Below are positions 1-64,000 of a stretch of 64,000 bases of DNA, piece after piece. Source of the DNA: Candidatus Omnitrophota bacterium (GTDB taxonomy: Bacteria > Omnitrophota > Gorgyraeia > B26-G9); contig JBDRPX010000004.1 of assembly GCA_043826565.1 (NCBI GenBank), positions 10,232-74,231 on the forward strand, written 5' to 3'. The notes beneath the pieces were generated by a model, which was not told the DNA's origin, made no database searches, and was given only the letters and a program-made list of their open reading frames with translations. Made by a program: the position numbers and the translations under genes. Numbering within the stretch: the stretch's first letter is position 1; the number at the start of each line of letters is the position of its first letter.

Positions 1-555
1 AATATCGGCGGCGGACTGGGCATTACTTACAGCGATGAAAGACCGCAGACAGCGCAGGATTATGCCCGGGCAATTATCCCGATATTAAAAGGCCGGAAGC
101 TAAAACTCATTTTAGAACCGGGAAGATTTATTGCCGGTAATGCCGGGATTCTGGTGACTAAGGTTGTTTATGTCAAAGATACTCCGGCAAAGAGGTTCAT
201 TATTGTCGATGCGGCAATGAATGACTTGATCCGGCCTGCGTTTTATGATGCACACCATGATATTTTGCCAGTGAAGGCTGACAAAAAAAGCAGATTAAAA
301 AAAGCGGACGTAGTGGGCGCGATTTGTGAAAGCGGTGATTTTATCGCTAAAGATAGGCGTCTGCCGTGCGATTTAAAGCAAAAAGATTTACTTGCTGTTA
401 TGAGTGCCGGAGCTTATGGTTTTACTATGTCGAGTAACTATAATAGCCGGCGCAGAGCTGCTGAAGTGTTAGTTAAGGGGAATCGGTGTTGGATAATTAC
501 CAAAAGAGAGACCTATGCTGATCTGGTGAAAAATGAGGTTGTGGTTAACTTATAA
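1..555 (+). CDS. lysA: diaminopimelate decarboxylase, C-terminal part (5' end cut by window edge)
   Basis: Frame 1 is open from base 1. The translation (NIGGGLGITY...ICESGDF...) matches the LysA/ODC-fold C-terminal region. The listed ORF 154..555 is the in-frame tail. Confidence 0.8.
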   Translation, partial: NIGGGLGITYSDERPQTAQDYARAIIPILKGRKLKLILEPGRFIAGNAGILVTKVVYVKDTPAKRFIIVDAAMNDLIRPAFYDAHHDILPVKADKKSRLKKADVVGAICESGDFIAKDRRLPCDLKQKDLLAVMSAGAYGFTMSSNYNSRRRAAEVLVKGNRCWIITKRETYADLVKNEVVVNL

Positions 556-558
556 GGA

Positions 559-1449
559 GTGTATATGAAGAAGGCTCTAGTGAAAATAAAGCAGACAAAA
601 AAAGTTAACGTTAAAAAGGCAAAATCTGTCAAACGTAAGGTCATCAGAAAAAGAAAATTTGATTTCACTAAAATGGTTGCTTCCGGCAATGACTTCATTG
701 TTTTTGATAATCGGCGTTCCGGTTTGAAAAACGGAACTGAATTGGCGGCAGCTTTATGTAATAGGGTTGAAGCTATTGGCGCGGATGGGTTGATCTTTAT
801 TGAAAAATCCCGGAAAGCTGATTTTAAAATGCGGATATTTAATCCTGACGGTTCGGAAGCGGAGATGTGCGGTAATGGTATGCGGTGCGCGGCGCTTTAT
901 AAGGGGAAAAAGAGTGCGACGGTGGAAACTTTAGCCGGGATTTTAAAGGCAGAATTAAAAGATGACGCGATTAAAGTTAAAATGACACCGCCTAAAGATA
1001 TGCAGTTAAACATGAATCTTAATATTAATGGGCGGATGTATCCGGTAAATTTTGTTAATACCGGAGTTCCGCATGCGATCTATTTTGTCGAAGACCTGGA
1101 ATTGGCGAAAGTTCTCCTGTTGGGAAGGCTTATTCGTTATCACCGGGAATTTCATCCGGAGGGAACTAATGTTGATTTTGTTTCCATAGTTGATCAAGAG
1201 AATCTGGCAATCCGTACGTATGAGCGCGGGGTAGAAGCGGAAACATTAGCCTGCGGAACCGGTTCGGTTGCCTCGGCTTTGATCCATCACCATAAATTTA
1301 TTAGTACCCCGGGCAGTTTTAAAATTAATATCACGACAAAAAGCGGGGAAGTATTGAAAATATATTTTACTTATACCGGAAGTGAGTATGAGGATGTCTG
1401 GATGGAAGGCCCGGCGAGGGTTGTGTATGAGGGAGAGTGTTATGTTTAG
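559..1449 (+). CDS. dapF: diaminopimelate epimerase
   Basis: GNDF...CGNG motifs and a second active-site Cys region (ACGTGS). It has a Lys-rich N-terminal extension. The RBS AAGGAG lies upstream; the alternative ATG is at 565. Confidence 0.85.
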   Translation: MYMKKALVKIKQTKKVNVKKAKSVKRKVIRKRKFDFTKMVASGNDFIVFDNRRSGLKNGTELAAALCNRVEAIGADGLIFIEKSRKADFKMRIFNPDGSEAEMCGNGMRCAALYKGKKSATVETLAGILKAELKDDAIKVKMTPPKDMQLNMNLNINGRMYPVNFVNTGVPHAIYFVEDLELAKVLLLGRLIRYHREFHPEGTNVDFVSIVDQENLAIRTYERGVEAETLACGTGSVASALIHHHKFISTPGSFKINITTKSGEVLKIYFTYTGSEYEDVWMEGPARVVYEGECYV

Positions 1450-2332
1450 AGGATCAATGGTTGCGATTGTTACACCGTTTAAAGACGGCCGTCTTGATGA
1501 GGATAAACTTAAAGAACTTGTGGAATTTCATATTAAAAACAAAACCAGCGCGATTGTTCCCTGCGGGACAACCGGAGAGTCGGCGACATTGTCATTGGCC
1601 GAACATGAGCGGGTAATTGAACTGGTTGTAAAAACAGCAGGTGGAAAAGTTCCGGTTATTGCCGGTACCGGTTCAAATAATACCACGGAAGCTATTCGTT
1701 TAACTAAACATGCCAAAGAAGCCGGAGCGGATGGGTCTCTGCTGATCACGCCTTATTATAATAAGCCGACACAGCAGGGATTATATTTGCATTTTAAGGA
1801 AATTGCCGATAGTGTGGATATTCCGATTGTTTTATATAATATTGCCGGAAGAACAGCGGTTAATATGCTGCCGGAAACGATTGCCCGGCTGGCTTGTGAT
1901 TGTAAAAATATTATAGCGGTAAAAGAAGCCTCGGGGAATTTAGAGCAAATGGCGAGAATAAAGATGTTGTGCCCTAAGGATTTTGCTTTGATTTCCGGTG
2001 ATGATGCTTTGCTTTTGCCGGTTTTATCGATCGGAGGAATAGGAATTATTTCTGTGCTTGCTAATATCGTACCCCAGGATGTGGCTAAAGTAATTGAGGA
2101 ATTTGAAAAAGGTAATCTTAAAAAAGCGCAGGAAGTATATTACAAATTACTGCCTTTGATCAAAGCTATGTTTGTGGAAACAAACCCGATTCCCGTTAAG
2201 ACAGCAATGGGGCTTTTAGGGATGATAGCGCCGGAACTTCGACTGCCGTTGTGTCCTTTAGCTGAAGAATCTTTAGCTGAACTTAAAGAAGCTCTTCTTG
2301 TGTATGGATTATTGAAAGGGAAGAAAAAATGA
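1442..2332 (+). CDS. dapA: 4-hydroxy-tetrahydrodipicolinate synthase
   Basis: MFRGSMVAIVTPF...CGTTGE is characteristic of DapA. The start is chosen at the internal ATG overlapping the dapF stop, because the N-terminal extension of the longer ORF is non-homologous. Confidence 0.85.
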   Translation: MFRGSMVAIVTPFKDGRLDEDKLKELVEFHIKNKTSAIVPCGTTGESATLSLAEHERVIELVVKTAGGKVPVIAGTGSNNTTEAIRLTKHAKEAGADGSLLITPYYNKPTQQGLYLHFKEIADSVDIPIVLYNIAGRTAVNMLPETIARLACDCKNIIAVKEASGNLEQMARIKMLCPKDFALISGDDALLLPVLSIGGIGIISVLANIVPQDVAKVIEEFEKGNLKKAQEVYYKLLPLIKAMFVETNPIPVKTAMGLLGMIAPELRLPLCPLAEESLAELKEALLVYGLLKGKKK

Positions 2333-3042
2333 TTAGGTTAGGAGTCATCGGTTGCTGCGGAAAAATGGGTAAAAGAATTATGTCATTAGCCCAAGCTGAC
2401 AATATCCTTGAGGTTTGTATTGGACTTGAGATAAAGAATTCACCAACTATTGGTACGGTTCTTTGTGGGATTAAAGTAACCGATGATATTAGCCAAATAA
2501 AGCAGGTTGATGTGATTATCGATTTTACTCCGATGGTGGATAAAAAGGCCTTGCTTGATCTTGCTTGTGAGTATAATAAAGCTGTGGTGATTGGTACAAC
2601 AGGTTTAAACAAAGAGCAGGTTCAGGTAATTGCCGATGCTGCCAAACAGATTGCAATTGTTTATTCGCCAAATATGTCAGTTGGTGTCAATGTTATGTTT
2701 GAACTGGTTAAACAAGCAGCAGCTAAGCTTAAGGATTATAAAGTTAAAATAATTGAAGCGCATCATATTCATAAGAAAGATGCTCCCAGTGGTACTGCAA
2801 AACAATTTGCTCATTTAATTGAGTCTGTGACTAATAAAGCGGTTACAGATATTGAAGCTATTCGTGAGGGTGAAATTGTCGGTGATCACAAGATCATACT
2901 TGAAAGCGATGTGGATACTATCGAATTAAGCCACCATGCAAAAACTAGAGATATTTTTGTTAAAGGAGCTCTGGAAGCCGCCCGATGGGTTGCGGATAAA
3001 CCCGTTGGCTTATATAATATGCAGGATGTGTTGGGGAAATAG
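2329..3042 (+). CDS. dapB: 4-hydroxy-tetrahydrodipicolinate reductase
   Basis: N-terminal Rossmann motif GVIGCCGKMG. The length and the AHHIHKKDAPSGTA region are typical of DapB. ATGA overlap with dapA. Confidence 0.85.
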   Translation: MIRLGVIGCCGKMGKRIMSLAQADNILEVCIGLEIKNSPTIGTVLCGIKVTDDISQIKQVDVIIDFTPMVDKKALLDLACEYNKAVVIGTTGLNKEQVQVIADAAKQIAIVYSPNMSVGVNVMFELVKQAAAKLKDYKVKIIEAHHIHKKDAPSGTAKQFAHLIESVTNKAVTDIEAIREGEIVGDHKIILESDVDTIELSHHAKTRDIFVKGALEAARWVADKPVGLYNMQDVLGK

Positions 3043-3289
3043 TAAAATTAATTCAAAAGTCAAAGACCAAAAGTCAAAAATACAAATCAAAATTAAAAAG
3101 TTAAAAATAATATAACAGAATATATTGACAAAATTGAAAATAATCAAAAGTTGGATTCTATTAATAAGTGAACTGTTTGTTGATGATAGAATGCTTTAAA
3201 AATATTTCTTTAAATAATACAAATATATATTTTTGATTTTTGAATTTTGATTTCACAGTGTTGTGAAGAAAGGAAGGATGATTTAGTAT
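3043..3289. repeat. intergenic quasi-palindrome built from tandem CAAAAGT-like units (left arm) and their complement (right arm)
   Basis: tcaaaagtcaaagaccaaaagtcaaaaatacaaatcaaaatt ... tttttgatttttgaattttgattt. Confidence 0.6.
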
Positions 3290-4450
3290 ATGGAGATTAA
3301 GACCGCGAAGACATTACAGCAATTACCGCCCTATCTTTTTGTCGAAATCGATAAAGCAAAACGCAAGGCCAGACAGGCGGGAAAGGATCTTATAGATTTG
3401 GGTATCGGAGATCCGGATATCCCAACGCCGAAACATATAATCGAAGCATTGTATCGGGCCGCGAAAAACCCTTTAAATCACCGCTATGCCATGGATGCCG
3501 GCATGCCGGCTTTTAGAGAAGAAATTGCCACATGGTATAATAACCGTTTTAAAGTTAAACTTGACCCAATTAATGAAATATTGCCTTTGCTGGGATCGAA
3601 GGAGGGTATTGCCCATACTCCATTCGCGTTTTTAAATAAAAACGATGTTACGCTTGTGCCGGACCCGGGTTATCCGCCGTATAGTAATGCTACTATTTTG
3701 GCCGGAGGTATTCCGTATCGGATGCCTTTACTGCAGGAAAACGATTTTTTGCCGGATTTGAAAAAGATACCGGCTGCGGTATTAAAAAAGGCAAAACTTA
3801 TATTCCTGAATTATCCGAATAATCCGACCGCGGCATTGGCCCCCAAACAGTTTTTACAGGATGTGATTAAATTCGCGAAGAAAAATAAAATCATTATATG
3901 TTTTGATATGGCTTATTCGGAAATGTCCTATGACAATTATCGCGCTCCTTCGATATTAGAATTAAGCGGAGCAAAAGAGGTTGCCGTAGAATTCCATTCT
4001 CTTTCTAAAACGTTTAATATGACCGGCTGGAGAGTGGGCTGGGTTTGTGGAAATAAAGATGTAGTTGCCGCAATAGCCAAGATCAAATCAAATGTGGATT
4101 CCGGGATTTTTCAGGCTGTGCAATTGGCGGGAATTGCCGCGTTGAAATCACCGCGGAGTTTTTATGAAGGAATGTCCAAAATTTATCAACAGAGAAGAGA
4201 TATCCTTGTTACTGGCTTATCAAAGATTGGTTTTGAAGTAAAGGCCCCAAAAGCAACTTTTTATGTTTGGACTAAAATTCCATCCGGGAAAAACTCTATA
4301 GAATTTTCTAATCATTTGATGCAGAATGCGGATATCGTTGTTACTCCCGGAGTAGGTTTTGGAAAGTCCGGAGAAGGATATATAAGGTTCGCGCTTACGC
4401 AAAACAAAACCAGGATAAAGGAAGCTGTTGAGCGTTTGGCTGTTCTATGA
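3290..4450 (+). CDS. dapL: class I/II PLP aminotransferase, probably LL-diaminopimelate aminotransferase (DapL type)
   Basis: Aminotransferase fold with the PLP-lysine context SLSKTFNMTGWRVGW. It sits at the end of the lysA-dapF-dapA-dapB cluster, and no dapD/dapE is seen. Confidence 0.6.
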   Translation: MEIKTAKTLQQLPPYLFVEIDKAKRKARQAGKDLIDLGIGDPDIPTPKHIIEALYRAAKNPLNHRYAMDAGMPAFREEIATWYNNRFKVKLDPINEILPLLGSKEGIAHTPFAFLNKNDVTLVPDPGYPPYSNATILAGGIPYRMPLLQENDFLPDLKKIPAAVLKKAKLIFLNYPNNPTAALAPKQFLQDVIKFAKKNKIIICFDMAYSEMSYDNYRAPSILELSGAKEVAVEFHSLSKTFNMTGWRVGWVCGNKDVVAAIAKIKSNVDSGIFQAVQLAGIAALKSPRSFYEGMSKIYQQRRDILVTGLSKIGFEVKAPKATFYVWTKIPSGKNSIEFSNHLMQNADIVVTPGVGFGKSGEGYIRFALTQNKTRIKEAVERLAVL

Positions 4451-4923
4451 AGCGTTGTTGGCAAAAAACTTATTTAGGCATAGGTTCAAATTTAGGAGAT
4501 AGAAAAAGCAATATTGAACTTGCTCTTTCTCTGCTTTGCGGAGAAAAAGATGTTCGTATCCTGGGGATATCTTCCCTATATGAAACCGAACCTGTCGGAG
4601 GCCCTGATCAGGGAATGTTTTTGAATGGAGCGGTTTGTATTCTTACTGATCTGCATCCGAATAAATTACTGAAAGTTTTAAAAGCAATAGAGTCTGATAT
4701 GGGGAGAAAACTAAATTCTCTTAAATGGAGTCCCCGGATTATAGATTTGGATATACTTTTTTATGGAGATTTGATCTATAAGTGTAGAGATCTTAAGATT
4801 CCCCACCCTTTGATGCATAAAAGAAAGTTTGTATTAATGCCCATGGCTGATCTGTCACCGCTTAAGAAACATCCGATTTTAAAAAAGACAATAAAAAAAA
4901 TGCTCAAGGAGTTTAAATCGTGA
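4447..4923 (+). CDS. folK: 2-amino-4-hydroxy-6-hydroxymethyldihydropteridine pyrophosphokinase (HPPK)
   Basis: The YLGIGSNLGDR and ETEPVGGPDQ motifs are typical of HPPK. Confidence 0.85.
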   Translation: MKRCWQKTYLGIGSNLGDRKSNIELALSLLCGEKDVRILGISSLYETEPVGGPDQGMFLNGAVCILTDLHPNKLLKVLKAIESDMGRKLNSLKWSPRIIDLDILFYGDLIYKCRDLKIPHPLMHKRKFVLMPMADLSPLKKHPILKKTIKKMLKEFKS

Positions 4924-5162
4924 GAAGAATCTACCGGAATAATAATGAGAGAGTGATTGCCGGGATATGTTCGGGGTTGGCTGAGGCATATAAGATTGAT
5001 CCGCTGGTCTTTAGAATGATTTTTGTAAGTACGGGTATTTTTTTCGGGTCCGGAGGCATTATATATGTAATGCTATGGGCTTTATTGCCGAGAAAGAAGG
5101 AAGAACAAAATGAAGTTGATTCGCAGCGTCCTCCGGATGCAGAATCTGAGCAAAAAGCTTAG
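4920..5162 (+). CDS. PspC-domain membrane protein
   Basis: The RIYRNNNERVIAGICSGLAEAY motif followed by one TM helix. GTG start overlapping the folK stop. Confidence 0.6.
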   Translation: MRRIYRNNNERVIAGICSGLAEAYKIDPLVFRMIFVSTGIFFGSGGIIYVMLWALLPRKKEEQNEVDSQRPPDAESEQKA

Positions 5163-5988
5163 ACAAAAGGGGAAAACTATAGGGTTTGTCCCGACTATGG
5201 GATATTTACATCAAGGGCATCTTTCTTTAGTCCGGCAGTCGGTTAAGGATGCTGATGTCACGGTGATGAGCATCTATGTAAACCCTCTGCAGTTTGGGCC
5301 GAAAGAAGATTTTAAGCTGTATCCCCGTGATATTAAAAGTGATATGAAACTTGCCAGGAGTTCCGGAGTAGACTATGTTTTTATTCCTTCTGATCAGGAT
5401 ATGTATGCTGAAAAGTATCTTACGACAGTGGAAGTTAATGAGATCAGCGGACGGATGTGCGGAGCTTCCCGGCCGGGTCATTTTAAAGGAGTTACCACAG
5501 TAGTAAGTAAGCTTTTTAACATTGTTTTGCCGGATATCGCGTATTTTGGTCAAAAAGATGCCCAGCAGGCTGTTATTATAGGGAAAATGGTTAAGGATCT
5601 AAATATGCCGGTCAAGGTAAAAGTCTTGCCGATTATTCGTGAGCCTGATGGTTTGGCCAAAAGTTCCCGTAATATTTATCTGAGCCCGGGGCAGAGGAAG
5701 GACGCGGCAGTATTATTTCAAGCTTTGCAGATCGCCCGCAAAATGATCATTGAGGGAGAGCGGAATCCCGGAAAAGTTATTTTAAGAATGAAAAGATTGA
5801 TTTCTCAGACGGAGTCTGTTACAATAAACTACATTGTAATCGCAGGAGCTGATGATCTGCTGCCGGGAAAAAAGATATCCGGAAGAACATTAATAGCTTT
5901 GGCGGTGTTTATCGGCAAGGTAAGATTGATTGATAATATAGTAATTAAAGTCAAAAGTCAAAAGTCAAAAATCAAAATTACAAGTTAA
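5110..5988 (+). CDS. panC: pantoate--beta-alanine ligase
   Basis: GFVPTMGYLHQGH (HIGH-like) and other PanC-wide conservation. It overlaps the preceding ORF by about 50 nt. Confidence 0.85.
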   Translation: MKLIRSVLRMQNLSKKLRQKGKTIGFVPTMGYLHQGHLSLVRQSVKDADVTVMSIYVNPLQFGPKEDFKLYPRDIKSDMKLARSSGVDYVFIPSDQDMYAEKYLTTVEVNEISGRMCGASRPGHFKGVTTVVSKLFNIVLPDIAYFGQKDAQQAVIIGKMVKDLNMPVKVKVLPIIREPDGLAKSSRNIYLSPGQRKDAAVLFQALQIARKMIIEGERNPGKVILRMKRLISQTESVTINYIVIAGADDLLPGKKISGRTLIALAVFIGKVRLIDNIVIKVKSQKSKIKITS

Positions 5989-6082
5989 AATTCAAAATGA
6001 AAAAGAGAATAGTTTTATAGTTGTTGTTTTTGAGTTGAACTTATGGGTTTTGACTTTTGAATTTTTAATTTTTTGAAGAGGG
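5945..6082. repeat. intergenic quasi-palindrome (gtcaaaagtcaaaagtcaaaaatcaaaatt ... ggttttgacttttgaatttttaatttt)
   Basis: Direct reading of the sequence. It lies between panC and panD. Confidence 0.65.
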
Positions 6083-6091
6083 GTGAAAAGA

Positions 6092-6448
6092 ATGCTACGT
6101 ATAATTTGTAAATCTAAAATCCATAGAGCAACTGTTACTGATGCTAATCTTCAGTATATGGGAAGTATTACTATTGATAAAGATTTACTTGAAGCCGCGG
6201 ATATATATCCTAACGAACGTGTTCAGGTAGTTAATCTGAATAACGGCTCTCGTGTGGAAACCTATGTTATGGAAGGTCCGGCCGGTTCCGGAGTTGTTTG
6301 TATGAACGGTGCCGCAGCTCGCTGGGCACAACCGCAGGATAAAGTTATTATTATAACTTATTGTCTTTTGGATTCCCAAGAAGCTAAGGATCATGCGGCA
6401 AAAATAGTTTTTGTAAATGATGATAATAAGATAACCAAAACTAAGTGA
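6092..6448 (+). CDS. panD: aspartate 1-decarboxylase
   Basis: [16 protein letters not shown]...GSITID matches PanD, including the Gly-Ser self-processing site. The RBS GAGGGG is 8 nt upstream of the ATG at 6092. Confidence 0.85.
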
Positions 6449-6457
6449 TGATTTTTT

Positions 6458-7405
6458 ATGAATATAGATAATAGAACTGAAGACGATAAGCGATATATCA
6501 GTGATTTAAAGAAGAAGATTTCTGAACTTAAGAAAAAAAGAAAAGCTGTAATCATTGCGCACAATTATCAGCGTCCGGAAGTACAGCAGGTGGCTGATAT
6601 TACCGGAGATTCTTTGGAATTAAGCCGTGGGGTTACTCAAGTAGACGCGAAAACTGTAATTTTTTGCGGGGTGCATTTTATGGCTGAAACAGCATCTATA
6701 CTTAATCCGAAAAAAAAGATACTTCTCCCGGTAAAGGAATCAGGTTGTCCGATGGCCGATATGATTAATCTCAAAGAGCTGCGAAAGCTGAAAAAAGCGC
6801 ATCCCGGAGTGCCGGTTGTTTGTTATGTGAATTCCTCCGCGGAAGTCAAAGCGGAAAGTGATATTGCCTGTACTTCCAGTAACGCCGTGCAAATAGTCGA
6901 TTCCCTCCCGGAGAAGCAGGTTATTTTTGTTCCGGATAGGAATCTGGGTTCTTATATACAGTCTCAATTACCGCATAAAAAAATTATTCTTTGGGAAGGA
7001 TTTTGCCCGACGCATATGCGTGTTTCTGAGGAAGAAATAATTGAAGCAAAGCGGAAACATAAAAAAGCGAAATTTATTGCTCATCCGGAATGTCCCGGGA
7101 GGCTTTTGAAACACGCGGATTTTATCGGTTCGACAAGCCAGATGCTGCAATATGTAAAAAAGACACCCAGCCAGGAAATTATTGTCGGTACAGAGCTGGG
7201 GATGATCTATCGTTTTAAACAAGAAGCTCCGCATAAGAAATTCTATTGTCCCAGTGAGCATTTTATCTGCGCGGATATGAAATTAACAACTTTGGGATGG
7301 ATCGCGCATAGTTTGGAAAACATGGTTTATGAAGTCAGAGTTAGTGAGAATGTGAGAAAAGGCGCGAAAAAATCTTTGCAGAGAATGCTTTCCGCGCTTA
7401 AGTAA
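6458..7405 (+). CDS. nadA: quinolinate synthase
   Basis: AHNYQRPEVQ...DSL and VHFMAET motifs, plus Cys residues spaced as in NadA. Confidence 0.85.
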   Translation: MNIDNRTEDDKRYISDLKKKISELKKKRKAVIIAHNYQRPEVQQVADITGDSLELSRGVTQVDAKTVIFCGVHFMAETASILNPKKKILLPVKESGCPMADMINLKELRKLKKAHPGVPVVCYVNSSAEVKAESDIACTSSNAVQIVDSLPEKQVIFVPDRNLGSYIQSQLPHKKIILWEGFCPTHMRVSEEEIIEAKRKHKKAKFIAHPECPGRLLKHADFIGSTSQMLQYVKKTPSQEIIVGTELGMIYRFKQEAPHKKFYCPSEHFICADMKLTTLGWIAHSLENMVYEVRVSENVRKGAKKSLQRMLSALK

Positions 7406-7420
7406 AAGAAAGAATAGATA

Positions 7421-8227
7421 ATGATTAAAGTTGGTATTGTCGGATGTGGAACGATTGGTTCATATCTTGCTAAAGAAATTTTAAAACGATATAAAGACAG
7501 TGTCCGTTTAATGGGATTTTGTGAGGTCGATGGAAATAAAGTTGCCAAGCTAAACCGTCTGCTCAGAATAAAACTTAATGTATATTCGCTCGAGGATTTA
7601 ACTGAAAAGTGCGATCTGATTATTGAAGCAGCAGTTGGAGAAATTGCTGTGCAGGTTGTCGAAAGCGCGCTTAAGTTTAATAAAGATGTTATGATCATGA
7701 GTGTCGGAGGGTTGCTTAAAGAACCGCAATTATTTAAAAAAGTTAAAAAAAGTAAAATAAAGCTATATATCCCCAGTGGTGCTATTGCGGGACTAGATGC
7801 GCTAAAAGCCGCAGGGATGAGCAAAATAAAAAGTGTTTCGCTGACAACAAAGAAACCGCTGGCAGGTTTGGCTGGCGCGGATTATATCAAAAAGAATAAA
7901 ATTGATTTAAATAAAATCAAAACAGAGAAAGTAATCTTTGAAGGAACTGCGTTTGATGCGGTAGCTGGTTTTCCCAAAAATATAAATGTTGCCGCAGTTT
8001 TAAGCTTAGCCGGGATTGGCGCGAAGAAGACAAGGATTTGTATCATTGCCTCCCGCCAAATAAAAAGAAATACACATACTATTGCAATTGAGGGAGATTT
8101 TGGTAAAATAATATGTTGCACGGAGAACGTGCCGTCAAAGGTAAATCCAAAGACAAGTCAGCTGGCAGTATTGTCTGCGTTGGCAGCATTAGACGGGATC
8201 ATTGATAATATACGAATAGGCAACTAA
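7421..8227 (+). CDS. nadX: L-aspartate dehydrogenase-like NAD(P)-binding protein
   Basis: N-terminal GIVGCGTIGS Rossmann motif and ~268 aa length. Sitting directly downstream of nadA fits a NadX-type substitute for NadB. Confidence 0.65.
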   Translation: MIKVGIVGCGTIGSYLAKEILKRYKDSVRLMGFCEVDGNKVAKLNRLLRIKLNVYSLEDLTEKCDLIIEAAVGEIAVQVVESALKFNKDVMIMSVGGLLKEPQLFKKVKKSKIKLYIPSGAIAGLDALKAAGMSKIKSVSLTTKKPLAGLAGADYIKKNKIDLNKIKTEKVIFEGTAFDAVAGFPKNINVAAVLSLAGIGAKKTRICIIASRQIKRNTHTIAIEGDFGKIICCTENVPSKVNPKTSQLAVLSALAALDGIIDNIRIGN

Positions 8228-8239
8228 AGCTTAAGGAGT

Positions 8240-8443
8240 TTGGTTATGGGTTGTCCGAATATCGAAACAAATATACAAATGTGTAATTGCAGTTATGTTC
8301 CTTGTTCACGCAAAGGAAGATGCTGTGAATGTTTGCATTATCACCGGATGAGAAAAGAGCTTCCCGCGTGTTATTTTAGTAGTAAAACTGAGAGTACATA
8401 CGACCGTTCGATTGAAAACCTCATAAAAGATACGCAGCAGTAA
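8240..8443 (+). CDS. small cysteine-rich protein (9 Cys in 67 aa), function unknown
   Basis: CPN...[20 protein letters not shown]...PACYF. It resembles a conserved small uncharacterised bacterial Cys-rich family, but the family name is recalled rather than verified. Confidence 0.45.
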
Positions 8444-8481
8444 GGTTGTTAAAAATACAATTTCGGGAGGGAGGTGACAAA

Positions 8482-8715
8482 ATGGCAGATAAGGTTACGA
8501 AAGCTGGAGTAAAAAGAGAAAAAGGTTATCTTTATTATTTAGACAAGCAGGGTGATGTTTCCAGAGCAAAGATGGCTAGAGGCGGTAAAAAAGGCGGCAA
8601 GCCGGAAAAAGTAGTTAAAGCTGGAGTAAAAAGAGAAGATGGGTTTCTTTATTTTATCGATAAAGAAGGAGACATCTCCAGAGCAAAGATGGCTAGACGT
8701 AAAAAGAAAAAATAA
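8482..8715 (+). CDS. small basic protein made of two tandem ~33-aa repeats
   Basis: KAGVKREKGYLYYLDKQGDVSRAKMARGGKK is repeated as KAGVKREDGFLYFIDKEGDISRAKMARRKK. A strong RBS (GGGAGGGAGG) lies before the ATG at 8482. Confidence 0.5.
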   Translation: MADKVTKAGVKREKGYLYYLDKQGDVSRAKMARGGKKGGKPEKVVKAGVKREDGFLYFIDKEGDISRAKMARRKKKK

Positions 8716-8742
8716 GGTAATTTCTGTTAAATAAATATTATT

Positions 8743-8844
8743 GGCCCCTGTGAAGATCTCTTTACGGGGGCTCAATAGTCATTATAAATATATTATAAAG
8801 CAGTAAAATTTTTTATTTGTAGGGGCGGACCCCTGTGTCCGCCC
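8743..8844. other. two GC-rich hairpins sharing the motif CCCCTGTG
   Basis: 8743-8773 (GGCCCCTGTGAAG...CTTTACGGGGGC) and 8823-8844 (GGGCGGAC CCCTGT GTCCGCCC, perfect 8-bp stem). No downstream T-run, so they are not canonical terminators. Confidence 0.4.
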
Positions 8845-8944
8845 AATACTTAAAAATATATTAGGAATATTATTGATGGATTTTTCTGGTTACTGGAAAC
8901 CGGTAACTGGTTTCTTTAAAAAGAGGTGAAAGGAGTAGTTTGTT

Positions 8945-9262
8945 ATGACAGACGATGTAAAACAGGACGCCCACCCTGAGGAAAAACAGGAAGAAGTAAA
9001 AGAAGAAGTAAAAGAAGAAGTAACACCGGAGGTAACTCCGGAAGCAGTGCCGGAAGCGGCAGTGGAAGCGAAAGATAAAAAACCTCCCAAGGTTGAAATA
9101 CCTAAAAATTGCGGTGCATGCAAGAAACCTATTGAAAAAATCAGGTATTATCGCAATATGCAGTTTTTCTGTAATGTGAAGTGCTGGAAAACGTTTAAGA
9201 AAAAGAAGGAATTAGAAAAGAAAAAAGCAGAAGAAGAAAAACAGCAGGAAAAAACAGCTTAA
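8945..9262 (+). CDS. acidic/Lys-rich protein with a TRASH/FCS-like zinc ribbon (C-x2-C-x18-C-x3-C)
   Basis: CGACKKPIEKIRYYRNMQFFCNVKC, flanked by EEVKEEVKEEV and KKKELEKKK low-complexity tails. Confidence 0.45.
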   Translation: MTDDVKQDAHPEEKQEEVKEEVKEEVTPEVTPEAVPEAAVEAKDKKPPKVEIPKNCGACKKPIEKIRYYRNMQFFCNVKCWKTFKKKKELEKKKAEEEKQQEKTA

Positions 9263-9365
9263 GAATAGACTAGAGACAGCAGACTAAAGACCAAAAATAA
9301 AAGAAGTCCATAGCTGATAGTCCATGGTCCATAGTCGAATCATTTGGAATCTGGGATGAAATAAT
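9263..9365. repeat. intergenic repeat block of GTCCATAG-like units
   Basis: gtccatagctgatagtccatggtccatagtcg. Confidence 0.5.
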
Positions 9366-10466
9366 ATGGATATAAGCCTGATATTGGGAATTTCTATAGT
9401 TGTCGGTTGTGTGATAGTTGTAATATTTTGGATGTTTAAAAATCAAAAACCGGCGAAGTCAGATAATGTCATGAGTTTATTGCAGCAGCAGGTTGATAAT
9501 TTGCGTCAGCAGGTTAGTGAATCACTTAATGCTAATGCGCAGTTAGTTAATCAGCGGTTGAGTGAGCTTAATAACAGTGTTAATCAAAATCTGCAGGCGG
9601 TAACAGAGCAAATGATTGCTTCACAAAAAACTGTGGGCGACCGGCTTGAGGGAGCTACCCATATGGTGGGGCAAGTGCAAAAAGGGTTAGGTTCTTTGAC
9701 TGAGGCGACACAGCGGATATTTGAAGTCGGCAAGGATATTGCCAGTTTGCAGGAAATTCTCCAGGCTCCCAAGATAAGGGGAGGATTAGGAGAGTTGTTT
9801 TTAGAAGATCTTTTAAAGCAAATGCTGCCTTTTGCTAATTTTCAGATGCAATATAAATTTAAGAGCGGTGTGATCGTCGATTCCGTGGTCCGCTTGGGAG
9901 AGCACCTGATTAGTGTTGATTCGAAGTTTCCTTTAGAAAATTTTCGTCGAATCATCAGCTCAGAGAATGAAGATGGAAAAAAACAAGCGCGCCGAATTTT
10001 TAAAAGTGATGTAAAAAAGCACATTGACAGTATTGCTTCTAAATATATTGTTCCTGATGAAGGAACATTTGATTTTGCGCTTATGTATATTCCCGCGGAA
10101 AATGTTTACTATGAAATGATTATTAAAGATGATGGAGACGGGGAAAACAGCTTAAGCGTCTATGCGTTGAAGAAAAAAGTTATTCCCGTAAGCCCCAATT
10201 CCTTTTACGCGTATTTGAACGCGATTGTTTTAGGGTTGAAGGGATTAAAAATAGAAAAAAATGTACAGAATATTATTCAGCACCTTGATCATTTAAATAA
10301 GGATATGGAGCGTTTCAAGAATGATTTTGAGGTATTAGGAACACATATAAGGAATTTGAGCGGTAAATACGATGAAGCTGATAAAAGGCTTAGCAAATTT
10401 GAAGGCAAACTGGTAAGTATTTGCCAGGTCGAAAACGATAACAAACTTTTAGGTGATCATGAATAG
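9366..10466 (+). CDS. rmuC: DNA recombination protein RmuC
   Basis: N-terminal TM, a coiled-coil region, then the RmuC-type motifs VDSKFPLE and MYIPAENVYYE. Confidence 0.75.
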   Translation: MDISLILGISIVVGCVIVVIFWMFKNQKPAKSDNVMSLLQQQVDNLRQQVSESLNANAQLVNQRLSELNNSVNQNLQAVTEQMIASQKTVGDRLEGATHMVGQVQKGLGSLTEATQRIFEVGKDIASLQEILQAPKIRGGLGELFLEDLLKQMLPFANFQMQYKFKSGVIVDSVVRLGEHLISVDSKFPLENFRRIISSENEDGKKQARRIFKSDVKKHIDSIASKYIVPDEGTFDFALMYIPAENVYYEMIIKDDGDGENSLSVYALKKKVIPVSPNSFYAYLNAIVLGLKGLKIEKNVQNIIQHLDHLNKDMERFKNDFEVLGTHIRNLSGKYDEADKRLSKFEGKLVSICQVENDNKLLGDHE

Positions 10467-11007
10467 TAATGGTTTTGATAGAAGGTCTTATCCTCGTTTT
10501 GTCTCAACATTACCGCTGGAAATTAGTACCCCTGATTTCCAGTTGGAGACAATAACTAAAAATTTAAGCTGCTCCGGAGTCCTTTGCCAAGTACGTCGTT
10601 TTATACCGCTCAAGACGAAATTGAAGGTTACGATGAAACTTCCGCTTGTTATCGATGAGAAAAAAGTTAAAAAGTCGGTGAGTTGCCCGGCGGTAGTTGC
10701 CAGGATTGAGCCTTCCGAAGAAATGGGAGGAGCTGCCTATAAAATCGGTATTGTGTTTTTGAGTATCGAAGGGCAAGATAGAGAATTTATTTTGCAGTTC
10801 ATCCGCCAGAAAAACCTAAAAGAGGCAAAAGAGTTAAAGCGTTTATATTTGCAGTTAAAAGAGATGGCTGCCCGGCTTACCGAATTGGAAGAATGTCATC
10901 CCACGGCGGAACATTTTAGGAAGGTTATAAGCGGTGCTATTGAGGAACTTGATGCCGCCGCGCATATCCTTGATTTTGAAATAAATGAACTCAGACATAT
11001 GGAGTAA
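10453..11007 (+). CDS. PilZ-domain protein (c-di-GMP binding)
   Basis: The RRxxxR-like DRRSYPRF motif and the N.SxxG motif (NLSCSGVL). Confidence 0.65.
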   Translation: MIMNSNGFDRRSYPRFVSTLPLEISTPDFQLETITKNLSCSGVLCQVRRFIPLKTKLKVTMKLPLVIDEKKVKKSVSCPAVVARIEPSEEMGGAAYKIGIVFLSIEGQDREFILQFIRQKNLKEAKELKRLYLQLKEMAARLTELEECHPTAEHFRKVISGAIEELDAAAHILDFEINELRHME

Positions 11008-11009
11008 AT

Positions 11010-11393
11010 ATGGAACGTCAAAATCACAGTTTTGATAGAAGGTCGTGTCCTCGATATGAGACAAATCTTCAGGTTAATATTTGCGGGTTAAATTCCTCTT
11101 TTACTGCGGAAACCAAGAACATCAGCGGTTCGGGGTTGTACTGTACGGTGGATAAGTTTATACCGGTAATGACAAAATTATCATTAATTATGATTGTGCC
11201 GCTGATCGATAAAAATGCAAAAGTTGAGAAAGAAGTAAAGTGCGCGGCTGTGGTCGTTAGGATTGATCCGGACATAGAGCTTAAAACTGTTAAAAACTAT
11301 CAGTTAGGGCTTTTTTTTACGGAAATAAATGATAAAGACCGTGATATTCTTGCGCAATATATCCGGCATTCATTTCTCTCCGGGATGAATTAA
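11010..11393 (+). CDS. PilZ-domain protein, paralog of the previous gene
   Basis: DRRSCPRY and NISGSGLY motifs. It shares the N-terminal sequence MERQNHSFDRRS with the upstream paralog (MNSNGFDRRS). Confidence 0.65.
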   Translation: MERQNHSFDRRSCPRYETNLQVNICGLNSSFTAETKNISGSGLYCTVDKFIPVMTKLSLIMIVPLIDKNAKVEKEVKCAAVVVRIDPDIELKTVKNYQLGLFFTEINDKDRDILAQYIRHSFLSGMN

Positions 11394-11486
11394 TAAAAAG
11401 CCAGTTACCAGAAGAATTTTTGGTTACGCTTGATTAGTGTTCGCGGAACTCTTCGGTTTACTGGTTATTACTTATCGGGGGCTATT

Positions 11487-11963
11487 ATGGCAAAAGCATT
11501 AATTGCTTATTATTCACGATCCGGAAACACAAAAAAAATGGCGGAAGAAATTGCTCAGAGCCTTAAGCAAGAAGGATTATCTGTTGTTTGCCGGGAAATT
11601 ACATCAGTATCTGCCGAGGAACTTATAAATTTTGATGTTTTTATATTTGGATCCCCAACCTATTATGGAACAATGGCTTATCAAGTTAAGAAATTATTGG
11701 ATGAAAGTGTGATATTACATGGGCGCTTAGATGGGAAAATTGGAGCGGCTTTTTCTTCTTCGGCAAATATCGGAGGAGGAAATGAGACTACGGTAATGGA
11801 TATCCTGTATGCGTTTTTAATACATGGCATGATCTTACAAGGAGATGCTAAGGGTGATCATTACGGCCCGGTATCTATAGGCGCGCCGGATCAGCGCAGT
11901 ATCGCTCAATGCCGGAGGCTTGGGCAAAGAGTTGCCGGTCTGGCAAAAAAGCTTTTTAACTAA
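11487..11963 (+). CDS. flavodoxin-family FMN-binding protein
   Basis: AYYSRSGNTKKMAE phosphate-binding loop and the FGSPTYYG motif. Confidence 0.7.
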   Translation: MAKALIAYYSRSGNTKKMAEEIAQSLKQEGLSVVCREITSVSAEELINFDVFIFGSPTYYGTMAYQVKKLLDESVILHGRLDGKIGAAFSSSANIGGGNETTVMDILYAFLIHGMILQGDAKGDHYGPVSIGAPDQRSIAQCRRLGQRVAGLAKKLFN

Positions 11964-11976
11964 CATATAGTTTTGT

Positions 11977-12070
11977 GCGCCCATAGCTCAATTGTCCGCC
12001 AGGTGTCCACAGAAGGGCGAGACCTCGCCATGTGTGACTGCGAAGATATGGCTTGGCGGGGATAGAGAGT
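11977..12070 (+). other. partial tRNA-like copy (5' acceptor/D-arm of the downstream tRNA-Arg) interrupted by a ~56-nt GC-rich structured insert
   Basis: GCGCCCATAGCTCAAT[...56 nt...]GGATAGAGAG parallels GCGCCTGTAGCTCAATGGATAGAGCAC of the tRNA at 12097. No matching 3' acceptor strand is present. Confidence 0.4.
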
Positions 12071-12096
12071 GTGAAAATTGTTTTTGTTAGTTCTTT

Positions 12097-12169
12097 GCGC
12101 CTGTAGCTCAATGGATAGAGCACTAGTCTTCGGAACTAGGAGTTGTCCGTTCGAGTCGGACCAGGCGCG
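12097..12169 (+). tRNA. tRNA-Arg (anticodon TCG)
   Basis: Hand-folded cloverleaf: acceptor GCGCCTG/CAGGCGC, D-arm GCTC..GAGC, anticodon loop CTTCGGA, T-arm GTCCG TTCGAGT CGGAC. Confidence 0.8.
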
Positions 12170-12227
12170 CTTATTCTTGACCTTAAGTTTATTTTTTGTT
12201 ATAATTTAAACTTCCGAAAGAATCGGA

Positions 12228-12303
12228 GGGCCGTTAGCTCAATCGGTAGAGCATCTGACTCTTAATCAGGGGGTTGAAGGTTCGAGTCCTTCACGGCCCA
12301 CCA
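12228..12303 (+). tRNA. tRNA-Lys (anticodon CTT), CCA encoded
   Basis: Acceptor GGGCCGT/ACGGCCC, anticodon loop CTCTTAA, T-loop TTCGAGT, 3' ACCA. Confidence 0.85.
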
Positions 12304-12339
12304 ATTGTATCCTATAGTAAAGGTGGTGAAGCTTCTGTG

Positions 12340-13020
12340 ATGAAAGATATACAGGAACAGTTTGAACTGTTTGAAAAGGTAAATAATAAATACCGCAGCA
12401 TAGGAGATGTATTTGTTTTACTATTAATCGTTGTTTTGTTTGTGCAGATCGGTGTTATGGGGTATTTTATTACTAATATTGATACTGCCGAAATACAAGA
12501 AAAACTGGTAAAAAGAAGTATTGAGGTTGTCCCGGTTCTGCGGGATGAGATTAGTGATACTTTAAGAGAAGTTATTCCGGTATATGCCGAGGAGTTTAAA
12601 CAAAAAGTAGAAAAGCGTATGCCGGAATTTGAGGCGAAGCTTGAAAAAGAAAGCGGAGAATTTGTTGCCGGTTTTGAAAAAAAGATTTTGCCGAAAGCAG
12701 AAGCAAAAATTGATATATTAAGTGAGCGTACATTAGCCGTAATCCTAGAGGAATTTCCGGAATTGCAGGATTCGGAAAACACAGAAAATGTTGTAAAGAA
12801 TTTAAAAGAAGCTTTAGTCATTGCTTTTGCGGATATCTTTACGGATAAGCTCTCAAAAGCGGATAAGATCTTTAGGGGAATTAAAGAAAAACTTGATAAG
12901 ATGCATAAAGGTAACTTACAAATTGAAGATAATGTTGAAATAAAACTTCTTGCAGTTACTTTTCAATTAGCCGGTAAACGAATCGCGGAAGAAATTAGCC
13001 AGATGGAAAGCGGAAACTAA
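12340..13020 (+). CDS. single-TM membrane-anchored protein, function unknown
   Basis: The start is moved to the ATG at 12340 because the longer ORF overlaps tRNA-Lys. RBS AAGGTGGTGA. One TM (VFVLLLIVVLFVQIGVMGYFI), then a charged helical region. Confidence 0.5.
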   Translation: MKDIQEQFELFEKVNNKYRSIGDVFVLLLIVVLFVQIGVMGYFITNIDTAEIQEKLVKRSIEVVPVLRDEISDTLREVIPVYAEEFKQKVEKRMPEFEAKLEKESGEFVAGFEKKILPKAEAKIDILSERTLAVILEEFPELQDSENTENVVKNLKEALVIAFADIFTDKLSKADKIFRGIKEKLDKMHKGNLQIEDNVEIKLLAVTFQLAGKRIAEEISQMESGN

Positions 13021-13035
13021 TTGGATCGGATAAAA

Positions 13036-13090
13036 AAGACCTCTCACTCTAAAAGAGTTCGAGGTTAATTTGTTAATGCAAATTAAGGAG
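13036..13090 (+). promoter_or_regulatory. conserved leader element, copy A (AAGACCTCTCAC...GTTCGAGGTTAATTTG-loop-CAAATTAAGGAG)
   Basis: One of three ~85% identical copies (also 27200-27253 and 60506-60558). Each ends in the RBS of the downstream gene. It contains a perfect 7-bp inverted repeat TAATTTG/CAAATTA. Confidence 0.55.
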
Positions 13091-13096
13091 TTTGTG

Positions 13097-13777
13097 ATGG
13101 GGCAGGAAAATAGCACGGTTTTGCTAATAGAGCAGAAGATTGAAAAACTGCAGAAAAAGATAAAAAGAAACACTATCGTTTTCTTGGTATTGCTTATTGC
13201 GGTGATCATTCACTCTGCGTATACTTGTGTCTGGACTCACGAAATGACAAAGCCGGAGATGATTGTCGATGCTTTGTACGGAAAAGTTCTCTTGTCTACT
13301 CCGGAAATTGGAAAGAACACAAGGAAATATTTAATAGAAAATGCAGCGGTTATTACCGATAATGTGCTTGATCAAAGTCTTGGGGTTTTACCGCAGATGC
13401 GTTTGCTTGCTTTAAGGCAAGCTGATATTTTGACGACAAAATTATTCAATGAGGCAATTCGTGATGTAGAGCAGGTAACCCGGGATATGCTCACAGAAAA
13501 TAAAGATAAGCTTAGGGAAGGTATTGAAAGCGGGCTAAAAGAAGAAAATGTCAGTGCTCTTTCTCTGAAGATCGTCTCTGAAGTTGAAGGGTCATTAGAT
13601 CCCTGGGTTGATGAAATGATCAACTCTTTAGAAGTTAACTTGGAAAGTATAAATAATCAGCTGGATCAGATGGATAATAAACGCCGTTTAACAAAAGAAG
13701 AACAGTTGGAGCAGCGGTTTATTGAGTTATGGTTTCAATTGATGGCGAAATATTTTCCGGAAAAGAAACAATTATAA
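13097..13777 (+). CDS. single-TM membrane-anchored protein, paralog of 12340-13020
   Basis: Same architecture (short N-terminus, one TM, long helical charged domain). Start set at the ATG 6 nt after the AAGGAG of the leader element. Confidence 0.5.
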   Translation: MGQENSTVLLIEQKIEKLQKKIKRNTIVFLVLLIAVIIHSAYTCVWTHEMTKPEMIVDALYGKVLLSTPEIGKNTRKYLIENAAVITDNVLDQSLGVLPQMRLLALRQADILTTKLFNEAIRDVEQVTRDMLTENKDKLREGIESGLKEENVSALSLKIVSEVEGSLDPWVDEMINSLEVNLESINNQLDQMDNKRRLTKEEQLEQRFIELWFQLMAKYFPEKKQL

Positions 13778-13781
13778 TCAG

Positions 13782-13866
13782 GCGGACGTGGCGGAATTGG
13801 CATACGCGTACGGCTTAGGACCGTATCCCTTCGGGGATGAGAGTTCAACTCTCTCCGTCCGCACCA
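13782..13866 (+). tRNA. tRNA-Leu (anticodon TAG), CCA encoded
   Basis: Acceptor GCGGACG/CGTCCGC, anticodon stem-loop TACGG CTTAGGA CCGTA, long variable arm, T-loop TTCAACT. Confidence 0.85.
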
Positions 13867-14024
13867 AGTAGTTTGTAGCTCATAGCTGATGGTTCATAGT
13901 CAAAAGAAAAATGCTAAATAAAAAATTATTATTTATCATTATTTTGAAAATCCTATCAGTTAATTTTATACAGTTGTATTTTTTACTATGAGCAATAAAC
14001 TATGAGCCATAAGCTAATAAATAC
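13867..14024. repeat. intergenic quasi-palindrome of CATAG-containing units between tRNA-Leu and tRNA-Gly
   Basis: tagctcatagctgatggttcatagtc ... ctatgagcaataaactatgagccataagcta. Confidence 0.55.
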
Positions 14025-14099
14025 GCGGCGGTAATTCAGTGGTAGAATGTCTGCTTGCCAAGCAGAATGTCGAGGGTTCGACCCCCTTCCGCCGCTCCA
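14025..14099 (+). tRNA. tRNA-Gly (anticodon GCC), CCA encoded
   Basis: Acceptor GCGGCGG/CCGCCGC, anticodon loop TTGCCAA, T-loop TTCGACC. Confidence 0.85.
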
Positions 14100-14232
14100 A
14101 ATTTGTGCCCTCCTATGGGGGGCGAAGCAAGCTGAGCGCCGAGCAAGTGCGAGGAACAGCGAGCAGGACTGCGAGTGACAGCTAAGCGGGTGGGCCTGCG
14201 CAATCCCGCATAGGACATGCGGGATGTAGTAG

Positions 14233-14254
14233 GCGACCCCCTTCCGCCGCTCCA
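14233..14254 (+). repeat. direct repeat of the tRNA-Gly 3' end (GCGACCCCCTTCCGCCGCTCCA)
   Basis: Near-identical to 14078-14099. The two copies flank a 133-bp GC-rich segment (14100-14232), which is atypical for this AT-rich region. Confidence 0.6.
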
Positions 14255-14260
14255 TTTTTT

Positions 14261-14295
14261 AGATAATCACAGATGTTTTTCATCTGTGATTATCT
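14261..14295. promoter_or_regulatory. perfect 15-bp inverted repeat AGATAATCACAGATG-N5-CATCTGTGATTATCT upstream of tig
   Basis: Read directly from the sequence. It lies between the tRNA island and tig-clpP, so it is a candidate operator or terminator. Confidence 0.4.
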
Positions 14296-14335
14296 GTTCA
14301 TAAAGAGAAATAAAAAAGAAAGCGAGTTGATATTA

Positions 14336-15610
14336 GTGAAAGTAAAAGTAAAAAGTTCCGCAAAATGTCAGAAAGTATTAGAAATTGAGGTTCCGCAAGA
14401 AGCAATTAAAGAAGAATTCAATGAGTTTTATAAAAATCTGAGCAAATCAGCACAAGTTCCCGGATTTAGAAAGGGTAAAGCGCCTCGTCATATTCTGGAG
14501 AAATTCTATGCGGCTAAAGCCCATGAGGAAGTGTTGACTAATCTGGTTAATGATAGTTATAAGAAAGCGATAGAAAAAGAAAAGATCAATCCGGTTACTT
14601 TTCCGGAGGTTTCTGATGTTAATTTTGCTCAGGATGGGAATTTAACTTTTCAAACTACAATTGATGTGCGTCCGGAGTTTTCTTTAAAAGGGTATAAAGG
14701 TGTAAAGATAAAAAAGAATTCCGCGGTGGTTAAGGATGATGATATTAAACAAGTGCTGACTTTTTTGCAGGAGCGGTATGCTCAATTTACTCCGGTTGAG
14801 GACAGAGCGGTAACGAAAGGTGATTACATTATTTGTGATTACAGTTATGCGGTGGAAGAAAAAGTTTTAGAACAAAAAGAAAATGCCTGGATTTTTGTGG
14901 ATGATAAAATGTTCATCCCGGGGATATCTAAAGAATTATCCGGAGTGGAAGCCGGACAGACTAAAGAATTTGAACTCAAGCTTCCGGAGCATTTTCGTCC
15001 GGAAGAGTTTGCCAAAAAATCTGCCAAGTTTTGTTTTTCTGTGAAAGAAATAAAACAGAAAAAACTGCCGGATCTGGATGATGAATTTGCTAAGGTTGTT
15101 GGCCAAAAATCGATCGATGAATTGAAAGCTCACGTAAAAGAAGATCTTACTAAAGAAAAAGAAATGCAGATAAAACTGGATATGAAAAACCAGCTTGTGG
15201 ATGCTTTGGTCCAGGCCATGTCTTTTGATGTTCCGCCGTCATTGGTAAAGGAGCGGGAGCAGCTGCTTAAGGATAAGACCAGACAGAAATTCAAACAGCA
15301 GGGATTTGATGATAAGCAGATTGAAGAAGAAGAGAAAAAACTGACTGAAGAATTTAAGACAGAAGCATTAAAACAGATAAAAATATATTTTATTCTTGAG
15401 GAGATATCTAAACAGGAAAAGATTTCGGTTACGGCCCAAGAGATGGATCAGAGGCTTGAGTTAATTGCTAAATCTTATAATCAGGCTAAAGATGAGTTAT
15501 TGAAATATTTACAGGAAAAGAAGCTGCTGGATAATATCCATTGGGAATTATGGGAAGAAAAAGTCATTACTTTTCTCATTGATAATGCAAGTGTAGAAGA
15601 AAAAAAATAA
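14336..15610 (+). CDS. tig: trigger factor
   Basis: GFRKGKAPRHILEKFY ribosome-binding signature, an FKBP-like middle domain and a C-terminal helical domain. GTG start chosen at 14336 from alignment to the trigger factor N-terminus. Confidence 0.8.
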   Translation: MKVKVKSSAKCQKVLEIEVPQEAIKEEFNEFYKNLSKSAQVPGFRKGKAPRHILEKFYAAKAHEEVLTNLVNDSYKKAIEKEKINPVTFPEVSDVNFAQDGNLTFQTTIDVRPEFSLKGYKGVKIKKNSAVVKDDDIKQVLTFLQERYAQFTPVEDRAVTKGDYIICDYSYAVEEKVLEQKENAWIFVDDKMFIPGISKELSGVEAGQTKEFELKLPEHFRPEEFAKKSAKFCFSVKEIKQKKLPDLDDEFAKVVGQKSIDELKAHVKEDLTKEKEMQIKLDMKNQLVDALVQAMSFDVPPSLVKEREQLLKDKTRQKFKQQGFDDKQIEEEEKKLTEEFKTEALKQIKIYFILEEISKQEKISVTAQEMDQRLELIAKSYNQAKDELLKYLQEKKLLDNIHWELWEEKVITFLIDNASVEEKK

Positions 15611-15726
15611 CGATTACCCTGATACCAGAGCTCGCAGATAACTCGCTCGGTATAGGGTTTAATTCGCGTAATTCACTTATGTTGCTAAAGCTTCCATAAG
15701 TGAAACGCTCATTAAAGGAGGTTGTG

Positions 15727-16341
15727 ATGAAGGAACAGAATCAAATGTTAGTGCCGATGGTTGTAGAGCAGACCAGTCGTGGAGAACGAGCATATGATAT
15801 TTACTCACGATTATTAAAAGATAGGATTATTTTTATCGGAACCGCGATTGATGATATGGTCGCTAACCTGGTTATTGCGCAAATGCTATTTTTACAGATG
15901 GAAGATCCGGATAAAGATATTAATATCTACATTAATTCCCCGGGAGGTGTTGTTACTGCGGGCTTGGCTATTTATGATACGATGCAGTTTGTCAAATGTG
16001 ATGTTAACACTTATTGCGTCGGGCAAGCCGCGAGCATGGGGGCGGTTCTTTTAGCTGCCGGGGAAAAAGGTAAGCGGTTTATCCTGCCTAATGCGCGGGT
16101 TATGATTCATCAGCCCTGGGGTGGAACGCAGGGAGCAGCTTCGGATATAAGTATTCAGGCCCAGGAAATTTTAAAATTGCGGGATAATCTGAATGGAATT
16201 TTAAGCCGTCATACCGGTCAGCCGATTGACAAAATTGCCAAGGATACCGACAGGGATTATTTCATGTCTGCGGAAGAGTCAGTAGCCTATGGAATTATTG
16301 ATAGTGTAATCTCAAGTGAGCTGGATCAAAAGAAGAAATAG
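15727..16341 (+). CDS. clpP: ATP-dependent Clp protease proteolytic subunit
   Basis: SPGGVVTAG...GQAASMGA...MIHQP gives the catalytic Ser/His context. RBS AAGGAGG. Confidence 0.9.
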
Positions 16342-16363
16342 AACTTTACCGGAGGTAAGATCT

Positions 16364-17941
16364 GTGAAGATACTAATAAGTGATCCTTTATCGGAAGAAG
16401 GAATAAAGATTTTAAGAGATAGAGGTCTTGCTTTTGATTTGAAACCAAAATTATCTCCGGAAGAATTAAAAAGTATTATCAGTGAGTATGATGCTTTGAT
16501 TATCAGAAGCGGAACAAAAGTAACTGCTGAGATTATCAAGGCTACTAAGAATCTTAAAGTTATCGGCCGGGCCGGAGTCGGTGTCGATAATGTGGATGTT
16601 GATGCGGCTACTCAAAAAGGGATCGTGGTAATGAATACTCCCGGCGGCAATACGATATCTACCGCAGAACATACCGTCAGTATGCTGCTTGCTTTAAATC
16701 GTAATATCCCTCAGGCAAATATTTCTTTAAAACAAGGACAATGGGAACGTAAAAAATTCCAAGGCAAGGAACTTTCTAAAAAGACATTAGGCATTATCGG
16801 CTTAGGCAGAATTGGTTTTGAAGTTGCTAAACGTGTGCAGTCCTTTGGGATGAAGGTTATCGCATATGATCCTTTCTTGTCCACAAAAAAAGCTCAACAG
16901 GTAGATATTGAGCTGGTTGAGCTTGATGAATTATTTAAACGTTCCGACTACTTGACTGTACATACACCTTTAAGTGATGAAACACGTCATATGATCGGAA
17001 AAAGTCAGTTTGATCAGATGAAAAAGGGAGTGAAGATCCTTAATTGCGCGCGCGGCGGTATCGTTGATGAAAAAGCACTTTATGAGGCGATAAAAAATGG
17101 AGTTGTTTCCGGAGCTGCTTTAGATGTTTTTGAGCAGGAACCGCCGGTAGATAATCCGCTGATAGGTTTAGATAGTGTTATTGCCACGCCTCATTTAGGC
17201 GCTTCGACCGATGAAGCCCAGGTGAATGTTGCGGTTGAGATTGCTCAGCAGGTCGCGGATATCTTAGAAGGTAAAGGAATTCGAAATGCCGTGAATTATC
17301 CCTGTATTGAAGGCGAAACATGTACTATTTTGGAACCTTATATGCGGCTGGCGGAAAAGCTGGGTTCTTTGCAAGCGCAGATTATTACTGGACATATCAA
17401 CAAAGTGAGTATAAAATATGGGGGAGAGATTGTAGGTCAGGAAGTCGCTCCTATAACAGTGGCGCTTATAAAAGGGTTACTGACCCCCATATTGCAGGAA
17501 TCAATAAATTTTGTTAATGCTCCATTTATTGCTAAAGAGCGGGGCATAGCGGTTAGTGAGACCAAAATTCTTGAAACAGAAGAATTTGCTAACCTGATCG
17601 GGGTTGAAGTTGAAACCGATCAGGGGAAGACATTTGTTGCCGGAACTTTGTTTTCTAAAAATAATCCGCGAATTGTCAGGATTAACGAGTTTTATATTGA
17701 TTCAATCCCGGAAGGTTACATGATCATAACTCATAATCACGACAAGCCGGGAATTGTGGGAGAAATCGGGACAATTCTTGGTGAGAATAACATCAATATC
17801 GGAGCCATGAATTTCGGCAGAACAGCTCCCGGAGGAGAATCCTTGGTGGTTTTGAATGTTGATGGAAATGTTTCCCGTGAAATTTTAGAAAAAATTAAAA
17901 ATAGTGAAAATGTACTTGATATTAAACTCATCAAGCTTTGA
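16364..17941 (+). CDS. serA: D-3-phosphoglycerate dehydrogenase (long form with C-terminal ACT domain)
   Basis: 2-hydroxyacid dehydrogenase NAD-binding motif GIIGLGRIG, a catalytic His region, and a C-terminal ACT-like segment. GTG start after GGAGG. Confidence 0.8.
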   Translation: MKILISDPLSEEGIKILRDRGLAFDLKPKLSPEELKSIISEYDALIIRSGTKVTAEIIKATKNLKVIGRAGVGVDNVDVDAATQKGIVVMNTPGGNTISTAEHTVSMLLALNRNIPQANISLKQGQWERKKFQGKELSKKTLGIIGLGRIGFEVAKRVQSFGMKVIAYDPFLSTKKAQQVDIELVELDELFKRSDYLTVHTPLSDETRHMIGKSQFDQMKKGVKILNCARGGIVDEKALYEAIKNGVVSGAALDVFEQEPPVDNPLIGLDSVIATPHLGASTDEAQVNVAVEIAQQVADILEGKGIRNAVNYPCIEGETCTILEPYMRLAEKLGSLQAQIITGHINKVSIKYGGEIVGQEVAPITVALIKGLLTPILQESINFVNAPFIAKERGIAVSETKILETEEFANLIGVEVETDQGKTFVAGTLFSKNNPRIVRINEFYIDSIPEGYMIITHNHDKPGIVGEIGTILGENNINIGAMNFGRTAPGGESLVVLNVDGNVSREILEKIKNSENVLDIKLIKL

Positions 17942-17976
17942 TATGGAAACCTTTAACTTTAGATAAGGGGTGGAGG

Positions 17977-19608
17977 ATGAAAGGTAAACTGTTGAATAAA
18001 TTATTTATCATGATGGTGAGTATTTTGATTCTTCCTGTAGCTGCCAGAGCAGAGCTTGTGCTGGTAGCGGATATCGGGATTGAAGCATTTGGCCCGGAAG
18101 TGAAGATTTCCGTCACTTCTAATCTGCCTTTGCAGATTGAAACATTTAAGAGTGAAGAAGGTTCATCAAACTATATAGTTGTCGATTTTTTAGGAGCAGT
18201 ATATTCAGATCTTCCGCCGGTTGTGGATATAAGCAGCGGTGCGGTAGAAAAAGTAAGTCTTGTGCGGGGAGAGGAACAGCCGGTATCAGTAGACGGAAAA
18301 GAATATTACACTCTCGATTTTTTAGCAATTAACTTAAATGCCGATGCTGATTACAAAGTTGATCAGGATATGAATGTTATTGATTTGAAAATTACTGCTG
18401 TTGCAAAATCAGATAAGCTGTCTAAAGAAAGTGAGGCGGTTGTTTTAGAACCGCCGGTAGTTGTTACCCCGAGGAAAGTGGAAGTACCCAAGATTGAAAA
18501 AAAAGAAGATGTTGAAAAAGCGGAAAAAGAAAATAAGAAAGAAGAAGCGAGATTAGCTAAAGAAGCAAAGAAGGCGGAAAGAGCAAAGAAAAAAGAAGAA
18601 GTGAGATTAGCTAAAGAAGCAAAGAAGGCGGAAAGAGCAAAGAAAAAAGAAGAAGCGGGATTGGCTAAAGAAAAGCTGGAGAAAAAAATAGAATCAAAAA
18701 ATCCTGAAAAGAAGAAAAATGTATTAATCGTAAAAGCAGAACCGGAGCAAAACCCGGAGGTTAAAAAGACGGTAAGCCGTGCTGTTGATCCGGCTAATAA
18801 ATATATAATTGATAAGGTTGTCCAAGATACTATGCGTGAAAAAGAGCAGGTTAATTCCCGCATTGAAGAATTGACCGCTCAGCTGCAGCGCATGCAGAAA
18901 GATCTTGACTCCACAAAAGGTGAAAAATCTAAGATAGAAAGTAAAATAAGCGAAATTCTGTCAAGACTTGATGATGTTAATGACGCTTTAGGACTGGAAA
19001 TTAAACGTCGTCGTGAGTTAGGTGAACAGGTTGAGGATTTGGTTGAAAAAAGAAAGGCCTATACGCAGGCAAAGAGAACATTTGAAACTGTTGCCGCACA
19101 GCTTGCCGATACAAATGACAAAGTTGATACTTTGACCGCGGAAGCAGCCGCGGTCAAAGGTAATATTAGTGAGCTGGAAAAAGAAAAGAGTCAGCTAGAG
19201 TCAAAATTTGGCGCGCTTAGTACGGAAAGCGGCCGCTTTGAGGCTGATTATGAAGAGGCTTTGGATTTAAGTAACCGGAGTTCTGCGAAAGTAGATGAAT
19301 TAAGAAGAAAGCTTGAGCAAATGGAGATGACTCTCGCCAAGACCCTAAAAGATGAAGAAGCGCTTAAAGCTAAAGTTAAGGATTTAGAAAGTAAAAGAAA
19401 ATTCAGCAGTATAGAAGCGTCAAATTTTAAACAAAAATTAATGGATAAAGAAATATTATTAGATAATCTCTCCAGAAAATATGAACAGCTGAATAACGAA
19501 TTGGAGCTATCTTTGATGCAAAAGGATAAGCTTGATGAAGAATATAAAGATGCCAAGAATAAATATGAACAAATTAAACGCGAAGTTAAAGAGTCTATTA
19601 AAAATTAA
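17977..19608 (+). CDS. secreted AMIN-domain protein with Lys/Glu/Ala tandem repeats and a long coiled coil
   Basis: Signal peptide, then an AMIN-like beta domain (LVLVADIGIEAFGPEVKISV...YIVVDFLGAVY), then repeated KEEARLAKEAKKAERAKKKEE units, then heptad-rich sequence. Confidence 0.55.
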   Translation: MKGKLLNKLFIMMVSILILPVAARAELVLVADIGIEAFGPEVKISVTSNLPLQIETFKSEEGSSNYIVVDFLGAVYSDLPPVVDISSGAVEKVSLVRGEEQPVSVDGKEYYTLDFLAINLNADADYKVDQDMNVIDLKITAVAKSDKLSKESEAVVLEPPVVVTPRKVEVPKIEKKEDVEKAEKENKKEEARLAKEAKKAERAKKKEEVRLAKEAKKAERAKKKEEAGLAKEKLEKKIESKNPEKKKNVLIVKAEPEQNPEVKKTVSRAVDPANKYIIDKVVQDTMREKEQVNSRIEELTAQLQRMQKDLDSTKGEKSKIESKISEILSRLDDVNDALGLEIKRRRELGEQVEDLVEKRKAYTQAKRTFETVAAQLADTNDKVDTLTAEAAAVKGNISELEKEKSQLESKFGALSTESGRFEADYEEALDLSNRSSAKVDELRRKLEQMEMTLAKTLKDEEALKAKVKDLESKRKFSSIEASNFKQKLMDKEILLDNLSRKYEQLNNELELSLMQKDKLDEEYKDAKNKYEQIKREVKESIKN

Positions 19609-19654
19609 TTTTGATTATTCGATAATTATTGGGAACAGAAAGGTAGGTGGATCC

Positions 19655-22222
19655 ATGAGGAAACGTTTTTTTCTGTTGTTAGTTACAACGGCCTTGATAA
19701 TTTTTACTGGTGGCGCGCAGCTTTTTGCTCAGTCGGTTGTCTTAACTGATACAGAAATTAAAGAGGATTCTGACGCCGTACAATTGTTGTTTTCAACTAA
19801 TCGGTCTATTCCCATTGAATGTTATGACCTAAGTACTCCCCCGCAAATCGTGATTGATTTTATGGGTGAAATATATAGTAATAAACCTGAGATCATGATG
19901 GTAAACAAAGGTGCTGTAAAACAGATACGTGTAATAAAGGGGACAAGACAAGCAGCAGACTTAGATGATGCGTATTATTCTGTTGATTTTATTATTGTGG
20001 ATTTAAAAGAAGCCTTGCGATATGACTTTAACCAAGGATTAACTACCGCGGTTTTAGTTATTTCAAAACCGGGAAAAATCGTTACGGCAAAAATTCCCCT
20101 GAAGGAAGTCCCGGAAGTAGAACCTAGGACGGTAAGTCCGGAACCGGTTGAAAAGAAAGTTGTGGAAAAAGAAGTTGTTAAGAAAGAAGCTGTTAAACCG
20201 GTAGTTACTGAGAAACCTTTGCCGGTCGTGAAAAAGGAAAAGCCGTTTTTACTTGAGGAAAAAGAGCGTGATGCTGAGCAGGTGGTAATGCCTGCGAAAA
20301 AAGCGGATAAGGTTGTGGAGGCTTCTGATGAAGGTACTGTCGCGAAAAGTTCCAAAGCGGTTGGTAAAGGAATAGCTAAAGGCGTAGGAAGTTTTGGCAA
20401 AGGAATAAAAAACTTCTTTGGAGGGAAAGATAAAGATTCCAAAGAAGAACCTAAGGAAAATAGAAAAAGCAGAAGATCCAGACAAAATAAGGTAGCCCAA
20501 AAGAAGGAAAAAGAAGAAAAGAAAGCTGCTGCGAAACCGCAAAAGAAACTTTCTGCAAAACCAAAGAAAACAAAGGAGTTCTCCATAGAATCGATCTCCT
20601 TAGAAGAAGCGACAAAAAACTTGGCGGGTGCTAAAAGGGAATGTGGAAAAGCAGAGGAAGAAGTAGATGCCTTAAAGAAAGAAGTTGCTGATATAAATGC
20701 CGGCTTGGAGCAGGAGAAGGAAAAATTCGAAAAGAAAAAATCCGAAATCTCCGCTACTGAGGAAAAGAAAGACAGTGCTGAGAAAGATTTTAAGGCTGCT
20801 TTAAAGAAAACAGATATTGCGAAGAACAAAGCGAACGCTGTCTGGGTCGAATATGCCGAGGTTAAAGATCAGTTAAGCAGTCTTTTAGAAGGGAATGAAA
20901 AAGAAAGTATTATTGAAGATAGACAAAAGAAATATGAGAAAAAGAAAGAAATACTGGAGTCTTCGATCCGAGAAGCAGAAGAAGCTAAAGCGGGAAGCGA
21001 CAAAAAACTAAAAGAATACAATTTCTTAAAAGAAGAAGTGGGTAAATTATCACAGGAAGCAAAAGATCCGGAAAAGAAGATTGAAGTATTACAAAACAAG
21101 CAGCGTGAAACAGAAAAAAAACTTAATCTGGCAATGAATGATTTGAATGCGGCAAATAAGAAATTATCAAAAGCCGGGAGAGATTATAAGAAATATGAAT
21201 TAGAGAAAGCTGATGAGGAATATCGAAAATCCTTATTGGAGATAGATGAAGAAATAATTGTTCAAATGGAAGATCGCAGCAGTAAGCACGTAGAGAAACA
21301 GAAAAATGAAGAAGAAAAACGTAAAAAAATAGTTGAGAAAACCGCGGAAAAAGAAGCCCAGATTGAAGAGGAAAAATTAGAGAAAGAAACGATCAGAGAG
21401 GAACGCGCTCGTAAACGAGAGGAAGCTTTAGCCGCGAGAAAAGCGGAAAGAGAACAGAAAAAGGAAGAGGCTCGATTAGCTAAAGAAGCGAAAATGGCTG
21501 AAAAGGAAAAGAAAAGAGAAGAGGCTAGGCTGGCTAAAGAAGAACGCAAGGCCCAAAGAGAAGAGAAAAGAGAAGAAGCTAGGTTAGCCAAAGAAGCGCA
21601 AGAAGAGCTTAATAGAGAAGAAGAGATAGCTGAGATTGCTAAACAAGATGCTCAGGAAGCAGCTTTATTGCTTGTGCAGGAAAAAAGGCTGAAAGAAGAA
21701 GTTGTTGAGGAATATGCTGAGGAAGAAGTTGCGGAAGAAGAGGTATTGGTTGTTCCTGAAGAAGATAAAGAAATTCGGCCAAAAAGAAGAAAGACAAGTC
21801 TTGCCGCTAAGAAAAAAGCAGTTGAACAAAAATCACCGCGGGAAGAGATCTTGAAATCAGCAGTTGAGTTGCGCAATGCCGGTCTGGAAATGCAGCGTAC
21901 CGGGGATTTGGACCGCGCACTTAGATATTACCAGAAAGCGTTGATGAGTGATCCGGAATATGCGGCGGTGCATAATGACTTAGGTATTCTTTATGAACAA
22001 AAAGGCTTGGATGAGAAAGCAAAAATGGAATATCTTAAAGCTTTAAAAATAAATCCTTATTATATAAAGTCTCACAGTAATTTAGCTCTTTTATATGAGA
22101 AGTTTGGAGATAATAATAAGGCGTATTATCATTGGAAGCAAAGGGCTGAGTTAGGAGATCCTAATGATCCATGGACTGGAAAAGCAAAAGAAAAAATGGA
22201 AGAATTTAAGCAGAGAAAGTAG
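19655..22222 (+). CDS. secreted AMIN-domain protein with Lys/Glu repeats, coiled coil and C-terminal TPR repeats (paralog of previous)
   Basis: Signal peptide, an AMIN-like domain (VVLTDTEIKEDSDAVQLLFS...IVIDFMGEIY), EEARLAKEAK repeat units shared with the upstream gene, and C-terminal TPR-like helices (ALRYYQKAL...YLKALKINPYY). Confidence 0.55.
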   Translation: MRKRFFLLLVTTALIIFTGGAQLFAQSVVLTDTEIKEDSDAVQLLFSTNRSIPIECYDLSTPPQIVIDFMGEIYSNKPEIMMVNKGAVKQIRVIKGTRQAADLDDAYYSVDFIIVDLKEALRYDFNQGLTTAVLVISKPGKIVTAKIPLKEVPEVEPRTVSPEPVEKKVVEKEVVKKEAVKPVVTEKPLPVVKKEKPFLLEEKERDAEQVVMPAKKADKVVEASDEGTVAKSSKAVGKGIAKGVGSFGKGIKNFFGGKDKDSKEEPKENRKSRRSRQNKVAQKKEKEEKKAAAKPQKKLSAKPKKTKEFSIESISLEEATKNLAGAKRECGKAEEEVDALKKEVADINAGLEQEKEKFEKKKSEISATEEKKDSAEKDFKAALKKTDIAKNKANAVWVEYAEVKDQLSSLLEGNEKESIIEDRQKKYEKKKEILESSIREAEEAKAGSDKKLKEYNFLKEEVGKLSQEAKDPEKKIEVLQNKQRETEKKLNLAMNDLNAANKKLSKAGRDYKKYELEKADEEYRKSLLEIDEEIIVQMEDRSSKHVEKQKNEEEKRKKIVEKTAEKEAQIEEEKLEKETIREERARKREEALAARKAEREQKKEEARLAKEAKMAEKEKKREEARLAKEERKAQREEKREEARLAKEAQEELNREEEIAEIAKQDAQEAALLLVQEKRLKEEVVEEYAEEEVAEEEVLVVPEEDKEIRPKRRKTSLAAKKKAVEQKSPREEILKSAVELRNAGLEMQRTGDLDRALRYYQKALMSDPEYAAVHNDLGILYEQKGLDEKAKMEYLKALKINPYYIKSHSNLALLYEKFGDNNKAYYHWKQRAELGDPNDPWTGKAKEKMEEFKQRK

Positions 22223-22226
22223 GATT

Positions 22227-23501
22227 ATGTCTAACTTAGTGATTGTCGGTGCTCAATGGGGAGATGAGGGCAAAGGAAAAATTATTGATATTCTCTCTAA
22301 AAACGCGGATTATGTTGTTAGGTATCAAGGCGGTAATAATGCCGGGCATACTGTGGTTGTCGGAGAAACTGAGATTATTTTACATCTTGTTCCTTCCGGG
22401 ATTCTGCATAAAAATAAAATTTGTGTTATCGGGAATGGAGTGGTTATTGATCCGCAAGCTCTGCTTACGGAAATCGCTTATCTTAAAGAACGAAATATTG
22501 ATGTTAAAAATAATCTTAAAATAAGTGATAGAGCGCATGTAATTTTTCCCTATCATAAGGTGCTTGATCAGCTTCGTGAAGAAAAGTTTAGAAAAACAAA
22601 GATCGGGACCACCGGTAGAGGGATCGGCCCGTCTTATACGGATAAGTTTTCCCGCGGAGGGATTCGTATCGGTGATCTTTTAAATAAGAAGATATTTAAA
22701 GAAAAATTAGAGTGTAATCTGGAAGAAAAGAATGCGATTTTTACCAAAGTGTATAAATATAAAAAGTTTTCTTTTCAACAGATATATACTCAGTATTTAA
22801 AGTATGCCGAAAAGATAAAGCCGTATGTATGTGATTGTTCGGTTCTTTTGAATGAAGCGATAAGTAAACGCAAAAAAATACTTTTTGAAGGAGCACAAGG
22901 AACACTTTTGGATATCGATAACGGTACTTATCCGTTTGTTACTTCTTCAAATTCTACTGCCGGAGGAGCTTGTGTGGGTACGGGAATAGGCCCGACCAAG
23001 ATTAATAAAGTTACCGGGATAGTAAAAGCATACACAACCCGCGTCGGAGAAGGTCCGTTCCCTACGGAATTTTCGGATGTATTGATGAAAAAAATAAGAC
23101 GTATTGGAAAAGAATTTGGGGCGACTACCGGCCGGCCGCGCCGTTGCGGATGGTTTGACGCTGTTGTGGTAAAACATGCGGTAGCGACTAACGGCTTAGA
23201 CAGCATTGTCGTAACTAAGCTTGATGTTCTGGATACAATGCCGTCATTGAAAATATGTGTGGGATATAAATATAAAGGAATACTGTATACTAATTTTCCG
23301 TCTGATATTGAGGTGCTTTGGAAAGCTAAACCGATATATGAGGAATGTGAGGGTTGGATGGCGGATACAACTCGAGCAAAAAAGTTTTCGGATCTGCCGG
23401 TAAACGCTCGTAAATATCTAAGTAAATTGTCTGGGTTAGTAGGTGCAAAAATTGAAATTGTGTCTGTCGGCTCAGAACGAAACCAAACATTATTTGTCTG
23501 A
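22227..23501 (+). CDS. purA: adenylosuccinate synthetase
   Basis: VIVGAQWGDEGKGK P-loop and GTTGRGIGP motifs. Confidence 0.9.
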   Translation: MSNLVIVGAQWGDEGKGKIIDILSKNADYVVRYQGGNNAGHTVVVGETEIILHLVPSGILHKNKICVIGNGVVIDPQALLTEIAYLKERNIDVKNNLKISDRAHVIFPYHKVLDQLREEKFRKTKIGTTGRGIGPSYTDKFSRGGIRIGDLLNKKIFKEKLECNLEEKNAIFTKVYKYKKFSFQQIYTQYLKYAEKIKPYVCDCSVLLNEAISKRKKILFEGAQGTLLDIDNGTYPFVTSSNSTAGGACVGTGIGPTKINKVTGIVKAYTTRVGEGPFPTEFSDVLMKKIRRIGKEFGATTGRPRRCGWFDAVVVKHAVATNGLDSIVVTKLDVLDTMPSLKICVGYKYKGILYTNFPSDIEVLWKAKPIYEECEGWMADTTRAKKFSDLPVNARKYLSKLSGLVGAKIEIVSVGSERNQTLFV

Positions 23502-23675
23502 AAGGAAAATCAAAAATCAAAAATTAGAAATCAAAATGACAAAGAAAAATGTAAAAAGAATAAAAAATTACAAGAAATAAAATATGATTGTTATTCTATG
23601 ATTTTTCTTTTATAATTTAGATTTGACATTTTGCATTTTGACCTTTGAATTTTGACTTTAACAAGGATACTAAAG
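23502..23675. repeat. intergenic quasi-palindrome (aaatcaaaaatcaaaaattagaaatcaaaatgac ... tttgacattttgcattttgacctttgaattttgac)
   Basis: Between purA and mgtC-like. The centre contains a TATAAT-like hexamer. Confidence 0.65.
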
Positions 23676-24353
23676 ATGATTTTATTTTTTGATGATATTG
23701 TTTATCATATAACTGTGCGGATAATGCTTGCGGCATTATTGAGCGGACTTATCGGGTATGAAAGAGAAATCCATGGCCGGGCGGCCGGGTTAAGAACAAC
23801 GATTCTTGTGGGAGTGGGGTCATGCTTAATTATGATAACCTCAATACACATGCATGAAATGTTCGGAGCAACGGCTAATGTTGATCCCGGAAGAATCGCG
23901 GCACAGGTAGTAAGCGGCATCGGGTTTTTAGGCGCCGGGACAATACTGCGTTTTCGCGCTTCGATAAGAGGATTGACTACAGCTGCCGGATTATGGGCAG
24001 TGGCCGGGATCGGACTTGCCGTAGGATGCGGTTTTTATTCTGCGGCGCTTATCTCCACAGCGGTTATTTATATCGTATTGGTAACCTTATCAAGATTCGA
24101 ACATAGAATAAAGAAAAAATTTGAAAAGACATTAAAAATTGATACTATTGGCGGTATTGATCAGCTTGCTAAAATTACTAAAGTTCTTTCGAGTTGTCAA
24201 ATAGAAATAAAAGACATTGAGATAATCGATGCCCTCCAGGAAGGTAAATTTTCTACGAATATGCAGCTGTTGATTTGTGATGAAGGCAGTAGCAGCCAAT
24301 TAACTGAGTCACTAGCCAACATTAAAGGTATAACTGCTATAAAATGGGGTTAA
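23676..24353 (+). CDS. MgtC/SapB-family membrane protein
   Basis: GLIGYEREIHGRAAGLRT motif, four TM helices, and a C-terminal soluble domain. Confidence 0.7.
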   Translation: MILFFDDIVYHITVRIMLAALLSGLIGYEREIHGRAAGLRTTILVGVGSCLIMITSIHMHEMFGATANVDPGRIAAQVVSGIGFLGAGTILRFRASIRGLTTAAGLWAVAGIGLAVGCGFYSAALISTAVIYIVLVTLSRFEHRIKKKFEKTLKIDTIGGIDQLAKITKVLSSCQIEIKDIEIIDALQEGKFSTNMQLLICDEGSSSQLTESLANIKGITAIKWG

Positions 24354-25063
24354 AGAAAAAAAAACAAACCAAGGGATCTTCCTCAAAACAAGCACATCAT
24401 ATTTCCCTAAAAGAGCATAGAGTTTGTACGGCACGCGTGGATGTTGGACGGGAAAAACGGCGTGGTTTTCCAGAAGTAATTTATTGTCCGCAAAAAACAA
24501 TTAAACAGATTGAGCAAATTTCCCGATGTATTCTTAAGCACAACGACACCTTGCTTTTAACCCGGGCTAATGAAAAAATATATAAATGTATTAAAAAGAT
24601 TGACCGCCGGGCGGTTTATAATAAACGGGCTAATCTTATTTACATTAAAAAGGAAAAAAAGATTTCCAAAAAAGGGTTAATTTTAGTTATCAGTGCCGGC
24701 ACAAGCGATATTCCGGTGGCGGAAGAGGCCGCGGTTACGGCTGAGCTTATGCAAAATAAAGTTGAACGTCTTTACGATGTCGGGGTTGCGGGAATTCATC
24801 GTTTACTGTCCGAATCTGAATTATTGAAAAAAGCTGATGTTTTAGTGGTTGTTGCCGGAATGGAAGGCGCTTTAGCCAGTGTGGTCAGCGGTATGGTCAA
24901 AAAGCCGGTTATTGGGGTGCCGACAAGTATTGGTTATGGAGCAAGTTTTTCCGGGATCGCGCCGTTACTGACAATGCTTAACAGTTGTTCTCCCGGAGTG
25001 TGTGTGGTGAATATCGATAACGGGTTTGGCGCCGGGTATTTGGCGGGAATGATTAATAAGTAA
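24344..25063 (+). CDS. larB: nickel-pincer cofactor biosynthesis protein LarB (PurE-like carboxylase/hydrolase)
   Basis: PurE-fold motifs (ISAGTSD, GMEGAL, VPTSIGYGAS) in an ~240-aa protein, adjacent to larC. Confidence 0.65.
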   Translation: MGLKKKKQTKGSSSKQAHHISLKEHRVCTARVDVGREKRRGFPEVIYCPQKTIKQIEQISRCILKHNDTLLLTRANEKIYKCIKKIDRRAVYNKRANLIYIKKEKKISKKGLILVISAGTSDIPVAEEAAVTAELMQNKVERLYDVGVAGIHRLLSESELLKKADVLVVVAGMEGALASVVSGMVKKPVIGVPTSIGYGASFSGIAPLLTMLNSCSPGVCVVNIDNGFGAGYLAGMINK

Positions 25064-25163
25064 GTTTCAAGTTTCAGGCTGCAGGTCGCAGGATGTATTG
25101 ATAAATCTTTTGCTTTAAGACTTGTGACTTGTGACTTGTGACTTGTGACTGGAGACTTTTTTT
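25064..25163. repeat. intergenic repeat: gtttcaagtttcag ... then GACTTGTG x4 tandem
   Basis: agacttgtgacttgtgacttgtgacttgtgactgg. Confidence 0.6.
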
Positions 25164-26342
25164 ATGACTAGGATTGCCTATTTAGATTGTTTTTCCGGAA
25201 TAAGCGGGGATATGCTCTTAGGTGCTTTTATCGATTGCGGCTTAAAAGTTGCTGATTTAAAAAAAGAACTGGTAAAACTGAATGTTAAAGGGATTGATAT
25301 TAAAACCAGACGAGTAAGGCGCGGGCACATTTCGGGAACTAAAGTAGATGTGATTGCCGGGGGTAAAATTAGATTTTCTAGTTTAAAGAGTATTTTTAAA
25401 CTTATTGATAATAGTAAGCTTGATTCTAAGATAAAAGATTCGGTAAAAAATATATATACAAATTTGGCCAAGGCAGAAGCTGAAGTTCATCATGAGAAAC
25501 TAGAGCAGGTGCATTTTCATCAGCTGGGAGCTTTAGATACGATCGTTGATATTGTGGGAGCTGTAGTAGCGATAAATTTGCTGGGGATAGAACAATTGTA
25601 TTCTTCAAGTATTACTCTGGGCACAGGCATGGTGCGCTGCGGCAAGGATGTATTTCCTTTACCGGCTCCGGCAACATTACAACTGATCAAAGGCCGGACA
25701 GTGTGCATGGATCCTTCTATTTCGCATGAATTGGTTACTCCTACCGGAGCGGCAATATTAGCTACTCTGGCGAAAGAAGTCAAGTTTTTGCCCATGAATA
25801 TTTTGAAAGTAGGTTACGGGGCGGGCAGTTATAATGATCCGGCTTTACCTAATTTATTAACTTTGATAATTGCCGAATCAAAGATATTACCGGAAAAAGA
25901 TAATATAATTGTCGTTGAGACAAATATTGATGATACCCTGGCTTTAAATTTTGAGGTGCTTTTTGAACGATTGTTTGCTGCCGGCGCGCTGGATGTATAT
26001 ACTGTTTCGGTGATGATGAAAAAAATGCGGCCGGGTATTTTACTGAGTGTCCAGGTTTGCGAGAGCCGTCTGGATGAAATTTTGGAGATAATTTTCGAGG
26101 AAACAACTACCCTGGGAGTCAGAATAAACAATGTTTCTCGTCGAAAGCTGCAAAGAAAAATCTTGAAACTCAAAAGCGAATATGGGATAATTGTGAGAGT
26201 GAAAATTGCGGCTTTGGGAGCAAAAACAATGAATATTGCTCCGGAGTACGAGGATTGCAAAAGAATTGCTTTAAAGAAAAACTTACCGTTTAAAAAAGTT
26301 TATGAGAAAATAAAAGCCCAGGCATTAAAGGAGTTTGCGTAA
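25164..26342 (+). CDS. larC: nickel insertion protein LarC (DUF111 family)
   Basis: The N-terminus YLDCFSGISGDMLLGA is diagnostic for the LarC/DUF111 family. Confidence 0.8.
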   Translation: MTRIAYLDCFSGISGDMLLGAFIDCGLKVADLKKELVKLNVKGIDIKTRRVRRGHISGTKVDVIAGGKIRFSSLKSIFKLIDNSKLDSKIKDSVKNIYTNLAKAEAEVHHEKLEQVHFHQLGALDTIVDIVGAVVAINLLGIEQLYSSSITLGTGMVRCGKDVFPLPAPATLQLIKGRTVCMDPSISHELVTPTGAAILATLAKEVKFLPMNILKVGYGAGSYNDPALPNLLTLIIAESKILPEKDNIIVVETNIDDTLALNFEVLFERLFAAGALDVYTVSVMMKKMRPGILLSVQVCESRLDEILEIIFEETTTLGVRINNVSRRKLQRKILKLKSEYGIIVRVKIAALGAKTMNIAPEYEDCKRIALKKNLPFKKVYEKIKAQALKEFA

Positions 26343-26347
26343 CTATC

Positions 26348-27196
26348 ATGAAAAGAAGACTTTATACATTAGTTGTTCCGCGATTTGAGGATATTTTTCA
26401 TTCTTATTTTGCGCAGGAGATTATTAAAGGTGCCAGTTCTGCGGCTAGCCATATAAATGCCGATTTGCTGATACATATTACCGAGCGTGGTTCTCATGAT
26501 GATTGGATAAGCGCTTGCGCGCTTAAACCGGGGTTTTCCGACGGGATAATGTTTGCGGATATTGATCAGGACCGGAGCGGGCTTAATAGAATTATTAGCC
26601 GGAATATCCCTCATCTTGTTTTAAATAATTATTTTGACGGTCCGGGAAATTGTATTGGTATTGATAATTATAAAGCAACTTTGAAAATTGTTGATTATTT
26701 ACTTAGGCTGGGGCATAAACGTATTGCGACGATTTGCGGAGAACTTAATACGCAAGCCGGATCACAGCGTTTAAAGGGGTTTAAAGACAGGCTTAAAGCT
26801 CATGGCCTAGAGGTTAATGACAAGTATATCAAGAAGGGGGAGTTTTTAAGAACTCCGGCCCGTCGTGCCGCCGAGTATCTGCTGGGCTTGGATAATCCGC
26901 CGACGGCAATTTTCGCGGCTAGTGATGTGATGGCTCTGGAAGTTTTGGATGTGGCTAAGAAAAAAAATATTAAGATACCTGAGGATTTATCAGTGATTGG
27001 TTTTGATGATAATCCGTTAAATGTTTACAGTCCTATATCTCTGACTACCGTGAGGCAGCCGATCGCGGAAATGGCCAGGATGGGGTTGGAGATATTAAAT
27101 AGAATTGTTAAAAGGCAGGAGAAACTTCCGGTAAAGCAGAAACTTTCGGCAAGACTGATTAAAAGAGACTCCTGCGGAGAATATAAAATAAAGTGA
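26348..27196 (+). CDS. LacI-type periplasmic-binding-fold (sugar-binding) domain protein lacking the HTH
   Basis: Peripla_BP_1-like sequence from residue 1 (LVVPRFEDIFHSYFAQEIIKG ... FAASDVMALEV ... IGFDD). There is no N-terminal DNA-binding helix-turn-helix. Confidence 0.55.
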   Translation: MKRRLYTLVVPRFEDIFHSYFAQEIIKGASSAASHINADLLIHITERGSHDDWISACALKPGFSDGIMFADIDQDRSGLNRIISRNIPHLVLNNYFDGPGNCIGIDNYKATLKIVDYLLRLGHKRIATICGELNTQAGSQRLKGFKDRLKAHGLEVNDKYIKKGEFLRTPARRAAEYLLGLDNPPTAIFAASDVMALEVLDVAKKKNIKIPEDLSVIGFDDNPLNVYSPISLTTVRQPIAEMARMGLEILNRIVKRQEKLPVKQKLSARLIKRDSCGEYKIK

Positions 27197-27199
27197 ATT

Positions 27200-27253
27200 A
27201 AGACCTCTCACCTAGGCAGGTTCGAGGTTAATTTGCTAAAGCAAATTAAGGAG
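27200..27253 (+). promoter_or_regulatory. conserved leader element, copy B (upstream of secG)
   Basis: AAGACCTCTCACCTAGGCAGGTTCGAGGTTAATTTGCTAAAGCAAATTAAGGAG, with the ATG 7 nt downstream. Confidence 0.55.
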
Positions 27254-27260
27254 AAGGAAA

Positions 27261-27665
27261 ATGTACACAGTTTTATTAATTGTTCATGTAATTGTTTCTT
27301 TGTTTTTGATTTTTATCATTTTGATTCAAAGCGGTAAAGGCGAGGGGCTTTCTGATGTTTTCGGCGGCGGATCAAGTCAAACGACTATTTTTGGCACCCG
27401 TACCGGGACTTTTTTAACAAAAGCTACGACGGCTTCCGCAATTATTTTTATGGTTACATGTTTGAGCCTTGCGTTTATATCCCGGAAAGAAGGCGGTTCG
27501 GTTGTGCAGCAGGAACTTCAAAAAGAACAGGTAAACGATAAAATAAAAGGACTTATGCAGGGAGCTAAAGAAGCCCAGGAAAAAGCTGCGTCAACACCAG
27601 CAGCACCGGCAATGGCTGAAAATGTCCCGGAACAAGCACCAACAACACCGGTTCAAGGGGAGTAA
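27261..27665 (+). CDS. secG: preprotein translocase subunit SecG (with extended Ala/Pro-rich C-terminus)
   Basis: The LLIVHVIVSLFLIFIILIQSGKGEGL...FGGG core matches the SecG signature, plus a second TM. Confidence 0.7.
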   Translation: MYTVLLIVHVIVSLFLIFIILIQSGKGEGLSDVFGGGSSQTTIFGTRTGTFLTKATTASAIIFMVTCLSLAFISRKEGGSVVQQELQKEQVNDKIKGLMQGAKEAQEKAASTPAAPAMAENVPEQAPTTPVQGE

Positions 27666-27806
27666 ATAAAATATACAATAGACAATAAACAATAAACAAA
27701 TTACAAGTAATAGACAAGGAACAAAGAATCAATAAAATTAGGATAAAATATTTTATTAAATTTTTTGTAATTTGGAATTTGTGATTTGTAATTTGTAATT
27801 TTAGGG
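27666..27806. repeat. intergenic quasi-palindrome (acaatagacaataaacaataaacaaattacaag ... ttgtaatttggaatttgtgatttgtaatttgtaatt)
   Basis: Direct reading. Confidence 0.65.
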
Positions 27807-27818
27807 ATGGGGGAGAGT

Positions 27819-29450
27819 ATGAAAAAAAAATTACCGCTTTTTGCGGTATTTTTTTTAGCGGCAATAATATTCGGCGGATGTTCCGCGGATAAAAAAGAAG
27901 CGGTTTTTAATGAAGAAGAAAATTCTATTCCCGCTTATGGGGATATAATTGTCGAGGCCGGGATAGGCGATGCCCGAACTCTGGTTCCGATACTTGCCTC
28001 AGATAGTGCTTCCGGAAAGATCTGCGGGCTTATTTTTAATGGATTGGTCAAATACGATAAAGACCTTAATCTGGTTGGAGAGCTGGCCCAGAGCTGGGAT
28101 ATCCAGGAGGATGGACTGGTTATTGTCTTTCATTTACGAAAAGACGTTAAATGGCATGACGGCCGTTTGTTTACTGCTGCTGATGTTGAATTTACTTATA
28201 AAAAACTTATCGATCCGAATGTTCGGACTCCCTATAGCGGTGATTTTGTAAAGGTCAAGAATTTTGAAGTTATCGATGATTATACAGTAAAAATTACATA
28301 TGACGAACCGTTTTGTCCCGGCTTGGCCAGCTGGGGAATGAGTATAATGCCGCAGCATATCCTGGGAAAAGAGGATTTAAATAATACTGCTTTTTCGCGT
28401 AATCCTATCGGCACTGGCCCCTATAAGTTTAAAAAATGGAAAACGCAGGAACTTATTGAGTTGGAATCCAATCATGATTATTATGAGGGACGCCCTTATA
28501 TTGACCGTTTTATTTTGCGTATTATTCCTGATCCTTCAACCATGTTTTTAGAATTACAGAATCGCACTATTGATTATATGGGTCTTACCAGTCTGCAGTA
28601 TGTCCGGCAGACGCAAACCAAATTTTTTGAACGTTTCTATCATAAATTCAGATATCAGGGATTCTTTTTTACTTATCTGGGTTATAACTTATCTGATCCC
28701 AAGTTTAAAGATATCCGGGTGCGTAAGGCAATTAATTATGCTGTAAATAAGCAGGAGATCATCCAGGGAGTATTGCTGGGTGTGGGGACAGAATGTACCG
28801 GCCCGTTTGCCCCGCGTTCCTGGGCATATAACCGGGGAGTTAATGCGGTTGAGTATGATTTGGTGAAGGCCAAAGAACTTCTAGGGCAAGCCGGCTGGCA
28901 GATTGATAAAGACGGGATATTAAAGAAAGATGGTCAAATCTTTAAATTCACGATTATTACCAATCAGGGGAATGACGAAAGAAAGCGTGCCGCGGAAATT
29001 ATTCAGAAGCGGTTAAGTAAACTTGGGATGAAGGTCAAGATAAAAATACTGGAATGGAGTTCTTTTATTAATGAATGTATAAATAAGCGTAATTTTGAGA
29101 CAGTTCTTCTGGGGTGGTCTTTGTCCATGGATCCGGATTTGTATGATATTTGGCATTCCAGTAAAATAAAAGAGGGTGAGTTTAATTTTATCGGCTACAA
29201 GAATGAAGAGGTAGATAAGCTTTTAGAACAGGGGCGCAGGATATTTGATCAGGAAAAGAGAAAACAATTGTATAATAGAGTTCATGAAATAATATATGAT
29301 GAACAGCCGTATCTTTTTCTCTATACTCCGGACAGCTTACCGGTTTTAAGCAGCCGTTTCCAGGGAATAAAAGTAGCTCCGCTAGGTATTGGATATAATT
29401 TTATTAAATGGTATGTACCGAAATCAAGGCAGAAATATATTCTGCCTTAA
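27819..29450 (+). CDS. ABC transporter substrate-binding lipoprotein, family 5 (peptide/nickel type)
   Basis: Lipobox FGGCSAD, with length and conserved blocks of SBP_bac_5 (OppA/DppA/NikA-like). Confidence 0.75.
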   Translation: MKKKLPLFAVFFLAAIIFGGCSADKKEAVFNEEENSIPAYGDIIVEAGIGDARTLVPILASDSASGKICGLIFNGLVKYDKDLNLVGELAQSWDIQEDGLVIVFHLRKDVKWHDGRLFTAADVEFTYKKLIDPNVRTPYSGDFVKVKNFEVIDDYTVKITYDEPFCPGLASWGMSIMPQHILGKEDLNNTAFSRNPIGTGPYKFKKWKTQELIELESNHDYYEGRPYIDRFILRIIPDPSTMFLELQNRTIDYMGLTSLQYVRQTQTKFFERFYHKFRYQGFFFTYLGYNLSDPKFKDIRVRKAINYAVNKQEIIQGVLLGVGTECTGPFAPRSWAYNRGVNAVEYDLVKAKELLGQAGWQIDKDGILKKDGQIFKFTIITNQGNDERKRAAEIIQKRLSKLGMKVKIKILEWSSFINECINKRNFETVLLGWSLSMDPDLYDIWHSSKIKEGEFNFIGYKNEEVDKLLEQGRRIFDQEKRKQLYNRVHEIIYDEQPYLFLYTPDSLPVLSSRFQGIKVAPLGIGYNFIKWYVPKSRQKYILP

Positions 29451-29617
29451 AAAATTCAAAATTCAAAGGGCAAAACTCAAAACTGCAAGTCAAAACTAAA
29501 AAGTAGAAAATGAAAATCATTGTTTTAACTTTTGATTTTTGAATTGTATTTTTGACTTTTGAATTTTAAGTTTTGACTTATAAATTTCACCATATTGTTG
29601 TTAAAAGATTGGATAAA
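29451..29617. repeat. intergenic quasi-palindrome of TCAAAA(C/T)-type units and their complement
   Basis: aaaattcaaaattcaaagggcaaaactcaaaactgcaagtcaaaact ... ttttgatttttgaattgtatttttgacttttgaattttaagttttgac. Confidence 0.65.
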
Positions 29618-30394
29618 ATGATAAGAATACTTTATCTATTCAGCTTAATCTTTATATTAACTGGCTGCGCCCAGCGGTATTACAATGTGGCGACACATGA
29701 GGAAGAGATCTATTTTTACTCGACGGAAAAAGAAGTTAAAATCGGAAAATCATTTTCTCAACAGGTTGAAAAAAATTTTGATGTAGAGCCGGACGCATTG
29801 ATTCAGAAACGGATTACGGAAATCGGCAAAAAAATAGCGCAAGTGTGTGACCGGAAGGAAATAGATTACTATTTTAAAGTTTTGGATGAAAAAGATGAAA
29901 ATGCTTTTGCTTTACCCGGAGGCTATGTATATCTTTTAAAAGGGCTCTGGGATAAAGTCGAAGAAAGTGACGATTTAATCGCGGCTGTTTTGGCTCATGA
30001 AATCGGACATATTTGTGCCCGCCATAGTATTAAACGCACACAGCAGAGTATGGGTTATAATGCTCTGAGCATCCTGGTTGCCGGAGGAATGAATAATGCG
30101 TATGCCCGGAATAAAGCTTTGGTGGGGATAAACGAGCTGCTTTTATCATATTCCCGGGAAGATGAATTGCAGGCGGACAGGCTTTCTGCGGACTATTTAA
30201 AAAAAGCCGGGTATGATCCGCAGGCTATTATTAAGGTTCTGCAGTTATTACAAAAAATTCAGCGGGAAAAACCAGTACATTTTGCGTATGTACAGACGCA
30301 TCCGTATATAACAGAGCGCATGCGTGCGGTACGCGAGTTAATAAACAATGGAAATATTGGGTTTGATGATTATATTAACACAATCAAGGAATAG
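29618..30394 (+). CDS. M48-family zinc metallopeptidase lipoprotein
   Basis: Lipobox LTGCAQ, the HEIGH (HExxH) motif, and a downstream Glu, all typical of M48. Confidence 0.7.
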   Translation: MIRILYLFSLIFILTGCAQRYYNVATHEEEIYFYSTEKEVKIGKSFSQQVEKNFDVEPDALIQKRITEIGKKIAQVCDRKEIDYYFKVLDEKDENAFALPGGYVYLLKGLWDKVEESDDLIAAVLAHEIGHICARHSIKRTQQSMGYNALSILVAGGMNNAYARNKALVGINELLLSYSREDELQADRLSADYLKKAGYDPQAIIKVLQLLQKIQREKPVHFAYVQTHPYITERMRAVRELINNGNIGFDDYINTIKE

Positions 30395-30415
30395 TTAGAT
30401 CCTCAAGGAGAAATT

Positions 30416-31084
30416 ATGGATGAAATTATCAAAATGAAGGTTGACCGGGAAGAGCCCTGGAGAATTTTCCGGATTCTGGCGGAATTTGTCGATGGATTTG
30501 AAACCCTGTCTAAAATTGGGCCGGCGGTTTCAATCTTCGGTTCCGCGCGAAAAATGAAAAAAGATGAAAAGTATTATAAAACCGCGGAGAAAATTGCCTA
30601 TTTACTTTCTAAAAGAGGATTTTCTATTATTACCGGAGGAGGCCCGGGAATTATGGAAGCGGCAAATAAGGGAGCAAAAGAAGCCGGAGGTGTTTCCGTG
30701 GGGTTAAATATCCAGATCCCTACAGAGCAGAAGCCAAACAGATTTATTACTAAACTTGTAGAATTCCGTTATTTTTTCTGCCGCAAGGTAATGTTTGTTA
30801 AATATGCCTCGGCGTTTATAATTTTACCGGGTGGATTTGGTACGCTTGATGAATTCTTTGAATCCATTACCTTGATCCAAACCGGAAGAAGTGAACCTTT
30901 CCCGGTAATTCTCGTCGGTAAAAAGTACTGGCAGGGATTGGTGAAATGGCTTAATACAACTGTACTCCATGCCGGCAGTGTGCAAAAAAAGGATTTGAAT
31001 ATTTTTGAAATGGTAGATACTCCCGAAGAAGTGATGCGGATTATCGAGAAGTTCAATGAAAAGTCGCAAATACTGAAGGATTAG
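30416..31084 (+). CDS. LOG-family (TIGR00730-type) nucleotide-binding protein / cytokinin riboside 5'-monophosphate phosphoribohydrolase-like
   Basis: SIFGSAR and GGGPGIMEA motifs, plus PGGFGTLDE. Confidence 0.75.
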   Translation: MDEIIKMKVDREEPWRIFRILAEFVDGFETLSKIGPAVSIFGSARKMKKDEKYYKTAEKIAYLLSKRGFSIITGGGPGIMEAANKGAKEAGGVSVGLNIQIPTEQKPNRFITKLVEFRYFFCRKVMFVKYASAFIILPGGFGTLDEFFESITLIQTGRSEPFPVILVGKKYWQGLVKWLNTTVLHAGSVQKKDLNIFEMVDTPEEVMRIIEKFNEKSQILKD

Positions 31085-31199
31085 TAAAAAAGCAACTTTT
31101 TTATGTAAGTACTGTAATTTCTTGATTATAAGTATTAAATTTGATACAATCTGAAGATAGGGAAGTTCTGTCTGCCAACTAATAACAAGGAAGTTATGT

Positions 31200-33128
31200 A
31201 TGGGACAATATGAACTAAATCTAAGAGATTATATTCGGATATTTCGTAAACGCCGGCCAATCATTTTTCTTACCTTTATCATTATTACTCTTATCAGTGC
31301 TTTGTTTTCGGTAAAACAGGTCTCTACATATGTAGCTGTTACCACAGTTAAAATAGAAGAGCATAAAACTGTTGCCGGATTGCTTACCGAATGGATAGTA
31401 TATCAGCCGGGAGATATTATGGAATCGGAAACCAAGATTGTCAAAGGCTATCCGGTGATGAAAAAAGCAGCGATGCATCTGGGGCTGATTGACCAGGAGT
31501 CAACTGAAGATCAAACGAATCTTGTGGTCAGCACTTTACAGGACAAAATAGAGGCGGAACGCATCGCGAACACAAATATAATCCGGATTGTTGCGACTGC
31601 TGAGAATAGCCAGGAAGCTATAGAAATTGCGACGGCGGTAGCTCAGGAATATAAAGCTTATAATCTGGAGGAAAGACGCAGCCAGGCCAGCAGTGCCCGT
31701 AAATTTATTGAGGAGCAATTGCTTTCTCTGGAGAAGCGTTTAAGAGAAAAAGAGGAAGTGCTTAAAAAATTTGCCGAACAGTATGGAGGAGCAGCGCTTA
31801 ATGAGCCTTTCCAGAAAAAACTGGCAGAGTTGGAATTTGAACTTAATAAGTTAAAGCAAAAATATACGGAAAAACATCCAAATGTTATTCAGGTACAGGA
31901 ACAGATCGCCGCGCTTAAAGAGAATAGTAAGCAATTTGCCGGAGAGGATTTGAAAATTGCGCGGATTGCCCGGGATGTAGAATCGGATAAAAAGCTTTTT
32001 TCTATGCTTAAAGAAAAGTTGGAAGAAGCCCGGATAAATGAATCGCAAAAAGTCAGCGCGGTTTCCATTGTTGACCCCGCGGTAACCGCGGAAAAGAAAA
32101 TAATCGGACCGAATAAAATCGTCGGATTATTAGTCGGTGGATTTCTCGGGCTTATTTTAGGGTTTGCCTTGGCTTTAGTGCTGGAAAATCTGGATACTTC
32201 TATCGGGACAATTGAAGATGTCGAGCGCATAGCTGACGTACCGGTATTAGGAGTTATTCCGTCGGTATTACTGGAAGGCTCGGAACGAAAAAAAAGAGGT
32301 GTTTTTAGGAATTTTAAAAATAAATTAATGAACCGGGAGACGGAAGAGGTTGACGAAAAATCTATTCGCATGATTCTTCACTATAACCCGACTTCTCCGA
32401 TAGCGGAAGCTTTTCGTAATGTGCATACAAACCTTAAACTTACCCGGGAAAAGAAAACAATTCTCGTTACCAGTGCCGGCCCGCGGGAAGGCAAAAGCAC
32501 CACTGTGACGAATTTGGCGCTTGCCGTAGCTCAGGCGGGGATGAAGGTGCTTATTGTTTCCACAGATATCCGCCGGCCGGTAATCGGCAAGACATTTGGT
32601 ATAGATAAAGAACCGGGATTAACCGATGTTCTGCTGGGGATGATTTCCTTAGATGATGCCGTAAAAAATGTTACGGATTTTATGCTCGGAGATATGAGCT
32701 TTGAAGATATTCAGCAAACTCCGGGGTTGGATAATCTTTGGGTCCTTACCAGCGGCAAATTGCAGTTTAACCCGGCGAAATTATTGGAATCAAAAGAGTT
32801 TACCGACAGTGTTGAGGCAATGAAAGAAAGATTTGATGTTATCTTCTTCGATTCTCCTCCGGTATTACCGGTTACCGATTCCAGCCTTATTGCTAAAAAG
32901 ATGGATTGTGTGATTATGGTCTATGAAATCGGCAGGACCAGCCGGGAAGCTTTACTGCGCGCGAAAAATCAGCTTGATTCTGTCGGAGCCAATATCGCCG
33001 GTATTGTGCTTAATCAGACCAGACAGGAAATCGAAGCGGATGTTATTCAGCCCTACTATTATAAATATAAATATTACAAGTCTACTGAGGAAGAGGCAGC
33101 TGAAAAAAAAGGGGTCATTCTTAATTAA
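31200..33128 (+). CDS. polysaccharide co-polymerase/BY-kinase fusion (Wzc-like tyrosine autokinase)
   Basis: N-terminal Wzz-like domain with two TMs and a coiled coil. C-terminal Walker A (SAGPREGKST) and a terminal Tyr cluster (YYYKYKYYK). Confidence 0.8.
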   Translation: MGQYELNLRDYIRIFRKRRPIIFLTFIIITLISALFSVKQVSTYVAVTTVKIEEHKTVAGLLTEWIVYQPGDIMESETKIVKGYPVMKKAAMHLGLIDQESTEDQTNLVVSTLQDKIEAERIANTNIIRIVATAENSQEAIEIATAVAQEYKAYNLEERRSQASSARKFIEEQLLSLEKRLREKEEVLKKFAEQYGGAALNEPFQKKLAELEFELNKLKQKYTEKHPNVIQVQEQIAALKENSKQFAGEDLKIARIARDVESDKKLFSMLKEKLEEARINESQKVSAVSIVDPAVTAEKKIIGPNKIVGLLVGGFLGLILGFALALVLENLDTSIGTIEDVERIADVPVLGVIPSVLLEGSERKKRGVFRNFKNKLMNRETEEVDEKSIRMILHYNPTSPIAEAFRNVHTNLKLTREKKTILVTSAGPREGKSTTVTNLALAVAQAGMKVLIVSTDIRRPVIGKTFGIDKEPGLTDVLLGMISLDDAVKNVTDFMLGDMSFEDIQQTPGLDNLWVLTSGKLQFNPAKLLESKEFTDSVEAMKERFDVIFFDSPPVLPVTDSSLIAKKMDCVIMVYEIGRTSREALLRAKNQLDSVGANIAGIVLNQTRQEIEADVIQPYYYKYKYYKSTEEEAAEKKGVILN

Positions 33129-33395
33129 TGTGAACGATTTTCTATAACTTAATGATTACTAAATTGTTAGGCTAAATTTAAGAATGTCCCTGATTACAAT
33201 GATTAAAAAATTGATTACACCGATTGGACAAGTTGTCTTAAAAACCAGTTTTTCTTCTCGAGAGTTAAATATATTAATATCTGTGTAATCTTTTGAAAAT
33301 CTGTGAAATCAGGTTCTTTCAAGTTCACAAAAAATAAGAAAGAACCAAAAAAAGAATCATTGGCGCGTCGTTAGTTCTCTATAAATTTTCGAAGA

Positions 33396-34778
33396 TTGTT
33401 TAATAAAATGCTTAAAAATAATGGATATGCTAAGTTTGGTATTATTGTTACTCTTCTTCTTGTCGGCTTGGTAAGTATTTTATCTGTTTTCTATCCGGCA
33501 TCTTCAATGATGCCTTTATTTTTAATCCTTATCCCGGTAATTTTTATCATCGCGTTTACAAATACTGATTTTGCTTTAATTGTGCTTATCTTTGCCATGC
33601 TTTTATCTCCGGAAATTGGTTTAGGCGGAGGTATCCCCGGGCGTAATGTCGTGATACGTTTAGATGATATTTTTTTATTTATTATATTTTTCGGCTGGCT
33701 GGCAAAGATGGCGGTAAATAAAGAAGTGGGATTATTAAGAGTCACATTTTTAAACAAGCCGATTATTTTTTATGTTTTTATCTGTATAGTATCTTCCTGT
33801 TTAGGAGCGTTGCGCGGAACGACTAATCCGGTGCATACTATTTTTTATATTTTAAAATATATAGAATATTTTATCGTCTTTTTTATGGTTAGTAATAATA
33901 TTAAAGATAAAAACCAGGTAAAACTATTTACGGATTTAATACTATTAACTTGTGTTATTGTCTGTATCTACGGTTCTTATCTCTCCCTGATAAAGGGGGT
34001 ACGGGCGACCGCGCCGTTTGAAGGTATTGGAGAAGCAAATACTTTAGCCGGATATCTAATTGTTATGGGCGGTCTTGTACTGGGATTGTTTGTTTACGCG
34101 TCGGCTTCTTTTCGTAAACGATTCCTGCTGGCTGGTTTGTTTTCTCTGGTCCTATTTACCTTAATTTATACTCTTTCCCGAAGCGGATGGGTAGGATTTG
34201 GTTTTATGCTTGTATCTTTTACGTTTTTTTCTAAACGAAGTAGAATTTTTATGATTTTTGCGATTGTCTGCGGGGTGTTAATCCTGCCTCTGGTCTTGCC
34301 CCAGAGAGTTTATAAACGGGTAGATGCGACCTTTAAAGGGTATAAACAATACAGGATATTTGGTAAGTTAGTAACGCTTGATGAGTCTACGGGAGCGAGG
34401 ATAAGATCTTTTGAGTATTCTGTAAAACAATGGCTGAAAAATCCGATACTTGGGCAAGGAGTGCCCGGAGCTGATGTTTCCGATGTGCAGTATGGACGCA
34501 TCTTAAGAGAAGTCGGGATTGTGGGGTTTTTGTCATTTGTCTGGATTATCTGGATGGTTTTTAAAACCGGACTGAGGAGCTACTTTTATTCTAATATGGA
34601 TGGTTTTGGCAGAGGATTAAGCGTCGGTCTTATTAGCGCCTTAGTGGGTTTGCTGATAATGGGATTAGGCGCGGAATTTTTTATTATTATTAGAATCATG
34701 GAACCGTTTTGGTTTTTAGCGGCGATTGTTTCCGTGCTTCCGGAGACAAATCTTGTTGTAGAAACAAGTCCTGCTTAA
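33396..34778 (+). CDS. O-antigen ligase/Wzy-like polytopic membrane protein
   Basis: About 10 TMs and the Wzy_C-type motif YTLSRSGWVGFG. Confidence 0.6.
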   Translation: MFNKMLKNNGYAKFGIIVTLLLVGLVSILSVFYPASSMMPLFLILIPVIFIIAFTNTDFALIVLIFAMLLSPEIGLGGGIPGRNVVIRLDDIFLFIIFFGWLAKMAVNKEVGLLRVTFLNKPIIFYVFICIVSSCLGALRGTTNPVHTIFYILKYIEYFIVFFMVSNNIKDKNQVKLFTDLILLTCVIVCIYGSYLSLIKGVRATAPFEGIGEANTLAGYLIVMGGLVLGLFVYASASFRKRFLLAGLFSLVLFTLIYTLSRSGWVGFGFMLVSFTFFSKRSRIFMIFAIVCGVLILPLVLPQRVYKRVDATFKGYKQYRIFGKLVTLDESTGARIRSFEYSVKQWLKNPILGQGVPGADVSDVQYGRILREVGIVGFLSFVWIIWMVFKTGLRSYFYSNMDGFGRGLSVGLISALVGLLIMGLGAEFFIIIRIMEPFWFLAAIVSVLPETNLVVETSPA

Positions 34779-34812
34779 GCAGGATATCATAGATAAACAA
34801 AAAGGTGGCGTT

Positions 34813-36693
34813 ATGAGCGGGATTTGCGGATTTATAAGCAATCGACAGACGGTAGACATCAACTTGTTAGAACGTATGGCTGCTTCTATGTGCTATGTTA
34901 AAGAAGATAAAACAGATAAATGGCAGTTTGACTTATTAGGCCTTTGCCGGGTGCATCACGGGCTGATTAATCAACAAACGCAGCCAATATTTAATGAAGA
35001 CAAAAATTTGTTGATTGTCATGGCCGGGGAAGTTTTTGATTATGAGGTTGAAAAGGAAAATTTAATTAAAAAAGGCCATAAATTTATTTTTGAGGATAAT
35101 GACGCGGAATATTGTCTGCATTTGTATGAAGATAAAGGCACTGAATGTTTTAAGGAATTAAACGGTTCTTTTGCTATCGCCATTTATAATTTAAAAACTA
35201 AAGAGTTGTTATTAGTCAATGACCGGCTTTCAACTTACCCTGTGTTTTATTATTCTGGAGAAAAACTCATTTTTGGCACACAGCTGTCTTCCTTGATGCA
35301 GCATTCTGATTTAGCGCGTGAATTAGATATACGTTCCTTTTTTGAATTTTTTAGTTTTGAGAAAATATTAGGGGATAAAACATTTTATAAAAATGTAAAA
35401 ACACTTCCTCCTGCCTCGGTTTTAATTTACTCAGAAAATAAAGTAGAGAGTAAAGCTTATTGGCAAAGAAAGTATACAAATAGTAATTATCCGGAAAAGT
35501 ATTATGTAGATAAATTAGCTTGCGGCTTAAAAAAATCAATAGAACGCAGAATGCGTGGTCATTATCGTTTCGGACTTCTTTTAAGCGGGGGCTTAGATTC
35601 AAGGGTAATCGCGTCTCTTAGCAATAAAAAAATGACTGCTTTTACAGTAGGAGAGTCGGCTGATCAACAGCAGGTTAAGGTCTCTAAAATGATTGCCGAT
35701 ACCTTTGGATATGAGCATGTTTTTCTTAAGCGTGAGTCAGATCACTATGCGAATCTCGCAGATAAGGCGGTGGAAATCGGCAGTGGAATGTCTTTGTTTG
35801 TAAACGCGCATAATCTTGGATTTTTCCCGATCATAGAGAAGAAATGTGATATTTTGCTGCATGGCTATCTTTGTGATACTTTATTTAAAGGCTGGAAAAT
35901 ACCGACAAGAACAATAAATATCCTAGGGAAAAAGATTAGTAATCCATTTCAGGCCTGTTCTTTTGATAGAGGGGTAATATTAAAAAATAGTTTATATTCA
36001 AAAAATCCGGCACAGCTTTTTATGCCGGAATACGCGCAGGAGTTTGAGGAAAGCATAAAGAAATCTCTGGATAATTTTTTTGCTCAGACAGAGAAAAACG
36101 GAGTTCAGGAATCACATAAAGAATATGAATATTTTGCTTTTCCTTCAGCGCTTAAACATATTGATTGTTTATATATTCTGCATAATCAGGCATGTTTTTG
36201 TGAACGGACGGTGTTGCTGGATAATGATCTTTTGGAGTTATATCTGGAAACTCCGGTTCGCCTAAGATTAAATGGTAGGTTGTTTAAAAAAGTGATTAAA
36301 AAAATTTGCCGCAAAATATCATTTATTCCGGATGCTAATACCGGCCTGTCAATTATGAGCGGGGGGATTTTAGAATGGATAGTTTTAAAGTCTAAAATGG
36401 TTTTAGATAAAATATCAGCAGGCAAAAAAAGAAAAGAGAAGCCCTCACCGCAGATGTGTAATCCTGATTCCTGGCCAAATTATTCAGAGTTAATCAGGCA
36501 TAATCAGAGATTAAAGCAGCAAATAAGCGATATTATCGAAGATCCACAGGCGCTTGATCCGTCAATTTTTAATATTTCTCGAATAAAAGAAATGTTTATA
36601 GAACATATGGAGCGAAAAAATAACCATACGATGTTTTTATTATTATTGCTTACTTTTGGAAAATGGAATAAAAAATTTCCGAGAAAAATTTAA
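34813..36693 (+). CDS. asparagine synthase (glutamine-hydrolysing) family amidotransferase
   Basis: N-terminal nucleophile MSGICGF, the PP-loop SGGLDSR, and ~626 aa length. Its EPS-locus context suggests sugar or peptide amidation rather than housekeeping AsnB. Confidence 0.8.
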   Translation: MSGICGFISNRQTVDINLLERMAASMCYVKEDKTDKWQFDLLGLCRVHHGLINQQTQPIFNEDKNLLIVMAGEVFDYEVEKENLIKKGHKFIFEDNDAEYCLHLYEDKGTECFKELNGSFAIAIYNLKTKELLLVNDRLSTYPVFYYSGEKLIFGTQLSSLMQHSDLARELDIRSFFEFFSFEKILGDKTFYKNVKTLPPASVLIYSENKVESKAYWQRKYTNSNYPEKYYVDKLACGLKKSIERRMRGHYRFGLLLSGGLDSRVIASLSNKKMTAFTVGESADQQQVKVSKMIADTFGYEHVFLKRESDHYANLADKAVEIGSGMSLFVNAHNLGFFPIIEKKCDILLHGYLCDTLFKGWKIPTRTINILGKKISNPFQACSFDRGVILKNSLYSKNPAQLFMPEYAQEFEESIKKSLDNFFAQTEKNGVQESHKEYEYFAFPSALKHIDCLYILHNQACFCERTVLLDNDLLELYLETPVRLRLNGRLFKKVIKKICRKISFIPDANTGLSIMSGGILEWIVLKSKMVLDKISAGKKRKEKPSPQMCNPDSWPNYSELIRHNQRLKQQISDIIEDPQALDPSIFNISRIKEMFIEHMERKNNHTMFLLLLLTFGKWNKKFPRKI

Positions 36694-36697
36694 TTAC

Positions 36698-38161
36698 ATG
36701 AAAAATGAAGATAGTTTAAAGCAGAATATGGTTTCCGGGGTGAAATGGACCGCGGTTTCTCAGGTAGCCAGACAGATATTGCAGTTTGTTTTTTTGGCAA
36801 TTTTAGCCAGGTTGTTGTCTTTAGAGGATTTTGGCGTAATTGCTATTGCGATAATTTTTTTGGAATTCGGCATGATGCTCAGAGACTTAGGGTTTGGCTC
36901 GGCGATAATTCAAAAAAAAGATATTCACCAGGAGCATCTTTCAACGACTTTTTCGGTATGTGTTATTGCGGGGACAGTTATGTTTATAATATTAAATATG
37001 ACCGCTCCGTTAATCGCCGGATTTTTTAGCCGGGAAAACTTACGTTTTATTATTCCGGTTTTAGCTCTGCGTTTTGTATTATATTCTTTAAGTGTTGTGC
37101 ATGAGTCTATGCTTATCAAGCAGATGCAGTTTAAAAAACTGGCGATTATTGAAATCGGAGAGACAATTACTTATGGAACGATAGCGATTACCTTAGCCTT
37201 AAACGGCTGGGGAATCTGGGCGCTTGTTTGTGGATATTTGATCAGCGGTTTTGTGCGATTTATTTTATCCTGGAGTGTTTACCGATGGGATATTGAATTG
37301 AGCGTAAATATTAAAGCCTTAAAAGAGATCATTGGGTTTGCCGGGAATATGGTCGGGTTTAAAGTAGTTAATTATACTAATGCCAATTTTGACCGGTTTT
37401 TAATCGGACGGTTTTTACCTTCAGCAAGTTTGGGATTGTATTCTATGGCTTATAATCTGGCGGTTTTTCCTTCTCAGCAGACTGCGACAATGATTTCCCG
37501 GATCGGGTTTGCCGCATTTTCTAAGATCCAGGATGAGCGGGAGAGGATAAAGGAAGGATATTTGAAGATGGTGGGCTATGTTTCCACGGTCACTTTTCCT
37601 TTACTATTTGGATTATTTGTCTTGGCCCGATATTTTGTACTTACAGTGTATTCAAGTAAATGGCTGGAGATGGTCATCCCGCTTAGAATTTTATGTATTG
37701 CCGGCGTAATGCTTTCGATGACCGCATTTGGAGGTATTATTATCCTTGCTGTAGGGCGTGCCGATAAATTGCTTAAACTTTCGTCAATAGGACTCGTATT
37801 AAAAGCCGGCTTACTTTTATATGGAGTGCAGTATGGTTTATCCGGAGTTGCCCTAATGATTGTTGTTTACGCGGTGGCAATTAATCTGCTTATGCAGATG
37901 ATGATCCGGGAACTTGTAAATTTAAAGATGAGGAAGTATTTTTATGCCTTATTGCCGGCATTCATAAGTTCATGGGCTATGGCCGGGGGGTTGTGGGGGA
38001 TTGTAAGTGTGTATCCGGATAAGATGTTCTTGCATACGATTCCCGGAATCATAAGCCTGGTGGGCATGGGCGTGATTATTTATTTAGGGGTTGGTTTTAT
38101 GATTAACCGTAAAATATTAAAAGAGTTACTGCATATGCTCAAAGGAGCGTTTATTAAATGA
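36698..38161 (+). CDS. Wzx-like polysaccharide flippase (MOP superfamily)
   Basis: About 12-14 TMs and a Polysacc_synt-like profile. Confidence 0.7.
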   Translation: MKNEDSLKQNMVSGVKWTAVSQVARQILQFVFLAILARLLSLEDFGVIAIAIIFLEFGMMLRDLGFGSAIIQKKDIHQEHLSTTFSVCVIAGTVMFIILNMTAPLIAGFFSRENLRFIIPVLALRFVLYSLSVVHESMLIKQMQFKKLAIIEIGETITYGTIAITLALNGWGIWALVCGYLISGFVRFILSWSVYRWDIELSVNIKALKEIIGFAGNMVGFKVVNYTNANFDRFLIGRFLPSASLGLYSMAYNLAVFPSQQTATMISRIGFAAFSKIQDERERIKEGYLKMVGYVSTVTFPLLFGLFVLARYFVLTVYSSKWLEMVIPLRILCIAGVMLSMTAFGGIIILAVGRADKLLKLSSIGLVLKAGLLLYGVQYGLSGVALMIVVYAVAINLLMQMMIRELVNLKMRKYFYALLPAFISSWAMAGGLWGIVSVYPDKMFLHTIPGIISLVGMGVIIYLGVGFMINRKILKELLHMLKGAFIK

Positions 38162-38808
38162 AAAAAATATATAAGGTAATAGTCAGAATCTTAAAAGCAA
38201 TTGATCGGAGCTCAGGATATAAATTAGGTAGTTTTATTAGAAAGAAAACTAATGTGAACACAATTGATTTTTGGAATGAAACCTGGACAAAAAAAGAAGG
38301 AGACGAAGATTTTCGCTATAATTATTTTTTAGAATTTTTGCCTAAAGCCAGAGTTTTTTCTCTTTTGGATATTGGGTGTGCTTCCGGGGAGGGGTGTGTT
38401 CTCATTAAGAAACATTTCCCAAAAGCAGAAATTACTGGTATAGATTTTAGTTCCGTGGCAATTAATATGGCCAATGAGAAAAAATCAGATATTAATTTTA
38501 TCAGAATGGATATTTTAAAAGAAAGTCCAACTCAGAAATATGATTATATTACGATTATCCATACGTTGGAGCATTTTAATGATCCTTTTCAAGTTGTGAA
38601 TAAATGTTTAAACTTTGTAAATGAAGCGTTGATTATTGAAGCTCCTTATACAGAAAAATTTGATGTGCCGTATTTGTATAGAAAAGGCCAGCATAGATAT
38701 CTTTTTAATGAGAAAACTTTTGAAAAATATAAATGTAAAGTTCTTAAAATAACTGAGTATATAGAGTCAGCTAAATATAGATATATTGTGTATCAAATAG
38801 AACCATAA
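38158..38808 (+). CDS. class I SAM-dependent methyltransferase
   Basis: Motif I LLDIGCASGEG. Confidence 0.6.
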   Translation: MKKIYKVIVRILKAIDRSSGYKLGSFIRKKTNVNTIDFWNETWTKKEGDEDFRYNYFLEFLPKARVFSLLDIGCASGEGCVLIKKHFPKAEITGIDFSSVAINMANEKKSDINFIRMDILKESPTQKYDYITIIHTLEHFNDPFQVVNKCLNFVNEALIIEAPYTEKFDVPYLYRKGQHRYLFNEKTFEKYKCKVLKITEYIESAKYRYIVYQIEP

Positions 38809-38834
38809 TATAGGTTTAATAATTAGGGGGAAGT

Positions 38835-39500
38835 ATGCGAGGAATAATCAAAAAATCGTATAGTTTTATTATAAATGCTGTTAAGGCATGGGATAAAAGG
38901 ACAAATTATGCAGCTTTGCGTTGGTTGCGGAAGATAACGAATACAAATTCTAAGAAATTTTATGATGATTTGCTTGCCCGGAAGGGGAAGCAATGGAGGT
39001 CTTTTCCTTATGAGACTCTATTGGAATTTCTTCCGACAGATAAGCCCTTTACTTTACTTGATATCGGTTGTGCTCTTGGTGACGGGTGTATTTTTTTAAA
39101 AGAAAAATTTCCTGATAGTGATTTTAGCGGGGCAGATTGGAGTAGTGTTGGTATTGCGACAGCAAAAGAAAAATCCAAAGAGATCAATTTTTTTGAATTG
39201 AATATACTTAAAAATTCTCCGCCGAAGAATTATGACTATATTAGTATGTTAAGTACTTTAGAGCATTTTGATCATCCTTATGAGGTGATTGAAAAGTGTC
39301 TGAAATTTGTTAATAAAGCATTGTTCATTTATTCTCCATACACAAAATCTTTTGATGATCCACATCTTTACGGATCCGGACTGCATAGATTCTTGTTCAA
39401 TGAAGATACTTTTGCCGGATATGACAGCGAAGTATTAAAGATAACTCAACTGGTTGAAGCGACAGGGTATCAATATATTCTTTACAGGATAAATCCATGA
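38835..39500 (+). CDS. class I SAM-dependent methyltransferase (tandem paralog)
   Basis: Motif I LLDIGCALGDG. It shares an LEHF block with the upstream gene. Confidence 0.6.
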   Translation: MRGIIKKSYSFIINAVKAWDKRTNYAALRWLRKITNTNSKKFYDDLLARKGKQWRSFPYETLLEFLPTDKPFTLLDIGCALGDGCIFLKEKFPDSDFSGADWSSVGIATAKEKSKEINFFELNILKNSPPKNYDYISMLSTLEHFDHPYEVIEKCLKFVNKALFIYSPYTKSFDDPHLYGSGLHRFLFNEDTFAGYDSEVLKITQLVEATGYQYILYRINP

Positions 39501-40732
39501 AAATACTAAGTATTTCAAATATGGATATTTGGCCGTTTGGGAAAAATAAGGGAATCCCTTCGGTATCAGCTTCGCAGATAGGATTTGCCGACTTGGGGCA
39601 TGAGGTTTATTTTTCATGTCCGCTAAAACGGAAAGGATTGCCGGCAGAGGAAGAAATGGAAGGGGTGCATATCCGGCGCTATAGACTGCCGTTTGGCCTG
39701 AGCAGTCTTTCTGTCTATAATTTGCCGATGGATAAACTGGGTAATCGAATAAAAAGCAGTATGATTTATAATCTGGAATGGTTTTTTGTCCAGATTTTCG
39801 GGTTTTTTCACGGGATTACTCTGGCGCTGCGGATAAGGCCGGATCTTATTTATGCTCATAGCACTACGGCCGCGTTTCCGGCATTTTTGATTAGCCGGTT
39901 GTGCAAAGCGAAATTTGTGATCAGGGTTTATGGGATAAAGGATATGTCTACGTTTAATACCTGGGGCCGGCTAAGAGCGATCAGGGATATCGCGGCATTT
40001 AAATTAGCGGCGGATTACTTTATTGTCACTAATGACGGTACCGGAGGGTATGCTTTGCTTAAGGATCTGGGAGTAAAAGAAGAAAAAATTAAAAATTGGC
40101 GTAATGGGATCGACATTTCTATATCAGATCCTGTGCCGCAGGCAAAGCAAAAGGTATGCGCGCAGCTGGGTATTCCGGAATCTTCACGGATCATCCTTTC
40201 TTTGTCCCGGTTTATTCCTATTTACGGTGTAGATAATCTGGTATTATCTTTGCCGGAATTATTTAAAAAACACGAGGATATTGTTTGTGTTATTGCCGGC
40301 AGCGGCCCGGATAAATCTAAGTTAGAAGCTATTGTTAATGAGGCGGGGATCGCTTCCCGGGTTTTCTTTTTGGGGACAGTCGACCATGAGCAGGTAAAAA
40401 GACTTTTATATGCCGCGGATATGTATGTGTTTTTACCGCGGATTCATAACTGCACAAATACAATGTGGGAAGCTATCTCATGTGGGGTTTGTATTTTAAC
40501 TACCGAAACAGAATCAATAAAAGAGGTTCTGATTTCCGGGGAAAACTGTGTCTTGATATCTTATCAAAGGATAAAAGAATTACCTCAGGTTTTAGATTCT
40601 CTTTTTAATGATGATGAGCAGATGCGTAAATTGGGAGAAAATGCCTTAAAGCGTTCCCAGGAGGTCTTGGAGAGCTGGCCGGATAGAATAAAGAAAGAAG
40701 CAGAGCTTTTGGAAGAATTAGTGAAAAAATGA
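39497..40732 (+). CDS. family 4 (GT-B) glycosyltransferase
   Basis: C-terminal E-x7-E region (MWEAISCGVCILTTETE). Confidence 0.7.
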   Translation: MKILSISNMDIWPFGKNKGIPSVSASQIGFADLGHEVYFSCPLKRKGLPAEEEMEGVHIRRYRLPFGLSSLSVYNLPMDKLGNRIKSSMIYNLEWFFVQIFGFFHGITLALRIRPDLIYAHSTTAAFPAFLISRLCKAKFVIRVYGIKDMSTFNTWGRLRAIRDIAAFKLAADYFIVTNDGTGGYALLKDLGVKEEKIKNWRNGIDISISDPVPQAKQKVCAQLGIPESSRIILSLSRFIPIYGVDNLVLSLPELFKKHEDIVCVIAGSGPDKSKLEAIVNEAGIASRVFFLGTVDHEQVKRLLYAADMYVFLPRIHNCTNTMWEAISCGVCILTTETESIKEVLISGENCVLISYQRIKELPQVLDSLFNDDEQMRKLGENALKRSQEVLESWPDRIKKEAELLEELVKK

Positions 40733-41772
40733 AAGATAATAATAAGAAATCAATAAGCCTTATAATCACCGGAGATATTATGCTCGGAGGAACATTATCT
40801 GCGGGATTAAAAAAATATAATTATTCACATCTTAGAGATTGTTTTCAAGATGCGGACATTGTTTTTGGTAACTTGGAAGCTCCGTTTTCTAATCAAGGAC
40901 AACCGCAGGAGAATAAGATACTTCTTTCTCAGCCTCCGGAAGCTGTAGAATTGATTGATTATTTGGGTTTTAATGTATTGTCCTTAGGGAACAATCATAT
41001 TATGGATTATGGAGAAAAAGGCTTAGATGAAACATTGCGTATTCTTTCTGAAAATAATATTCAATACATCGGGGCAGGTAATGATCTTGCTCAGGCCAGA
41101 AAACCGGCAGAATTTAGTATGTGCGGGATAAAGGTGTCAATATTAGGCTATGCCAGCCAGTCTACGGAAAAAAGTAATCCTTTGGTGTATGCCCGGGAAA
41201 ATAAAAAAGGTTTGGCTGAATTTAATATGGAAGTAATTAAAGAAGATATTAAACGCGCCAAGGCTCAGGGCACGGATATTGTGGTTGTTTCTTTGCATTG
41301 GGGCGAAGAAATGTATCATTTCCCCTATCCAGAACAGAGAAAACAAGCGCATGAAATTATTGATATGGGCGCGAATATTATTGCCGGGCATCATCCGCAT
41401 CTTTTACAGGGGGTAGAGAAATATAAAAACGGAGTTATTTTATACTCTCTGGGTAATTTTATTTTTGGTGAGTTTATAATGCCGAATGATAAATGGTACC
41501 GATGGTCGCCAAGAAACCGGCTTAGTGCTTATCTTGAGTTTACGGTGGGAAAACAAGGGATACTTTCTTATAATGTAGTTCCTTTGTGGATAGGCAAGGA
41601 GCTGATTCCGTCCCAGGCTAAGAAAATATCCTGCCGCAGGGCGATAGAACGATTTTCTAAAATATTGAGCAGCCCGGATTATGAAAGATTATTTAAGGGT
41701 ATAAAAGCAAAAGAAAACCAGGCAATCTTTTGGGATAAGGTTAAAAGGAGATTTTTAGGTTATGGTCTATAA
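40729..41772 (+). CDS. CapA/PGA_cap family metallophosphatase-like protein
   Basis: GNLEAPF, GNNHIMDYG and HWGEE motifs. Confidence 0.65.
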   Translation: MKDNNKKSISLIITGDIMLGGTLSAGLKKYNYSHLRDCFQDADIVFGNLEAPFSNQGQPQENKILLSQPPEAVELIDYLGFNVLSLGNNHIMDYGEKGLDETLRILSENNIQYIGAGNDLAQARKPAEFSMCGIKVSILGYASQSTEKSNPLVYARENKKGLAEFNMEVIKEDIKRAKAQGTDIVVVSLHWGEEMYHFPYPEQRKQAHEIIDMGANIIAGHHPHLLQGVEKYKNGVILYSLGNFIFGEFIMPNDKWYRWSPRNRLSAYLEFTVGKQGILSYNVVPLWIGKELIPSQAKKISCRRAIERFSKILSSPDYERLFKGIKAKENQAIFWDKVKRRFLGYGL

Positions 41773-43201
41773 AAAAGTATTCCTATTAACCCCGCCATAC
41801 CGGGGCACCCGCGTAAAAGGAGTTTTTTCCGCGGGGCTTGGGTATATTGCCGAAAGCCTTAAGAACGCGGGCATTGAATATGAAGTTTGTAATATGAGTT
41901 TGGGGTATGATTATAAATATTTAAAAATGAAAATAGATAGATTTGCTCCGGGATTGATCGGTATCTCAATGATGACCTATAGATATAAACAGACCTATGA
42001 ATTAATAAGAAGCCTGAAAAAGGATTACCCCAAAATTCGGATTGTTGTCGGCGGTCCGCATATTTCTTTGTTTCGCAAAGAAGTTTTAGAAGCATGTCCG
42101 GAAATAGATTTTGGGATTACTTTAGAAGGGGAGGAGACAATAGTGGAATTGTGCAGCGGGACAGCTGCGGGATCGATCAAAGGACTGATTTATCAAGGAG
42201 AAAAAGGGGTTATTTATAATGGCGATAGGGAATTTATTAATCCCCTGGATAAGATTGCTTTTCCTCAATATGAGAAGTTTGAAATGGAAAGGATCTTTAA
42301 TAAGGAAATAAATTCCGTTCCCATAGTTTCCTCTCGCGGCTGCCCTTTTGCTTGTGTGTACTGTCCGGTTAAATTTTCCGTGGGTTGTGATTTCCGGGTG
42401 AGAAGCCCGGAAAGTATTATTGCCGAACTAAAGTATTGGCATCAGAAAGGGTACCGCAGGTTCAGTTTCGCGGATGATAATTTTACTTTAAAGAAACAGC
42501 GGATAGTTGACTTATGCGAAGCTCTCAGGAAAAACAATCTGAATGATTTAAAATTAAGCTGTGATAATGGCATCCGTGCGGATAAGGTTGATAAAGACCT
42601 TTTGAAGTTGATGAGGGATGTGGGTTTTTATAGAATAGCTTTTGGTGTGGAAGCGGGCAATAACAAAATTCTAAAGCAGTTGAAAAAAAGTGAAAATATT
42701 GAGACAATAACCGCGCGGATTCAGGAAGCCTGTGATCTGGGCTATGAGATGGATTTATTTTTTCTTGTGGGTTCTCCGGGAGAGACTTGGGAAGATTTGC
42801 AGGATTCTTTTAGTATTGCTTTAAAATATCCCATCGGGACAGCCTACTTTTATAATATTATCCCGTTTCCGCATACAGAATTATTTGATTGGATAAAAGA
42901 AAACGGCAGGTTTTTAAAAGAACCGGAAAACTATTTAGATGATTATCCGATCTTAGATAATGTGCCGCTTTTTGAAACTCCGGAAATGCCGCTTAAAATG
43001 AGAAAAAAAGCTATAAAAAAGGCGTTTAGTATTACCCGGCTAACCATGTACCGGGCTTGGACAAAACGGCTGGAAAAATTAGGCGGCCTGGGAAAAATAT
43101 TGGCGTTCATTTATACGCGGGAATTTGTTCAGGATGTGATTTTGCGCAATGAAATTACCCGAAAAATTGTTTATCGCTTAGCCTGGCTGTTTATTAAGTA
43201 A
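41762..43201 (+). CDS. B12-binding domain radical SAM protein
   Basis: N-terminal B12-binding-like Rossmann region and the CPFACVYC (C-x3-C-x2-C) cluster. Confidence 0.75.
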   Translation: MVYKKVFLLTPPYRGTRVKGVFSAGLGYIAESLKNAGIEYEVCNMSLGYDYKYLKMKIDRFAPGLIGISMMTYRYKQTYELIRSLKKDYPKIRIVVGGPHISLFRKEVLEACPEIDFGITLEGEETIVELCSGTAAGSIKGLIYQGEKGVIYNGDREFINPLDKIAFPQYEKFEMERIFNKEINSVPIVSSRGCPFACVYCPVKFSVGCDFRVRSPESIIAELKYWHQKGYRRFSFADDNFTLKKQRIVDLCEALRKNNLNDLKLSCDNGIRADKVDKDLLKLMRDVGFYRIAFGVEAGNNKILKQLKKSENIETITARIQEACDLGYEMDLFFLVGSPGETWEDLQDSFSIALKYPIGTAYFYNIIPFPHTELFDWIKENGRFLKEPENYLDDYPILDNVPLFETPEMPLKMRKKAIKKAFSITRLTMYRAWTKRLEKLGGLGKILAFIYTREFVQDVILRNEITRKIVYRLAWLFIK

Positions 43202-43212
43202 AAGGACGAAAA

Positions 43213-44034
43213 ATGCTTGTTTCTATAATCATACCTTGTAAAAATGAGAGTGAGAATATAAAGAGCTTACTGGAAGCTGTGCAAACGCAGGAACTTGATT
43301 TTGATAAAGAGATAATTACTGTTAATAATGTAAGCCCTTCGGGCCGGGCGAGGAATCAGGGCGCGGATAGAGCAAAGGGAGAAATCCTGGTTTTTCTGGA
43401 TAATGATATTAGTTTTGGCAGTTCTAGAGTTTTAGCAAATTTAATCGCGCCGCTTTTGGAAGACGCGGAGATCGGGATTTGCGGAGTTTCTCAAAAAATT
43501 CCCAAAAACGCGAATTGGTTTCAGCGCTGGTGTGCTAAAGAAATTCCGCATACTGAGCATTTAGTTGTGGAGAAAATAGAAGAACGGGGAATGGTGGGGG
43601 GCGCCTGCTGCGCGATAAAGAAAGAATTGTTTTTTAAATCCGGAAGATTTAATGATGGATTAAAAAGAGGGGTAGATGTTGAATTTTGTGCCCGGGTAAA
43701 GGCAAATAATTATCGTGTTGTGATTGTGCCGCAGACCTGGATTTATCATCCGCCATCGGAGAATTTATTTGAGTTTATAAGTTTGTGTTTTCGCAATGGA
43801 AAAGCTACCGCGTTTATTGACCGGTATTATCCGGAATTAAATTTTGATGTCGGCGTAGGAGAAAAAATTGGCCCGCTTAAGAAAAAAAGTATTTTAGAAA
43901 GGTTCTTACGCTATGGCCAAGGGGTTTTGAAAGCTATAGTATTTTTAAAGATATTAAATCTAATCTATAGGATTGCTTATTTTTTAGGATATATTCAGGA
44001 GAAAATATTCGGCGGGAGAAAAAATGTACGATAA
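43213..44034 (+). CDS. family 2 (GT-A) glycosyltransferase
   Basis: VSIIIPCKNE start and the DND motif. Confidence 0.7.
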   Translation: MLVSIIIPCKNESENIKSLLEAVQTQELDFDKEIITVNNVSPSGRARNQGADRAKGEILVFLDNDISFGSSRVLANLIAPLLEDAEIGICGVSQKIPKNANWFQRWCAKEIPHTEHLVVEKIEERGMVGGACCAIKKELFFKSGRFNDGLKRGVDVEFCARVKANNYRVVIVPQTWIYHPPSENLFEFISLCFRNGKATAFIDRYYPELNFDVGVGEKIGPLKKKSILERFLRYGQGVLKAIVFLKILNLIYRIAYFLGYIQEKIFGGRKNVR

Positions 44035-45376
44035 AATAGTCAAACACATCTATTACCCGTTAATGCAAAAAATTAAGGGACAAAAGGTTATTAGCTACGC
44101 GCAAAAACTTGAAAAATCGCAATGGAATACTGCCGATGTTTTAGAGAAAGAGCAATGGGATAATCTGAAAAGATTAATAGATAGCGCGGGTAAAAATGTG
44201 CCTTATTATAAACGAATTTTTAAGGAGGAAGGTATTGATACGAAAAATATTAAAAATTACAGTGATTTTAGGCGCATTCCTTGTCTGGAAAAAGATACAG
44301 TGCAGCAAAATTTTAAGGAACTTATTAATCCCGATTATAAGGAGGGGTTTTACCGGACTAAAACCAGCGGTTCTACAGGGCGGGTATTGGAATTATTACA
44401 CAGTATTGAGGTGACCAGTTGGATATTTGCCGGACAAAAAAGAGCGCAAAAATGGTTTGATGTTGAGGTTGGGGATAAAGCTTTATTTATCTGGGGAAGG
44501 CCGCTGGATTCGCGTTTTCAGGAGTTGGCGGGTTATATTAAAACGCGATTAAAGAATATTATACTGATTTCGGCTTTTGAGCTAACTGAAGCGAATCTAA
44601 AAAAACAATGGCAGAAAATAAAACATTTTAAGCCAAAATATATTTACGGTTACGCATCGTCGATTTTTAAATTAGCCGAATATGTGCAAAAGACAGACAA
44701 ACAGGCAGAGTTTTCCTCAAAAGCCGTGTTTACTACCGCGGAAACGCTTTTTAATTATCAGCGGGAAGTGATTGAAGCGGTCTTTGACTGTCCGGTAGCG
44801 CAGGAATACGGCTGTGCCGAAGTAGGCGCGTTTGCTTATGAATGTCCGCAAAAAAACATGCATATTTACGCGGAGAATGTTTTTGTGGAAGTGCTTAAAA
44901 ACGGACAGCCGGCAGCTGCAGGAGAAACCGGTGAAATAGTGATTACATCTTTAAATAATTATTGCATGCCGTTTATCCGTTACCGGGTGGGCGATATGGG
45001 AAGTTACTTAGATAAAGAGTGTGCTTGCGGCCGGAAACTCCCCTTATTGGATTTAAAAGTAGCCAAAGTTACGGATATGGTAGTGACGGCTGGCGGAGAA
45101 GTATTCTCCAGTGAATTGTTTGATTATATAAATTTAGAGCTTAAAAAGAAGCAGATCACCGGAATTGGTCAATTTCGGGTAACCCAGGAAAATCAGGAAG
45201 CTTTTGCCGTGGAAATAGTAAAACAAGAGCCATTTTCTGAGCAGGCAATTGATTTTTTCCGCAAAAAAATGATGGAATTTTTCGGCAATAATATAAAAAT
45301 AGAATTTATTTTTAAAAAGGAAATACCCAGAGATAAAACCGGAAAGATGAGATATTTTATTTCCAAATTAAAGTAA
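44024..45376 (+). CDS. PaaK/CapK-like adenylate-forming enzyme (coenzyme F390 synthetase family)
   Basis: The TSGSTG AMP-binding motif and ~450 aa length, in an EPS-locus context. Confidence 0.65.
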   Translation: MYDKIVKHIYYPLMQKIKGQKVISYAQKLEKSQWNTADVLEKEQWDNLKRLIDSAGKNVPYYKRIFKEEGIDTKNIKNYSDFRRIPCLEKDTVQQNFKELINPDYKEGFYRTKTSGSTGRVLELLHSIEVTSWIFAGQKRAQKWFDVEVGDKALFIWGRPLDSRFQELAGYIKTRLKNIILISAFELTEANLKKQWQKIKHFKPKYIYGYASSIFKLAEYVQKTDKQAEFSSKAVFTTAETLFNYQREVIEAVFDCPVAQEYGCAEVGAFAYECPQKNMHIYAENVFVEVLKNGQPAAAGETGEIVITSLNNYCMPFIRYRVGDMGSYLDKECACGRKLPLLDLKVAKVTDMVVTAGGEVFSSELFDYINLELKKKQITGIGQFRVTQENQEAFAVEIVKQEPFSEQAIDFFRKKMMEFFGNNIKIEFIFKKEIPRDKTGKMRYFISKLK

Positions 45377-45377
45377 A

Positions 45378-46433
45378 GTGACTATGAAAAAAATATTAAT
45401 TATTAACTTAGGCGGAATCGGTGATTTCTTGCTTTCTACTCCGGCTGTAAAGGCTTTACGGAACGCTTATCCTGATGCGGAAATAGATCTATTGGCTTCT
45501 GCCGGGATCGGGAAGATTGCCCGGGGATTGGATTATATAAACAGGATATTTGTATTTGATATTAAATACGGTGGAATTATCCGCTGGCACCGGATATGGA
45601 AAAACATCTCAACCTTATTAACGCTGCGCAGAAGGCACTATGACTTGGCTGTTAATATGCGTACGATTACTTCCGCAGACAGCGCGAAAAAGATAAAATT
45701 CCTTTTAAAAGTAATTTCCGCGCATAAAACAGCCGGCAGAAATACCGAGGGACGGGCTTCTTTTTTTAATATAAAAATTCCGGAAACTGATGACGGAGAT
45801 AAATATGAGAGGGAATATGATATTGATACAGTAACAGCTTTAGGCGTGAAAGTGCTGGATAAAAAAGTATCCTGGGAGATTAAGAGTAGTGCTCAGGATA
45901 ATATTGAAAACATGCTTAAAGAAAAAAAGGTAAGTAAAGAGGATATTCTTATTGGTATCCATCCCGGAGGCATGTTTTCGCGCCGCTGGCCCTTAGAAAG
46001 ATTTGCCAAGGTGATTGATGCTATTGCCGAAGCAATGCCGGCTAAATTTATTATCACCGGTGCTAAATTTGAAGAAGTATTAGGTAATACCCTGAAATCT
46101 ATTTCCGATACCGAAGTTATAAATGCGGCGGGGGATTTGGACATCCATGAATTATTTGCTTTAATTAAAAGATGTAATGTTTATATATCGAATGATACCG
46201 GGCCCATGCATATCGCGGCGATACTGAAAACGCCCTTAGTGGCGATATTCGGGCCGGGGCATTTTATTCGTTATGATCCCCGGAATATTTCCGATAGGGT
46301 CAAAGTTTTGTATAAAAAGAAGGAGTGTTCGCCTTGCTTAAAGGTGGAGTGTGATGATCTGCAGTGCTTAAAGGCTGTTTCCCCGCAGGAAGTTATTGAC
46401 GCGGTAACGCAATTATTAGAGGAAAAACAGTGA
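45378..46433 (+). CDS. family 9 glycosyltransferase (heptosyltransferase-like)
   Basis: ILIINLGGIGDFLLSTPAVKAL N-terminus, with GPMHIAA near the C-terminus. Confidence 0.7.
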   Translation: MTMKKILIINLGGIGDFLLSTPAVKALRNAYPDAEIDLLASAGIGKIARGLDYINRIFVFDIKYGGIIRWHRIWKNISTLLTLRRRHYDLAVNMRTITSADSAKKIKFLLKVISAHKTAGRNTEGRASFFNIKIPETDDGDKYEREYDIDTVTALGVKVLDKKVSWEIKSSAQDNIENMLKEKKVSKEDILIGIHPGGMFSRRWPLERFAKVIDAIAEAMPAKFIITGAKFEEVLGNTLKSISDTEVINAAGDLDIHELFALIKRCNVYISNDTGPMHIAAILKTPLVAIFGPGHFIRYDPRNISDRVKVLYKKKECSPCLKVECDDLQCLKAVSPQEVIDAVTQLLEEKQ

Positions 46434-47098
46434 TTAAACGTTTATACACCTGGTTTCATAAAGCAGTTGCTAAGGATGAAGAAAAAGATCAGCCTTCGGG
46501 CGGGGTTTGGCCGCATGTAGTCAGAAAAGGGGTTTTAAATATCTGCCAGGCAACCCAGGGGGCAGTCATGGAAGTCGGCTGCGGGGAGGGATTATTTATC
46601 CGCCAACTGGCATTAAATAATCCAGGACTGAAAATTACCGGAGTGGATAATAATAGTGTTAAATTAGAAGAAGCAAAACGTAAATGCCATGAGCTTGGGC
46701 TGGTCAATGTTAACATAATATTTGCTGACGCAGCCAATATACCTGTTTCTGCGGAATGTTTTAATTGCGTTGTGTGTATAAATGTTTTGCTCAATTTACC
46801 TTCGATAGAAGTAGTCCGAAGCATTATAAAAGAAATATCCCGGGTTTGCGCGTGCGGAGGAAAGTTTGTGTTTGATTTTCGTAATTCCGCTAATCCGGTG
46901 GTTAATTTAAAATACAGGCTGGCTCCTTATTATGATGAAACAGTTAAAAGAGACAGTTTGCCGTTAAATACATATTCATCCAAGCAGATCACGGCGCTGT
47001 TATCGGAAAACAAGTTTAAGGTCATTAGCCGGAAATATCTGGGATTTCCTTATAATCGGTTAGCGCCGATTATTATAATTGAGGCGGAAAAATGTTAA
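46430..47098 (+). CDS. class I SAM-dependent methyltransferase
   Basis: Motif I VMEVGCGEG. Confidence 0.6.
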   Translation: MIKRLYTWFHKAVAKDEEKDQPSGGVWPHVVRKGVLNICQATQGAVMEVGCGEGLFIRQLALNNPGLKITGVDNNSVKLEEAKRKCHELGLVNVNIIFADAANIPVSAECFNCVVCINVLLNLPSIEVVRSIIKEISRVCACGGKFVFDFRNSANPVVNLKYRLAPYYDETVKRDSLPLNTYSSKQITALLSENKFKVISRKYLGFPYNRLAPIIIIEAEKC

Positions 47099-48246
47099 GA
47101 AAAGTACCAATAGTTGCTGTGCCCATCGAAATTACGGATTTATTAGCGGGGTTTAATGCTTTTAGCCGGAAACTCAGTCCCGGCAGTGAACCTTCGGATG
47201 TATTTTTTGCTGATTCCGCAACAGCCTGTCTTTACACATTCCTGCAGATTCTTAAAGGTCAGTCAGATAAACAGGAGGTCATCCTGCCGGCTTATACGGC
47301 ATCGACATTAGTGATCGCGATTCAAAAGGCGGGATTAAAACCAGTGCTTTGTGATATCCGCCTGACTGATTTTAATATGGACCCGGATTCATTAAGGCAG
47401 ATTATTACGGAAAAGACATTAGCGATTATCGGTGTGCATATGTTTGGAATTGTTGATGCGGGGTTGGGTAATATTAAAAAACAATTTCCGGAAATTATCG
47501 TTATTGAAGATTGCTGCCAGGCGATGGGAAGCGAAATTGACCGTGAATTTGTGGGCAAAATGACAGATGTAAGCCTGTTTAGCTTTAATCGCGGTAAAAA
47601 CATTCCCACTTACGGCGGCGGTTGTTTGGGTTTAAATATTAAATTTCTTATAGACAAGATTAAGCAGTCCGGGGTAAGGGAACAGCCGGTGACATTGGCG
47701 CAGGAACTTAAATCAGCAGTTAAGCTGATGGCTTTAGCTGTTATTATGCGGCCGTGGGTATATGGGGCGGCTTTGCCGTTTATCGCGGGTTTAAAAGAGA
47801 AAGCTCCGGCAGAGGATTTTGCGGTCCAGGGGTATACGAAGTTTCAATTAGGTGTTCTCGGTTCTCTATTAAAGAAAATGAAATCACTAAGTCAACAGCG
47901 TTATATTAATGGAATGAAATTAATCGAAGGATTGCAGAAAACAGAAGGGGTTTGTACCCCGGAAATCGCGAAAAATACTAAGCCGGCATTTAACCGCCTG
48001 CCGGTTTTATTTAATGATCCTAAGGAGAAAGAAACCACTCAGAAGAATTTAAGTAGGTCCGGCATAGAAACTTCCCAAATGTATTTTAAACCATTGCATC
48101 ATATTTTTGCTTTAGGATATAAAAAAGAAGAATTTTCTAACGCGGTTTATCTGGCGCAGCATCTTTTGACTTTACCAACACATCCTTTGCTTGCGGATAG
48201 CGATATAGAAAAGATCATTAAAACGATAAGGCGGGTAGTTAAATGA
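47092..48246 (+). CDS. DegT/DnrJ/EryC1/StrS-family PLP enzyme (sugar aminotransferase-like)
   Basis: FSFNRGKNI putative PLP-Lys block and overall DegT-like blocks, but divergent. Confidence 0.5.
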   Translation: MLRKVPIVAVPIEITDLLAGFNAFSRKLSPGSEPSDVFFADSATACLYTFLQILKGQSDKQEVILPAYTASTLVIAIQKAGLKPVLCDIRLTDFNMDPDSLRQIITEKTLAIIGVHMFGIVDAGLGNIKKQFPEIIVIEDCCQAMGSEIDREFVGKMTDVSLFSFNRGKNIPTYGGGCLGLNIKFLIDKIKQSGVREQPVTLAQELKSAVKLMALAVIMRPWVYGAALPFIAGLKEKAPAEDFAVQGYTKFQLGVLGSLLKKMKSLSQQRYINGMKLIEGLQKTEGVCTPEIAKNTKPAFNRLPVLFNDPKEKETTQKNLSRSGIETSQMYFKPLHHIFALGYKKEEFSNAVYLAQHLLTLPTHPLLADSDIEKIIKTIRRVVK

Positions 48247-49280
48247 AAAAAATTCTTATTGCCAATTTTGGGGGGATCAAAGATATTATGCTTTCTGCTC
48301 CGGCTTTGCAGGCGCTAAAAAAAGCTGATCCTGATTCCGTTCTGCATATGCTTATTTTCCCTGAGCCGTTAGAATATGCGATGATGCTTTCCTGTATAGA
48401 TAATATCACTGTTTTGCAGAGAGAGCTGGTTTGTTTGTCCTCTAATTTAAAACTGCTTTTTGAATTACGTAAAGAAAAGTTTGATATTATGATCAATATG
48501 CGTACGCTTTTTACTAAAAAAGAAGCGAGTTACATCCAGTGGATTATTAATGCGGTTAACCCTCAGTTAAAAGTCGGCAGAAATACTGATGGCCGCGGTA
48601 AATTTTTTGATATTAAGATTCCGGAAACATCGGTCGGAGAAAAGTATGAGATGGAATATAATAGTGATATCGTAAAAGCTTTGGGAGTCGAAGAGGTAGG
48701 ACGGGATATTGATTTCCCCATTGATGAAAAAAGCCAGGAATACGCGGATGATTTGCTCAAACGTGAAGGTATTGAAGAAAATATGTTTCTTATGGGGATT
48801 CATCCCGGAGGAGGAGTGTTACGGCGCTGGTCAATAGATAAATTATGCGAGGTTATAAGAGAACTTAATAAGAAATTCTCATTTCGTTATGTGATCACCG
48901 GAAGTAACGATGAAAAAGACCTGGGCGAATATATTGTTAAGGAAATAGAAGAGGGCCGGGTGATTGACCTTACCGGAAAACTGGGCATGCCTTCATTAGG
49001 CGCGGTAATTAAAAGATGTAATTTGTTTGTTTCTAATGATGCCGCTCCGTTACATATTGCCGCGGTATTTAAAACTCCTTTGATCGCTTTGTTTGGGTCT
49101 ACAGACCTAACGCGGTATGATCCGCGTAATATATGCGATAAAGCGGAAATTATTTATAATAAACAGGACTGCGCGCCTTGTAAAAAATCCAAATGTGAAG
49201 CAATAAAGTGCATGGATAGTATAACCATAGAGTCGGTAGTTCAGGCCTGTTTGAAATTTATTAATCCGGTGCAGCTTTAA
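48243..49280 (+). CDS. family 9 glycosyltransferase (second copy)
   Basis: KILIANFGGIKDIMLSAPALQAL and APLHIAA blocks; paralog of the gene at 45378. Confidence 0.7.
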   Translation: MKKILIANFGGIKDIMLSAPALQALKKADPDSVLHMLIFPEPLEYAMMLSCIDNITVLQRELVCLSSNLKLLFELRKEKFDIMINMRTLFTKKEASYIQWIINAVNPQLKVGRNTDGRGKFFDIKIPETSVGEKYEMEYNSDIVKALGVEEVGRDIDFPIDEKSQEYADDLLKREGIEENMFLMGIHPGGGVLRRWSIDKLCEVIRELNKKFSFRYVITGSNDEKDLGEYIVKEIEEGRVIDLTGKLGMPSLGAVIKRCNLFVSNDAAPLHIAAVFKTPLIALFGSTDLTRYDPRNICDKAEIIYNKQDCAPCKKSKCEAIKCMDSITIESVVQACLKFINPVQL

Positions 49281-49317
49281 TCCCGGACCAGAATTTGATT
49301 AAGATAGGGGAAAGATA

Positions 49318-49878
49318 ATGAATATAAAAGGCGTGCATTTTAAATCAATGTTATCGGCGGTGAAGATACTTTTTGGAGAAGAGGGGTTTAAAAAGGCAGT
49401 AAGCGGTCTTACTGAAGAGGATAAAAAGATTGTCAATACCGAACGAATGGCGAGCGTAAGGTTGTTACCTTTAGATTCGGTAGTACGTTTTATGGAAATA
49501 GTTATCCGGGATTTAGCTGCTGGTGATGAAAGAATAGCTTTAAAAATGGGAAAAATAGTCGGAGACCTCGAACTTAACAGTATTTACCGGGTGTTTATAA
49601 CAACCATCGGTAATCCGGAATTTATTGTTAAGAAAACACCGATGATCTTTGAAGCTCTCCATGATTCGGGAAAGCTTACTTTTGAAAAATCCGAGGAAAA
49701 TAATTTTTTGATGACGGTTACGGGTTTTAGCAAAAATCAGCGGGTTTATGAATTTGGGATGATGGGCTGGATAAAATATTATTTTGAACTAAGCGGAGTA
49801 AAATCCGTTAAAGCGGAAATAATAAAATCTATTGGGGCCGGAGAAAAGGAAGCTCAGTATAAGTTCTCCTGGGACTGA
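49318..49878 (+). CDS. hypothetical soluble protein (186 aa)
   Basis: ORF with an RBS (GGGGAAAG). I do not recognise a family with confidence. Confidence 0.4.
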   Translation: MNIKGVHFKSMLSAVKILFGEEGFKKAVSGLTEEDKKIVNTERMASVRLLPLDSVVRFMEIVIRDLAAGDERIALKMGKIVGDLELNSIYRVFITTIGNPEFIVKKTPMIFEALHDSGKLTFEKSEENNFLMTVTGFSKNQRVYEFGMMGWIKYYFELSGVKSVKAEIIKSIGAGEKEAQYKFSWD

Positions 49879-49880
49879 TT

Positions 49881-50687
49881 TTAGTATTGAATCAAACTGC
49901 CTTGCTGGCGTGCTTTTTTTAAAGCATAGCCAAAGGCAAAGAAGCTTAAAGGGGACAGGATAATCGAGAAGATCAAAAGGATCGCGCATTCTGAGGAGAG
50001 CTGGCTCAAAGTGTAGTTTTTATATACGGCTAGTTCAATTGCTCTGATCGCGTGAGTGATCGGTAAAAACTGGGCTATTGTCTGCAAAAACTTAGGCATT
50101 ACCGCGATTGGGAAAAATACTCCGCCTAATAACCCTTCCAGATTATTGATCACCCAGGCAATGGGATTACCGCGCTTGAAGACAATGATAAAACAAGCCG
50201 AGAGTATGCCTAAACTGCTGAAGCAGATGATCGTCAGTATTAAGATTATGATCGCCGAAAGGATATTTACATTCCCAAAATCTATATGGAATAAAAATAC
50301 ACCTAAGATAAAATATATACATATATTAAATGTGGCAAAGATGAGATTCCAGCAGGCCATACTGCCTAAGATAATGCCCACGCGGGTGGGAGTTAAAAGA
50401 AGGGTTTCCAAAGTGCCCATGGTCTGTTCCTGGCGGACCTGGTCGGCAAAAGAACCCATGCCCACTCCGATATAGCTGAAAAAGGCCATGCTTAAAAGTA
50501 CATAAGAAAAGTAATTCACCCCGAATTCCTGCAGATGTTTACTTATCCGGCCGCTGAAGAGTTTATCGATAAAAAAATAGGTAAGCAGAAGGACAAAGAC
50601 GCTGAATATATTCAGAAAAAAAGAAAGCTTATAACTGGTTTCAATGAGCAGGTCTTTTTTTATTAAGGCATATAATTTTCTAAACAT
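49881..50687 (-). CDS. ABC-2 type polysaccharide exporter permease (Wzm-like)
   Basis: Six TMs with an ABC-2 membrane profile. It overlaps the ATPase gene start. Confidence 0.7.
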   Translation of the reverse strand: MFRKLYALIKKDLLIETSYKLSFFLNIFSVFVLLLTYFFIDKLFSGRISKHLQEFGVNYFSYVLLSMAFFSYIGVGMGSFADQVRQEQTMGTLETLLLTPTRVGIILGSMACWNLIFATFNICIYFILGVFLFHIDFGNVNILSAIIILILTIICFSSLGILSACFIIVFKRGNPIAWVINNLEGLLGGVFFPIAVMPKFLQTIAQFLPITHAIRAIELAVYKNYTLSQLSSECAILLIFSIILSPLSFFAFGYALKKARQQGSLIQY

Positions 50688-51462
50688 TTTTTGTTAGTTC
50701 CCTATATATATCGGTTAAACCGGCTTTGGGCATTTTAGTTTGCTTCCTTAGTTCTTCAATTGTTCCGTTTCCGCAGAGTTTTCCTTTGTGAAGGATGAAA
50801 AATAAATCACAAAGATCTTCAGCTTCTCCTATATTATGTGTAGCCATAAGAATTGTTTTTCCCTCGTCGGAAAGGTTCTTAATTGTAGTTTTTAAAGTCT
50901 CAGAAGAATTATAATCCAGGCTTTTCATGGGTTCATCTAAAAGCAAAAGGGACGGTTCGTGCAGAAGCGCTCTGATCAGGGAGAGTTTTCTTTTCATGCC
51001 CGTAGAATATGAATCAAAGCGCTGGTTTTGATAGTCAATGTTGAATAACTGAAGGAGCTCGGCTAGCCGTTTTTTTGTTTGAGCCTTATTTAAGCCGTAC
51101 AAAGCGGCGAAAAATTCCAGGTTTTGTAATCCGGAGAGTCTCCAGTAGAAACTGCGGTCGTCATTGGAAACCAGCCCGATATTTGATTTAACAGCGATGT
51201 CATTTGTTTTGACCGAATAATTGTTTACGATAACATTGCCTTCATCAGGAAACACAAGCGTGGAAATTATTTTAAGTAAAGTAGTTTTGCCTGCGCCGTT
51301 TTCTCCGAGTAAACAGGCGATTTTCCCTTGGGGTAAAGAAAAAGATACATTGCTTAATGCGGTTATCCGGGGCATTTCCCGCAATAGAAGCATATCAGTG
51401 ATTGAGGCAGGAGTTTGAAATTGCTTGGTTAAATTTTCTATGCTTAATATTGTATTATTCAT
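50680..51462 (-). CDS. ABC transporter ATP-binding protein (Wzt-like)
   Basis: Walker A GENGAGKTT, signature YSTGMKRKLSL, and Walker B LLLDEP. Start taken at the ATG at 51462 (the TTG at 51498 is also possible). Confidence 0.8.
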   Translation of the reverse strand: MNNTILSIENLTKQFQTPASITDMLLLREMPRITALSNVSFSLPQGKIACLLGENGAGKTTLLKIISTLVFPDEGNVIVNNYSVKTNDIAVKSNIGLVSNDDRSFYWRLSGLQNLEFFAALYGLNKAQTKKRLAELLQLFNIDYQNQRFDSYSTGMKRKLSLIRALLHEPSLLLLDEPMKSLDYNSSETLKTTIKNLSDEGKTILMATHNIGEAEDLCDLFFILHKGKLCGNGTIEELRKQTKMPKAGLTDIYRELTKNV

Positions 51463-51801
51463 GTAGATAAGGTTAACAGATAAGCCTGTTTTCGTCAAGG
51501 TACAAGACAGTCGCTAAGCGCTCAGCTACTGCGTTATTTTTTCGCTTACTTGTGCGACGTGCATTTTGCACGCCTCCGCGTTCGCTCAAAAAAGCCTTGT
51601 ATCTGAGCACTTTTCGACAGCTTGTATGATTCTTTATGGTTTTTGTTTAAGTTATCTGTGTCTTGGGTCTTGCGTCTTGAGTCTATTAATTTTTTCCCTT
51701 GTAAGTGTTTTTATGACTGTGATACAATTAAATAAATAGGGGCGGGGCAAAAATACCGCAGATATTTCATGGAATGGATTATTAAAGACAAGGAGTGGGG
51801 T

Positions 51802-53193
51802 ATGACTATTTATCGCCAAAGTTTATTTTTAGCAGCAGTTGTTATTCTTTCCTTAGTTTTCCTCTGTTTACCTTCTTACGCGCAGGATCCCCAGACTAAA
51901 CCGCCGGAAATTGCCGGAGAGTTTTTCGGCATGCCGGTACCTTCAAGTAATTACTTTTTTGCCAAAAGGGTGATCATGTCTTATGGCGCTAAATGGCGCG
52001 GATCTCCGCAAACCCAGGCAGAACTAGAAGATATGGTTTGGCAGGAGCTTTTATTTTCATTTGAAGCATATCGCCGGGGCATAGAGGTAAGCCAGGAGGA
52101 AATTGGCGAGGAAATCGAAAAAATATTAAAAGCGCAAAAGGCAGAATTCAATTGGCGCTTGGATAAAGAGGAATTTGAAAAATGGGCAAAGGATACTTTG
52201 GGGGTTCCGGTAGATATGTTCATGAATCAAATAGAACATTTGGCTAAGATCGAAAAACTGCGTCAGGAAGTGATCGATAGTATTGAACCGGAAGTTACGG
52301 ATGAGGAAGCTTATCAGAAATTTTTAAATGAGTATAATACTCTTTTGGTGGAATTGATCCAGTTTGATGATCTGGAAAAAGCAAAAGATTTTTATGAAAA
52401 GTCCATTCTGCCGATCGCGGATAATGCTCCGGAGCAGCTTGTTTGGGATGACTTAATTCTATCCGATGAGGCTTCCAAACGGGGAATTAAAGCCGAAGAT
52501 GAAGAGGTGGACAAAGCGGTTTCGGCATTATTGCGGGCCAAAGAAGCCAGGTTTAAGTGGCAAGAAGATAATGAATCGTTTAAAAAATGGATTGAGGAAA
52601 CAACCGGAGAAACCGAAGAAGGGTTTCGTCAGCGTTTTAAAGCTTTTGTAAAGATCGGTAAGCTTATGAACAAGATATCCGCAAAGGAAGAGCCGGAAAT
52701 TAAAGATAAGAAATATAAAAAGTTTCTTAAAAATAATAAGACTTATGCGCAGGCATATGCGGAGTTTTTCGCGGCTTATAAGCCAACAGGCGATGTCCTT
52801 AATTTTGCTTCTTTTGAAGAAGCCTTAGCTTATTATCAGAAGATAGATAGACAGCCGGGGTTCTGGGAAGACCGCAAGAGAGAAAACCCGGATCTATTTA
52901 AACAGCCGGGATTTGTGGCCCTGGATTTTCTGCTGAATATGTGGGGTTTTAAAAAAGAAGACGCTTATAAGATGCTGGATGCGGAAATCGGGGCGTATTA
53001 TCCGCCGTCTCCTATATATAAGGGATATGGTGTGTTTAAGATCCTGAAAATCCGTAAGGCAAAGCCTGAGGAATATGAGGGCCGCAAAGATTATTATGTG
53101 GAAAGGGTAAAATCTATCAAAAAATATGATGGTTTTACCGCGTGGGTCAAAGAGCTTAAAGAACAGGCTGATATAAAAAGATTTATTCAGTAA
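51802..53193 (+). CDS. secreted protein with internal ~100-aa repeats, function unknown
   Basis: Signal peptide ending AQD. Repeated blocks (KWRGSPQTQAELEDMVWQE... / ...RFKWQEDNESFKKWIEE...). RBS AAGGAG. Confidence 0.5.
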   Translation: MTIYRQSLFLAAVVILSLVFLCLPSYAQDPQTKPPEIAGEFFGMPVPSSNYFFAKRVIMSYGAKWRGSPQTQAELEDMVWQELLFSFEAYRRGIEVSQEEIGEEIEKILKAQKAEFNWRLDKEEFEKWAKDTLGVPVDMFMNQIEHLAKIEKLRQEVIDSIEPEVTDEEAYQKFLNEYNTLLVELIQFDDLEKAKDFYEKSILPIADNAPEQLVWDDLILSDEASKRGIKAEDEEVDKAVSALLRAKEARFKWQEDNESFKKWIEETTGETEEGFRQRFKAFVKIGKLMNKISAKEEPEIKDKKYKKFLKNNKTYAQAYAEFFAAYKPTGDVLNFASFEEALAYYQKIDRQPGFWEDRKRENPDLFKQPGFVALDFLLNMWGFKKEDAYKMLDAEIGAYYPPSPIYKGYGVFKILKIRKAKPEEYEGRKDYYVERVKSIKKYDGFTAWVKELKEQADIKRFIQ

Positions 53194-53308
53194 TAAGTGG
53201 TAAGAATTAAGGATTAAGAAGAAAACAAAAGGCAAAAAATAAAAGAAAAAAAATATAAATTAAAAAAATGTCACTTAATACTTACGACTTAATCCTTATG
53301 ACTTAATT
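53194..53308. repeat. intergenic quasi-palindrome (ttaaggattaagaag ... cttaatacttacgacttaatccttatgacttaa)
   Basis: Immediately upstream of the peptidase/kinase/PqqD/rSAM cassette. Confidence 0.55.
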
Positions 53309-53758
53309 ATGGAAGAAATCATTCTGAAGGCTAAAGTTGATCTTTTGTGCAAGCAGCTGCGGGAAACCGGGAGTATTCAGGTATCTGTGTCCGGCAATTC
53401 TATGTTTCCGTTTATGAAAAACGGAGATATGCTGCTGGTTGAGCCGATAAAAATAAAAGATGTTTTTCTCGGGGAAGTAGTAGTTGTCTATGCGCATAAT
53501 AATCTCTACTGCCACAGGGTTGCATTTAAAAATCCTAAATTTATTCAAACAAAAGCAGATGCCTTAGTACTCTGGGATGTTCCGGCAAATCAGGAAGACT
53601 TGATCGGAAAAGTTGTCGGCCGGGTCAAAAAAGGGAACATAATTCGTATTGATAATGGATGGCTGAGGATCGCGGGAATTTTAATATTAGGGTTTTCTTT
53701 TTTGGCCGCGCCCTTATATATCCCTTTACGGATGATAAAAAGGCTATTTAGAAAATGA
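53309..53758 (+). CDS. S24/S26-family (signal-peptidase-like) serine peptidase with C-terminal TM
   Basis: The SGNSMFPFMKNGDMLLV motif is characteristic of the S24/S26 catalytic Ser region. A downstream Lys candidate is present, followed by a hydrophobic C-terminus. Confidence 0.55.
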   Translation: MEEIILKAKVDLLCKQLRETGSIQVSVSGNSMFPFMKNGDMLLVEPIKIKDVFLGEVVVVYAHNNLYCHRVAFKNPKFIQTKADALVLWDVPANQEDLIGKVVGRVKKGNIIRIDNGWLRIAGILILGFSFLAAPLYIPLRMIKRLFRK

Positions 53759-54921
53759 GTACTTCTCTTACGGAAAAGCAGGCGATATTTGATTATTTTG
53801 TATTCACTCTTATCGCGAAACCTTCATTATTTGTCTTGGAAGATTATTCCGAGTTATTAAAATCAATGGACTGGCCTTATTTTTTAGAAAAGGTTTTTCG
53901 CGAGGGTATCTCCGGTTTGATCTTTTACCATGTGCTTAAAACTAAAAATTGCCATATATTTCCTGATGATGTCCGGGAGCAGTTAAGATATGATTATGAG
54001 AACAATCTGGGCCGGAATTTATTTTTAAGTCTTCGGACAATAGAATTCCTGGATTATCTGAATAAAGAAAATATCCGCGTATTGTTACTGCGCGGAGCGG
54101 ATTTTATCGACCGAATCTACCCGGATTACGGAATCCGGGCCATGGGAGATGTGGATATTATTATTGCTGAGGAAGATTTTAAGCGGGCTGAAAAAATATT
54201 CAATACTCTTGGGTATGAGAATTACAAAGGATACCGGTACTTGTTTTTAAAAGATGAGGTTTATATCGATGTTCATCTTGATCTTGCCGGTTATTGGCGA
54301 ATCCCATCACGTTTGCATACGATTAGCATTAAAAATGAAGATGTTTGGCGAGATGCCCAGCCCATAAATGATGTTCGCCCATTGATCCGGAAATTAGGGG
54401 TATATGACGCGATTCTTGCGGCTTGTGTTCATATGCAGGAACATTCGTTTAGCCGGTTGATATGGTTTGTCGATGTTTTGTTTTTGATAAAAAATGAAGG
54501 TGAGGATTTTAACTGGCCGCGGTTATGGGAAAGAGCCCGGCAGTGTAATCTGCATAAATCACTCATGTTTGCGCTTAGTTATTTGCAGGCCCGGGAGCTT
54601 ATAATTATTCCGGAAGATATGCTGCGGAATTTTAAGCAGGTGCCTTTAAATGGGTTTGAGTCAAGGTCCTTGCAGATACTTAGAATTAATAAGCGGGAAT
54701 ATATATCCGGAGAATTACTGTTCTTTTTTTCTCTGGGGACTTTAAAAGAAAAACTTAAATATATTAAAGAAGTACTGTTTATTAAAAAAGAGTTGTTTCC
54801 TTCGGTGCTCCCAAACGCCAATATCTGGAATTATATATGCCGGTTTTTTAGGATAGTATGGTACGGAGTGAGTAAATTATTCGCGGCATTTAAAAATGAA
54901 AACAAATTGATAAGCAGATAA
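53755..54921 (+). CDS. uncharacterised nucleotidyltransferase-family protein (PF14907-like)
   Basis: ~388 aa with the minimal NTase core GDVDIIIAEED. Its neighbourhood (kinase + PqqD) fits families seen in RiPP-like cassettes. Confidence 0.5.
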   Translation: MSTSLTEKQAIFDYFVFTLIAKPSLFVLEDYSELLKSMDWPYFLEKVFREGISGLIFYHVLKTKNCHIFPDDVREQLRYDYENNLGRNLFLSLRTIEFLDYLNKENIRVLLLRGADFIDRIYPDYGIRAMGDVDIIIAEEDFKRAEKIFNTLGYENYKGYRYLFLKDEVYIDVHLDLAGYWRIPSRLHTISIKNEDVWRDAQPINDVRPLIRKLGVYDAILAACVHMQEHSFSRLIWFVDVLFLIKNEGEDFNWPRLWERARQCNLHKSLMFALSYLQARELIIIPEDMLRNFKQVPLNGFESRSLQILRINKREYISGELLFFFSLGTLKEKLKYIKEVLFIKKELFPSVLPNANIWNYICRFFRIVWYGVSKLFAAFKNENKLISR

Positions 54922-54925
54922 GATT

Positions 54926-55762
54926 ATGAGAGAAATATTATTAAACATCGGCGGGATAGCGGTATTAGTTGCTAATGGCAATGAAGAGTTTATTTCTTTG
55001 TTAAAGGATAAATATAAAGATTTTGTCATGGAGTGTTCCGGGCTCGAAAACATCCGGATTGAGATGAATAATAAACGGATTGAAAACGAAACTCCCCGGA
55101 TTACAATTGATAAAGATGAGCAGCAGTATTCGATTATCGGTGATGAGTTCTTGGGCAAGCTGAATATAGAAGATAAAAGATGTGTTGTTTATATGCGAAA
55201 CAATGAGAGTTTGTTTGATACTTTCTTGAGGGTGCTTTTTTCGGTATTACTTGTTTATCAGGAAGGATTTTTGGTGCATGCTTCGGGTATATCCCGGGAG
55301 GGAAAAGGATTTCTTTTTCCCGGAGCTTCCGAACATGGTAAGACAACTACCGCGCGCCGGTTTTGTGAATCGGTGATATTTAGTGATGAACTGGTAATTG
55401 TTAAAAAACAAGATGACGGATTTTACCTTTTCCCTTCGCCGTTTGCCGGAGAATTCGTTGGTAGTAATATGAATGAACCGGCACGATTAGAAAAAGTTTT
55501 TATACTTACCCGGGAACATATCGGCGTAACGGAAAAGGTTAAGGATTTTGAGAGTTTTCTTAGCCTGCTGGAACGTATATTTTTCTTTGCTTCTGACGCG
55601 GTCCTAAATCAGAAGCTTATTGATTTAGCTAAACAATTATGTACAAGAGTTGCTTGTTTTAAAATGAATATAATGGAAGAGAAAAACTTAGAGAGGATTT
55701 TTGATGAAATTTCAAAAGATGATGATCGAGCGCAATGCCCAGGCAGCCTGGCAGGAAATTGA
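54926..55762 (+). CDS. HPr-kinase-C-terminal-domain-like P-loop kinase
   Basis: P-loop GASEHGKTT within an HprK-C-like region (LVHASGISREGKGFLFPGASEHGKTT). There is no HPr kinase N-terminal domain. Confidence 0.55.
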   Translation: MREILLNIGGIAVLVANGNEEFISLLKDKYKDFVMECSGLENIRIEMNNKRIENETPRITIDKDEQQYSIIGDEFLGKLNIEDKRCVVYMRNNESLFDTFLRVLFSVLLVYQEGFLVHASGISREGKGFLFPGASEHGKTTTARRFCESVIFSDELVIVKKQDDGFYLFPSPFAGEFVGSNMNEPARLEKVFILTREHIGVTEKVKDFESFLSLLERIFFFASDAVLNQKLIDLAKQLCTRVACFKMNIMEEKNLERIFDEISKDDDRAQCPGSLAGN

Positions 55763-56021
55763 AGATAATGTTGTGGTTGTTACTCCGGCTAATAGTAAAG
55801 TTCATGTTTTATCCGGTATCGGCGGGCGAGTTTGGCAGCTGCTGGAAGAGGAAAAAACCGGACAACAGCTTAGCGAGATTATAATTGAGGAATTTGATGT
55901 GGGGATAGAGCAGGTCCAAGCGGATGTGGATGGTTTTTTGCAGGAGCTTTTGGAGAAAGAGATTATAAAAGTACAGAGGACAGAGGACAGAAAACAGAGG
56001 ACAGAAGAAACTACGTGCTAA
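55704..56021 (+). CDS. PqqD-family peptide-binding chaperone (RiPP recognition element-like)
   Basis: ~100 aa with the PqqD signature AAWQEIEDNVVVVTP...VHVLSGIGGRVWQLL...EF.V...V..DV..FLQEL. It overlaps the end of the kinase gene. Confidence 0.6.
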   Translation: MKFQKMMIERNAQAAWQEIEDNVVVVTPANSKVHVLSGIGGRVWQLLEEEKTGQQLSEIIIEEFDVGIEQVQADVDGFLQELLEKEIIKVQRTEDRKQRTEETTC

Positions 56022-56088
56022 AATTTTTTTCAGACTTCTGATCTCTGACATCGGATTTCTGACTTCTTGTTTTCCTTCGGAGAAGCGT
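55975..56088. repeat. quasi-palindrome (cagaggacagaggacagaaaacagaggacagaag ... cagacttctgatctctgacatcggatttctgacttct)
   Basis: The left arm lies inside the 3' end of the PqqD-like CDS (encoding QRTEDRKQRTEE). The right arm is intergenic before the rSAM gene. Confidence 0.55.
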
Positions 56089-57096
56089 ATGACTATTTGG
56101 GATGAGGTCGGCAAGGCTATAAAAGAGAAGTATATTCCGATTACTATGGTTCTGGAAGCTACCCGGCAATGTAATCTGCAGTGCTGCCATTGCTATAATA
56201 TTAAGGACAATGTGCAGCTGAGTTTTGATCAGATAAAAGACATTGGCGGGCAGCTGCGCCGGGCCGGATGTTTGTTTCTGGTGCTTACCGGAGGCGAAGT
56301 GTTTACAAAACCGGATTTTCTGGACATTGCCGGATATTTACGTAAGCTGGGGTTTGATTTAAAAGTTTTTACTAACGGTACTCTGATTACTTCACAAATG
56401 GTGGAAAGAATAAAAGATCTTGCTTTTAGTGAGGTGGGAATAAGTATTCAGGGAATCAATGCTCAAACGCATGATCGAATTACGGGAAATCCGGGATCTT
56501 TTGCCAAAGCTTTATCGGCAGTAAAGATACTTAAGCAGGCTAAGGTTCCCGTAGGTATAAAAACTACTTTAATGAAAACTAATTTTAGTGAATATAAAGA
56601 AATCATGGAATTAGCGGACAATCTGGGAGTTACCTATGTTATTGATCCGGTTGTTTCTCCGCGGGATGATGGATCAAAAGATGTTTTATCCTGCCGGTTG
56701 AGTGATGGCCAGCTTGAAGAGTTTTATCGGGAACAATTTTCTAAAATTGATTCTGTTTCTGCAGAAGTCAATAATGAGGATATTTGTGAGGCGGGTAAAA
56801 TATTCGGCAGTATTTCGGTTTTAGGTGATGTGTATCCCTGTATTCAAATTCCTTTGAAATGCGGTAATGTTTTCCAGCAGGAGTTTAAAGAGATCTGGGA
56901 TAATAGTGATATTTTAAATAAAATGCGAACAGTAAAACTTTGTGATATTGAAGAGTGTGCGACTTGTAAGATAGCTTATGGCTGTACCCGATGCCCGGGG
57001 CTGGCTTATTTAGAGGACGGAGATTTGTTTGGGCCGTCTTCGGTGGCGTGTATGAACGCGCGTATCTATGAGAAAATTAAAGAGTTAAAAATATAA
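56089..57096 (+). CDS. radical SAM enzyme with C-terminal SPASM-like Cys-rich domain
   Basis: CNLQCCHC (C-x3-C-x2-C) near the N-terminus, and a C-terminal CDIEECATCKIAYGCTRCPG...VACMNA Cys cluster. Confidence 0.8.
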   Translation: MTIWDEVGKAIKEKYIPITMVLEATRQCNLQCCHCYNIKDNVQLSFDQIKDIGGQLRRAGCLFLVLTGGEVFTKPDFLDIAGYLRKLGFDLKVFTNGTLITSQMVERIKDLAFSEVGISIQGINAQTHDRITGNPGSFAKALSAVKILKQAKVPVGIKTTLMKTNFSEYKEIMELADNLGVTYVIDPVVSPRDDGSKDVLSCRLSDGQLEEFYREQFSKIDSVSAEVNNEDICEAGKIFGSISVLGDVYPCIQIPLKCGNVFQQEFKEIWDNSDILNKMRTVKLCDIEECATCKIAYGCTRCPGLAYLEDGDLFGPSSVACMNARIYEKIKELKI

Positions 57097-57100
57097 TATC

Positions 57101-59056
57101 ATGGGATTAAAAATTAAAAATAATATTGGCAATAAACTTCTCGTTCAGATGATTATTGTGGTAATGATCATCGCCGCGGGATTCTATTCAATTATCAGCA
57201 TGCAGACTAAGGAGCTTGAGAAAAGAATATTCGATAAAGCTAAATTGTTTTCCACGATCCTGGGAGTGCATCTGGATAGAATAATCAGTGATAATATTTC
57301 CGCCTATAATAGCCTGCAAATGATTGTTAAGGGGATTGCTAAAACACATGAATCAGTAGAAGATATCCGGATTATTGCTCCGGAATTTATTGTCTTAGCT
57401 TCAAGTTCTCCGGAATATGTATGGCAGGCGGTAGATTCCGAGTATGTCGAAGTGATAAAAGATGTTGCCGCGAATATGAAGCCCCGGTCTTTGCTTAAGA
57501 CGGAATTAGGTAAAGACCTGGTTATCCATTTTATGCCTCTTTTGTCTTTGGATAAAGAAAAGCGGCTGATCGGAGTTATGCAGATCGCAGCGCGGTTTCC
57601 CTCACAGCAGGCGCAGACAATGGCTTATTTGCGCAGCAATAAGTCTGTTTATTATAAGGAGGAAGCCGCTGGATTTGCCCAGCAGGTATCTAAAGATCTT
57701 AAGAGCGCTTTGGATGAAGTGGATAAGAATTTTAGATATTTGGATGCTCTTTTGGCGAGTATGTTAAAGGATGATGAAATTCAGGATGTAAAACTATTTT
57801 CACATGATTTGCGTTTATTAGGATCCGGCAGTTCCGGACGCAAAACGCCGTTTATTTCTCAAAGAGAAATTGCTTTATATGAAAAAGCTGTTTTAGGTGA
57901 AGAAACATTGAACCTTAAGACCCCGGGGAAAAATGAGCAGCGCGAATTAGTCAGCCCGCTGTATTTAACACAAAATAATAATCGGGAGATCATTGGCGCG
58001 GTGGGAATCACAGTTTCCCTGATCAGGATAAATGCTTTAGTAGAGGCCCGGAGAAAAAATATTCTGGTGATGAGCCTGGTTATTATTGCCGCGTTTTGTT
58101 TGTTGATCGGTGTGTTTTTCAGAAAGACGGTTATGCTTCCGATAGATAAACTCATGGCCATGACTCAGCGGATAGGAAAGGGAAACTTCTCTCAGAAAGT
58201 AGTGATCAACTCTAATGATGAAATCGGCAGTCTGGCCCAGGCTTTAAACCAGATGTCGGATGAGTTGTTTAAATCAAAACAGGAAATAGAAAGATGGAAT
58301 CTTACGCTCAAAGATCGTGTGGTTGAGGTTACTAAGGAACTTCAGCAAAAGCAGGCCCAGCTTATGGAATCCGAAAGAATGGCGTCTTTGGGGGTGCTGT
58401 CGAGCGGGATTGCTCATGAAATAAATAATCCCTTGGGAATTATTCTCGGGCACGCGCAAATGCTGTTAAAGGAATTGAACACAAAAGGTAATATCCAGAA
58501 TGCCCAGGAAGCGGCGGTTCTTTTAAAGACCATAGAAGAATATACCAAGCGGTGTTCGTATATCGTAAATAGCCTCCTGGAATTTTCCCGAAAAAAAGAA
58601 TTGCAGTTTCAGTCTGTTTCGGTGACGGCGGCAATAGAGAATGCTTTAATGTTTACGAGCAGCCGTTTGGGGCAAAAGGGAATAAATGTAACCAAGGAAT
58701 ACAGTAAAAATATGCCTCAAATTTCCGCGGACTCAATACATCTGGAGCAGGTGTTTATTAATATAATTCTTAATGCCGAACAAAGTATGTCCGGAGGCGG
58801 CCAGCTGAAAGTAACCGCGGATATGAAAAAAAATGATATTTTGATCAGCTTTTGTGATACCGGACAGGGAATAGCTGAGGATGATCTTAAGAAAATATTT
58901 GATCCGTTTTTTACCACGCGTCAGCCGGGAGAAGGATCCGGATTAGGGCTGGCGATTAGTTATGGAATTATTAAGGCGCATAGCGGAGATATAATTGTGG
59001 AAAGTAAAAAAGGCCAAGGCACAAAAGTAATGGTGAAACTGCCAATAAAAAAATAA
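57101..59056 (+). CDS. sensor histidine kinase (TM - periplasmic/sensor region - HAMP - HisKA - HATPase_c)
   Basis: H-box GIAHEINNPLG and the G1/G2 boxes (DTGQGI, GSGLGLAIS). Confidence 0.8.
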   Translation: MGLKIKNNIGNKLLVQMIIVVMIIAAGFYSIISMQTKELEKRIFDKAKLFSTILGVHLDRIISDNISAYNSLQMIVKGIAKTHESVEDIRIIAPEFIVLASSSPEYVWQAVDSEYVEVIKDVAANMKPRSLLKTELGKDLVIHFMPLLSLDKEKRLIGVMQIAARFPSQQAQTMAYLRSNKSVYYKEEAAGFAQQVSKDLKSALDEVDKNFRYLDALLASMLKDDEIQDVKLFSHDLRLLGSGSSGRKTPFISQREIALYEKAVLGEETLNLKTPGKNEQRELVSPLYLTQNNNREIIGAVGITVSLIRINALVEARRKNILVMSLVIIAAFCLLIGVFFRKTVMLPIDKLMAMTQRIGKGNFSQKVVINSNDEIGSLAQALNQMSDELFKSKQEIERWNLTLKDRVVEVTKELQQKQAQLMESERMASLGVLSSGIAHEINNPLGIILGHAQMLLKELNTKGNIQNAQEAAVLLKTIEEYTKRCSYIVNSLLEFSRKKELQFQSVSVTAAIENALMFTSSRLGQKGINVTKEYSKNMPQISADSIHLEQVFINIILNAEQSMSGGGQLKVTADMKKNDILISFCDTGQGIAEDDLKKIFDPFFTTRQPGEGSGLGLAISYGIIKAHSGDIIVESKKGQGTKVMVKLPIKK

Positions 59057-59108
59057 TTAACCTGTAGGGGCCTGGCTTGCCTGGCCCGCAACTTCAAGAG
59101 GTTTTTCA

Positions 59109-60521
59109 ATGCACAAAGAGCATATTTTAGTTGTCGATGATGAGCATGGAATGCGGGAATATCTAAAAAAACTTTTAACGGATAATAATTATTTCGTATC
59201 CCTTGCCGCTAATGGCGCGGAGGCATTAGAGCAGATAAAAAATGATGAGCCGGCTGTGGCCTTAATGGATTTTAAAATGCCGAATATGAACGGATTGGAA
59301 CTGTTGGAAAAATTTAAACAGATGCATCCGCATATAACGGTGATCATGATGACTGCTTACGGCACGGTGGAAAACGCGATCAAAGCTATGAAGCTGGGCG
59401 CGTATGATTATCTGAATAAACCATTTGAAATGGAAGAAATACTATTGGTTATCGCTAAGGCTTTAGAGAAAAGGCGTCTGGAAAAAGAAAACATTTCTTT
59501 GCGTAAGCAGATTAAAAAGACATATACTTTTGAGGATATTGTTTCCGGAAATAATCAAATGCAGCAAATTTTTGAAATTGTAAAAAAAGTGGCCGGGGCA
59601 AGAAGTACGGTGCTTATTGAAGGTGAAACCGGAACCGGTAAAGAACTGGTTGCCCGGGCTATTCATAACCTAAGCGAGCGGAAAGACAAGCCTTTTATTG
59701 CGGTTGACTGCAGTGCGCTTACGGAAAGTCTTTTAGAAAGTGAATTATTCGGCCATGTGCGGGGCGCGTTTACCGGAGCAACTAGAGATAAAAAAGGGCT
59801 TTTTGAAACTGCTGACGCCGGAACGATATTTTTGGATGAAGTCGGGCATATGTCTTTGGAGATTCAGTCAAAATTATTACGCGTATTGCAGGAGGGGGAA
59901 ATTAAGCGTGTCGGCCAGGCTACTCCGCATAAAGTGGATGTCCGCCTTATTGTTGCGGCTAATGAGCGTTTGGAAAACAGGATAAAAGCCGGTAAGTTCC
60001 GGCAGGACCTTTATTACCGGATCAATGTCGTGCCTGTATATCTGCCGCCGCTTAGAGAGCGCAGTGAAGATGTGCCTCTTTTGATTGAATATTTTATTGG
60101 GAAGTATAATAGTATTGAAGGCAAACAGTTAAAGGATATATCTCTGGATGCGTTGAAAGTTTTAATGGATTATTGCTGGCCGGGGAATGTGCGGGAACTG
60201 GAAAATCTTATTCATCGCGCGGTGGTTATGGAGGTAGGGCCAATGATCACTCTTAATGATTTGCCCGCAAACATAAGAATGCCGGAGACCGCGGAAAAGC
60301 GGGAGGAATTGCCGCGGATAAAAAATTTCCGCCAGGCCAAGCGAAAAATCGTAGAGTCATTTGAAAAAAGGTTTTTAACGGAAGCCTTGACGAGGCATAA
60401 CGGCAATGTGAGTAAAGCGGCGAGAGAAATGGGATTGGATCGGAGGAATTTGCAAAGGAAATTTAAAGATTGTGATATAGATTCTGATAAATTTAGAGTT
60501 AAGGGAAGACCTCTCACCTAA
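59109..60521 (+). CDS. sigma-54-dependent response regulator (REC-AAA+-HTH, NtrC family)
   Basis: REC Asp pocket (VVDDE...D), Walker A GETGTGKE, the GAFTGA motif, and a C-terminal Fis-type HTH. Confidence 0.9.
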   Translation: MHKEHILVVDDEHGMREYLKKLLTDNNYFVSLAANGAEALEQIKNDEPAVALMDFKMPNMNGLELLEKFKQMHPHITVIMMTAYGTVENAIKAMKLGAYDYLNKPFEMEEILLVIAKALEKRRLEKENISLRKQIKKTYTFEDIVSGNNQMQQIFEIVKKVAGARSTVLIEGETGTGKELVARAIHNLSERKDKPFIAVDCSALTESLLESELFGHVRGAFTGATRDKKGLFETADAGTIFLDEVGHMSLEIQSKLLRVLQEGEIKRVGQATPHKVDVRLIVAANERLENRIKAGKFRQDLYYRINVVPVYLPPLRERSEDVPLLIEYFIGKYNSIEGKQLKDISLDALKVLMDYCWPGNVRELENLIHRAVVMEVGPMITLNDLPANIRMPETAEKREELPRIKNFRQAKRKIVESFEKRFLTEALTRHNGNVSKAAREMGLDRRNLQRKFKDCDIDSDKFRVKGRPLT

Positions 60522-60558
60522 AAGGTTCGAGGTTAATTTGTTTACACAAATTAAGGAG
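60506..60558 (+). promoter_or_regulatory. conserved leader element, copy C (overlaps the stop codon of the response-regulator gene)
   Basis: AAGACCTCTCACCTAAAAGGTTCGAGGTTAATTTGTTTACACAAATTAAGGAG, with the ATG 7 nt downstream. Confidence 0.55.
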
Positions 60559-60565
60559 GTGTTGT

Positions 60566-61039
60566 ATGAAGTGTCCGAAGTGTGATAGTGCTCTAAGGAC
60601 GGCTAAGCATAGTGATGTTACCATTGATTTCTGTGAATTATGTTATGGAATTTGGCTGGATAAAGGGGAGTTGGAAAGAATAGCTGCTTATGAAAAAAAA
60701 GACGCGGCAAAAGCTGTGGAAACCCTGAAGAACTTGCTTAAGGCGGAAAATGAAATTGTTCAGGAGCAGAGTATTTGCTGTCCGCATTGTGAACAACAAA
60801 TGCAGAAAATTAAATTCACCACTAAGGACGGAATTGTTGCCGATAAATGTGCCGGCTGCCAGGGTATTTGGTTTGATAAGGGTGAATTAATATCAATTAC
60901 TGATCATATGGACGGAAAAAAGAATTCTAATCCAGGCCAGAGCAGGGATGTTTCCCTCTTACCCAGCATATTGGCTTTGGGAGGTATCATTGCTTTGTTC
61001 ATTTTATTATTGATTTGGGCTATTAGTTATTTTAAATAA
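60566..61039 (+). CDS. membrane-anchored protein with two TFIIB-type zinc ribbons (zf-TFIIB/PF13453-like)
   Basis: Two copies of the pattern CPxC...C.LC.GIW.DKGEL, followed by a C-terminal TM helix. Confidence 0.6.
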   Translation: MKCPKCDSALRTAKHSDVTIDFCELCYGIWLDKGELERIAAYEKKDAAKAVETLKNLLKAENEIVQEQSICCPHCEQQMQKIKFTTKDGIVADKCAGCQGIWFDKGELISITDHMDGKKNSNPGQSRDVSLLPSILALGGIIALFILLLIWAISYFK

Positions 61040-61159
61040 TAGCGTGTTTAATGTCGCGATGTGTCTAAAAATACGCATTAATTTTATTGATTTTGCGTTT
61101 TCAGAATTTCCTCATATTTTTATAAATATAACTCCTGTATTTTAAATAGGTTATATCAA

Positions 61160-61172
61160 GGCAAAATTTGCC
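61160..61172. promoter_or_regulatory. perfect palindrome GGCAAA-A-TTTGCC, candidate enhancer (UAS) for the sigma-54 activator
   Basis: About 20 bp upstream of the -24 element. Confidence 0.35.
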
Positions 61173-61186
61173 GATTATTTATAGGT

Positions 61187-61202
61187 TGGCATATTGATTG
61201 CT
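61187..61202 (+). promoter_or_regulatory. sigma-54 (-24/-12) promoter TGGCAT-N5-TTGCT
   Basis: Matches the TGGCAC-N5-TTGCW consensus with the invariant GG and GC. It is 46 bp upstream of the ATG at 61248 and downstream of the sigma-54 activator gene. Confidence 0.6.
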
Positions 61203-61247
61203 TACTATATATATGTATATTTAAAAAATAAAAAATTGGAGTTAATA

Positions 61248-64000
61248 ATGTCAGCTAAAACCCTAAAAATCTTCCTGTTTTTTACCCTTATTTTTTGTGT
61301 TGGAGTAGTACCTGCGCAAGCCGGTCTTAAGGTGCAAAAAGGTGAGACGACTATTGTAAACGGTCAAACATCAGTAACAGTTAATATTACAGCAGTTAGT
61401 GATCTTTCCCGCGCAATGCTGCTGATGTGGTCATCTGGTGATAGCGGTACAGACTGGGGAGAAGCCTGGCAGGCAACCGGATATCTTTCTTCTACCAGCC
61501 AGATAGCTTTTGAGCGGGTGGGCACACGGGATGATTGTCAGATCGGATATTATGTTGTTGAAGCAGAAAATCAGGAATTCGAAGTTATTGACCGGGGATT
61601 AATGGTTATCGGGGCTGAGAATACGATGCAGGATACTGATATTTCTCAGGCGATTGACCAGGCTCATACCGCTATAATCGCAAGCTCAATGTTAGGAGAT
61701 GCCACCGGCAATGATGATGAAGTGCATAAAGGTTTTGCCACGGTACATTTTGTGGATAATGATACTATTCGCGCGACTCGAGGCGCTTCCGGAACATATT
61801 CCTGTGATGTGCGATATCAGGTGGTACAGTGGCTGGATATAATCAATGTGCAAAGTAAAGAATTTAGTTCATCTATTAGTACTACGGAACTTACCCAATC
61901 TATTGATACTCCTGTAACTGCAACGCGTACCTGGTTATATGCTACAGCCAGCCATTCCGGAGGCAGCGGTATTTCTCAGGTTGCGGTGGATACCTATCTT
62001 AAAGACGGATCAACTGTTGGATTTAGAAGGCGTCAAGGAACTTATAGTGACGCGATTCGCTGGTGGGCCATAGAATTTCCCTCAGATGTTTCTGTCCAGC
62101 ACGTATCTGGGGCAGCGGCAACCGGTGATCTTACTGTGGTAACACCGATCAGTGCGGTGACGATTGCTAATTCCTGGTCCGATGTTTATAATAATTGTAA
62201 TGGTACCGGACAGGCATTACCTCGTCAGGCTTTTTATACTCAGATTACATCAACAACTCAGGTTACCAATACCCGGTATTACAGCGGGCAGGCTGCGGAT
62301 TTATCCGTGGAAGTGATTGATACCGCAGGTTGGACTGTTACAGTGCCTACGGTAAATATTACGGTAACTCCTAATATTACCAAGTCACAAACCGCGGGAA
62401 ACCTGGAAATTAAACTGGTATTCAGTGAAAGTATGAACCCTTCCGTATCTCCGGTAGTGATGTATGACCCGGCGGGAACGACCGGAGCGCAGTCATGTAC
62501 CGGAGGGACATGGTCAACAACGACTTATTCTAATGATACTTATACGGTATATAATGATGCGGCGATCGATGAGGCTACCGGCGACGGCATTGCAGCTGTC
62601 AGTGTCAGCGGAGCAAAGAGCGTGATTGGGGTTATTATGACCCCGGATACTAATGATACCTTTGTCATCGATACTGCAGCGCCGGCAAATCCGGGCGCGC
62701 CGTGTAATGCCTGGGAAAGTTCAGCGAAAATAACTTCGCTGACCGATGATACCTGGCAGGAAAACGATGATACACCTTATTTTGAATGGGCCGGAGCAAG
62801 TGACAGCGGCGGTTCCGGAGTAAGCGGTTATTCTGTTTATTGGGGGAATGATCCAAATGGTGTACCGGCGGCAACTCAGGAACAGACAGCAGCTAATTTT
62901 GATGTGACCGCAGCCACAGGAGACGGGGTATTTTTCTTAAGAGTAAGGACATTTGATAATGCGTCCAATTACAGTGACCCGGTGACCTTATTTACATTTC
63001 GTTATGATGCCGGGGCACCAACAAATCCGAATGTGCCTTGTGATGGCTGGCAGACAAGTTTAAAGTTAGATGCAATCAGTAATGATACCTGGCAGGAAAG
63101 TGACGATACTCCCTATTTTGAATGGACCGGGGCCAATGACGCTGGCGGTTCCGGAGTAAGCGGTTATTCTGTTTACTGGGGAACTGATCCCGGAGGAGAG
63201 CCCGGGATTACGCAGGCACAGGGAAACGCCGATTATGAAGTAACTACTCCAACCGGTGACGGGACTTATTATTTAAGGGTGAGAACATTTGATAATGTGA
63301 ATCATTACAGCGCGCCGGTAACTTTATTTACTTTTCATTATGATGCGACTGCGCCGTCTAATCCCAACACTCCCTGTAATGCCTGGGATTCTTCTTCTAA
63401 AAATACAGTGGTATCTGACAATATTCCGCAAGGCGCGGACGATACTCCTTATTTTGAATGGACCGGAGCCAATGACGGCAATGGGCAGGGAGTAAGCGGA
63501 TATTCTGTATATTTAGGAACGAATTCCGAAGGCGAGCCTGGAACTACTCAGGAGCAGTCCGGGGCCAGTTATGATGTAACGGCTTCAACGGGTGCGGGAA
63601 CATTTTATCTGCGGGTGCGGACTTTTGACAGTTTGGGGCACTACAGTGAACCAACAACTTTGTTTACATTTATCTATGATGAAACCAAACCGACAATGAG
63701 TATCGGCGTGCTTCCTGATCCTGCCGGACATCGGGCAGTGGGGGAATTGGCATTTATCCTGATTTTTTCCGAGTCAATGGATACCGGAACAATACCGGTA
63801 GTAACCTATGACCCGGCCGGGTCAACTGGTTTGCAAAGTGCGGCTACTAATGGTTCCTGGTCGACGACTAACAATAATAATGACACATATACCGTATATA
63901 ACAGCAGTGCTATCAATAGTTCAACGGGTGACGGCATTGCGGCTATAACCATTAGCGCGGCTAAAGATATTGCCGGCAATACAATGCTTGATGATACTAA
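61248..64000 (+). CDS. giant secreted repeat protein (3' end beyond window); at least three ~105-aa tandem Fn3/Ig-like repeats
   Basis: My own translation shows a continuous frame from the ATG at 61248 to the window end. Signal peptide ...VVPAQA. Repeats APxNPxxPCxxW...DDTPYFEWxGAxDxGGSGVSGYSVYWG...RVRTFDNxxxYSxPxTLFTFxYDA occur three times. Confidence 0.7.
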   Translation, partial: MSAKTLKIFLFFTLIFCVGVVPAQAGLKVQKGETTIVNGQTSVTVNITAVSDLSRAMLLMWSSGDSGTDWGEAWQATGYLSSTSQIAFERVGTRDDCQIGYYVVEAENQEFEVIDRGLMVIGAENTMQDTDISQAIDQAHTAIIASSMLGDATGNDDEVHKGFATVHFVDNDTIRATRGASGTYSCDVRYQVVQWLDIINVQSKEFSSSISTTELTQSIDTPVTATRTWLYATASHSGGSGISQVAVDTYLKDGSTVGFRRRQGTYSDAIRWWAIEFPSDVSVQHVSGAAATGDLTVVTPISAVTIANSWSDVYNNCNGTGQALPRQAFYTQITSTTQVTNTRYYSGQAADLSVEVIDTAGWTVTVPTVNITVTPNITKSQTAGNLEIKLVFSESMNPSVSPVVMYDPAGTTGAQSCTGGTWSTTTYSNDTYTVYNDAAIDEATGDGIAAVSVSGAKSVIGVIMTPDTNDTFVIDTAAPANPGAPCNAWESSAKITSLTDDTWQENDDTPYFEWAGASDSGGSGVSGYSVYWGNDPNGVPAATQEQTAANFDVTAATGDGVFFLRVRTFDNASNYSDPVTLFTFRYDAGAPTNPNVPCDGWQTSLKLDAISNDTWQESDDTPYFEWTGANDAGGSGVSGYSVYWGTDPGGEPGITQAQGNADYEVTTPTGDGTYYLRVRTFDNVNHYSAPVTLFTFHYDATAPSNPNTPCNAWDSSSKNTVVSDNIPQGADDTPYFEWTGANDGNGQGVSGYSVYLGTNSEGEPGTTQEQSGASYDVTASTGAGTFYLRVRTFDSLGHYSEPTTLFTFIYDETKPTMSIGVLPDPAGHRAVGELAFILIFSESMDTGTIPVVTYDPAGSTGLQSAATNGSWSTTNNNNDTYTVYNSSAINSSTGDGIAAITISAAKDIAGNTMLDDT

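Follow-up and report, generated by a model that had tools for sequence, protein, structure and literature searches.

Tandem arrays of period 7 occur in the intergenic spacers of this Omnitrophota genome far above chance, and they constitute a dense, structured case of the widespread, functionally unexplained heptamer repeats of prokaryotic intergenic DNA. What is new here is the presence of several AT-rich unit families, the pairing of an A-rich array with a following T-rich array such that whole spacers are filled, and a conserved higher-order arm that prophages carry as well. The fixed polarity of the arrays, their limits at gene borders, the complementarity of their arms and their setting within conserved operons lead to specific hypotheses--namely, an intercistronic hairpin, a leader/anti-leader pair or a mutational by-product. 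There is also a practical side, in that the arrays break assemblies and can lengthen gene calls.

The window (i.e., the whole 64,000-nucleotide stretch of DNA that was analysed) has a GC content of about 39%. Its DapL protein is 80% identical to that of the PVC-group bacterium Gpa_23 and 61-74% identical to those of other Omnitrophota, the nearest genome compared being one of 68-80% protein identity. The window shows an extreme gene-strand bias, with 58 of its 60 genes on the plus strand, and a strong keto skew at 4-fold sites (G>C, +0.25; T>A, -0.23), the overall AT skew being positive.

All ten of the regions that the original prediction had singled out as tandem-repeat arrays carry non-random arrays of period 7; TRF reports periods of 7, 14 or 21 at every one of them, with 2-8 copies for period 7. 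The pooled intergenic autocorrelation peaks at lags 7, 14, 21 and 28 (0.379, 0.373, 0.345 and 0.327, with neighbouring lags at about 0.30), and coding DNA, which shows 3-periodicity only, is flat at lag 7 (0.257). Relative to dinucleotide shuffles, the lag-7 z scores of the ten loci, taken in order from 3043 to 55975, are 2.8, 6.6, 4.5, 5.4, 6.1, 7.6, 6.2, 5.8, 5.4 and 5.5; those of 14 other window spacers range from -1.5 to 1.8. With a stringent array detector, lag 7 yields nine arrays, lags 5, 10 and 12 yield one or two, and lags 4, 6, 8, 9 and 11 yield no array; a loose detector finds 22 at lag 7 versus 1-6 at lags 4-6 and 8-11. The units are not 7-9 nt long, as first described: the period is 7 only, and the repeat that had been read as GACTTGTG x4 is better read as GACTTGT x4-5.

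Base composition is not the cause of this signal. AT-rich loci of other phyla, at a GC content of 0.25-0.31, show no lag-7 excess. The excess is found in the window and in its AT-rich Omnitrophota relatives (L001-L005; 0.033-0.098), and is absent from GC-rich Omnitrophota. The loci of this clade have 2.1 arrays per kb of spacer, control loci 0.37 per kb, and 39 of the 55 arrays in the clade loci fall within 18.8 kb of spacer, a strong non-coding bias. Nor are the arrays assembly artefacts, because an independent Logan contig is 100% identical to the window across 18626-29559; this contig ends inside the array at 29559, its other break being at 18626.

Table 1. Arms and single arrays of the heptamer loci, in window coordinates
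Feature	Position	Strand	Units and remarks
A-rich arm, dapB/dapL spacer	3053..3110	+	TCAAAAN family: 4 heptamers, 6-nt TACAAA unit, then more units
T-rich arm, dapB/dapL	3223..3253	+	TTTTGAN units; 37 nt upstream of ATG 3290
A-rich arm, panC/panD	5947..6004	+	First 42 nt code the last panC residues; stop at 5986-5988
T-rich arm, panC/panD	6028..6075	+	Stops 8 nt short of GTG 6083
Left array, hypothetical gene/rmuC spacer	9268..9292	+	GACTAGA/GACAGCA/GACTAAA; weak partner of right array
Right array, hypothetical gene/rmuC	9305..9336	+	AGTCCAT/AGCTGAT; complementarity to left array not significant
Left arm, tRNA-Leu/tRNA-Gly	13869..13905	+	TAGCTCA/TAGCTGA; begins 3 nt past tRNA-Leu
Right arm, tRNA-Leu/tRNA-Gly	13980..14016	+	ACTATGAGCAATAA x2; stops 8 nt short of tRNA-Gly
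A-rich arm, purA/mgtC	23504..23573	+	TCAAAAN family
T-rich arm, purA/mgtC	23602..23659	+	Includes TTGACA; stops 16 nt short of ATG 23676
Left arm, larB/larC	25061..25093	+	GTTTCAA/GCTGCAG units; overlaps TAA stop
Right arm, larB/larC	25112..25159	+	GACTTGT x4-5, then T7 and ATG 25164
A-rich arm, secG/SBP5	27664..27712	+	ACAATAA units
T-rich arm, secG/SBP5	27760..27804	+	TTTGTAA units, then ribosome-binding site GGGGGAGAG and ATG 27819
A-rich arm, SBP5/M48	29451..29509	+	TCAAAAN family; begins 1 nt past stop
T-rich arm, SBP5/M48	29523..29587	+	Mirror of the layout of 4 heptamers plus 6-nt unit
Left arm, SurA-like gene/S24 peptidase gene	53185..53221	+	TAAGNNN units
Right arm, SurA-like gene/S24 peptidase gene	53273..53308	+	ACTTAAT/ACTTACG units; touches ATG 53309, without ribosome-binding site
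A-rich arm, PqqD-like gene/radical-SAM/SPASM gene	55968..56010	+	ACAGAGG units; inside the PqqD-like 3' end, stop at 56019-56021
T-rich arm, PqqD-like gene/radical-SAM/SPASM gene	56028..56067	+	TTCTGAC units; next ATG 56089; weak pairing
Compact heptamer-built hairpin, additional to the ten loci	8886..8910	+	CTGGTTACTGG-AAA-CCGGTAACTGG, then TTTCTTT
Single T-type array, sole divergent spacer	51651..51688	+	GTCTTGN x4; no partner arm; just upstream of promoter-like site 51699-51728

The arrays have a common arrangement with respect to the genes that flank them. The purine-rich or A-rich arm begins 0-14 nt past the stop codon of the upstream gene or the end of the tRNA, except at 27666, where the distance is 30 nt, and the T-rich arm ends 2-41 nt ahead of the next start. 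At every locus of asymmetric composition it is the 5' arm that is purine/A-rich and the 3' arm that is T-rich, a polarity that is found in relatives as well; the array spacers as a whole are 75% A+T and 10% C. Not one array, as had been stated, but two run into a coding 3' end (that of panC, to 5988, and that of the PqqD-like gene, to 56021). Nearly all of the T-arm units of the window and of the prophages described below hold a stop triplet, either TGA (TTTTGAN, CTTGTGA, TTCTGAC) or TAA (TTTGTAA, ACTTAAT), and, because 7 is coprime to 3, three such units supply each reading frame with a stop shortly before the next start codon. Tandem repeats of another kind lie within coding sequence: 54-nt repeats at 18520-18672 and 21447-21602 code for Lys/Glu-rich units in two large neighbouring genes. 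These genes span 17938-19608 and 19532-22222, and the second also has C-terminal TPR repeats.

At least six unit families occur in the window (TCAAAAN, ACAATAA, ACAAGTC, ACAGAGG, TAAGNNN and TAGCTGA). The earlier statement that the unit sequence differs between loci does not apply to four of them, which share the TCAAAAN family (eight arms in all); TCAAAANTCAAAANTCAAAA, with up to three mismatches, is matched 34 times where 0.69 matches are expected. The TCAAAAN arm has a conserved higher-order layout of about 45 nt--four TCAAAAN heptamers, a 6-nt unit (TRCAAN), TCAAAAY and further units--which is common to the four window loci and to the SBP5/M48 junction of the relative L048; the opposite arm shows the mirror image of this layout. 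Within the 64 kb the remaining families are single-copy, and families built on AAAACAG, AAAAGTT, AAATTAC and AACCAGT recur across species at non-orthologous loci.

Because the two arrays of a locus are complementary, the whole spacer can fold as one long hairpin having a mismatch at about every seventh base. When the arms were aligned by Watson-Crick pairing and scored against per-half shuffles, the alignment was significant at six of the ten loci (3043, 5945, 13867, 23502, 29451 and 53194; z 3.6-6.8). Two more, 25064 and 27666, pair only with G.U allowed (RNA fold z of -4.4 and about -5), and at 9263 and 55975 pairing is weak. The complementary arms proposed for these loci are, in other words, borne out at eight of the ten but are weak at the remaining two. 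A repeat search likewise recovered, at eight of the ten loci and often in several registers, arms of 18-58 nt with 72-88% complementarity; taken singly these arms are not palindromic, being AT-rich direct-repeat arrays that pair only with the other arm. Within the predicted hairpins 5-6 pairs are followed by a mismatch, recurring with period 7, and the predicted base lies 0-14 nt past the stop codon or tRNA end at eight of nine loci and 7-41 nt ahead of the next start. Apparently similar long imperfect hairpins, not known to have heptamer periodicity, occur at several intercistronic junctions of phage operons as the RNase III processing hairpins of phage T7.

Fold z scores are similar on both strands except at 25064, where the plus-strand RNA folds at -32.8 kcal/mol (z -4.4) versus -11.9 kcal/mol (z -0.7) for the minus strand; there the right arm pairs with the left through G.U only, and on the plus strand only, with a GGAG ribosome-binding site within the stem. 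The predicted pairs include 73 G.U on the plus strand versus 37 on the minus strand. This asymmetry was considered as proof of selection at the RNA level and was rejected as such, in that the keto skew at 4-fold sites predicts the same bias; action of the hairpins at the RNA level remains putative because this skew explains the 2:1 plus-strand excess. Within the TCAAAAN family, moreover, the seventh unit position shows no covariation or complementarity between arms. Locus-specific compensation was likewise rejected for this family, arm identity being 0.71-0.77 within an element versus 0.60-0.88 between elements.

Another spacer, at 8716-8944, folds at -70.4 kcal/mol (z -5.3 versus its shuffles) and holds two GC hairpins plus the heptamer hairpin at 8886-8910; it lies upstream of a 105-aa open reading frame having no Pfam match, and might act as a structured leader or encode a small RNA. 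The GC-rich hairpin motif TGTAGGGGCG(G/T)..loop..CGCCC, often followed by an ATAAT-like sequence, is dispersed among spacers of several Omnitrophota as a second element of this kind: it is found at 8817-8844 of the window, at 11183-11210 of L048, in the dapB/dapL spacers of L003 and L004, and at about 3357-3385 of L004, and it has no Rfam match at gathering score.

According to Pfam annotation, five of the loci lie inside likely operons or between tRNAs: dapB/dapL (which follows lysA-dapF-dapA), panC/panD, larB/larC, pqqD/rSAM and tRNA-Leu/tRNA-Gly. The remaining loci are purA/mgtC, secG/SBP5, SBP5/M48, the SurA-like/S24 peptidase gene spacer and the hypothetical gene/rmuC spacer. Half of the loci thus sit within likely operons, which makes a terminator-plus-promoter module unlikely. 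A 17-gene polysaccharide cluster (33396-49878) has neither spacers nor arrays. The gene group at 53309-57096 encodes an S24-like peptidase, an NTP_transf_5 protein, a 278-aa protein of no assigned family, a PqqD-like protein and a radical-SAM/SPASM enzyme, with a histidine kinase and a sigma-54 response regulator downstream; it is possibly a RiPP-type cluster.

The proposal that the arrays are terminators, and that they bracket the downstream promoter, fares poorly on both counts. Intrinsic terminators are characterized by a GC-rich stem, a loop of 3-8 nt and a U tract; the arrays, because their stems are AU-rich and their loops large (13-135 nt), would be poor ones, and a consensus scan flags only 8886-8910 among these loci. 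A run of at least four T residues follows the arm in about half of the loci. As for promoters, sigma-70-like sites, defined by -35 and -10 hexamers at a spacing of 16-18 nt, occur in only two of the ten centres (23588-23616 and 27711-27738), five loci being inside operons or between tRNAs, and promoter-like counts overall lie at most about 2 sd above the shuffle means. A promoter within the centre or the T arm was rejected: three loci have a fitting geometry, yet the -10 region is poor, and its conservation is below that of the spacer. A Shine-Dalgarno sequence is absent at 53309 and is present as GGAG within the arm at 25164; other window genes keep one after the arm.

Comparison with relatives reveals rapid turnover. 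Because dapB and dapL are 1 nt apart in GC-rich Omnitrophota, the arrays are insertions or expansions at tight junctions. The orthologous junctions of relatives carry arrays of other units, or none. At the same junctions some have hairpins of unrelated sequence (L001, z -4.6; L005, z -5.2; L049, z -3.9; L002, z -7.8), several of which finish in ACTTTT(T). Two close relatives, L003 and L004, have flanks that are 88-95% identical yet arrays that differ, with TAGCCAG units directly past the stop codon in the former and AGTTACG units in the latter. This amounts to replacement or concerted evolution, much faster than point substitution, and it lends support, along with perfect adjacent copies, to the suggestion that slippage generates the repeats. 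In L003, L004 and L006 an array without a partner follows the stop, and single arrays in Omnitrophota generally are mostly of the A type, after stop codons. When metagenomes were scanned for close relatives, no more than two loci came up, both of them distant. As to whether the arrays are lineage-specific, the answer is mixed: their density is limited to one AT-rich clade of Omnitrophota, but intergenic heptamers are known across prokaryotes and the TCAAAAN arm occurs in Chloroflexota-linked prophages as well.

This latter link emerged from IMG/VR, a scan of which yielded seven matches to the TCAAAAN arm pattern and 42 stretches matching a 19-mer pattern, about 32 of them in GC-rich contigs (0.52-0.61). 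The arm-bearing GC-rich contigs encode portal, HK97 capsid and head-decoration genes; homologues of the capsid (76-95% identity) are found in long MAG contigs named Dehalococcoidia or Chloroflexota, and there is no cultured relative. In the prophage head operon, at least four intergenic junctions hold the element, and its polarity there is the same: the A arm comes right after a stop (e.g., the capsid stop, L072 and L074), and the T arm precedes the next start. Two of the junctions lack a Shine-Dalgarno sequence, their ATG being 34-36 nt downstream of TTGTCA. Which arm holds the conserved 19-mer, A or T, varies from junction to junction. T arms stand alone in L052 and L054, and at one and the same junction the element is variably present (L054 versus L080 and L092; absent in L097). 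Shared units reach further, in that AGTAGCCAG is common to L057 and to L003 of the Omnitrophota, and L097 carries CAGAAGT and CTACTGA units. The prophage hairpins are significant in L095 (z -4.3 and -5.2); the fold of the L057 element is not (z -1.2 and -0.3). Covariation over an orthologous prophage junction gave one possible U-A to C-G double change (L053), which falls short of support, the eight sequences being too alike. That an AT-rich TCAAAAN island is kept within GC-rich phages argues for function or active spread and against junk.

Several other features of these contigs may be recorded here. L097 7325-15870 (Dehalococcoidia MAG JBAVCL010000033.1) and L052-L096 comprise a compact head-only module flanked by host genes and consisting of an HTH protein, an SPP1-type portal, an HK97 capsid and a few small genes; its capsid has thousands of homologues at 76-95% identity in metagenomes, and the module could be a domesticated or GTA-like element of Chloroflexota. 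In two viral contigs (L055 12473-12505 and L058 6753-6785) a perfect (TTCAAAA)x4 followed by TTACAA lies in frame in a leucyl-tRNA-synthetase-like gene, where it encodes FKIQNSKFKIT in a variable loop. Finally, the prophage spacers of the heptamer element have two more recurrent features, the conserved repeat GGCACGAAGTGCCGTGGCAATCCC and the strong hairpin GGGAGGGGG..CCCCCTCCC: in L053, L066, L079, L087, L088 and L091, between the capsid stop and the heptamer element, and at L097 11080-11140.

The explanation that is tentatively preferred, with a confidence just short of even, is that the arrays are driven by slippage and kept as REP-like intercistronic RNA hairpins of putative function. Slippage by 7 nt would grow, homogenise and replace the arrays (i.e., concerted evolution), drawing upon a small vocabulary of unit families, and the arrays would act in cis on the polycistronic transcript. 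Such a hairpin might remove the spacer as a loop, shield the 3' end of the upstream message or attenuate read-through in part, and the U-rich leader of the following cistron might be hidden or exposed by it; on this account the arrays would not be full terminator-plus-promoter modules. In its favour are the period-7 signal and arm complementarity, the position of the hairpin base at the gene borders, the setting within operons, the hairpins of unrelated sequence at the same junctions of relatives, the constant polarity, the fast turnover, the TCAAAAN arm of GC-rich prophages and the precedent of REPs. Counting against the hairpin are the single-armed arrays (L003, L004, L006 and 51651; L052 and L054), the two weakly pairing loci, the similar fold z scores of the two strands, the seventh position without covariation and the AU-rich stems with their large loops.

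The same slippage might also be all that there is. A lineage-specific 7-nt slippage bias that fills spacers with arrays, combined with template switching at quasi-palindromes that copies one arm from the other, would yield a mutational by-product having no function beyond being tolerated, and much of the above agrees with this: the replacement of arrays between close relatives, the perfect adjacent copies, the seventh position without covariation, the spilling of arrays over coding 3' ends and the junctions of relatives that have no array, as well as the fact that heptamers are the commonest long simple repeats of prokaryotes, for which polymerase slippage has been proposed (PMC4679880; PMC4692102). 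It is nevertheless considered unlikely. All of the paired loci keep to the A-then-T polarity, the array limits coincide with gene borders, and the same arm of about 45 nt persists in GC-rich prophages and across two phyla; independent homogenisation, moreover, should soon destroy complementarity, yet eight of the ten loci keep it.

Of comparably low probability is a reading in which the T-rich array is primary, serving either as a U-rich leader for a single-strand binder with a footprint of about 7 nt--candidates being a cold-shock domain, an S1-type OB fold or the ribosome itself--or as a promoter or UP-like element, with the A array as its anti-sequence. T arms do touch start codons, sometimes in the absence of a Shine-Dalgarno sequence (53309; prophage junctions), lone T arms exist (L052, L054), and the sole non-heptamer unit, TTGACA/TTGTCA, is followed 17-18 nt later by NANNNT. 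Precedents can be cited: TAACTGA repeats lie directly upstream of Beggiatoaceae starts, with S1, Csp and CsrA proposed as readers (PMC4679880), and CspB, one molecule of which binds one heptamer, has a consensus GTCTTTG/T (PMC1904285) that resembles the GACTTTT, GTCTTGN and GACTTGT units. Yet the 19-mer is conserved in either arm depending on the junction, which leaves no asymmetry between the strands; conservation of the candidate -10 region is below that of the spacer; single Omnitrophota arrays are mostly of the A type; and arrays also flank tRNA genes (in the window and in L005), where translation is irrelevant. A bolder generalization, which we rate as somewhat less probable still, is that heptamer arrays are a cis-regulatory code common to phyla and phages, in which a ubiquitous single-strand binder with a footprint of about 7 nt (again a cold-shock domain, an S1-type OB fold or the ribosome) reads the U-rich array ahead of a cistron and the A-rich array past the preceding stop codon is its anti-sequence. 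If this were true, then translation or factor binding would set the expression of each operon cistron, and the code would account for the prime-number 7 periodicity of prokaryotic intergenic DNA.

A mobile origin, by contrast with in-situ growth, would have non-autonomous palindromic elements (REPIN- or MITE-like) inserting whole into spacers. The sharing of the TCAAAAN layout by four window loci and L048 in both arms, the rule that both arms of a locus belong to the same family, the variable presence at one prophage junction and the Logan contig break inside an arm would all fit. We regard it as quite improbable given that about 60 window proteins include no transposase or RAYT (REP-associated tyrosine transposase) by Pfam, that the centres are unrelated and do not align, that the flanks show no target-site duplication (these last two also leading to rejection of MITEs), that most families are single-copy in the window and that in-situ concerted evolution is visible. 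Hardly credible is a putative DNA-level element, either a cruciform or a site for a nucleoid or replication protein: fold z scores for the two strands are much alike, the arm sequence is conserved whichever strand it lies on, and periodic mismatches might shield long palindromes from cleavage, but with a 7-bp spacing each site is rotated by 240 degrees from the one before, an awkward arrangement for proteins that bind duplex DNA, 25064 pairs on one strand only, and polarity tracks gene direction just as the borders track stop and start codons. Integron attC sites were dismissed since the flanking genes are syntenic housekeeping genes, CRISPR arrays since there are no spacers of that kind, and A-tract bending since 7-bp phasing cancels planar bends.

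With the intercistronic hairpin as the preferred reading, the arrays may be set beside systems already described; the library of papers searched includes none containing these sequences or tying Omnitrophota to such repeats. In many prokaryotes tandem heptamers are reported to outnumber every other periodic repeat between genes, and they have no known function (PMC6344855). Like those reported previously (the long simple repeats of Mrazek 2007; the STRR of Calothrix and Nostoc; Mori et al., PMC6344855), the arrays here consist of 7-nt units arranged head to tail, are strongly intergenic and vary between relatives. They differ in having at least six unit families per 64 kb rather than one to three per genome, and in being degenerate arrays in complementary pairs that fill whole intra-operon spacers, rather than perfect arrays.

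REP, BIME and REPIN sequences of Enterobacteria and Pseudomonas are likewise extragenic, often intra-operon and 3' of genes, are transcribed as hairpins and vary in location by strain; as intra-operon elements REPs both terminate and stabilise, with effects on read-through, which they attenuate, and on the message upstream, which they stabilise (bioRxiv 10.64898/2026.03.23.713779). However, a REP is 20-40 nt long, GC-rich and itself palindromic, with one genome-wide consensus and a RAYT, whereas the present arms are 30-70 nt, AT-rich and 7-periodic, in a window that encodes no RAYT among its roughly 60 proteins.

The TAACTGA direct repeats of marine Beggiatoaceae, cyanobacteria and Bacteroidetes (MacGregor 2015, PMC4679880) resemble some of the present arrays, those at 53309, at 25164 and at two prophage junctions, in that forward arrays end a few nt from starts, often replacing the Shine-Dalgarno sequence. 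They too are found in more than one phylum, no vehicle for this being known, and similar units are present here as CTACTGA in L097 and TTACTGG in L049. That system, however, is based on a single unit, almost only in direct repeats (with one inverted case), and lacks a partner array after the upstream stop. Opposed arrays are found in Xanthomonas, each genome of which has 70-75 convergent inverted pairs of GGGAATC arrays (Rehm et al. 2015, PMC4692102). There, as at eight of the ten loci here, heptamer arrays on opposite strands share one spacer and may form a stem-loop, and there too the repeat type is kept between species as its length varies. The Xanthomonas pairs are built, however, from one G-rich, G-quadruplex-capable unit, whereas those described here draw on several AT-rich families and keep a constant A-then-T polarity.

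Follow-up and report, generated by a model that had tools for sequence, protein, structure and literature searches.

A dispersed two-hairpin element abutting the Shine-Dalgarno sequences of three unrelated genes in an Omnitrophota genome

Neisseria REP2 and Borrelia IR-A/IR-B are dispersed repeats without terminal inverted repeats, in which two stem-loops are followed by a ribosome-binding site (RBS) upstream of unrelated genes (Delihas 2011, PMC3184786). REP2 is 120-150 bp long, includes a promoter and the ATG, and occurs in 23-26 copies that belong to a co-regulated set (PMC3184786). In enterobacterial REP/BIME sequences, which are short palindromic transcribed spacers, the hairpins differentially stabilise cistrons (Higgins 1982 and Stern 1988, cited in PMC3184786). 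MIRUs are operon-spacer repeats of 40-100 bp that overlap flanking genes, and were first described in a two-component-system operon (PMC3184786). In plastids, a short spacer termed the intercistronic expression element (IEE) makes the downstream cistron stable and translatable (PMC2230500).

The window analysed here, that is, the whole 64-kb stretch of DNA from an Omnitrophota MAG, contains three copies of an element of 53-55 nt, labelled A, B and C. The first-pass annotation, made from the letters of the DNA, had recorded three copies at these coordinates, and all three were confirmed on the + strand. The copies and their Shine-Dalgarno sequences (SD) are as follows.

13036-13090, + strand: copy A, within a tRNA cluster, flanked by two 226-aa membrane-anchored orphan open reading frames (ORFs), of which the upstream one has its stop ending at 13020 and the downstream one its ATG at 13097
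13085..13090, + strand: SD AAGGAG of copy A, 6 nt before the ATG at 13097
27200-27253, + strand: copy B, with the stop (27194-27196) of a LacI-type periplasmic-binding-fold gene upstream and secG (ATG 27261) downstream
27248..27253, + strand: SD AAGGAG of copy B, 7 nt before the ATG at 27261
60506-60558, + strand: copy C, overlapping the end of a sigma-54 response-regulator gene and preceding a double Zn-ribbon gene (ATG 60566)
60553..60559, + strand: SD AAGGAGG of copy C, with 7 nt from the end of AGGAG to the ATG at 60566

Like Neisseria REP2, the element has two internal stem-loops followed by an RBS and lies directly upstream of ORFs. It differs from REP2 in its length of 53-55 nt, in having no detectable promoter, and in that the identity among copies ends before the ATG; it is also intercistronic, with one copy lying over the upstream stop, and is represented by three copies in one Omnitrophota MAG. 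The likeness to REP2 and the Borrelia repeats, which were compared by description and not by sequence, is one of kind, not of family. The element also resembles intercistronic REP/BIME sequences as a short palindromic repeat between co-directional genes with predicted mRNA hairpins. REPs, however, are G+C-rich single imperfect palindromes that occur in either orientation, often in pairs, just after stops, in hundreds of copies and in association with RAYT, whereas the element is anchored to the next start. Copy C is like MIRUs in overlapping the stop of a two-component response-regulator gene, but MIRUs are often tandem and G+C-rich and have small stop-to-start bridging ORFs, whereas the element occurs singly at its sites and lacks a bridging ORF conserved among its copies. 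The element is best filed as a new, lineage-restricted family within a known kind, the small dispersed intergenic repeats that carry expression signals; its nearest analogues are Neisseria REP2, the Borrelia IR repeats and intercistronic REPs.

The blocks AAGACCTCTCAC, GTTCGAGGTTAATTTG and CAAATTAAGGAG showed no difference across copies A, B and C, and 45 of the 55 columns of their alignment were invariant. The flanks of the three copies were unrelated right up to both edges of the element. A 16-mer search yielded exactly three sites in the 64 kb, the next-best site having 3 mismatches. A covariance model built from copies A-C was then run on the window with filters off, giving 81-82 bits for the three copies and 16 bits for the next match; the scores of the copies themselves are high by construction, and the informative quantity is the gap to the next match. 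This unfiltered search found no fourth copy in the window. A degenerate candidate at 508-559 (AGACCT...GAGGTT..GGTTAAC..TAAGGAG followed by ATG) was rejected, as it scored 8.6 bits with an E of ~8 and lies in coding sequence. Copies A and B were recovered unchanged in independent Logan contigs from run SRR26275510, copy A at 579-633 of contig L018 and copy B at 8575-8628 of contig L007 (contigs L007, L018 and L019 fall within the span of the window). Therefore, these copies are not an artefact of a single assembly. The observed three-copy element is real, non-random and structured.

Fold prediction gave two hairpins per copy that abut each other without a linker. The first half of the element forms one of them (hairpin 1), which had been overlooked in the first-pass annotation. 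The second half (hairpin 2) had been described as a perfect 7-bp inverted repeat; the inverted repeat is present, but its length is 8 bp. The predicted hairpins are located as follows.

13038..13066, + strand: hairpin 1 of copy A, GACCTC (13038-43) / GAGGTT (13061-66), internal loop TC/TC
13046-50 and 13054-58: inner stem of hairpin 1 of copy A in the predicted fold, ACTCT / AGAGT, loop AAA
13065..13086, + strand: hairpin 2 of copy A, TTAATTTG / CAAATTAA, loop TTAATG
27202..27229, + strand: hairpin 1 of copy B, GACCTC / GAGGTT, internal loop TC/TC, inner stem ACCT/AGGT, loop AGGC
27228..27249, + strand: hairpin 2 of copy B, TTAATTTG / CAAATTAA, loop CTAAAG
60508..60534, + strand: hairpin 1 of copy C, GACCTC / GAGGTT, internal loop TC/TC, inner stem ACCT/AGGT, loop AAA
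60533..60554, + strand: hairpin 2 of copy C, TTAATTTG / CAAATTAA, loop TTTACA

In the RNA, hairpin 1 pairs GACCUC with GAGGUU in an outer stem, which is separated from the inner stem-loop by a symmetric 2x2 internal loop (UC/UC). Copies B and C have the inner stem ACCU/AGGU; that of copy A, ACUCU/AGAGU, has one extra U-A pair, which needs an insertion on each side. In copy C, the upstream stop codon, TAA, straddles the junction of inner stem and loop in hairpin 1, with its T in the stem and both A's in the loop. Hairpin 2, (UU)AAUUUG/CAAAUU(AA), pairs TTAATTTG with CAAATTAA over 8 bp around a variable loop of 6 nt, four positions of which differ among copies A-C; in copy A its first two T's are common with the 3' arm of hairpin 1. 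The two-hairpin fold was predicted at -14 to -17 kcal/mol.

In a structure-aware alignment of copies A-C, 7 of the 10 loop columns were variable as against 2 of the 46 non-loop columns (Fisher p=1.7e-5), and both variable non-loop columns belong to the compensated U-A pair insertion in copy A. This loop-restricted variation, together with the compensated insertion, shows that each copy is constrained as a folded strand, in which the stems are invariant and the loops are free. The arms of hairpin 1 are 7-9 nt apart and the intervening spacer is self-complementary; a spacer of this kind and of variable length fits a folded strand and does not fit the operator of a dimeric dsDNA-binding protein. 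In hairpin 1, the G3-U31 wobble pair is tolerated only on the + strand. Partition-function folds in the native context gave an unpaired probability of 0.04-0.16 for the 5' arm of hairpin 1 (0.04-0.07 in copy A), so that this hairpin is predicted to be formed nearly all the time. Across these three copies from one genome, the stem sequences do not covary but stay the same, which fits recent copying or sequence-specific recognition by a protein equally well.

The spacing from SD to ATG was constant at 6-7 nt in copies A-C and the distance to the upstream stop was variable, the upstream stops ending 15 nt before copy A, 3 nt before copy B and inside copy C. An ATG 6-8 nt after each copy had been reported; anchoring to the start holds, with spacings of 6, 7 and 7 nt. 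The AGGAG motif is located 3' of, and outside, hairpin 2. Folded with three flank lengths, of which the two shorter gave an unpaired probability of 0.65-0.82 for copies A and B, the motif fell to 0.22 in copy B with the longest flanks; the value was 0.40-0.56 in copy C, for which the predicted MFE structure pairs the SD with the CCUCUC 5' arm. The first-pass view of a hairpin sitting at the RBS is correct in that hairpin 2 abuts the SD, but the SD itself lies outside that hairpin and is predicted to be mostly unpaired. An RNA thermometer or SD-occluding hairpin was rejected because the SD is not predicted to be paired in the dominant structure (copies A and B being mostly open) and the occluded conformer is an alternative only. 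As modelled, the element is not a simple SD-occlusion switch.

An AGGAG-class SD at good spacing was found for only ~10 of the 58 window genes, three of these being the SDs of the element, and ~22 of the 58 had no recognisable SD. That the SD either belongs to the element or is its target is supported by the identity of TTAAGGAG across copies A-C, by how rare such SDs are here and by the fixed spacing. In all six relatives compared (see below), secG has a strong (A/G)AGGAG(G) SD with an A/G-rich spacer, much like AAGGAGAAGGAAAATG here. The SD of secG may thus predate the element, which would have been inserted directly beside it; the element may supply no RBS at secG and may simply be tolerated there. 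Of the earlier proposal that the element carries an RBS, it stands that each copy ends in AAGGAG, but secG has its SD in relatives without the element.

All three copies lie between same-strand genes, and ~95% of the window genes are on the + strand. The gene downstream of copy B encodes SecG (PF03840), that downstream of copy C a protein in which two Zn_ribbon_TFIIB domains are accompanied by a hydrophobic tail at the C-terminus, and that downstream of copy A a 226-aa orphan with an N-terminal hydrophobic helix, for which no homologues were found that would allow its locus to be compared with relatives. These are the identities assigned before (a membrane-anchored paralog, secG and a double zinc-ribbon protein), but the paralogy is marginal, the similarity between the two 226-aa ORFs flanking copy A having a BLASTP E of 0.13. 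A strongly hydrophobic segment (Kyte-Doolittle 19-residue mean >=2.58, that is, at least this value) was present in all three downstream proteins; a value of 2.5 was reached by 8 of 55 window ORFs, the threshold being post hoc and N being 3, and with a looser cut-off the membrane association of the downstream proteins had p ~0.08. Neither a sigma-70-like promoter nor a terminator consensus was detected in scans of copies A-C. A sigma-54 or sigma-70 promoter within it was rejected, since there were no acceptable hexamers and, on inspection, no GG-N10-GC spacing. The Rfam gathering-threshold scan made four tRNA calls in the window. The window also holds a second class of structured intergenic repeats, and gene ends here appear to use other, much larger hairpins.

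Upstream of copy C is a histidine-kinase / NtrC-type regulator pair. Copy C overlaps the last five codons and the stop of the regulator gene (GRPLT-stop), and the TAA at 60519-60521 is inside the copy, as the first-pass annotation had noted of the upstream stop codon. In ~40 orthologues of the regulator, 10-14 residues follow an RKxK motif, and here 17 residues follow it, ending in GRPLT-stop. As this tail is longer than, and unlike, those of the ~40 orthologues, it was probably added by copy C. In the closest relative, a gene for a 1604-aa SecA-like protein directly follows the regulator gene; here the element and the Zn-ribbon gene are placed between. A conserved intergenic motif that follows the regulator gene in the relative follows the Zn-ribbon gene here.

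Six Omnitrophota relatives, with SecG 69-80% identical, were compared around secG. The gene order of LarC, sometimes a LacI-like gene, secG and an SBP_bac_5 gene was seen in the five relatives with enough upstream contig. The element was absent upstream of secG in all six, where the upstream regions were unrelated and gave no match to the model, so the check proposed in the first-pass annotation, whether orthologous secG genes in relatives carry it, was negative in six out of six cases, and a conserved secG leader was rejected on the same syntenic comparison. A model search of ~104 kb of the relatives' DNA found no copy, ~5 being expected at the density of the window. In one relative (L009), the stop of the LacI-like gene overlaps the SD of secG, with a 13-nt spacer, and the spacer between the LacI-like gene and secG here is 64 nt, 54 of which are the element. 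Absence from the orthologous loci of the relatives indicates that the element was gained at these sites in this lineage. The comparison points to copying at the DNA level, which would have placed the element at three sites after the split from the nearest sequenced relatives.

SecG and the sigma-54 regulator matched proteins of an NCBI MAG named Candidatus Omnitrophota bacterium, encoded on a 172-kb contig, at 100% identity. The nearest relatives in a collection of 5.8 billion proteins were ~70% identical for the regulator and 65-80% for SecG; the host lineage is poorly sampled. With no close relative sequenced, comparative analysis is currently impossible. Apart from the four tRNAs, Rfam 15 yielded no family at the gathering threshold over the whole window, and a permissive scan gave best E values of 2.2-5.5 on the three copies, with scores far below the gathering threshold of each family; the comparison with Rfam that had been proposed thus returned no matching family in either scan. 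The GTDB scan covered one genome per species with the pattern GAGGTTAATTTG-N4-8-CAAATTAA, and its six matches, in species representatives of unrelated phyla, all lacked the remaining motif and were regarded as chance. Two matches to AGACCTCTCAC-N5-12-GTTCGAGGTT in JGI metagenomes were high-GC and without hairpin 2 and the SD, consistent with chance. The 16-mer scan of IMG/VR returned one identical stretch on two contigs, without the remaining motif, and BLASTN against plasmids and phages returned only fragments with E ~0.5. The first-pass annotation had held that similarity confined to the three loci and stems without compensatory changes would speak against its proposal; a compensated insertion and loop-restricted variation were found, but no copies were found outside this genome. 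As far as the sequences compared here indicate, the element is a dispersed repeat specific to this lineage and does not represent a conserved family of regulatory RNAs.

Several known classes of element were considered, and most were rejected. A MITE does not fit because AAGACCTC at the 5' end finds no reverse complement in TTAAGGAG at the 3' end, and both inverted repeats are internal and adjacent. Short repeats occur in the flanks, AATTAAG on both sides of copy B, TTAAGG near the ends of copy C in another register, and only AAG at copy A, and they are too inconsistent for a target-site duplication to be assigned. REP/REPIN sequences are short imperfect extragenic palindromes in high copy number, found in both orientations or as inverted pairs, with a RAYT gene and a conserved 5' tetranucleotide. 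The element is palindromic and extragenic, and its three known copies, in 64 kb, have one orientation and are never paired; its 5' end is not GTAG. An integron attC is a long imperfect hairpin bounded by RYYYAAC ... GTTRRRY. An attC or dif-like site was rejected since the core sites are absent, the hairpins are two and separate, the ends are non-complementary, and there is one site per gene. A tRNA-derived origin, suggested by the resemblance of GGTTCGAGG to a T-loop, was rejected because T-arm pairing is absent and that place received neither a tRNA nor a tmRNA call. A leader-peptide upstream ORF (GAGG, 5 nt, then TTG in hairpin 2) was rejected because frame and length differ between copies, the frame opened by the TTG agreeing with that of the gene in copy A, whereas in copies B and C it is out of frame and runs for 15-34 codons. 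A terminator on the minus strand was rejected, as a T-run follows the hairpin only in copy A.

A role in cis at the RNA level is suggested by four features: the fixed place before the start codon, the G-U pair possible on one strand only, the constraint on the fold and an SD predicted to be open. We therefore tentatively favour, at not quite an even chance, the reading that the element is an intercistronic cassette for translation initiation and insulation, acting in cis on the + strand mRNA and spread as a lineage-specific dispersed repeat. Two abutting local hairpins would fold independently and hold a strong SD and the AUG largely single-stranded, whatever the upstream coding sequence. Probably the hairpins would also serve as a structural barrier, so that the stability of the downstream cistron would no longer depend on that of the upstream cistron. 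In this proposed function, the element is like the IEE and synthetic insulators of a hairpin plus SD, by an analogy of mechanism only; the IEE acts in plastids with a bound PPR-type protein and endonucleolytic processing. The first-pass annotation had offered a choice between a cis-regulatory RNA motif and a REP/MITE-like element carrying an RBS, and the results support a mixture of the two: the element is dispersed, structured and start-anchored, but it is neither a conserved leader nor a strict MITE.

The CCUCUC 5' arm may in addition be an anti-SD mimic, which would normally pair with an internal decoy GAGG. Pairing of CCUCUC with the real SD could, more speculatively and on energy prediction only, produce an OFF state. 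Conformers with CCUCUC paired to the SD (GAGG forced open) were predicted at -14.7, -14.0 and -15.1 kcal/mol in copies A, B and C, and the two-hairpin, SD-free state at -16.6, -17.0 and -14.3 kcal/mol, respectively. SD pairing is thus predicted to cost 2-3 kcal/mol in copies A and B and to be favoured by 0.8 kcal/mol in copy C, and the partner in SD pairing differs between the copies. A ribosome terminating on the upstream ORF would be near or on the CCUCUC arm, given where that ORF stops (15 nt before copy A, 3 nt before copy B and inside copy C); by covering the arm, such a ribosome could favour an ON state, which would be translational coupling. The stronger proposal of a portable bistable riboregulator, in which CCUCUC toggles between the decoy GAGG and the SD, set by terminating ribosomes or an RNA-binding factor, and which was copied before membrane-protein genes including secG as a post-transcriptional regulon, is in our judgement quite improbable. 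The element is like the expression platforms of riboswitches and RNA thermometers in the predicted pairing of a CCUC strand with an internal GAGG or the SD. It differs from riboswitch platforms in having no conserved aptamer-like core, variable loops and an SD predicted to be mainly open, as well as in its lack of conservation at orthologous genes and of a match in Rfam.

A selfish DNA repeat of the REP/PATE-like type, the hairpins of which would be recognised as ssDNA by a transposase or recombinase (e.g. of HUH/Y1, RAYT or IS200/IS605 type), is a serious though rather unlikely alternative to the cis-acting cassette. Such a repeat might insert by an SD-like target, TTAAGGAG, or survive only between a stop and the next SD in compact operons, any effect on the RNA being incidental. 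Its absence from the orthologous loci of the relatives means that the element has moved, and the near-identical stems and sharp boundaries resemble those of a young repeat family. However, young neutral copies should conserve their loops like their stems, and 7 of the 10 loop columns differ. The SD and spacer of secG look ancestral, as expected if a repeat had come to lie beside them, but all three copies are 6-7 nt from an ATG and their density in the window is low. AATTAAG on both sides of copy B and TTAAGG near both ends of copy C hint at target duplication; the flank repeats are nevertheless inconsistent, with none convincing at copy A (AAG only) and a different register at copy C, and neither terminal inverted repeats nor a 5' GTAG-type tetranucleotide is present. 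The single orientation would agree with strand-specific ssDNA transposition, although it is confounded by the ~95% of genes on the + strand. The second structured intergenic repeat class in the window implies that this genome tolerates such elements, but no candidate transposase or RAYT was identified among the window proteins, which were not systematically scanned.

The invariant sequence could instead be the site of one trans-acting factor, either an RNA-binding protein or sRNA on the leader or a dimeric DNA-binding protein on TTAATTTG-N6-CAAATTAA, that co-regulates genes for membrane-inserted proteins including SecG. The stem sequences, and not just their pairing, are invariant while loops and spacers vary, which is a pattern of sequence-specific recognition of half-sites or a helix, and the 8-bp half-sites of hairpin 2 with their spacer fixed at 6 nt are operator-like; the variable spacer and compensated inner stem of hairpin 1, however, do not fit dsDNA binding, and an operator lying beyond the upstream gene, with the ATG 6 nt away, would lack a promoter on which to act. 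A strongly hydrophobic segment is common to the three downstream proteins, and Neisseria REP2 marks a co-regulated gene set (PMC3184786), but with N=3 the membrane association is post hoc, with p ~0.08 at the looser cut-off. No complementary sRNA-like sequence was found on either strand of the window, and there is no candidate binding factor. We regard such a regulon as improbable. A weak intrinsic terminator or attenuator, in which hairpin 1 and the U-rich UUAAUUUGUU would stop some transcripts and set operon polarity, could draw on the stability of hairpin 1 and the tract of 5-6 U in 8-10 nt that follows it. That tract is interrupted, however, and doubles as the 5' arm of hairpin 2; the terminator scan did not flag the element, a strong SD and, at copy B, an essential gene (secG) follow immediately with no promoter between, and hairpins of another and much larger kind appear to serve at gene ends in this genome. 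This possibility is very improbable.

Under either reading, as an RNA-level cassette or as a selfish repeat, the element bears on no long-standing open question. Omnitrophota is a phylum without cultured genetics, and many genes in the window have no recognisable SD. If the RNA-level reading is true, the element would be a compact natural cassette of hairpins plus SD that is reused to drive internal cistrons. It would then show operon-internal genes gaining independent strong initiation, and would be a candidate insulator for synthetic biology. If it is only a selfish repeat, it would be a marker of recent genome change in this lineage, and the GRPLT tail on the regulator may serve as an example of how repeats can remodel gene ends.

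In the window, a gene for a double Zn-ribbon membrane protein (60566-61039) separates the SecA-like gene from that of the sigma-54 regulator, and the Zn-ribbon gene is absent from the same place in L017, the DNA of the closest relative (7396-7644). As the Zn-ribbon gene is present in one and missing from the other, copy C of the element, judged by this comparison, sits at the 5′ boundary of a gene-sized indel. Intergenic DNA carries a conserved motif, GTCGCGATG.G.C.AAAAATACGCAT...ATTTTGCG, at the following locations.

Window 61053-61097: single copy, 5′ of the long ORF starting at 61248
L017 7424-7470: one of two copies
L017 12493-12540: the other copy

The two copies in L017 (about 70% protein identity to the window) match each other exactly over about 50 nt and precede the SecA-like 1604-aa gene and a 6807-aa gene. 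Because the motif contains the palindrome TGCGCAAAA/TTTTGCGCA and adjoins the NtrC-type regulator, it could be an enhancer site of that regulator.

The ORF starting at 61248 is very long (> 900 aa) and extends past the window end (61248-64000). Its G+C content is 0.45-0.49, compared with about 0.40, it contains internal 336-nt repeats (62746-63717), and its product probably belongs to the giant proteins for which Omnitrophota are typical. Internal repetition was also observed in the pair of long ORFs with starts at 17977 and 19535: tandem repeats of 54 nt, coding for 18-aa units, form two sets inside them (18462-18726 and 21385-21649) that are related to each other and separated by about 2.8 kb.

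A site at 508-559, located inside the end of the upstream ORF, reads AGACCT..(20 nt)..GAGGTTGTGGTTAAC..TAAGGAG and is followed 5 nt later by an ATG at 565. It bears a faint likeness to the element and likewise terminates at a Shine-Dalgarno (SD) sequence, and was regarded as either a decayed copy or a chance match, scoring only 8.6 bits (E about 8) with the covariance model built from copies A, B and C. Across the whole window, a recognisable SD 4-10 nt from the chosen start is missing in roughly 40% of genes, and the strand bias is extreme, with about 55 of 58 substantial ORFs on the + strand.

A second class of dispersed intergenic repeats, unrelated to the element, was found at the following locations.

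3045-3260: second-class repeat
5943-6075: second-class repeat
23489-23663: second-class repeat
29448-29577: second-class repeat
53204-53265: possibly a further second-class repeat

These are long, AT-rich, imperfect hairpins of about 120-200 nt, with AAAGTCAAAA-type units in the 5′ arm and TTTTGACTTTTGAATTTT in the 3′ arm, that occupy the entire spacer from stop codon to next SD. The predicted folding energy of one of them is -32 kcal/mol (z = -4.7), and the class may represent terminator or insulator structures.

A cluster of four tRNA genes (12097-14096) encloses two membrane-anchored orphan ORFs.

12340-13020: first orphan ORF, 226 aa
13097-13777: second orphan ORF, 226 aa

A tRNA begins 4 nt past the stop of the second ORF, and a near-consensus promoter (TTGACC-17-TATAAT with extended TG, 12177-12205) lies upstream of the second tRNA. 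Taken together, the enclosed ORFs, the 4-nt gap and the promoter position suggest an mRNA-tRNA co-transcript in this region.

Follow-up and report, generated by a model that had tools for sequence, protein, structure and literature searches.

A tandem gene pair for candidate envelope proteins with a divergent AMIN-type domain in Candidatus Omnitrophota

Known systems and the gene pair

The AMIN domain (PF11741) is the septal-targeting domain of AmiC, and it was proposed to dock envelope machines on peptidoglycan (PMC2572700). In the catalogue of de Souza et al. 2008, AMIN is found combined with TPRs, with OEP channels and with a charged helical region similar to that of TolA, so that the AMIN plus TPR and the AMIN plus charged-helix architectures are already known (PMC2572700).

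A long antiparallel coiled-coil rod in a secreted protein is found in EnvC and also in PcsB, RipC and RipA. CpoB (YbgF), encoded in the tol-pal operon, is a periplasmic envelope scaffold with a coiled coil and, behind it, a TPR domain at the C-terminus, and it has no AMIN domain. The Omnitrophota are uncultured, very small and possibly host-dependent bacteria, and we know of no experimental work on the biology of their envelope.

The window, i.e., the complete 64-kb stretch of DNA that was analysed, comes from a Candidatus Omnitrophota MAG and contains two tightly packed genes on the same strand, P1 and P2 (Table 1). Both start with ATG (17977 and 19655), preceded by GGGGTGGAGG in P1 and by AGGTAGGTGGA in P2 as ribosome-binding sites, and they end at stop codons at 19608 and 22222. 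P1 is identical to MFH2137077.1 of NCBI (an exact match in the protein collection), a Candidatus Omnitrophota MAG protein annotated as hypothetical. The packing is operon-like, with gaps of 35, 46 and 5 nt and no terminator-like site in the intergenic gaps of the serA/P1/P2/purA locus; P1 and P2 probably share a transcript with serA and purA. The tandem occurs between these two genes, with its order preserved, in at least 13 MAGs of the phylum (13 complete loci and further incomplete ones). The preliminary description had presented a tandem pair of giant proteins, to be doubted if they were absent or fragmentary in close relatives; the pair is real, intact and conserved, but with 543 and 855 residues the term giant was overstated.

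The genes around the pair, in the window and in the syntenic loci, serve housekeeping metabolism and are uninformative about function; FtsEX, amidase, Tol-Pal and pilus genes are all missing from the 64 kb. A polysaccharide export and biosynthesis cluster is located approx. 9 kb downstream of the pair.

Read by eye, the N-terminus of P1 (MKGK to AARA, followed by EL) and that of P2 (MRKR to LFA, followed by QS) resemble signal peptides of signal peptidase I, and neither of them has a lipobox cysteine. The pattern is kept in the orthologs of both proteins, with LFAQS conserved in those of P2, which suggests that P1 and P2 are exported.

Table 1. Location of the genes and of the regions distinguished in P1 and P2
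Feature	Positions	Strand	Basis
P1 gene, 543 aa + stop	17977..19608	+	ORF, RBS, exact protein match, orthologs in at least 13 MAGs
P1 putative signal peptide, aa 1-24, cleavage after ARA, no Cys	17977..18048	+	Sequence read; AF2 helix aa 2-22; ortholog pattern
P1 divergent AMIN-type beta-sandwich, aa 25-145	18049..18411	+	
P1 disordered linker, aa 146-178, with family-conserved AV(E)LxPP(I/V)VV motif	18412..18510	+	pLDDT <50 at aa 145-181; motif in ortholog alignment
P1 predicted Lys/Glu repeat helix, aa 179-227, single-alpha-helix or TolA-domain-II-like	18511..18657	+	TRF; AF2; composition
P1 second disordered basic linker, aa 228-271, hypervariable in orthologs	18658..18789	+	pLDDT <50; alignments
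P1 conserved coiled-coil domain, aa 272-543, helices 272-312, 317-445, 452-542	18790..19605	+	
P2 gene, 855 aa + stop	19655..22222	+	ORF, RBS, orthologs
P2 putative signal peptide, aa 1-26, cleavage after LFA	19655..19732	+	Sequence read; LFAQS in orthologs
P2 divergent AMIN-type domain, aa 27-144; 60-75% identity to orthologs	19733..20086	+	
P2 low-complexity linker, aa 145-314: Pro/Val/Lys-rich, then Gly/Lys-rich with conserved GKGIKxFF, then strongly basic	20087..20596	+	Composition scan; conservation profile
P2 helical or coiled-coil-like region, aa 315-540; conserved islands including AKxAANxxWxEY and YxLEK...EYKKSL	20597..21274	+	
P2 Glu/Lys/Arg single-helix-like region, aa 541-650, hypervariable among orthologs	21275..21604	+	Repeat scan, composition, conservation
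P2 acidic segment, aa 651-705 (net charge -15), then basic PKRRK linker, aa 706-729	21605..21841	+	
P2 C-terminal module: three canonical TPRs and conserved tail AYYHWKQRxxLGxxxDPWTxKAKE	21842..22219	+	Pfam TPR above cut-off

The divergent AMIN-type domain

The signal-peptide-like N-terminus is directly followed by an AMIN-type domain in P1, P2 and all their orthologs, and the domains of P1 and P2 are homologous to each other (25% identity over 141 residues, E = 1e-16, BLASTP). The AF2 model of this domain (pLDDT 81) is a beta-sandwich whose fold is closest to the AMIN domains of AmiC and PilQ, and its best structural match in Foldseek was the B2 domain of PilQ, with a TM score of 0.51. A profile built from the two domains of the window matched the secretins P0077 (E = 1e-18) and P0080 (E = 3e-12) exactly over their Pfam AMIN regions; likewise, hhalign aligned the window domains with validated AMIN domains over 106 columns (98.3%, E = 2.1e-14), a comparison that is only partly independent because the validated set was itself retrieved with the window profile. 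As in AmiC and PilQ, then, the beta-sandwich follows the signal peptide and the homology is visible at the profile level; P1 and P2 differ in that their domains are below the Pfam threshold, with no match to PF11741 at E<=1 (the gathering score is 20.5 bits). Weak matches to this model were obtained for 16 of 29 N-terminal domains of the family (best E = 4.3e-4), and the short ortholog P0045 reached 18.3 bits. No solved AMIN structure was retrieved by sequence with the family profile. The signal peptide and AMIN-like domain attributed to both proteins in the preliminary description are therefore upheld, the latter as a divergent variant.

The hhalign alignment shows that neither P1 nor P2 has the R-x-x-x-acidic signature boxes of AMIN (de Souza 2008). 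The arginine of the canonical PPRIIVDF is replaced by tyrosine in P1 (NYIVVDF) and by glutamine in P2 (PPQIVIDF), with the aspartate retained; the second box reads YYxLDF, and approx. 8 residues are inserted before the second DF motif. Given the loss of the signature arginine, the peptidoglycan-binding properties of these domains may differ. TolC-like OEP proteins, Wza-like exporters and secretins also begin with this variant; its presence at the front of several envelope machines fits the role of a peptidoglycan-docking module, as proposed for AMIN (PMC2572700), and the domains of P1 and P2 may bind peptidoglycan. PflA, from the flagellar scaffold of Campylobacter, was matched with a score below that of the AMIN domains and with no detectable sequence relation; unlike P2, its TPRs form a long superhelix and its gene lies in a flagellar context.

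Charged helices, the P1 rod and the P2 spacer

An 18-residue repeat of the KKEEARLAKEAK type is present in three copies in each protein, as part of 54-nt tandem arrays detected with TRF at 18520-18672 in P1 (2.8 copies, 91% matches, score 257) and at 21447-21602 in P2 (2.9 copies, 77% matches, score 155). The sharing of the repeats, noticed earlier, is evident in the proteins, with 38 of 52 residues identical (E = 2e-14, BLASTP). In the charged segments (residues 176-231 of P1 and 540-650 of P2) the fraction of E/K/R is 0.6-0.75 and that of hydrophobic residues 0.07-0.11, and opposite-charge i/i+4 pairs amount to 0.43-0.46 per residue versus 0.22-0.27 in the coiled coils. The P1 helix (residues 179-227) is isolated in the AF2 model, with a pLDDT of 75-79 and disorder on both flanks; its E/K/R fraction is 0.64-0.71. 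With over 60% E/K/R, few hydrophobic residues and dense opposite charges, these segments have the properties of an ER/K single alpha-helix or of TolA domain II, and the charged repeats are predicted to form single helices of approx. 7 nm in P1 and 17 nm in P2. The resemblance lies in a K/E/A/R-rich, highly charged, hydrophobic-poor sequence predicted as an isolated helix; however, P1 and P2 have neither the membrane anchor nor the C-terminal domain of TolA, and their segments, of approx. 50 and 110 residues, are hypervariable and lineage-specific. A heptad coiled coil was rejected for the Lys/Glu repeats, in which 9-10% of the residues are hydrophobic and over 60% are E, K or R.

The charged helices sit in hypervariable linkers and are absent from most orthologs, and the Lys/Glu repeat of P1 is absent from all P1 orthologs. 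The ARLAKE repeat is confined to the two proteins of the window, except that the closest relative (L011) has a weaker version of it in the corresponding place of P2 and none in P1. This distribution is consistent with one past transfer from P2 to P1 or with parallel expansion. The preliminary description had suggested ongoing recombination between the paralogs, for which support is weak: the repeat is lineage-specific, but identical codons at identical repeat residues (23 of 38, versus 17.7 expected) give no sign of recent or continuing gene conversion.

The AF2 model of P1, with 16 orthologs as input, shows in order the AMIN-type domain, disorder, the isolated charged helix, disorder, and three helices of 41, 129 and 91 residues (pLDDT 80-93), modelled as an antiparallel rod of approx. 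19 nm. Residues 272-543 have the pattern of a coiled coil, with an occupancy of 0.62-0.88 at the heptad core versus 0-0.15 at non-core positions, and isoleucines and leucines spaced by seven are invariant across the 16 orthologs (I296, L303, L310, I324, L331, L348 and L355). The hundreds of residues of heptad-like sequence once ascribed to both proteins are thus a strong feature of this region of P1 and a weaker, patchy one of P2 (residues 315-540), and they do not include the charged repeats; homology of the P2 region to the P1 coiled coil was not demonstrable (hhalign, 56%). P1, in which Pfam detected no TPR, is a clade-restricted paralog that keeps the AMIN-type domain and has the conserved antiparallel rod of approx. 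270 residues.

The best structural match of the rod was the coiled-coil domain of EnvC. P1 could be imagined as a coupler of the EnvC/PcsB/RipC type: an FtsEX-like (type VII ABC) transporter would clasp the rod with its periplasmic domains, the AMIN domain would sit on septal peptidoglycan, and P1 would regulate or position wall hydrolases in division, with P2 adding a partner through its TPRs. The septal targeting of AmiC by AMIN (PMC2572700) and the conserved, non-generic residues along the rod agree with this proposal, which we nevertheless regard as unlikely: Pfam and NCBIfam revealed no LytM, peptidase_M23, CHAP, NlpC/P60 or other effector domain in P1, no EnvC-type NCBIfam model matched at E<=1, sequence similarity to EnvC is lacking, and ftsEX is absent from the window and from the conserved neighbourhood. 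P1, with an AMIN domain at its N-terminus instead, was for these reasons rejected as an EnvC-type murein hydrolase activator.

As had been described, TPRs are present only at the end of P2, where three of them (residues 735-825) score above the Pfam cut-offs (TPR_11, 37.3 bits versus 26.8; TPR_17, 31.9 versus 24.4; TPR_1, 28.9 versus 27.8). They align with CTPR3 designs over three repeats and the capping helix, and the TPRs of OGT also match. PilW (E = 2e-10) and Tgl (E = 3.7e-10) were the best TPR matches in NCBIfam; together with the occurrence of the same AMIN variant on secretins, OEP channels and Wza-like proteins, and with the export cluster downstream, they evoke a TPR assembly factor in the style of PilW/PilF/Tgl or PflA, serving an outer-membrane machine (a secretin, TolC-like or Wza-like) whose insertion site through the peptidoglycan would be marked by AMIN. 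Such a role for P2 is very improbable, since the scores are far below the cut-offs (40.7 versus 154 bits for PilW and 39.6 versus 225 for Tgl), the TPRs are generic and consensus-like, the signal peptide lacks the lipoprotein cysteine, and pilus, secretion or export genes adjoin P2 in none of the examined loci; P2 was accordingly not classed with the pilotin-type TPR lipoproteins. CpoB/YbgF was also discarded: it shares with P2 a coiled coil and C-terminal TPRs, but P2 has an AMIN domain and a far longer, mostly low-complexity spacer, no CpoB model of NCBIfam matched at E<=1, and the neighbours are serA and purA instead of tol-pal.

In other lineages the slot between serA and purA is occupied by a single AMIN plus TPR protein of 288-430 residues; two short forms, P0073 (311 residues) and P0067 (315 residues), are found in the arrangement serA-HMGL-X-purA, and an intermediate form of 614 residues also occupies the slot. 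The 31 family representatives (288-915 residues) share both end modules and finish in the same TPR and tail module, whereas the spacer between AMIN and TPR ranges 35-fold, from 18 to 633 residues, with 580 in P2. From this comparison, P2 appears to be the local, greatly stretched ortholog of a phylum-wide two-module protein formed by AMIN and three TPRs with a Trp-rich tail.

It had been suggested that P1 and P2 are periplasm-spanning tethers; as such, or as rulers, they would connect peptidoglycan with the outer or inner membrane and define the envelope spacing, with the charged single helices and the coiled coils as rigid spacers. The rod and the charged helices have suitable lengths, the latter recall TolA domain II in an architecture noted for AMIN proteins (PMC2572700), and spacer length varies systematically among lineages. 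However, only one anchor (AMIN) is evident, since a lipobox, a TM helix, a beta-barrel and an OmpA/Pal-type domain are absent from both proteins, and the charged helices belong to hypervariable regions missing from most orthologs. Positional orthologs carry spacers of just 18-47 residues, so spanning the periplasm is not intrinsic to the function of the family, and the tether proposal has little probability.

A possible role in the envelope

On balance, P1 and P2 probably reach the periplasm by Sec export and act there as scaffolds or adaptors docked on peptidoglycan, P2 being the stretched version of the phylum-wide form and P1 the paralog of this clade. The gene models, homology, domain architecture, conservation and spacer elasticity described above are directly supported. 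The AMIN domain would attach the N-terminal end to the sacculus, perhaps to its septal or polar peptidoglycan by analogy with AmiC and PilQ; protein partners would be held by the P2 TPR module and by the P1 rod, and the linkers would determine how far away. The linker of P2 has grown in this clade to approx. 580 residues, with a disordered basic part, a helical or coiled-coil part, a charged helix of approx. 110 residues and an acidic patch. Binding of partners and a part in division or envelope organisation are suggested by this architecture, and a division or envelope scaffold, also named in the preliminary description, seems the most plausible class of function. A bolder proposal, to which we give only a slim chance, is that the AMIN-spacer-TPR family is an envelope organiser throughout the Omnitrophota, its spacer tuned in each lineage as a ruler, and that the duplicated P1, an EnvC-like rod without LytM, couples a motor of the ABC-transporter type to septal peptidoglycan; if true, wall remodelling or division would be wired in a novel manner in these ultra-small bacteria.

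A single chain with AMIN, coiled coil, charged helix and TPRs, such as P2, is not described in PMC2572700, nor are the tandem paralog with AMIN and an EnvC-like rod or the distribution in Omnitrophota. The practical gain is a better annotation and a hypothesis on localisation and partners, not a new principle. Standard domain models miss this variant of AMIN, with which TolC-like, Wza-like and secretin proteins of these organisms also begin. Across the phylum the locus is defined by two conserved modules, a divergent AMIN domain and a three-TPR module with a fixed tail, and the length variation of the link between them offers a natural series for asking what the length of a periplasmic linker does.

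Organization and conservation of the P1-P2 locus

Two tandem + strand genes, P1 and P2, fill the interval that a preliminary description had assigned to a pair of giant proteins (Table); the two-gene architecture stands, but with 543 and 855 residues the products are not giant. P1 is identical to NCBI entry MFH2137077.1, which comes from a Candidatus Omnitrophota MAG and is annotated as hypothetical. Inspected by eye, both N-termini look like signal peptides: the n-region is basic, the core hydrophobic, and the AxA-type site lacks a Cys. The pattern recurs in all orthologs. The gaps between the end of serA and P1 (35 nt), P1 and P2 (46 nt), and P2 and purA (5 nt) are short and contain no terminator-like site, therefore P1 and P2 are likely co-transcribed with serA and purA. 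Possible minus-strand genes at 18363-18863, 19975-20829 and 21262-21591 were rejected, as the reverse complement of purine-rich Lys/Glu codons is here free of stops; the antisense ORFs over P1 and P2 (109-284 aa, rich in Phe, Ser and Leu) are artefacts. At 20001-22000 the AT skew reaches 0.40 and the GC skew 0.33.

Coordinates of P1, P2 and their elements (nucleotide positions in the window; residues as aa)
Feature	Position	Strand	Remarks
P1	17977-19608	+	543 aa; GGGGTGGAGG upstream of start; start chosen by Shine-Dalgarno sequence
P1 AMIN sandwich	aa 28-141		high confidence (AF2)
P1 disorder	aa 145-178		pLDDT <50
P1 motif AV(E)LxPP(I/V)VV	aa 153-161 (18433-18459)		just past the AMIN domain
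P1 isolated helix	aa 179-227		exactly the K/E repeats; pLDDT 75-79
P1 K/E array	18520-18672		54-nt unit, ~3 tandem copies, 91% matches
P1 disorder	aa 228-271		pLDDT <50
P1 three helices	aa 272-312, 317-445, 452-542		pLDDT 80-93
P2	19655-22222	+	855 aa; AGGTAGGTGGA upstream of start; start chosen by Shine-Dalgarno sequence
P2 linker	aa 145-314		Pro/Val/Lys-rich, Gly/Lys-rich, basic; conserved GKGIKxFF
P2 motif GKGIKxFF	aa 246-255 (20390-20419)		Gly/Lys-rich part of P2 orthologs
P2 helical region	aa 315-540		patchy heptads, few conserved islands
P2 E/K/R helix	aa 541-650
P2 K/E array	21447-21602		54-nt unit, ~3 tandem copies, 77% matches
P2 acidic patch	aa 651-705		net charge -15
P2 PKRRK linker	aa 706-729
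P2 TPR module	aa 730-855

A synteny scan with one genome per species yielded 20 loci, nearly all from Omnitrophota MAGs; the other titles are a PVC-group MAG, one Actinomycetota-labelled and one Draconibacterium-labelled. The last two labels (loci L014, CAWDOM010000006.1, and L015, CAYPOW010000414.1) are probably due to mis-binning or mis-assignment; L014 has the typical Omnitrophota synteny, with serA and P1 in pieces. Wherever the contig permits, a P1-type gene of 487-597 aa precedes a same-strand P2-type gene of 668-840 aa, in the order tig-clpP-(serC)-serA-P1-P2-purA-mgtC-like and onward. The flanking enzymes are 70-85% identical to those of the window; within P1 and P2, good alignment is limited to the end modules, with identities of 60-75% for the N-terminal domain of P2 and about 50% for that of P1. 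Absence or fragmentation in close relatives had been named as grounds for refuting the description of this pair; since both genes are conserved and intact there, this objection falls, and the feature is real and conserved.

Further features of the window and its relatives were noted. Several relatives (L003, 7173-8306; L011, the closest one, 7173-8297; L004, L009 and L005) have a serC-like aminotransferase gene of about 380 codons between clpP and serA; in the window clpP and serA abut (16341-16370) with no serC-like gene, and L006 has only fragments. Two adjacent PilZ-domain paralogs occur in L003 (2393-3506), L004, L006, L009 and L010, and one in the window (10453-11007) and in L011. Gene orientation in the window (1-64000) is unusually one-sided: almost all ORFs of at least 150 aa lie on the + strand, with likely exceptions only at 49881-51498, and every 2-kb bin has a positive GC skew. 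A tRNA cluster (Arg-TCG, Lys-CTT, Leu-TAG and Gly-GCC) lies at 12097-14099, with ORFs of about 240 aa between the four genes; a called ORF overlaps tRNA-Lys. A large same-strand polysaccharide biosynthesis and export cluster (31200-48246) includes a GNVR/AAA_31 chain-length regulator-like protein, a Wzy_C ligase/polymerase, an asparagine synthase, a flippase, two methyltransferases, several glycosyltransferases, PGA_cap, a B12-radical SAM enzyme, a heptosyltransferase-family protein and a DegT aminotransferase.

A divergent AMIN-type N-terminal domain

The N-terminal domains of P1 and P2 align with 25% identity over 141 aa (E 1e-16) and are homologous, in line with the earlier proposal that both proteins begin with an AMIN-like one. 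The Pfam AMIN model did not match P1 or P2 even at E<=1, and the family profile found no solved AMIN structure among the PDB chains, where its sole match, a ribosomal one (E 0.18), is due to chance. In Foldseek, the B2 domain of PilQ ranked first, weakly (TM 0.51, E 6e-3). An exhaustive profile search was needed because a word-indexed search with the P1 domain gave no matches; a profile of the two domains run against 1.84 billion representatives recovered 84 proteins. These include secretins in which the matched segment is called AMIN by Pfam (E 1e-18 and 3e-12), and hhalign of the family domain against these Pfam-validated domains gave 98.3% (E 2e-14). Sub-threshold Pfam AMIN matches were present in 16 of the 29 family domains. 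Where the canonical R-x-x-x-acidic box has its Arg, hhalign aligns a Tyr in P1 and a Gln in P2. The term AMIN-like used previously thus agrees with the fold and the profile homology but not with the Pfam threshold or the signature Arg, and for this reason the domain is placed in the AMIN superfamily as a divergent member.

The same divergent domain heads other proteins: TolC-like proteins (P0036, P0038, P0040, P0049, P0051, P0060, P0062 and P0072), Wza-like proteins (P0053 and P0056, the latter annotated as Omnitrophota) and secretins (P0077 and P0080). One to five copies precede the OEP channels, polysaccharide-export proteins and secretins (up to four or five in the TolC-like proteins); Pfam misses it in most OEP fusions.

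Helical regions, charged repeats and TPRs

P1 was modelled with AF2 using 16 orthologs (mean pLDDT 74.7). The coiled coil predicted earlier is well founded in residues 272-543 of P1, where heptad core occupancy is 0.62-0.88 and the invariant Ile/Leu residues keep a 7-residue spacing in 16 orthologs; it is patchy in residues 315-540 of P2 and does not extend to the K/E repeats. These contain 64-71% E/K/R and 7-11% hydrophobic residues, with an i/i+3,4 opposite-charge density twice that of the coiled coils here, and are best described as putative single alpha-helices, highly charged and resembling TolA domain II. Homology between the helical regions of P1 and P2 is not claimed, given that hhalign assigned it a probability of 56%. 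EnvC, RipA, Cg1735, PcsB and RipC are enriched among the best structural matches of the P1 helices, which would suit an EnvC-like coupling of P1 to an FtsEX-type transporter; nevertheless, helical hairpins resemble many things, P1 has no effector domain and the ftsEX context is absent, making this coupling unlikely. A neighbourhood scan of the 64-kb window turned up neither FtsEX nor amidase, Tol-Pal or pilus genes.

The TPRs are confined to the second protein, as had been described: three, near consensus, exceed the Pfam cut-offs in P2 (aa 735-825), and P1 has none. That P2 helps to assemble an outer-membrane machine, as a pilotin or a PflA-like factor, is very improbable, given that the TPR likeness is generic and its scores are far below the cut-offs. 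Two short motifs, AV(E)LxPP(I/V)VV, kept in nearly all P1 orthologs, and GKGIKxFF in P2, are conserved though the surrounding linkers are hypervariable, and represent possible docking sites.

As previously noted, P1 and P2 carry repeats of one kind, an 18-aa unit (ARLAKE-type); 38 of 52 aligned residues are identical between the arrays, and DNA identity is 77%. Among 13 genome pairs this unit was found only in the P1 and P2 of the window; a degenerate version (KKEEKRKAKEAK) is present at the equivalent position of P2 from L011 and not in its P1. The linker that holds the P1 array is hypervariable in every ortholog; copies 2 and 3 of the array are almost identical in DNA, which indicates a recent tandem duplication. 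P1 and P2 use one and the same codon for 23 of 38 identical residues, a small excess over the 17.7 expected from codon usage. Taken together, these observations do not show the ongoing recombination suggested earlier in the form of continuing conversion; the shared repeat would fit one older P2-to-P1 transfer, or parallel expansion of K/E-rich tracts, followed by local duplication. To compare repeat number among strains, metagenomes were scanned with the repeat DNA; the 14 matches are regarded as chance because none was otherwise similar to the locus, and no strain-level relatives came to light. Within- versus between-genome BLAST comparisons of the low-complexity tails were dominated by composition.

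Evolution and proposed role of the family

All 31 family representatives combine the AMIN-type domain with one common C-terminal module, formed by three TPRs and the tail AYYHWKQRxxLGxxxDPWTxKAKE; the modules are 18 to 633 aa apart (580 in the P2 of the window). Two short forms (311 and 315 aa) and a single-copy intermediate form (614 aa) occupy the slot X in serA-HMGL-X-purA. From this, P2 is concluded to be the ortholog of a short AMIN-TPR protein, with a greatly expanded linker, and P1 a paralog restricted to the long-linker clade, standing where the HMGL-like gene sits. The element lengths would be suitable for a true periplasm-spanning tether or ruler; however, a second anchor is absent and the short orthologs are almost devoid of spacer, so that such a function is doubtful.

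Septal targeting of AmiC and peptidoglycan targeting of PilQ are brought about by their AMIN domains. A localisation role for AMIN, as a general module of periplasmic complexes, was predicted by de Souza et al. 2008 (PMC2572700), who also catalogued the combinations AMIN+TPR, AMIN+TolA-like charged helix and AMIN+OEP; this kind of architecture was therefore known. New here are a divergent AMIN variant that Pfam does not see, its AMIN-TPR family across Omnitrophota, whose linker is elastic over a 35-fold range, and a clade-specific tandem paralog (P1) with an EnvC-like rod. A literature search combining Omnitrophota and AMIN returned no paper.

In P2 both end modules are strongly constrained and the linker is free, a pattern characteristic of an adaptor with two conserved binding targets. 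A peptidoglycan-docking role fits, since the same domain variant heads TolC-like channels, Wza-like exporters and secretins. We lean towards the view that P1 and P2 are periplasmic scaffolds docked to peptidoglycan, in which P2 would offer a TPR platform and P1 a coiled-coil rod.
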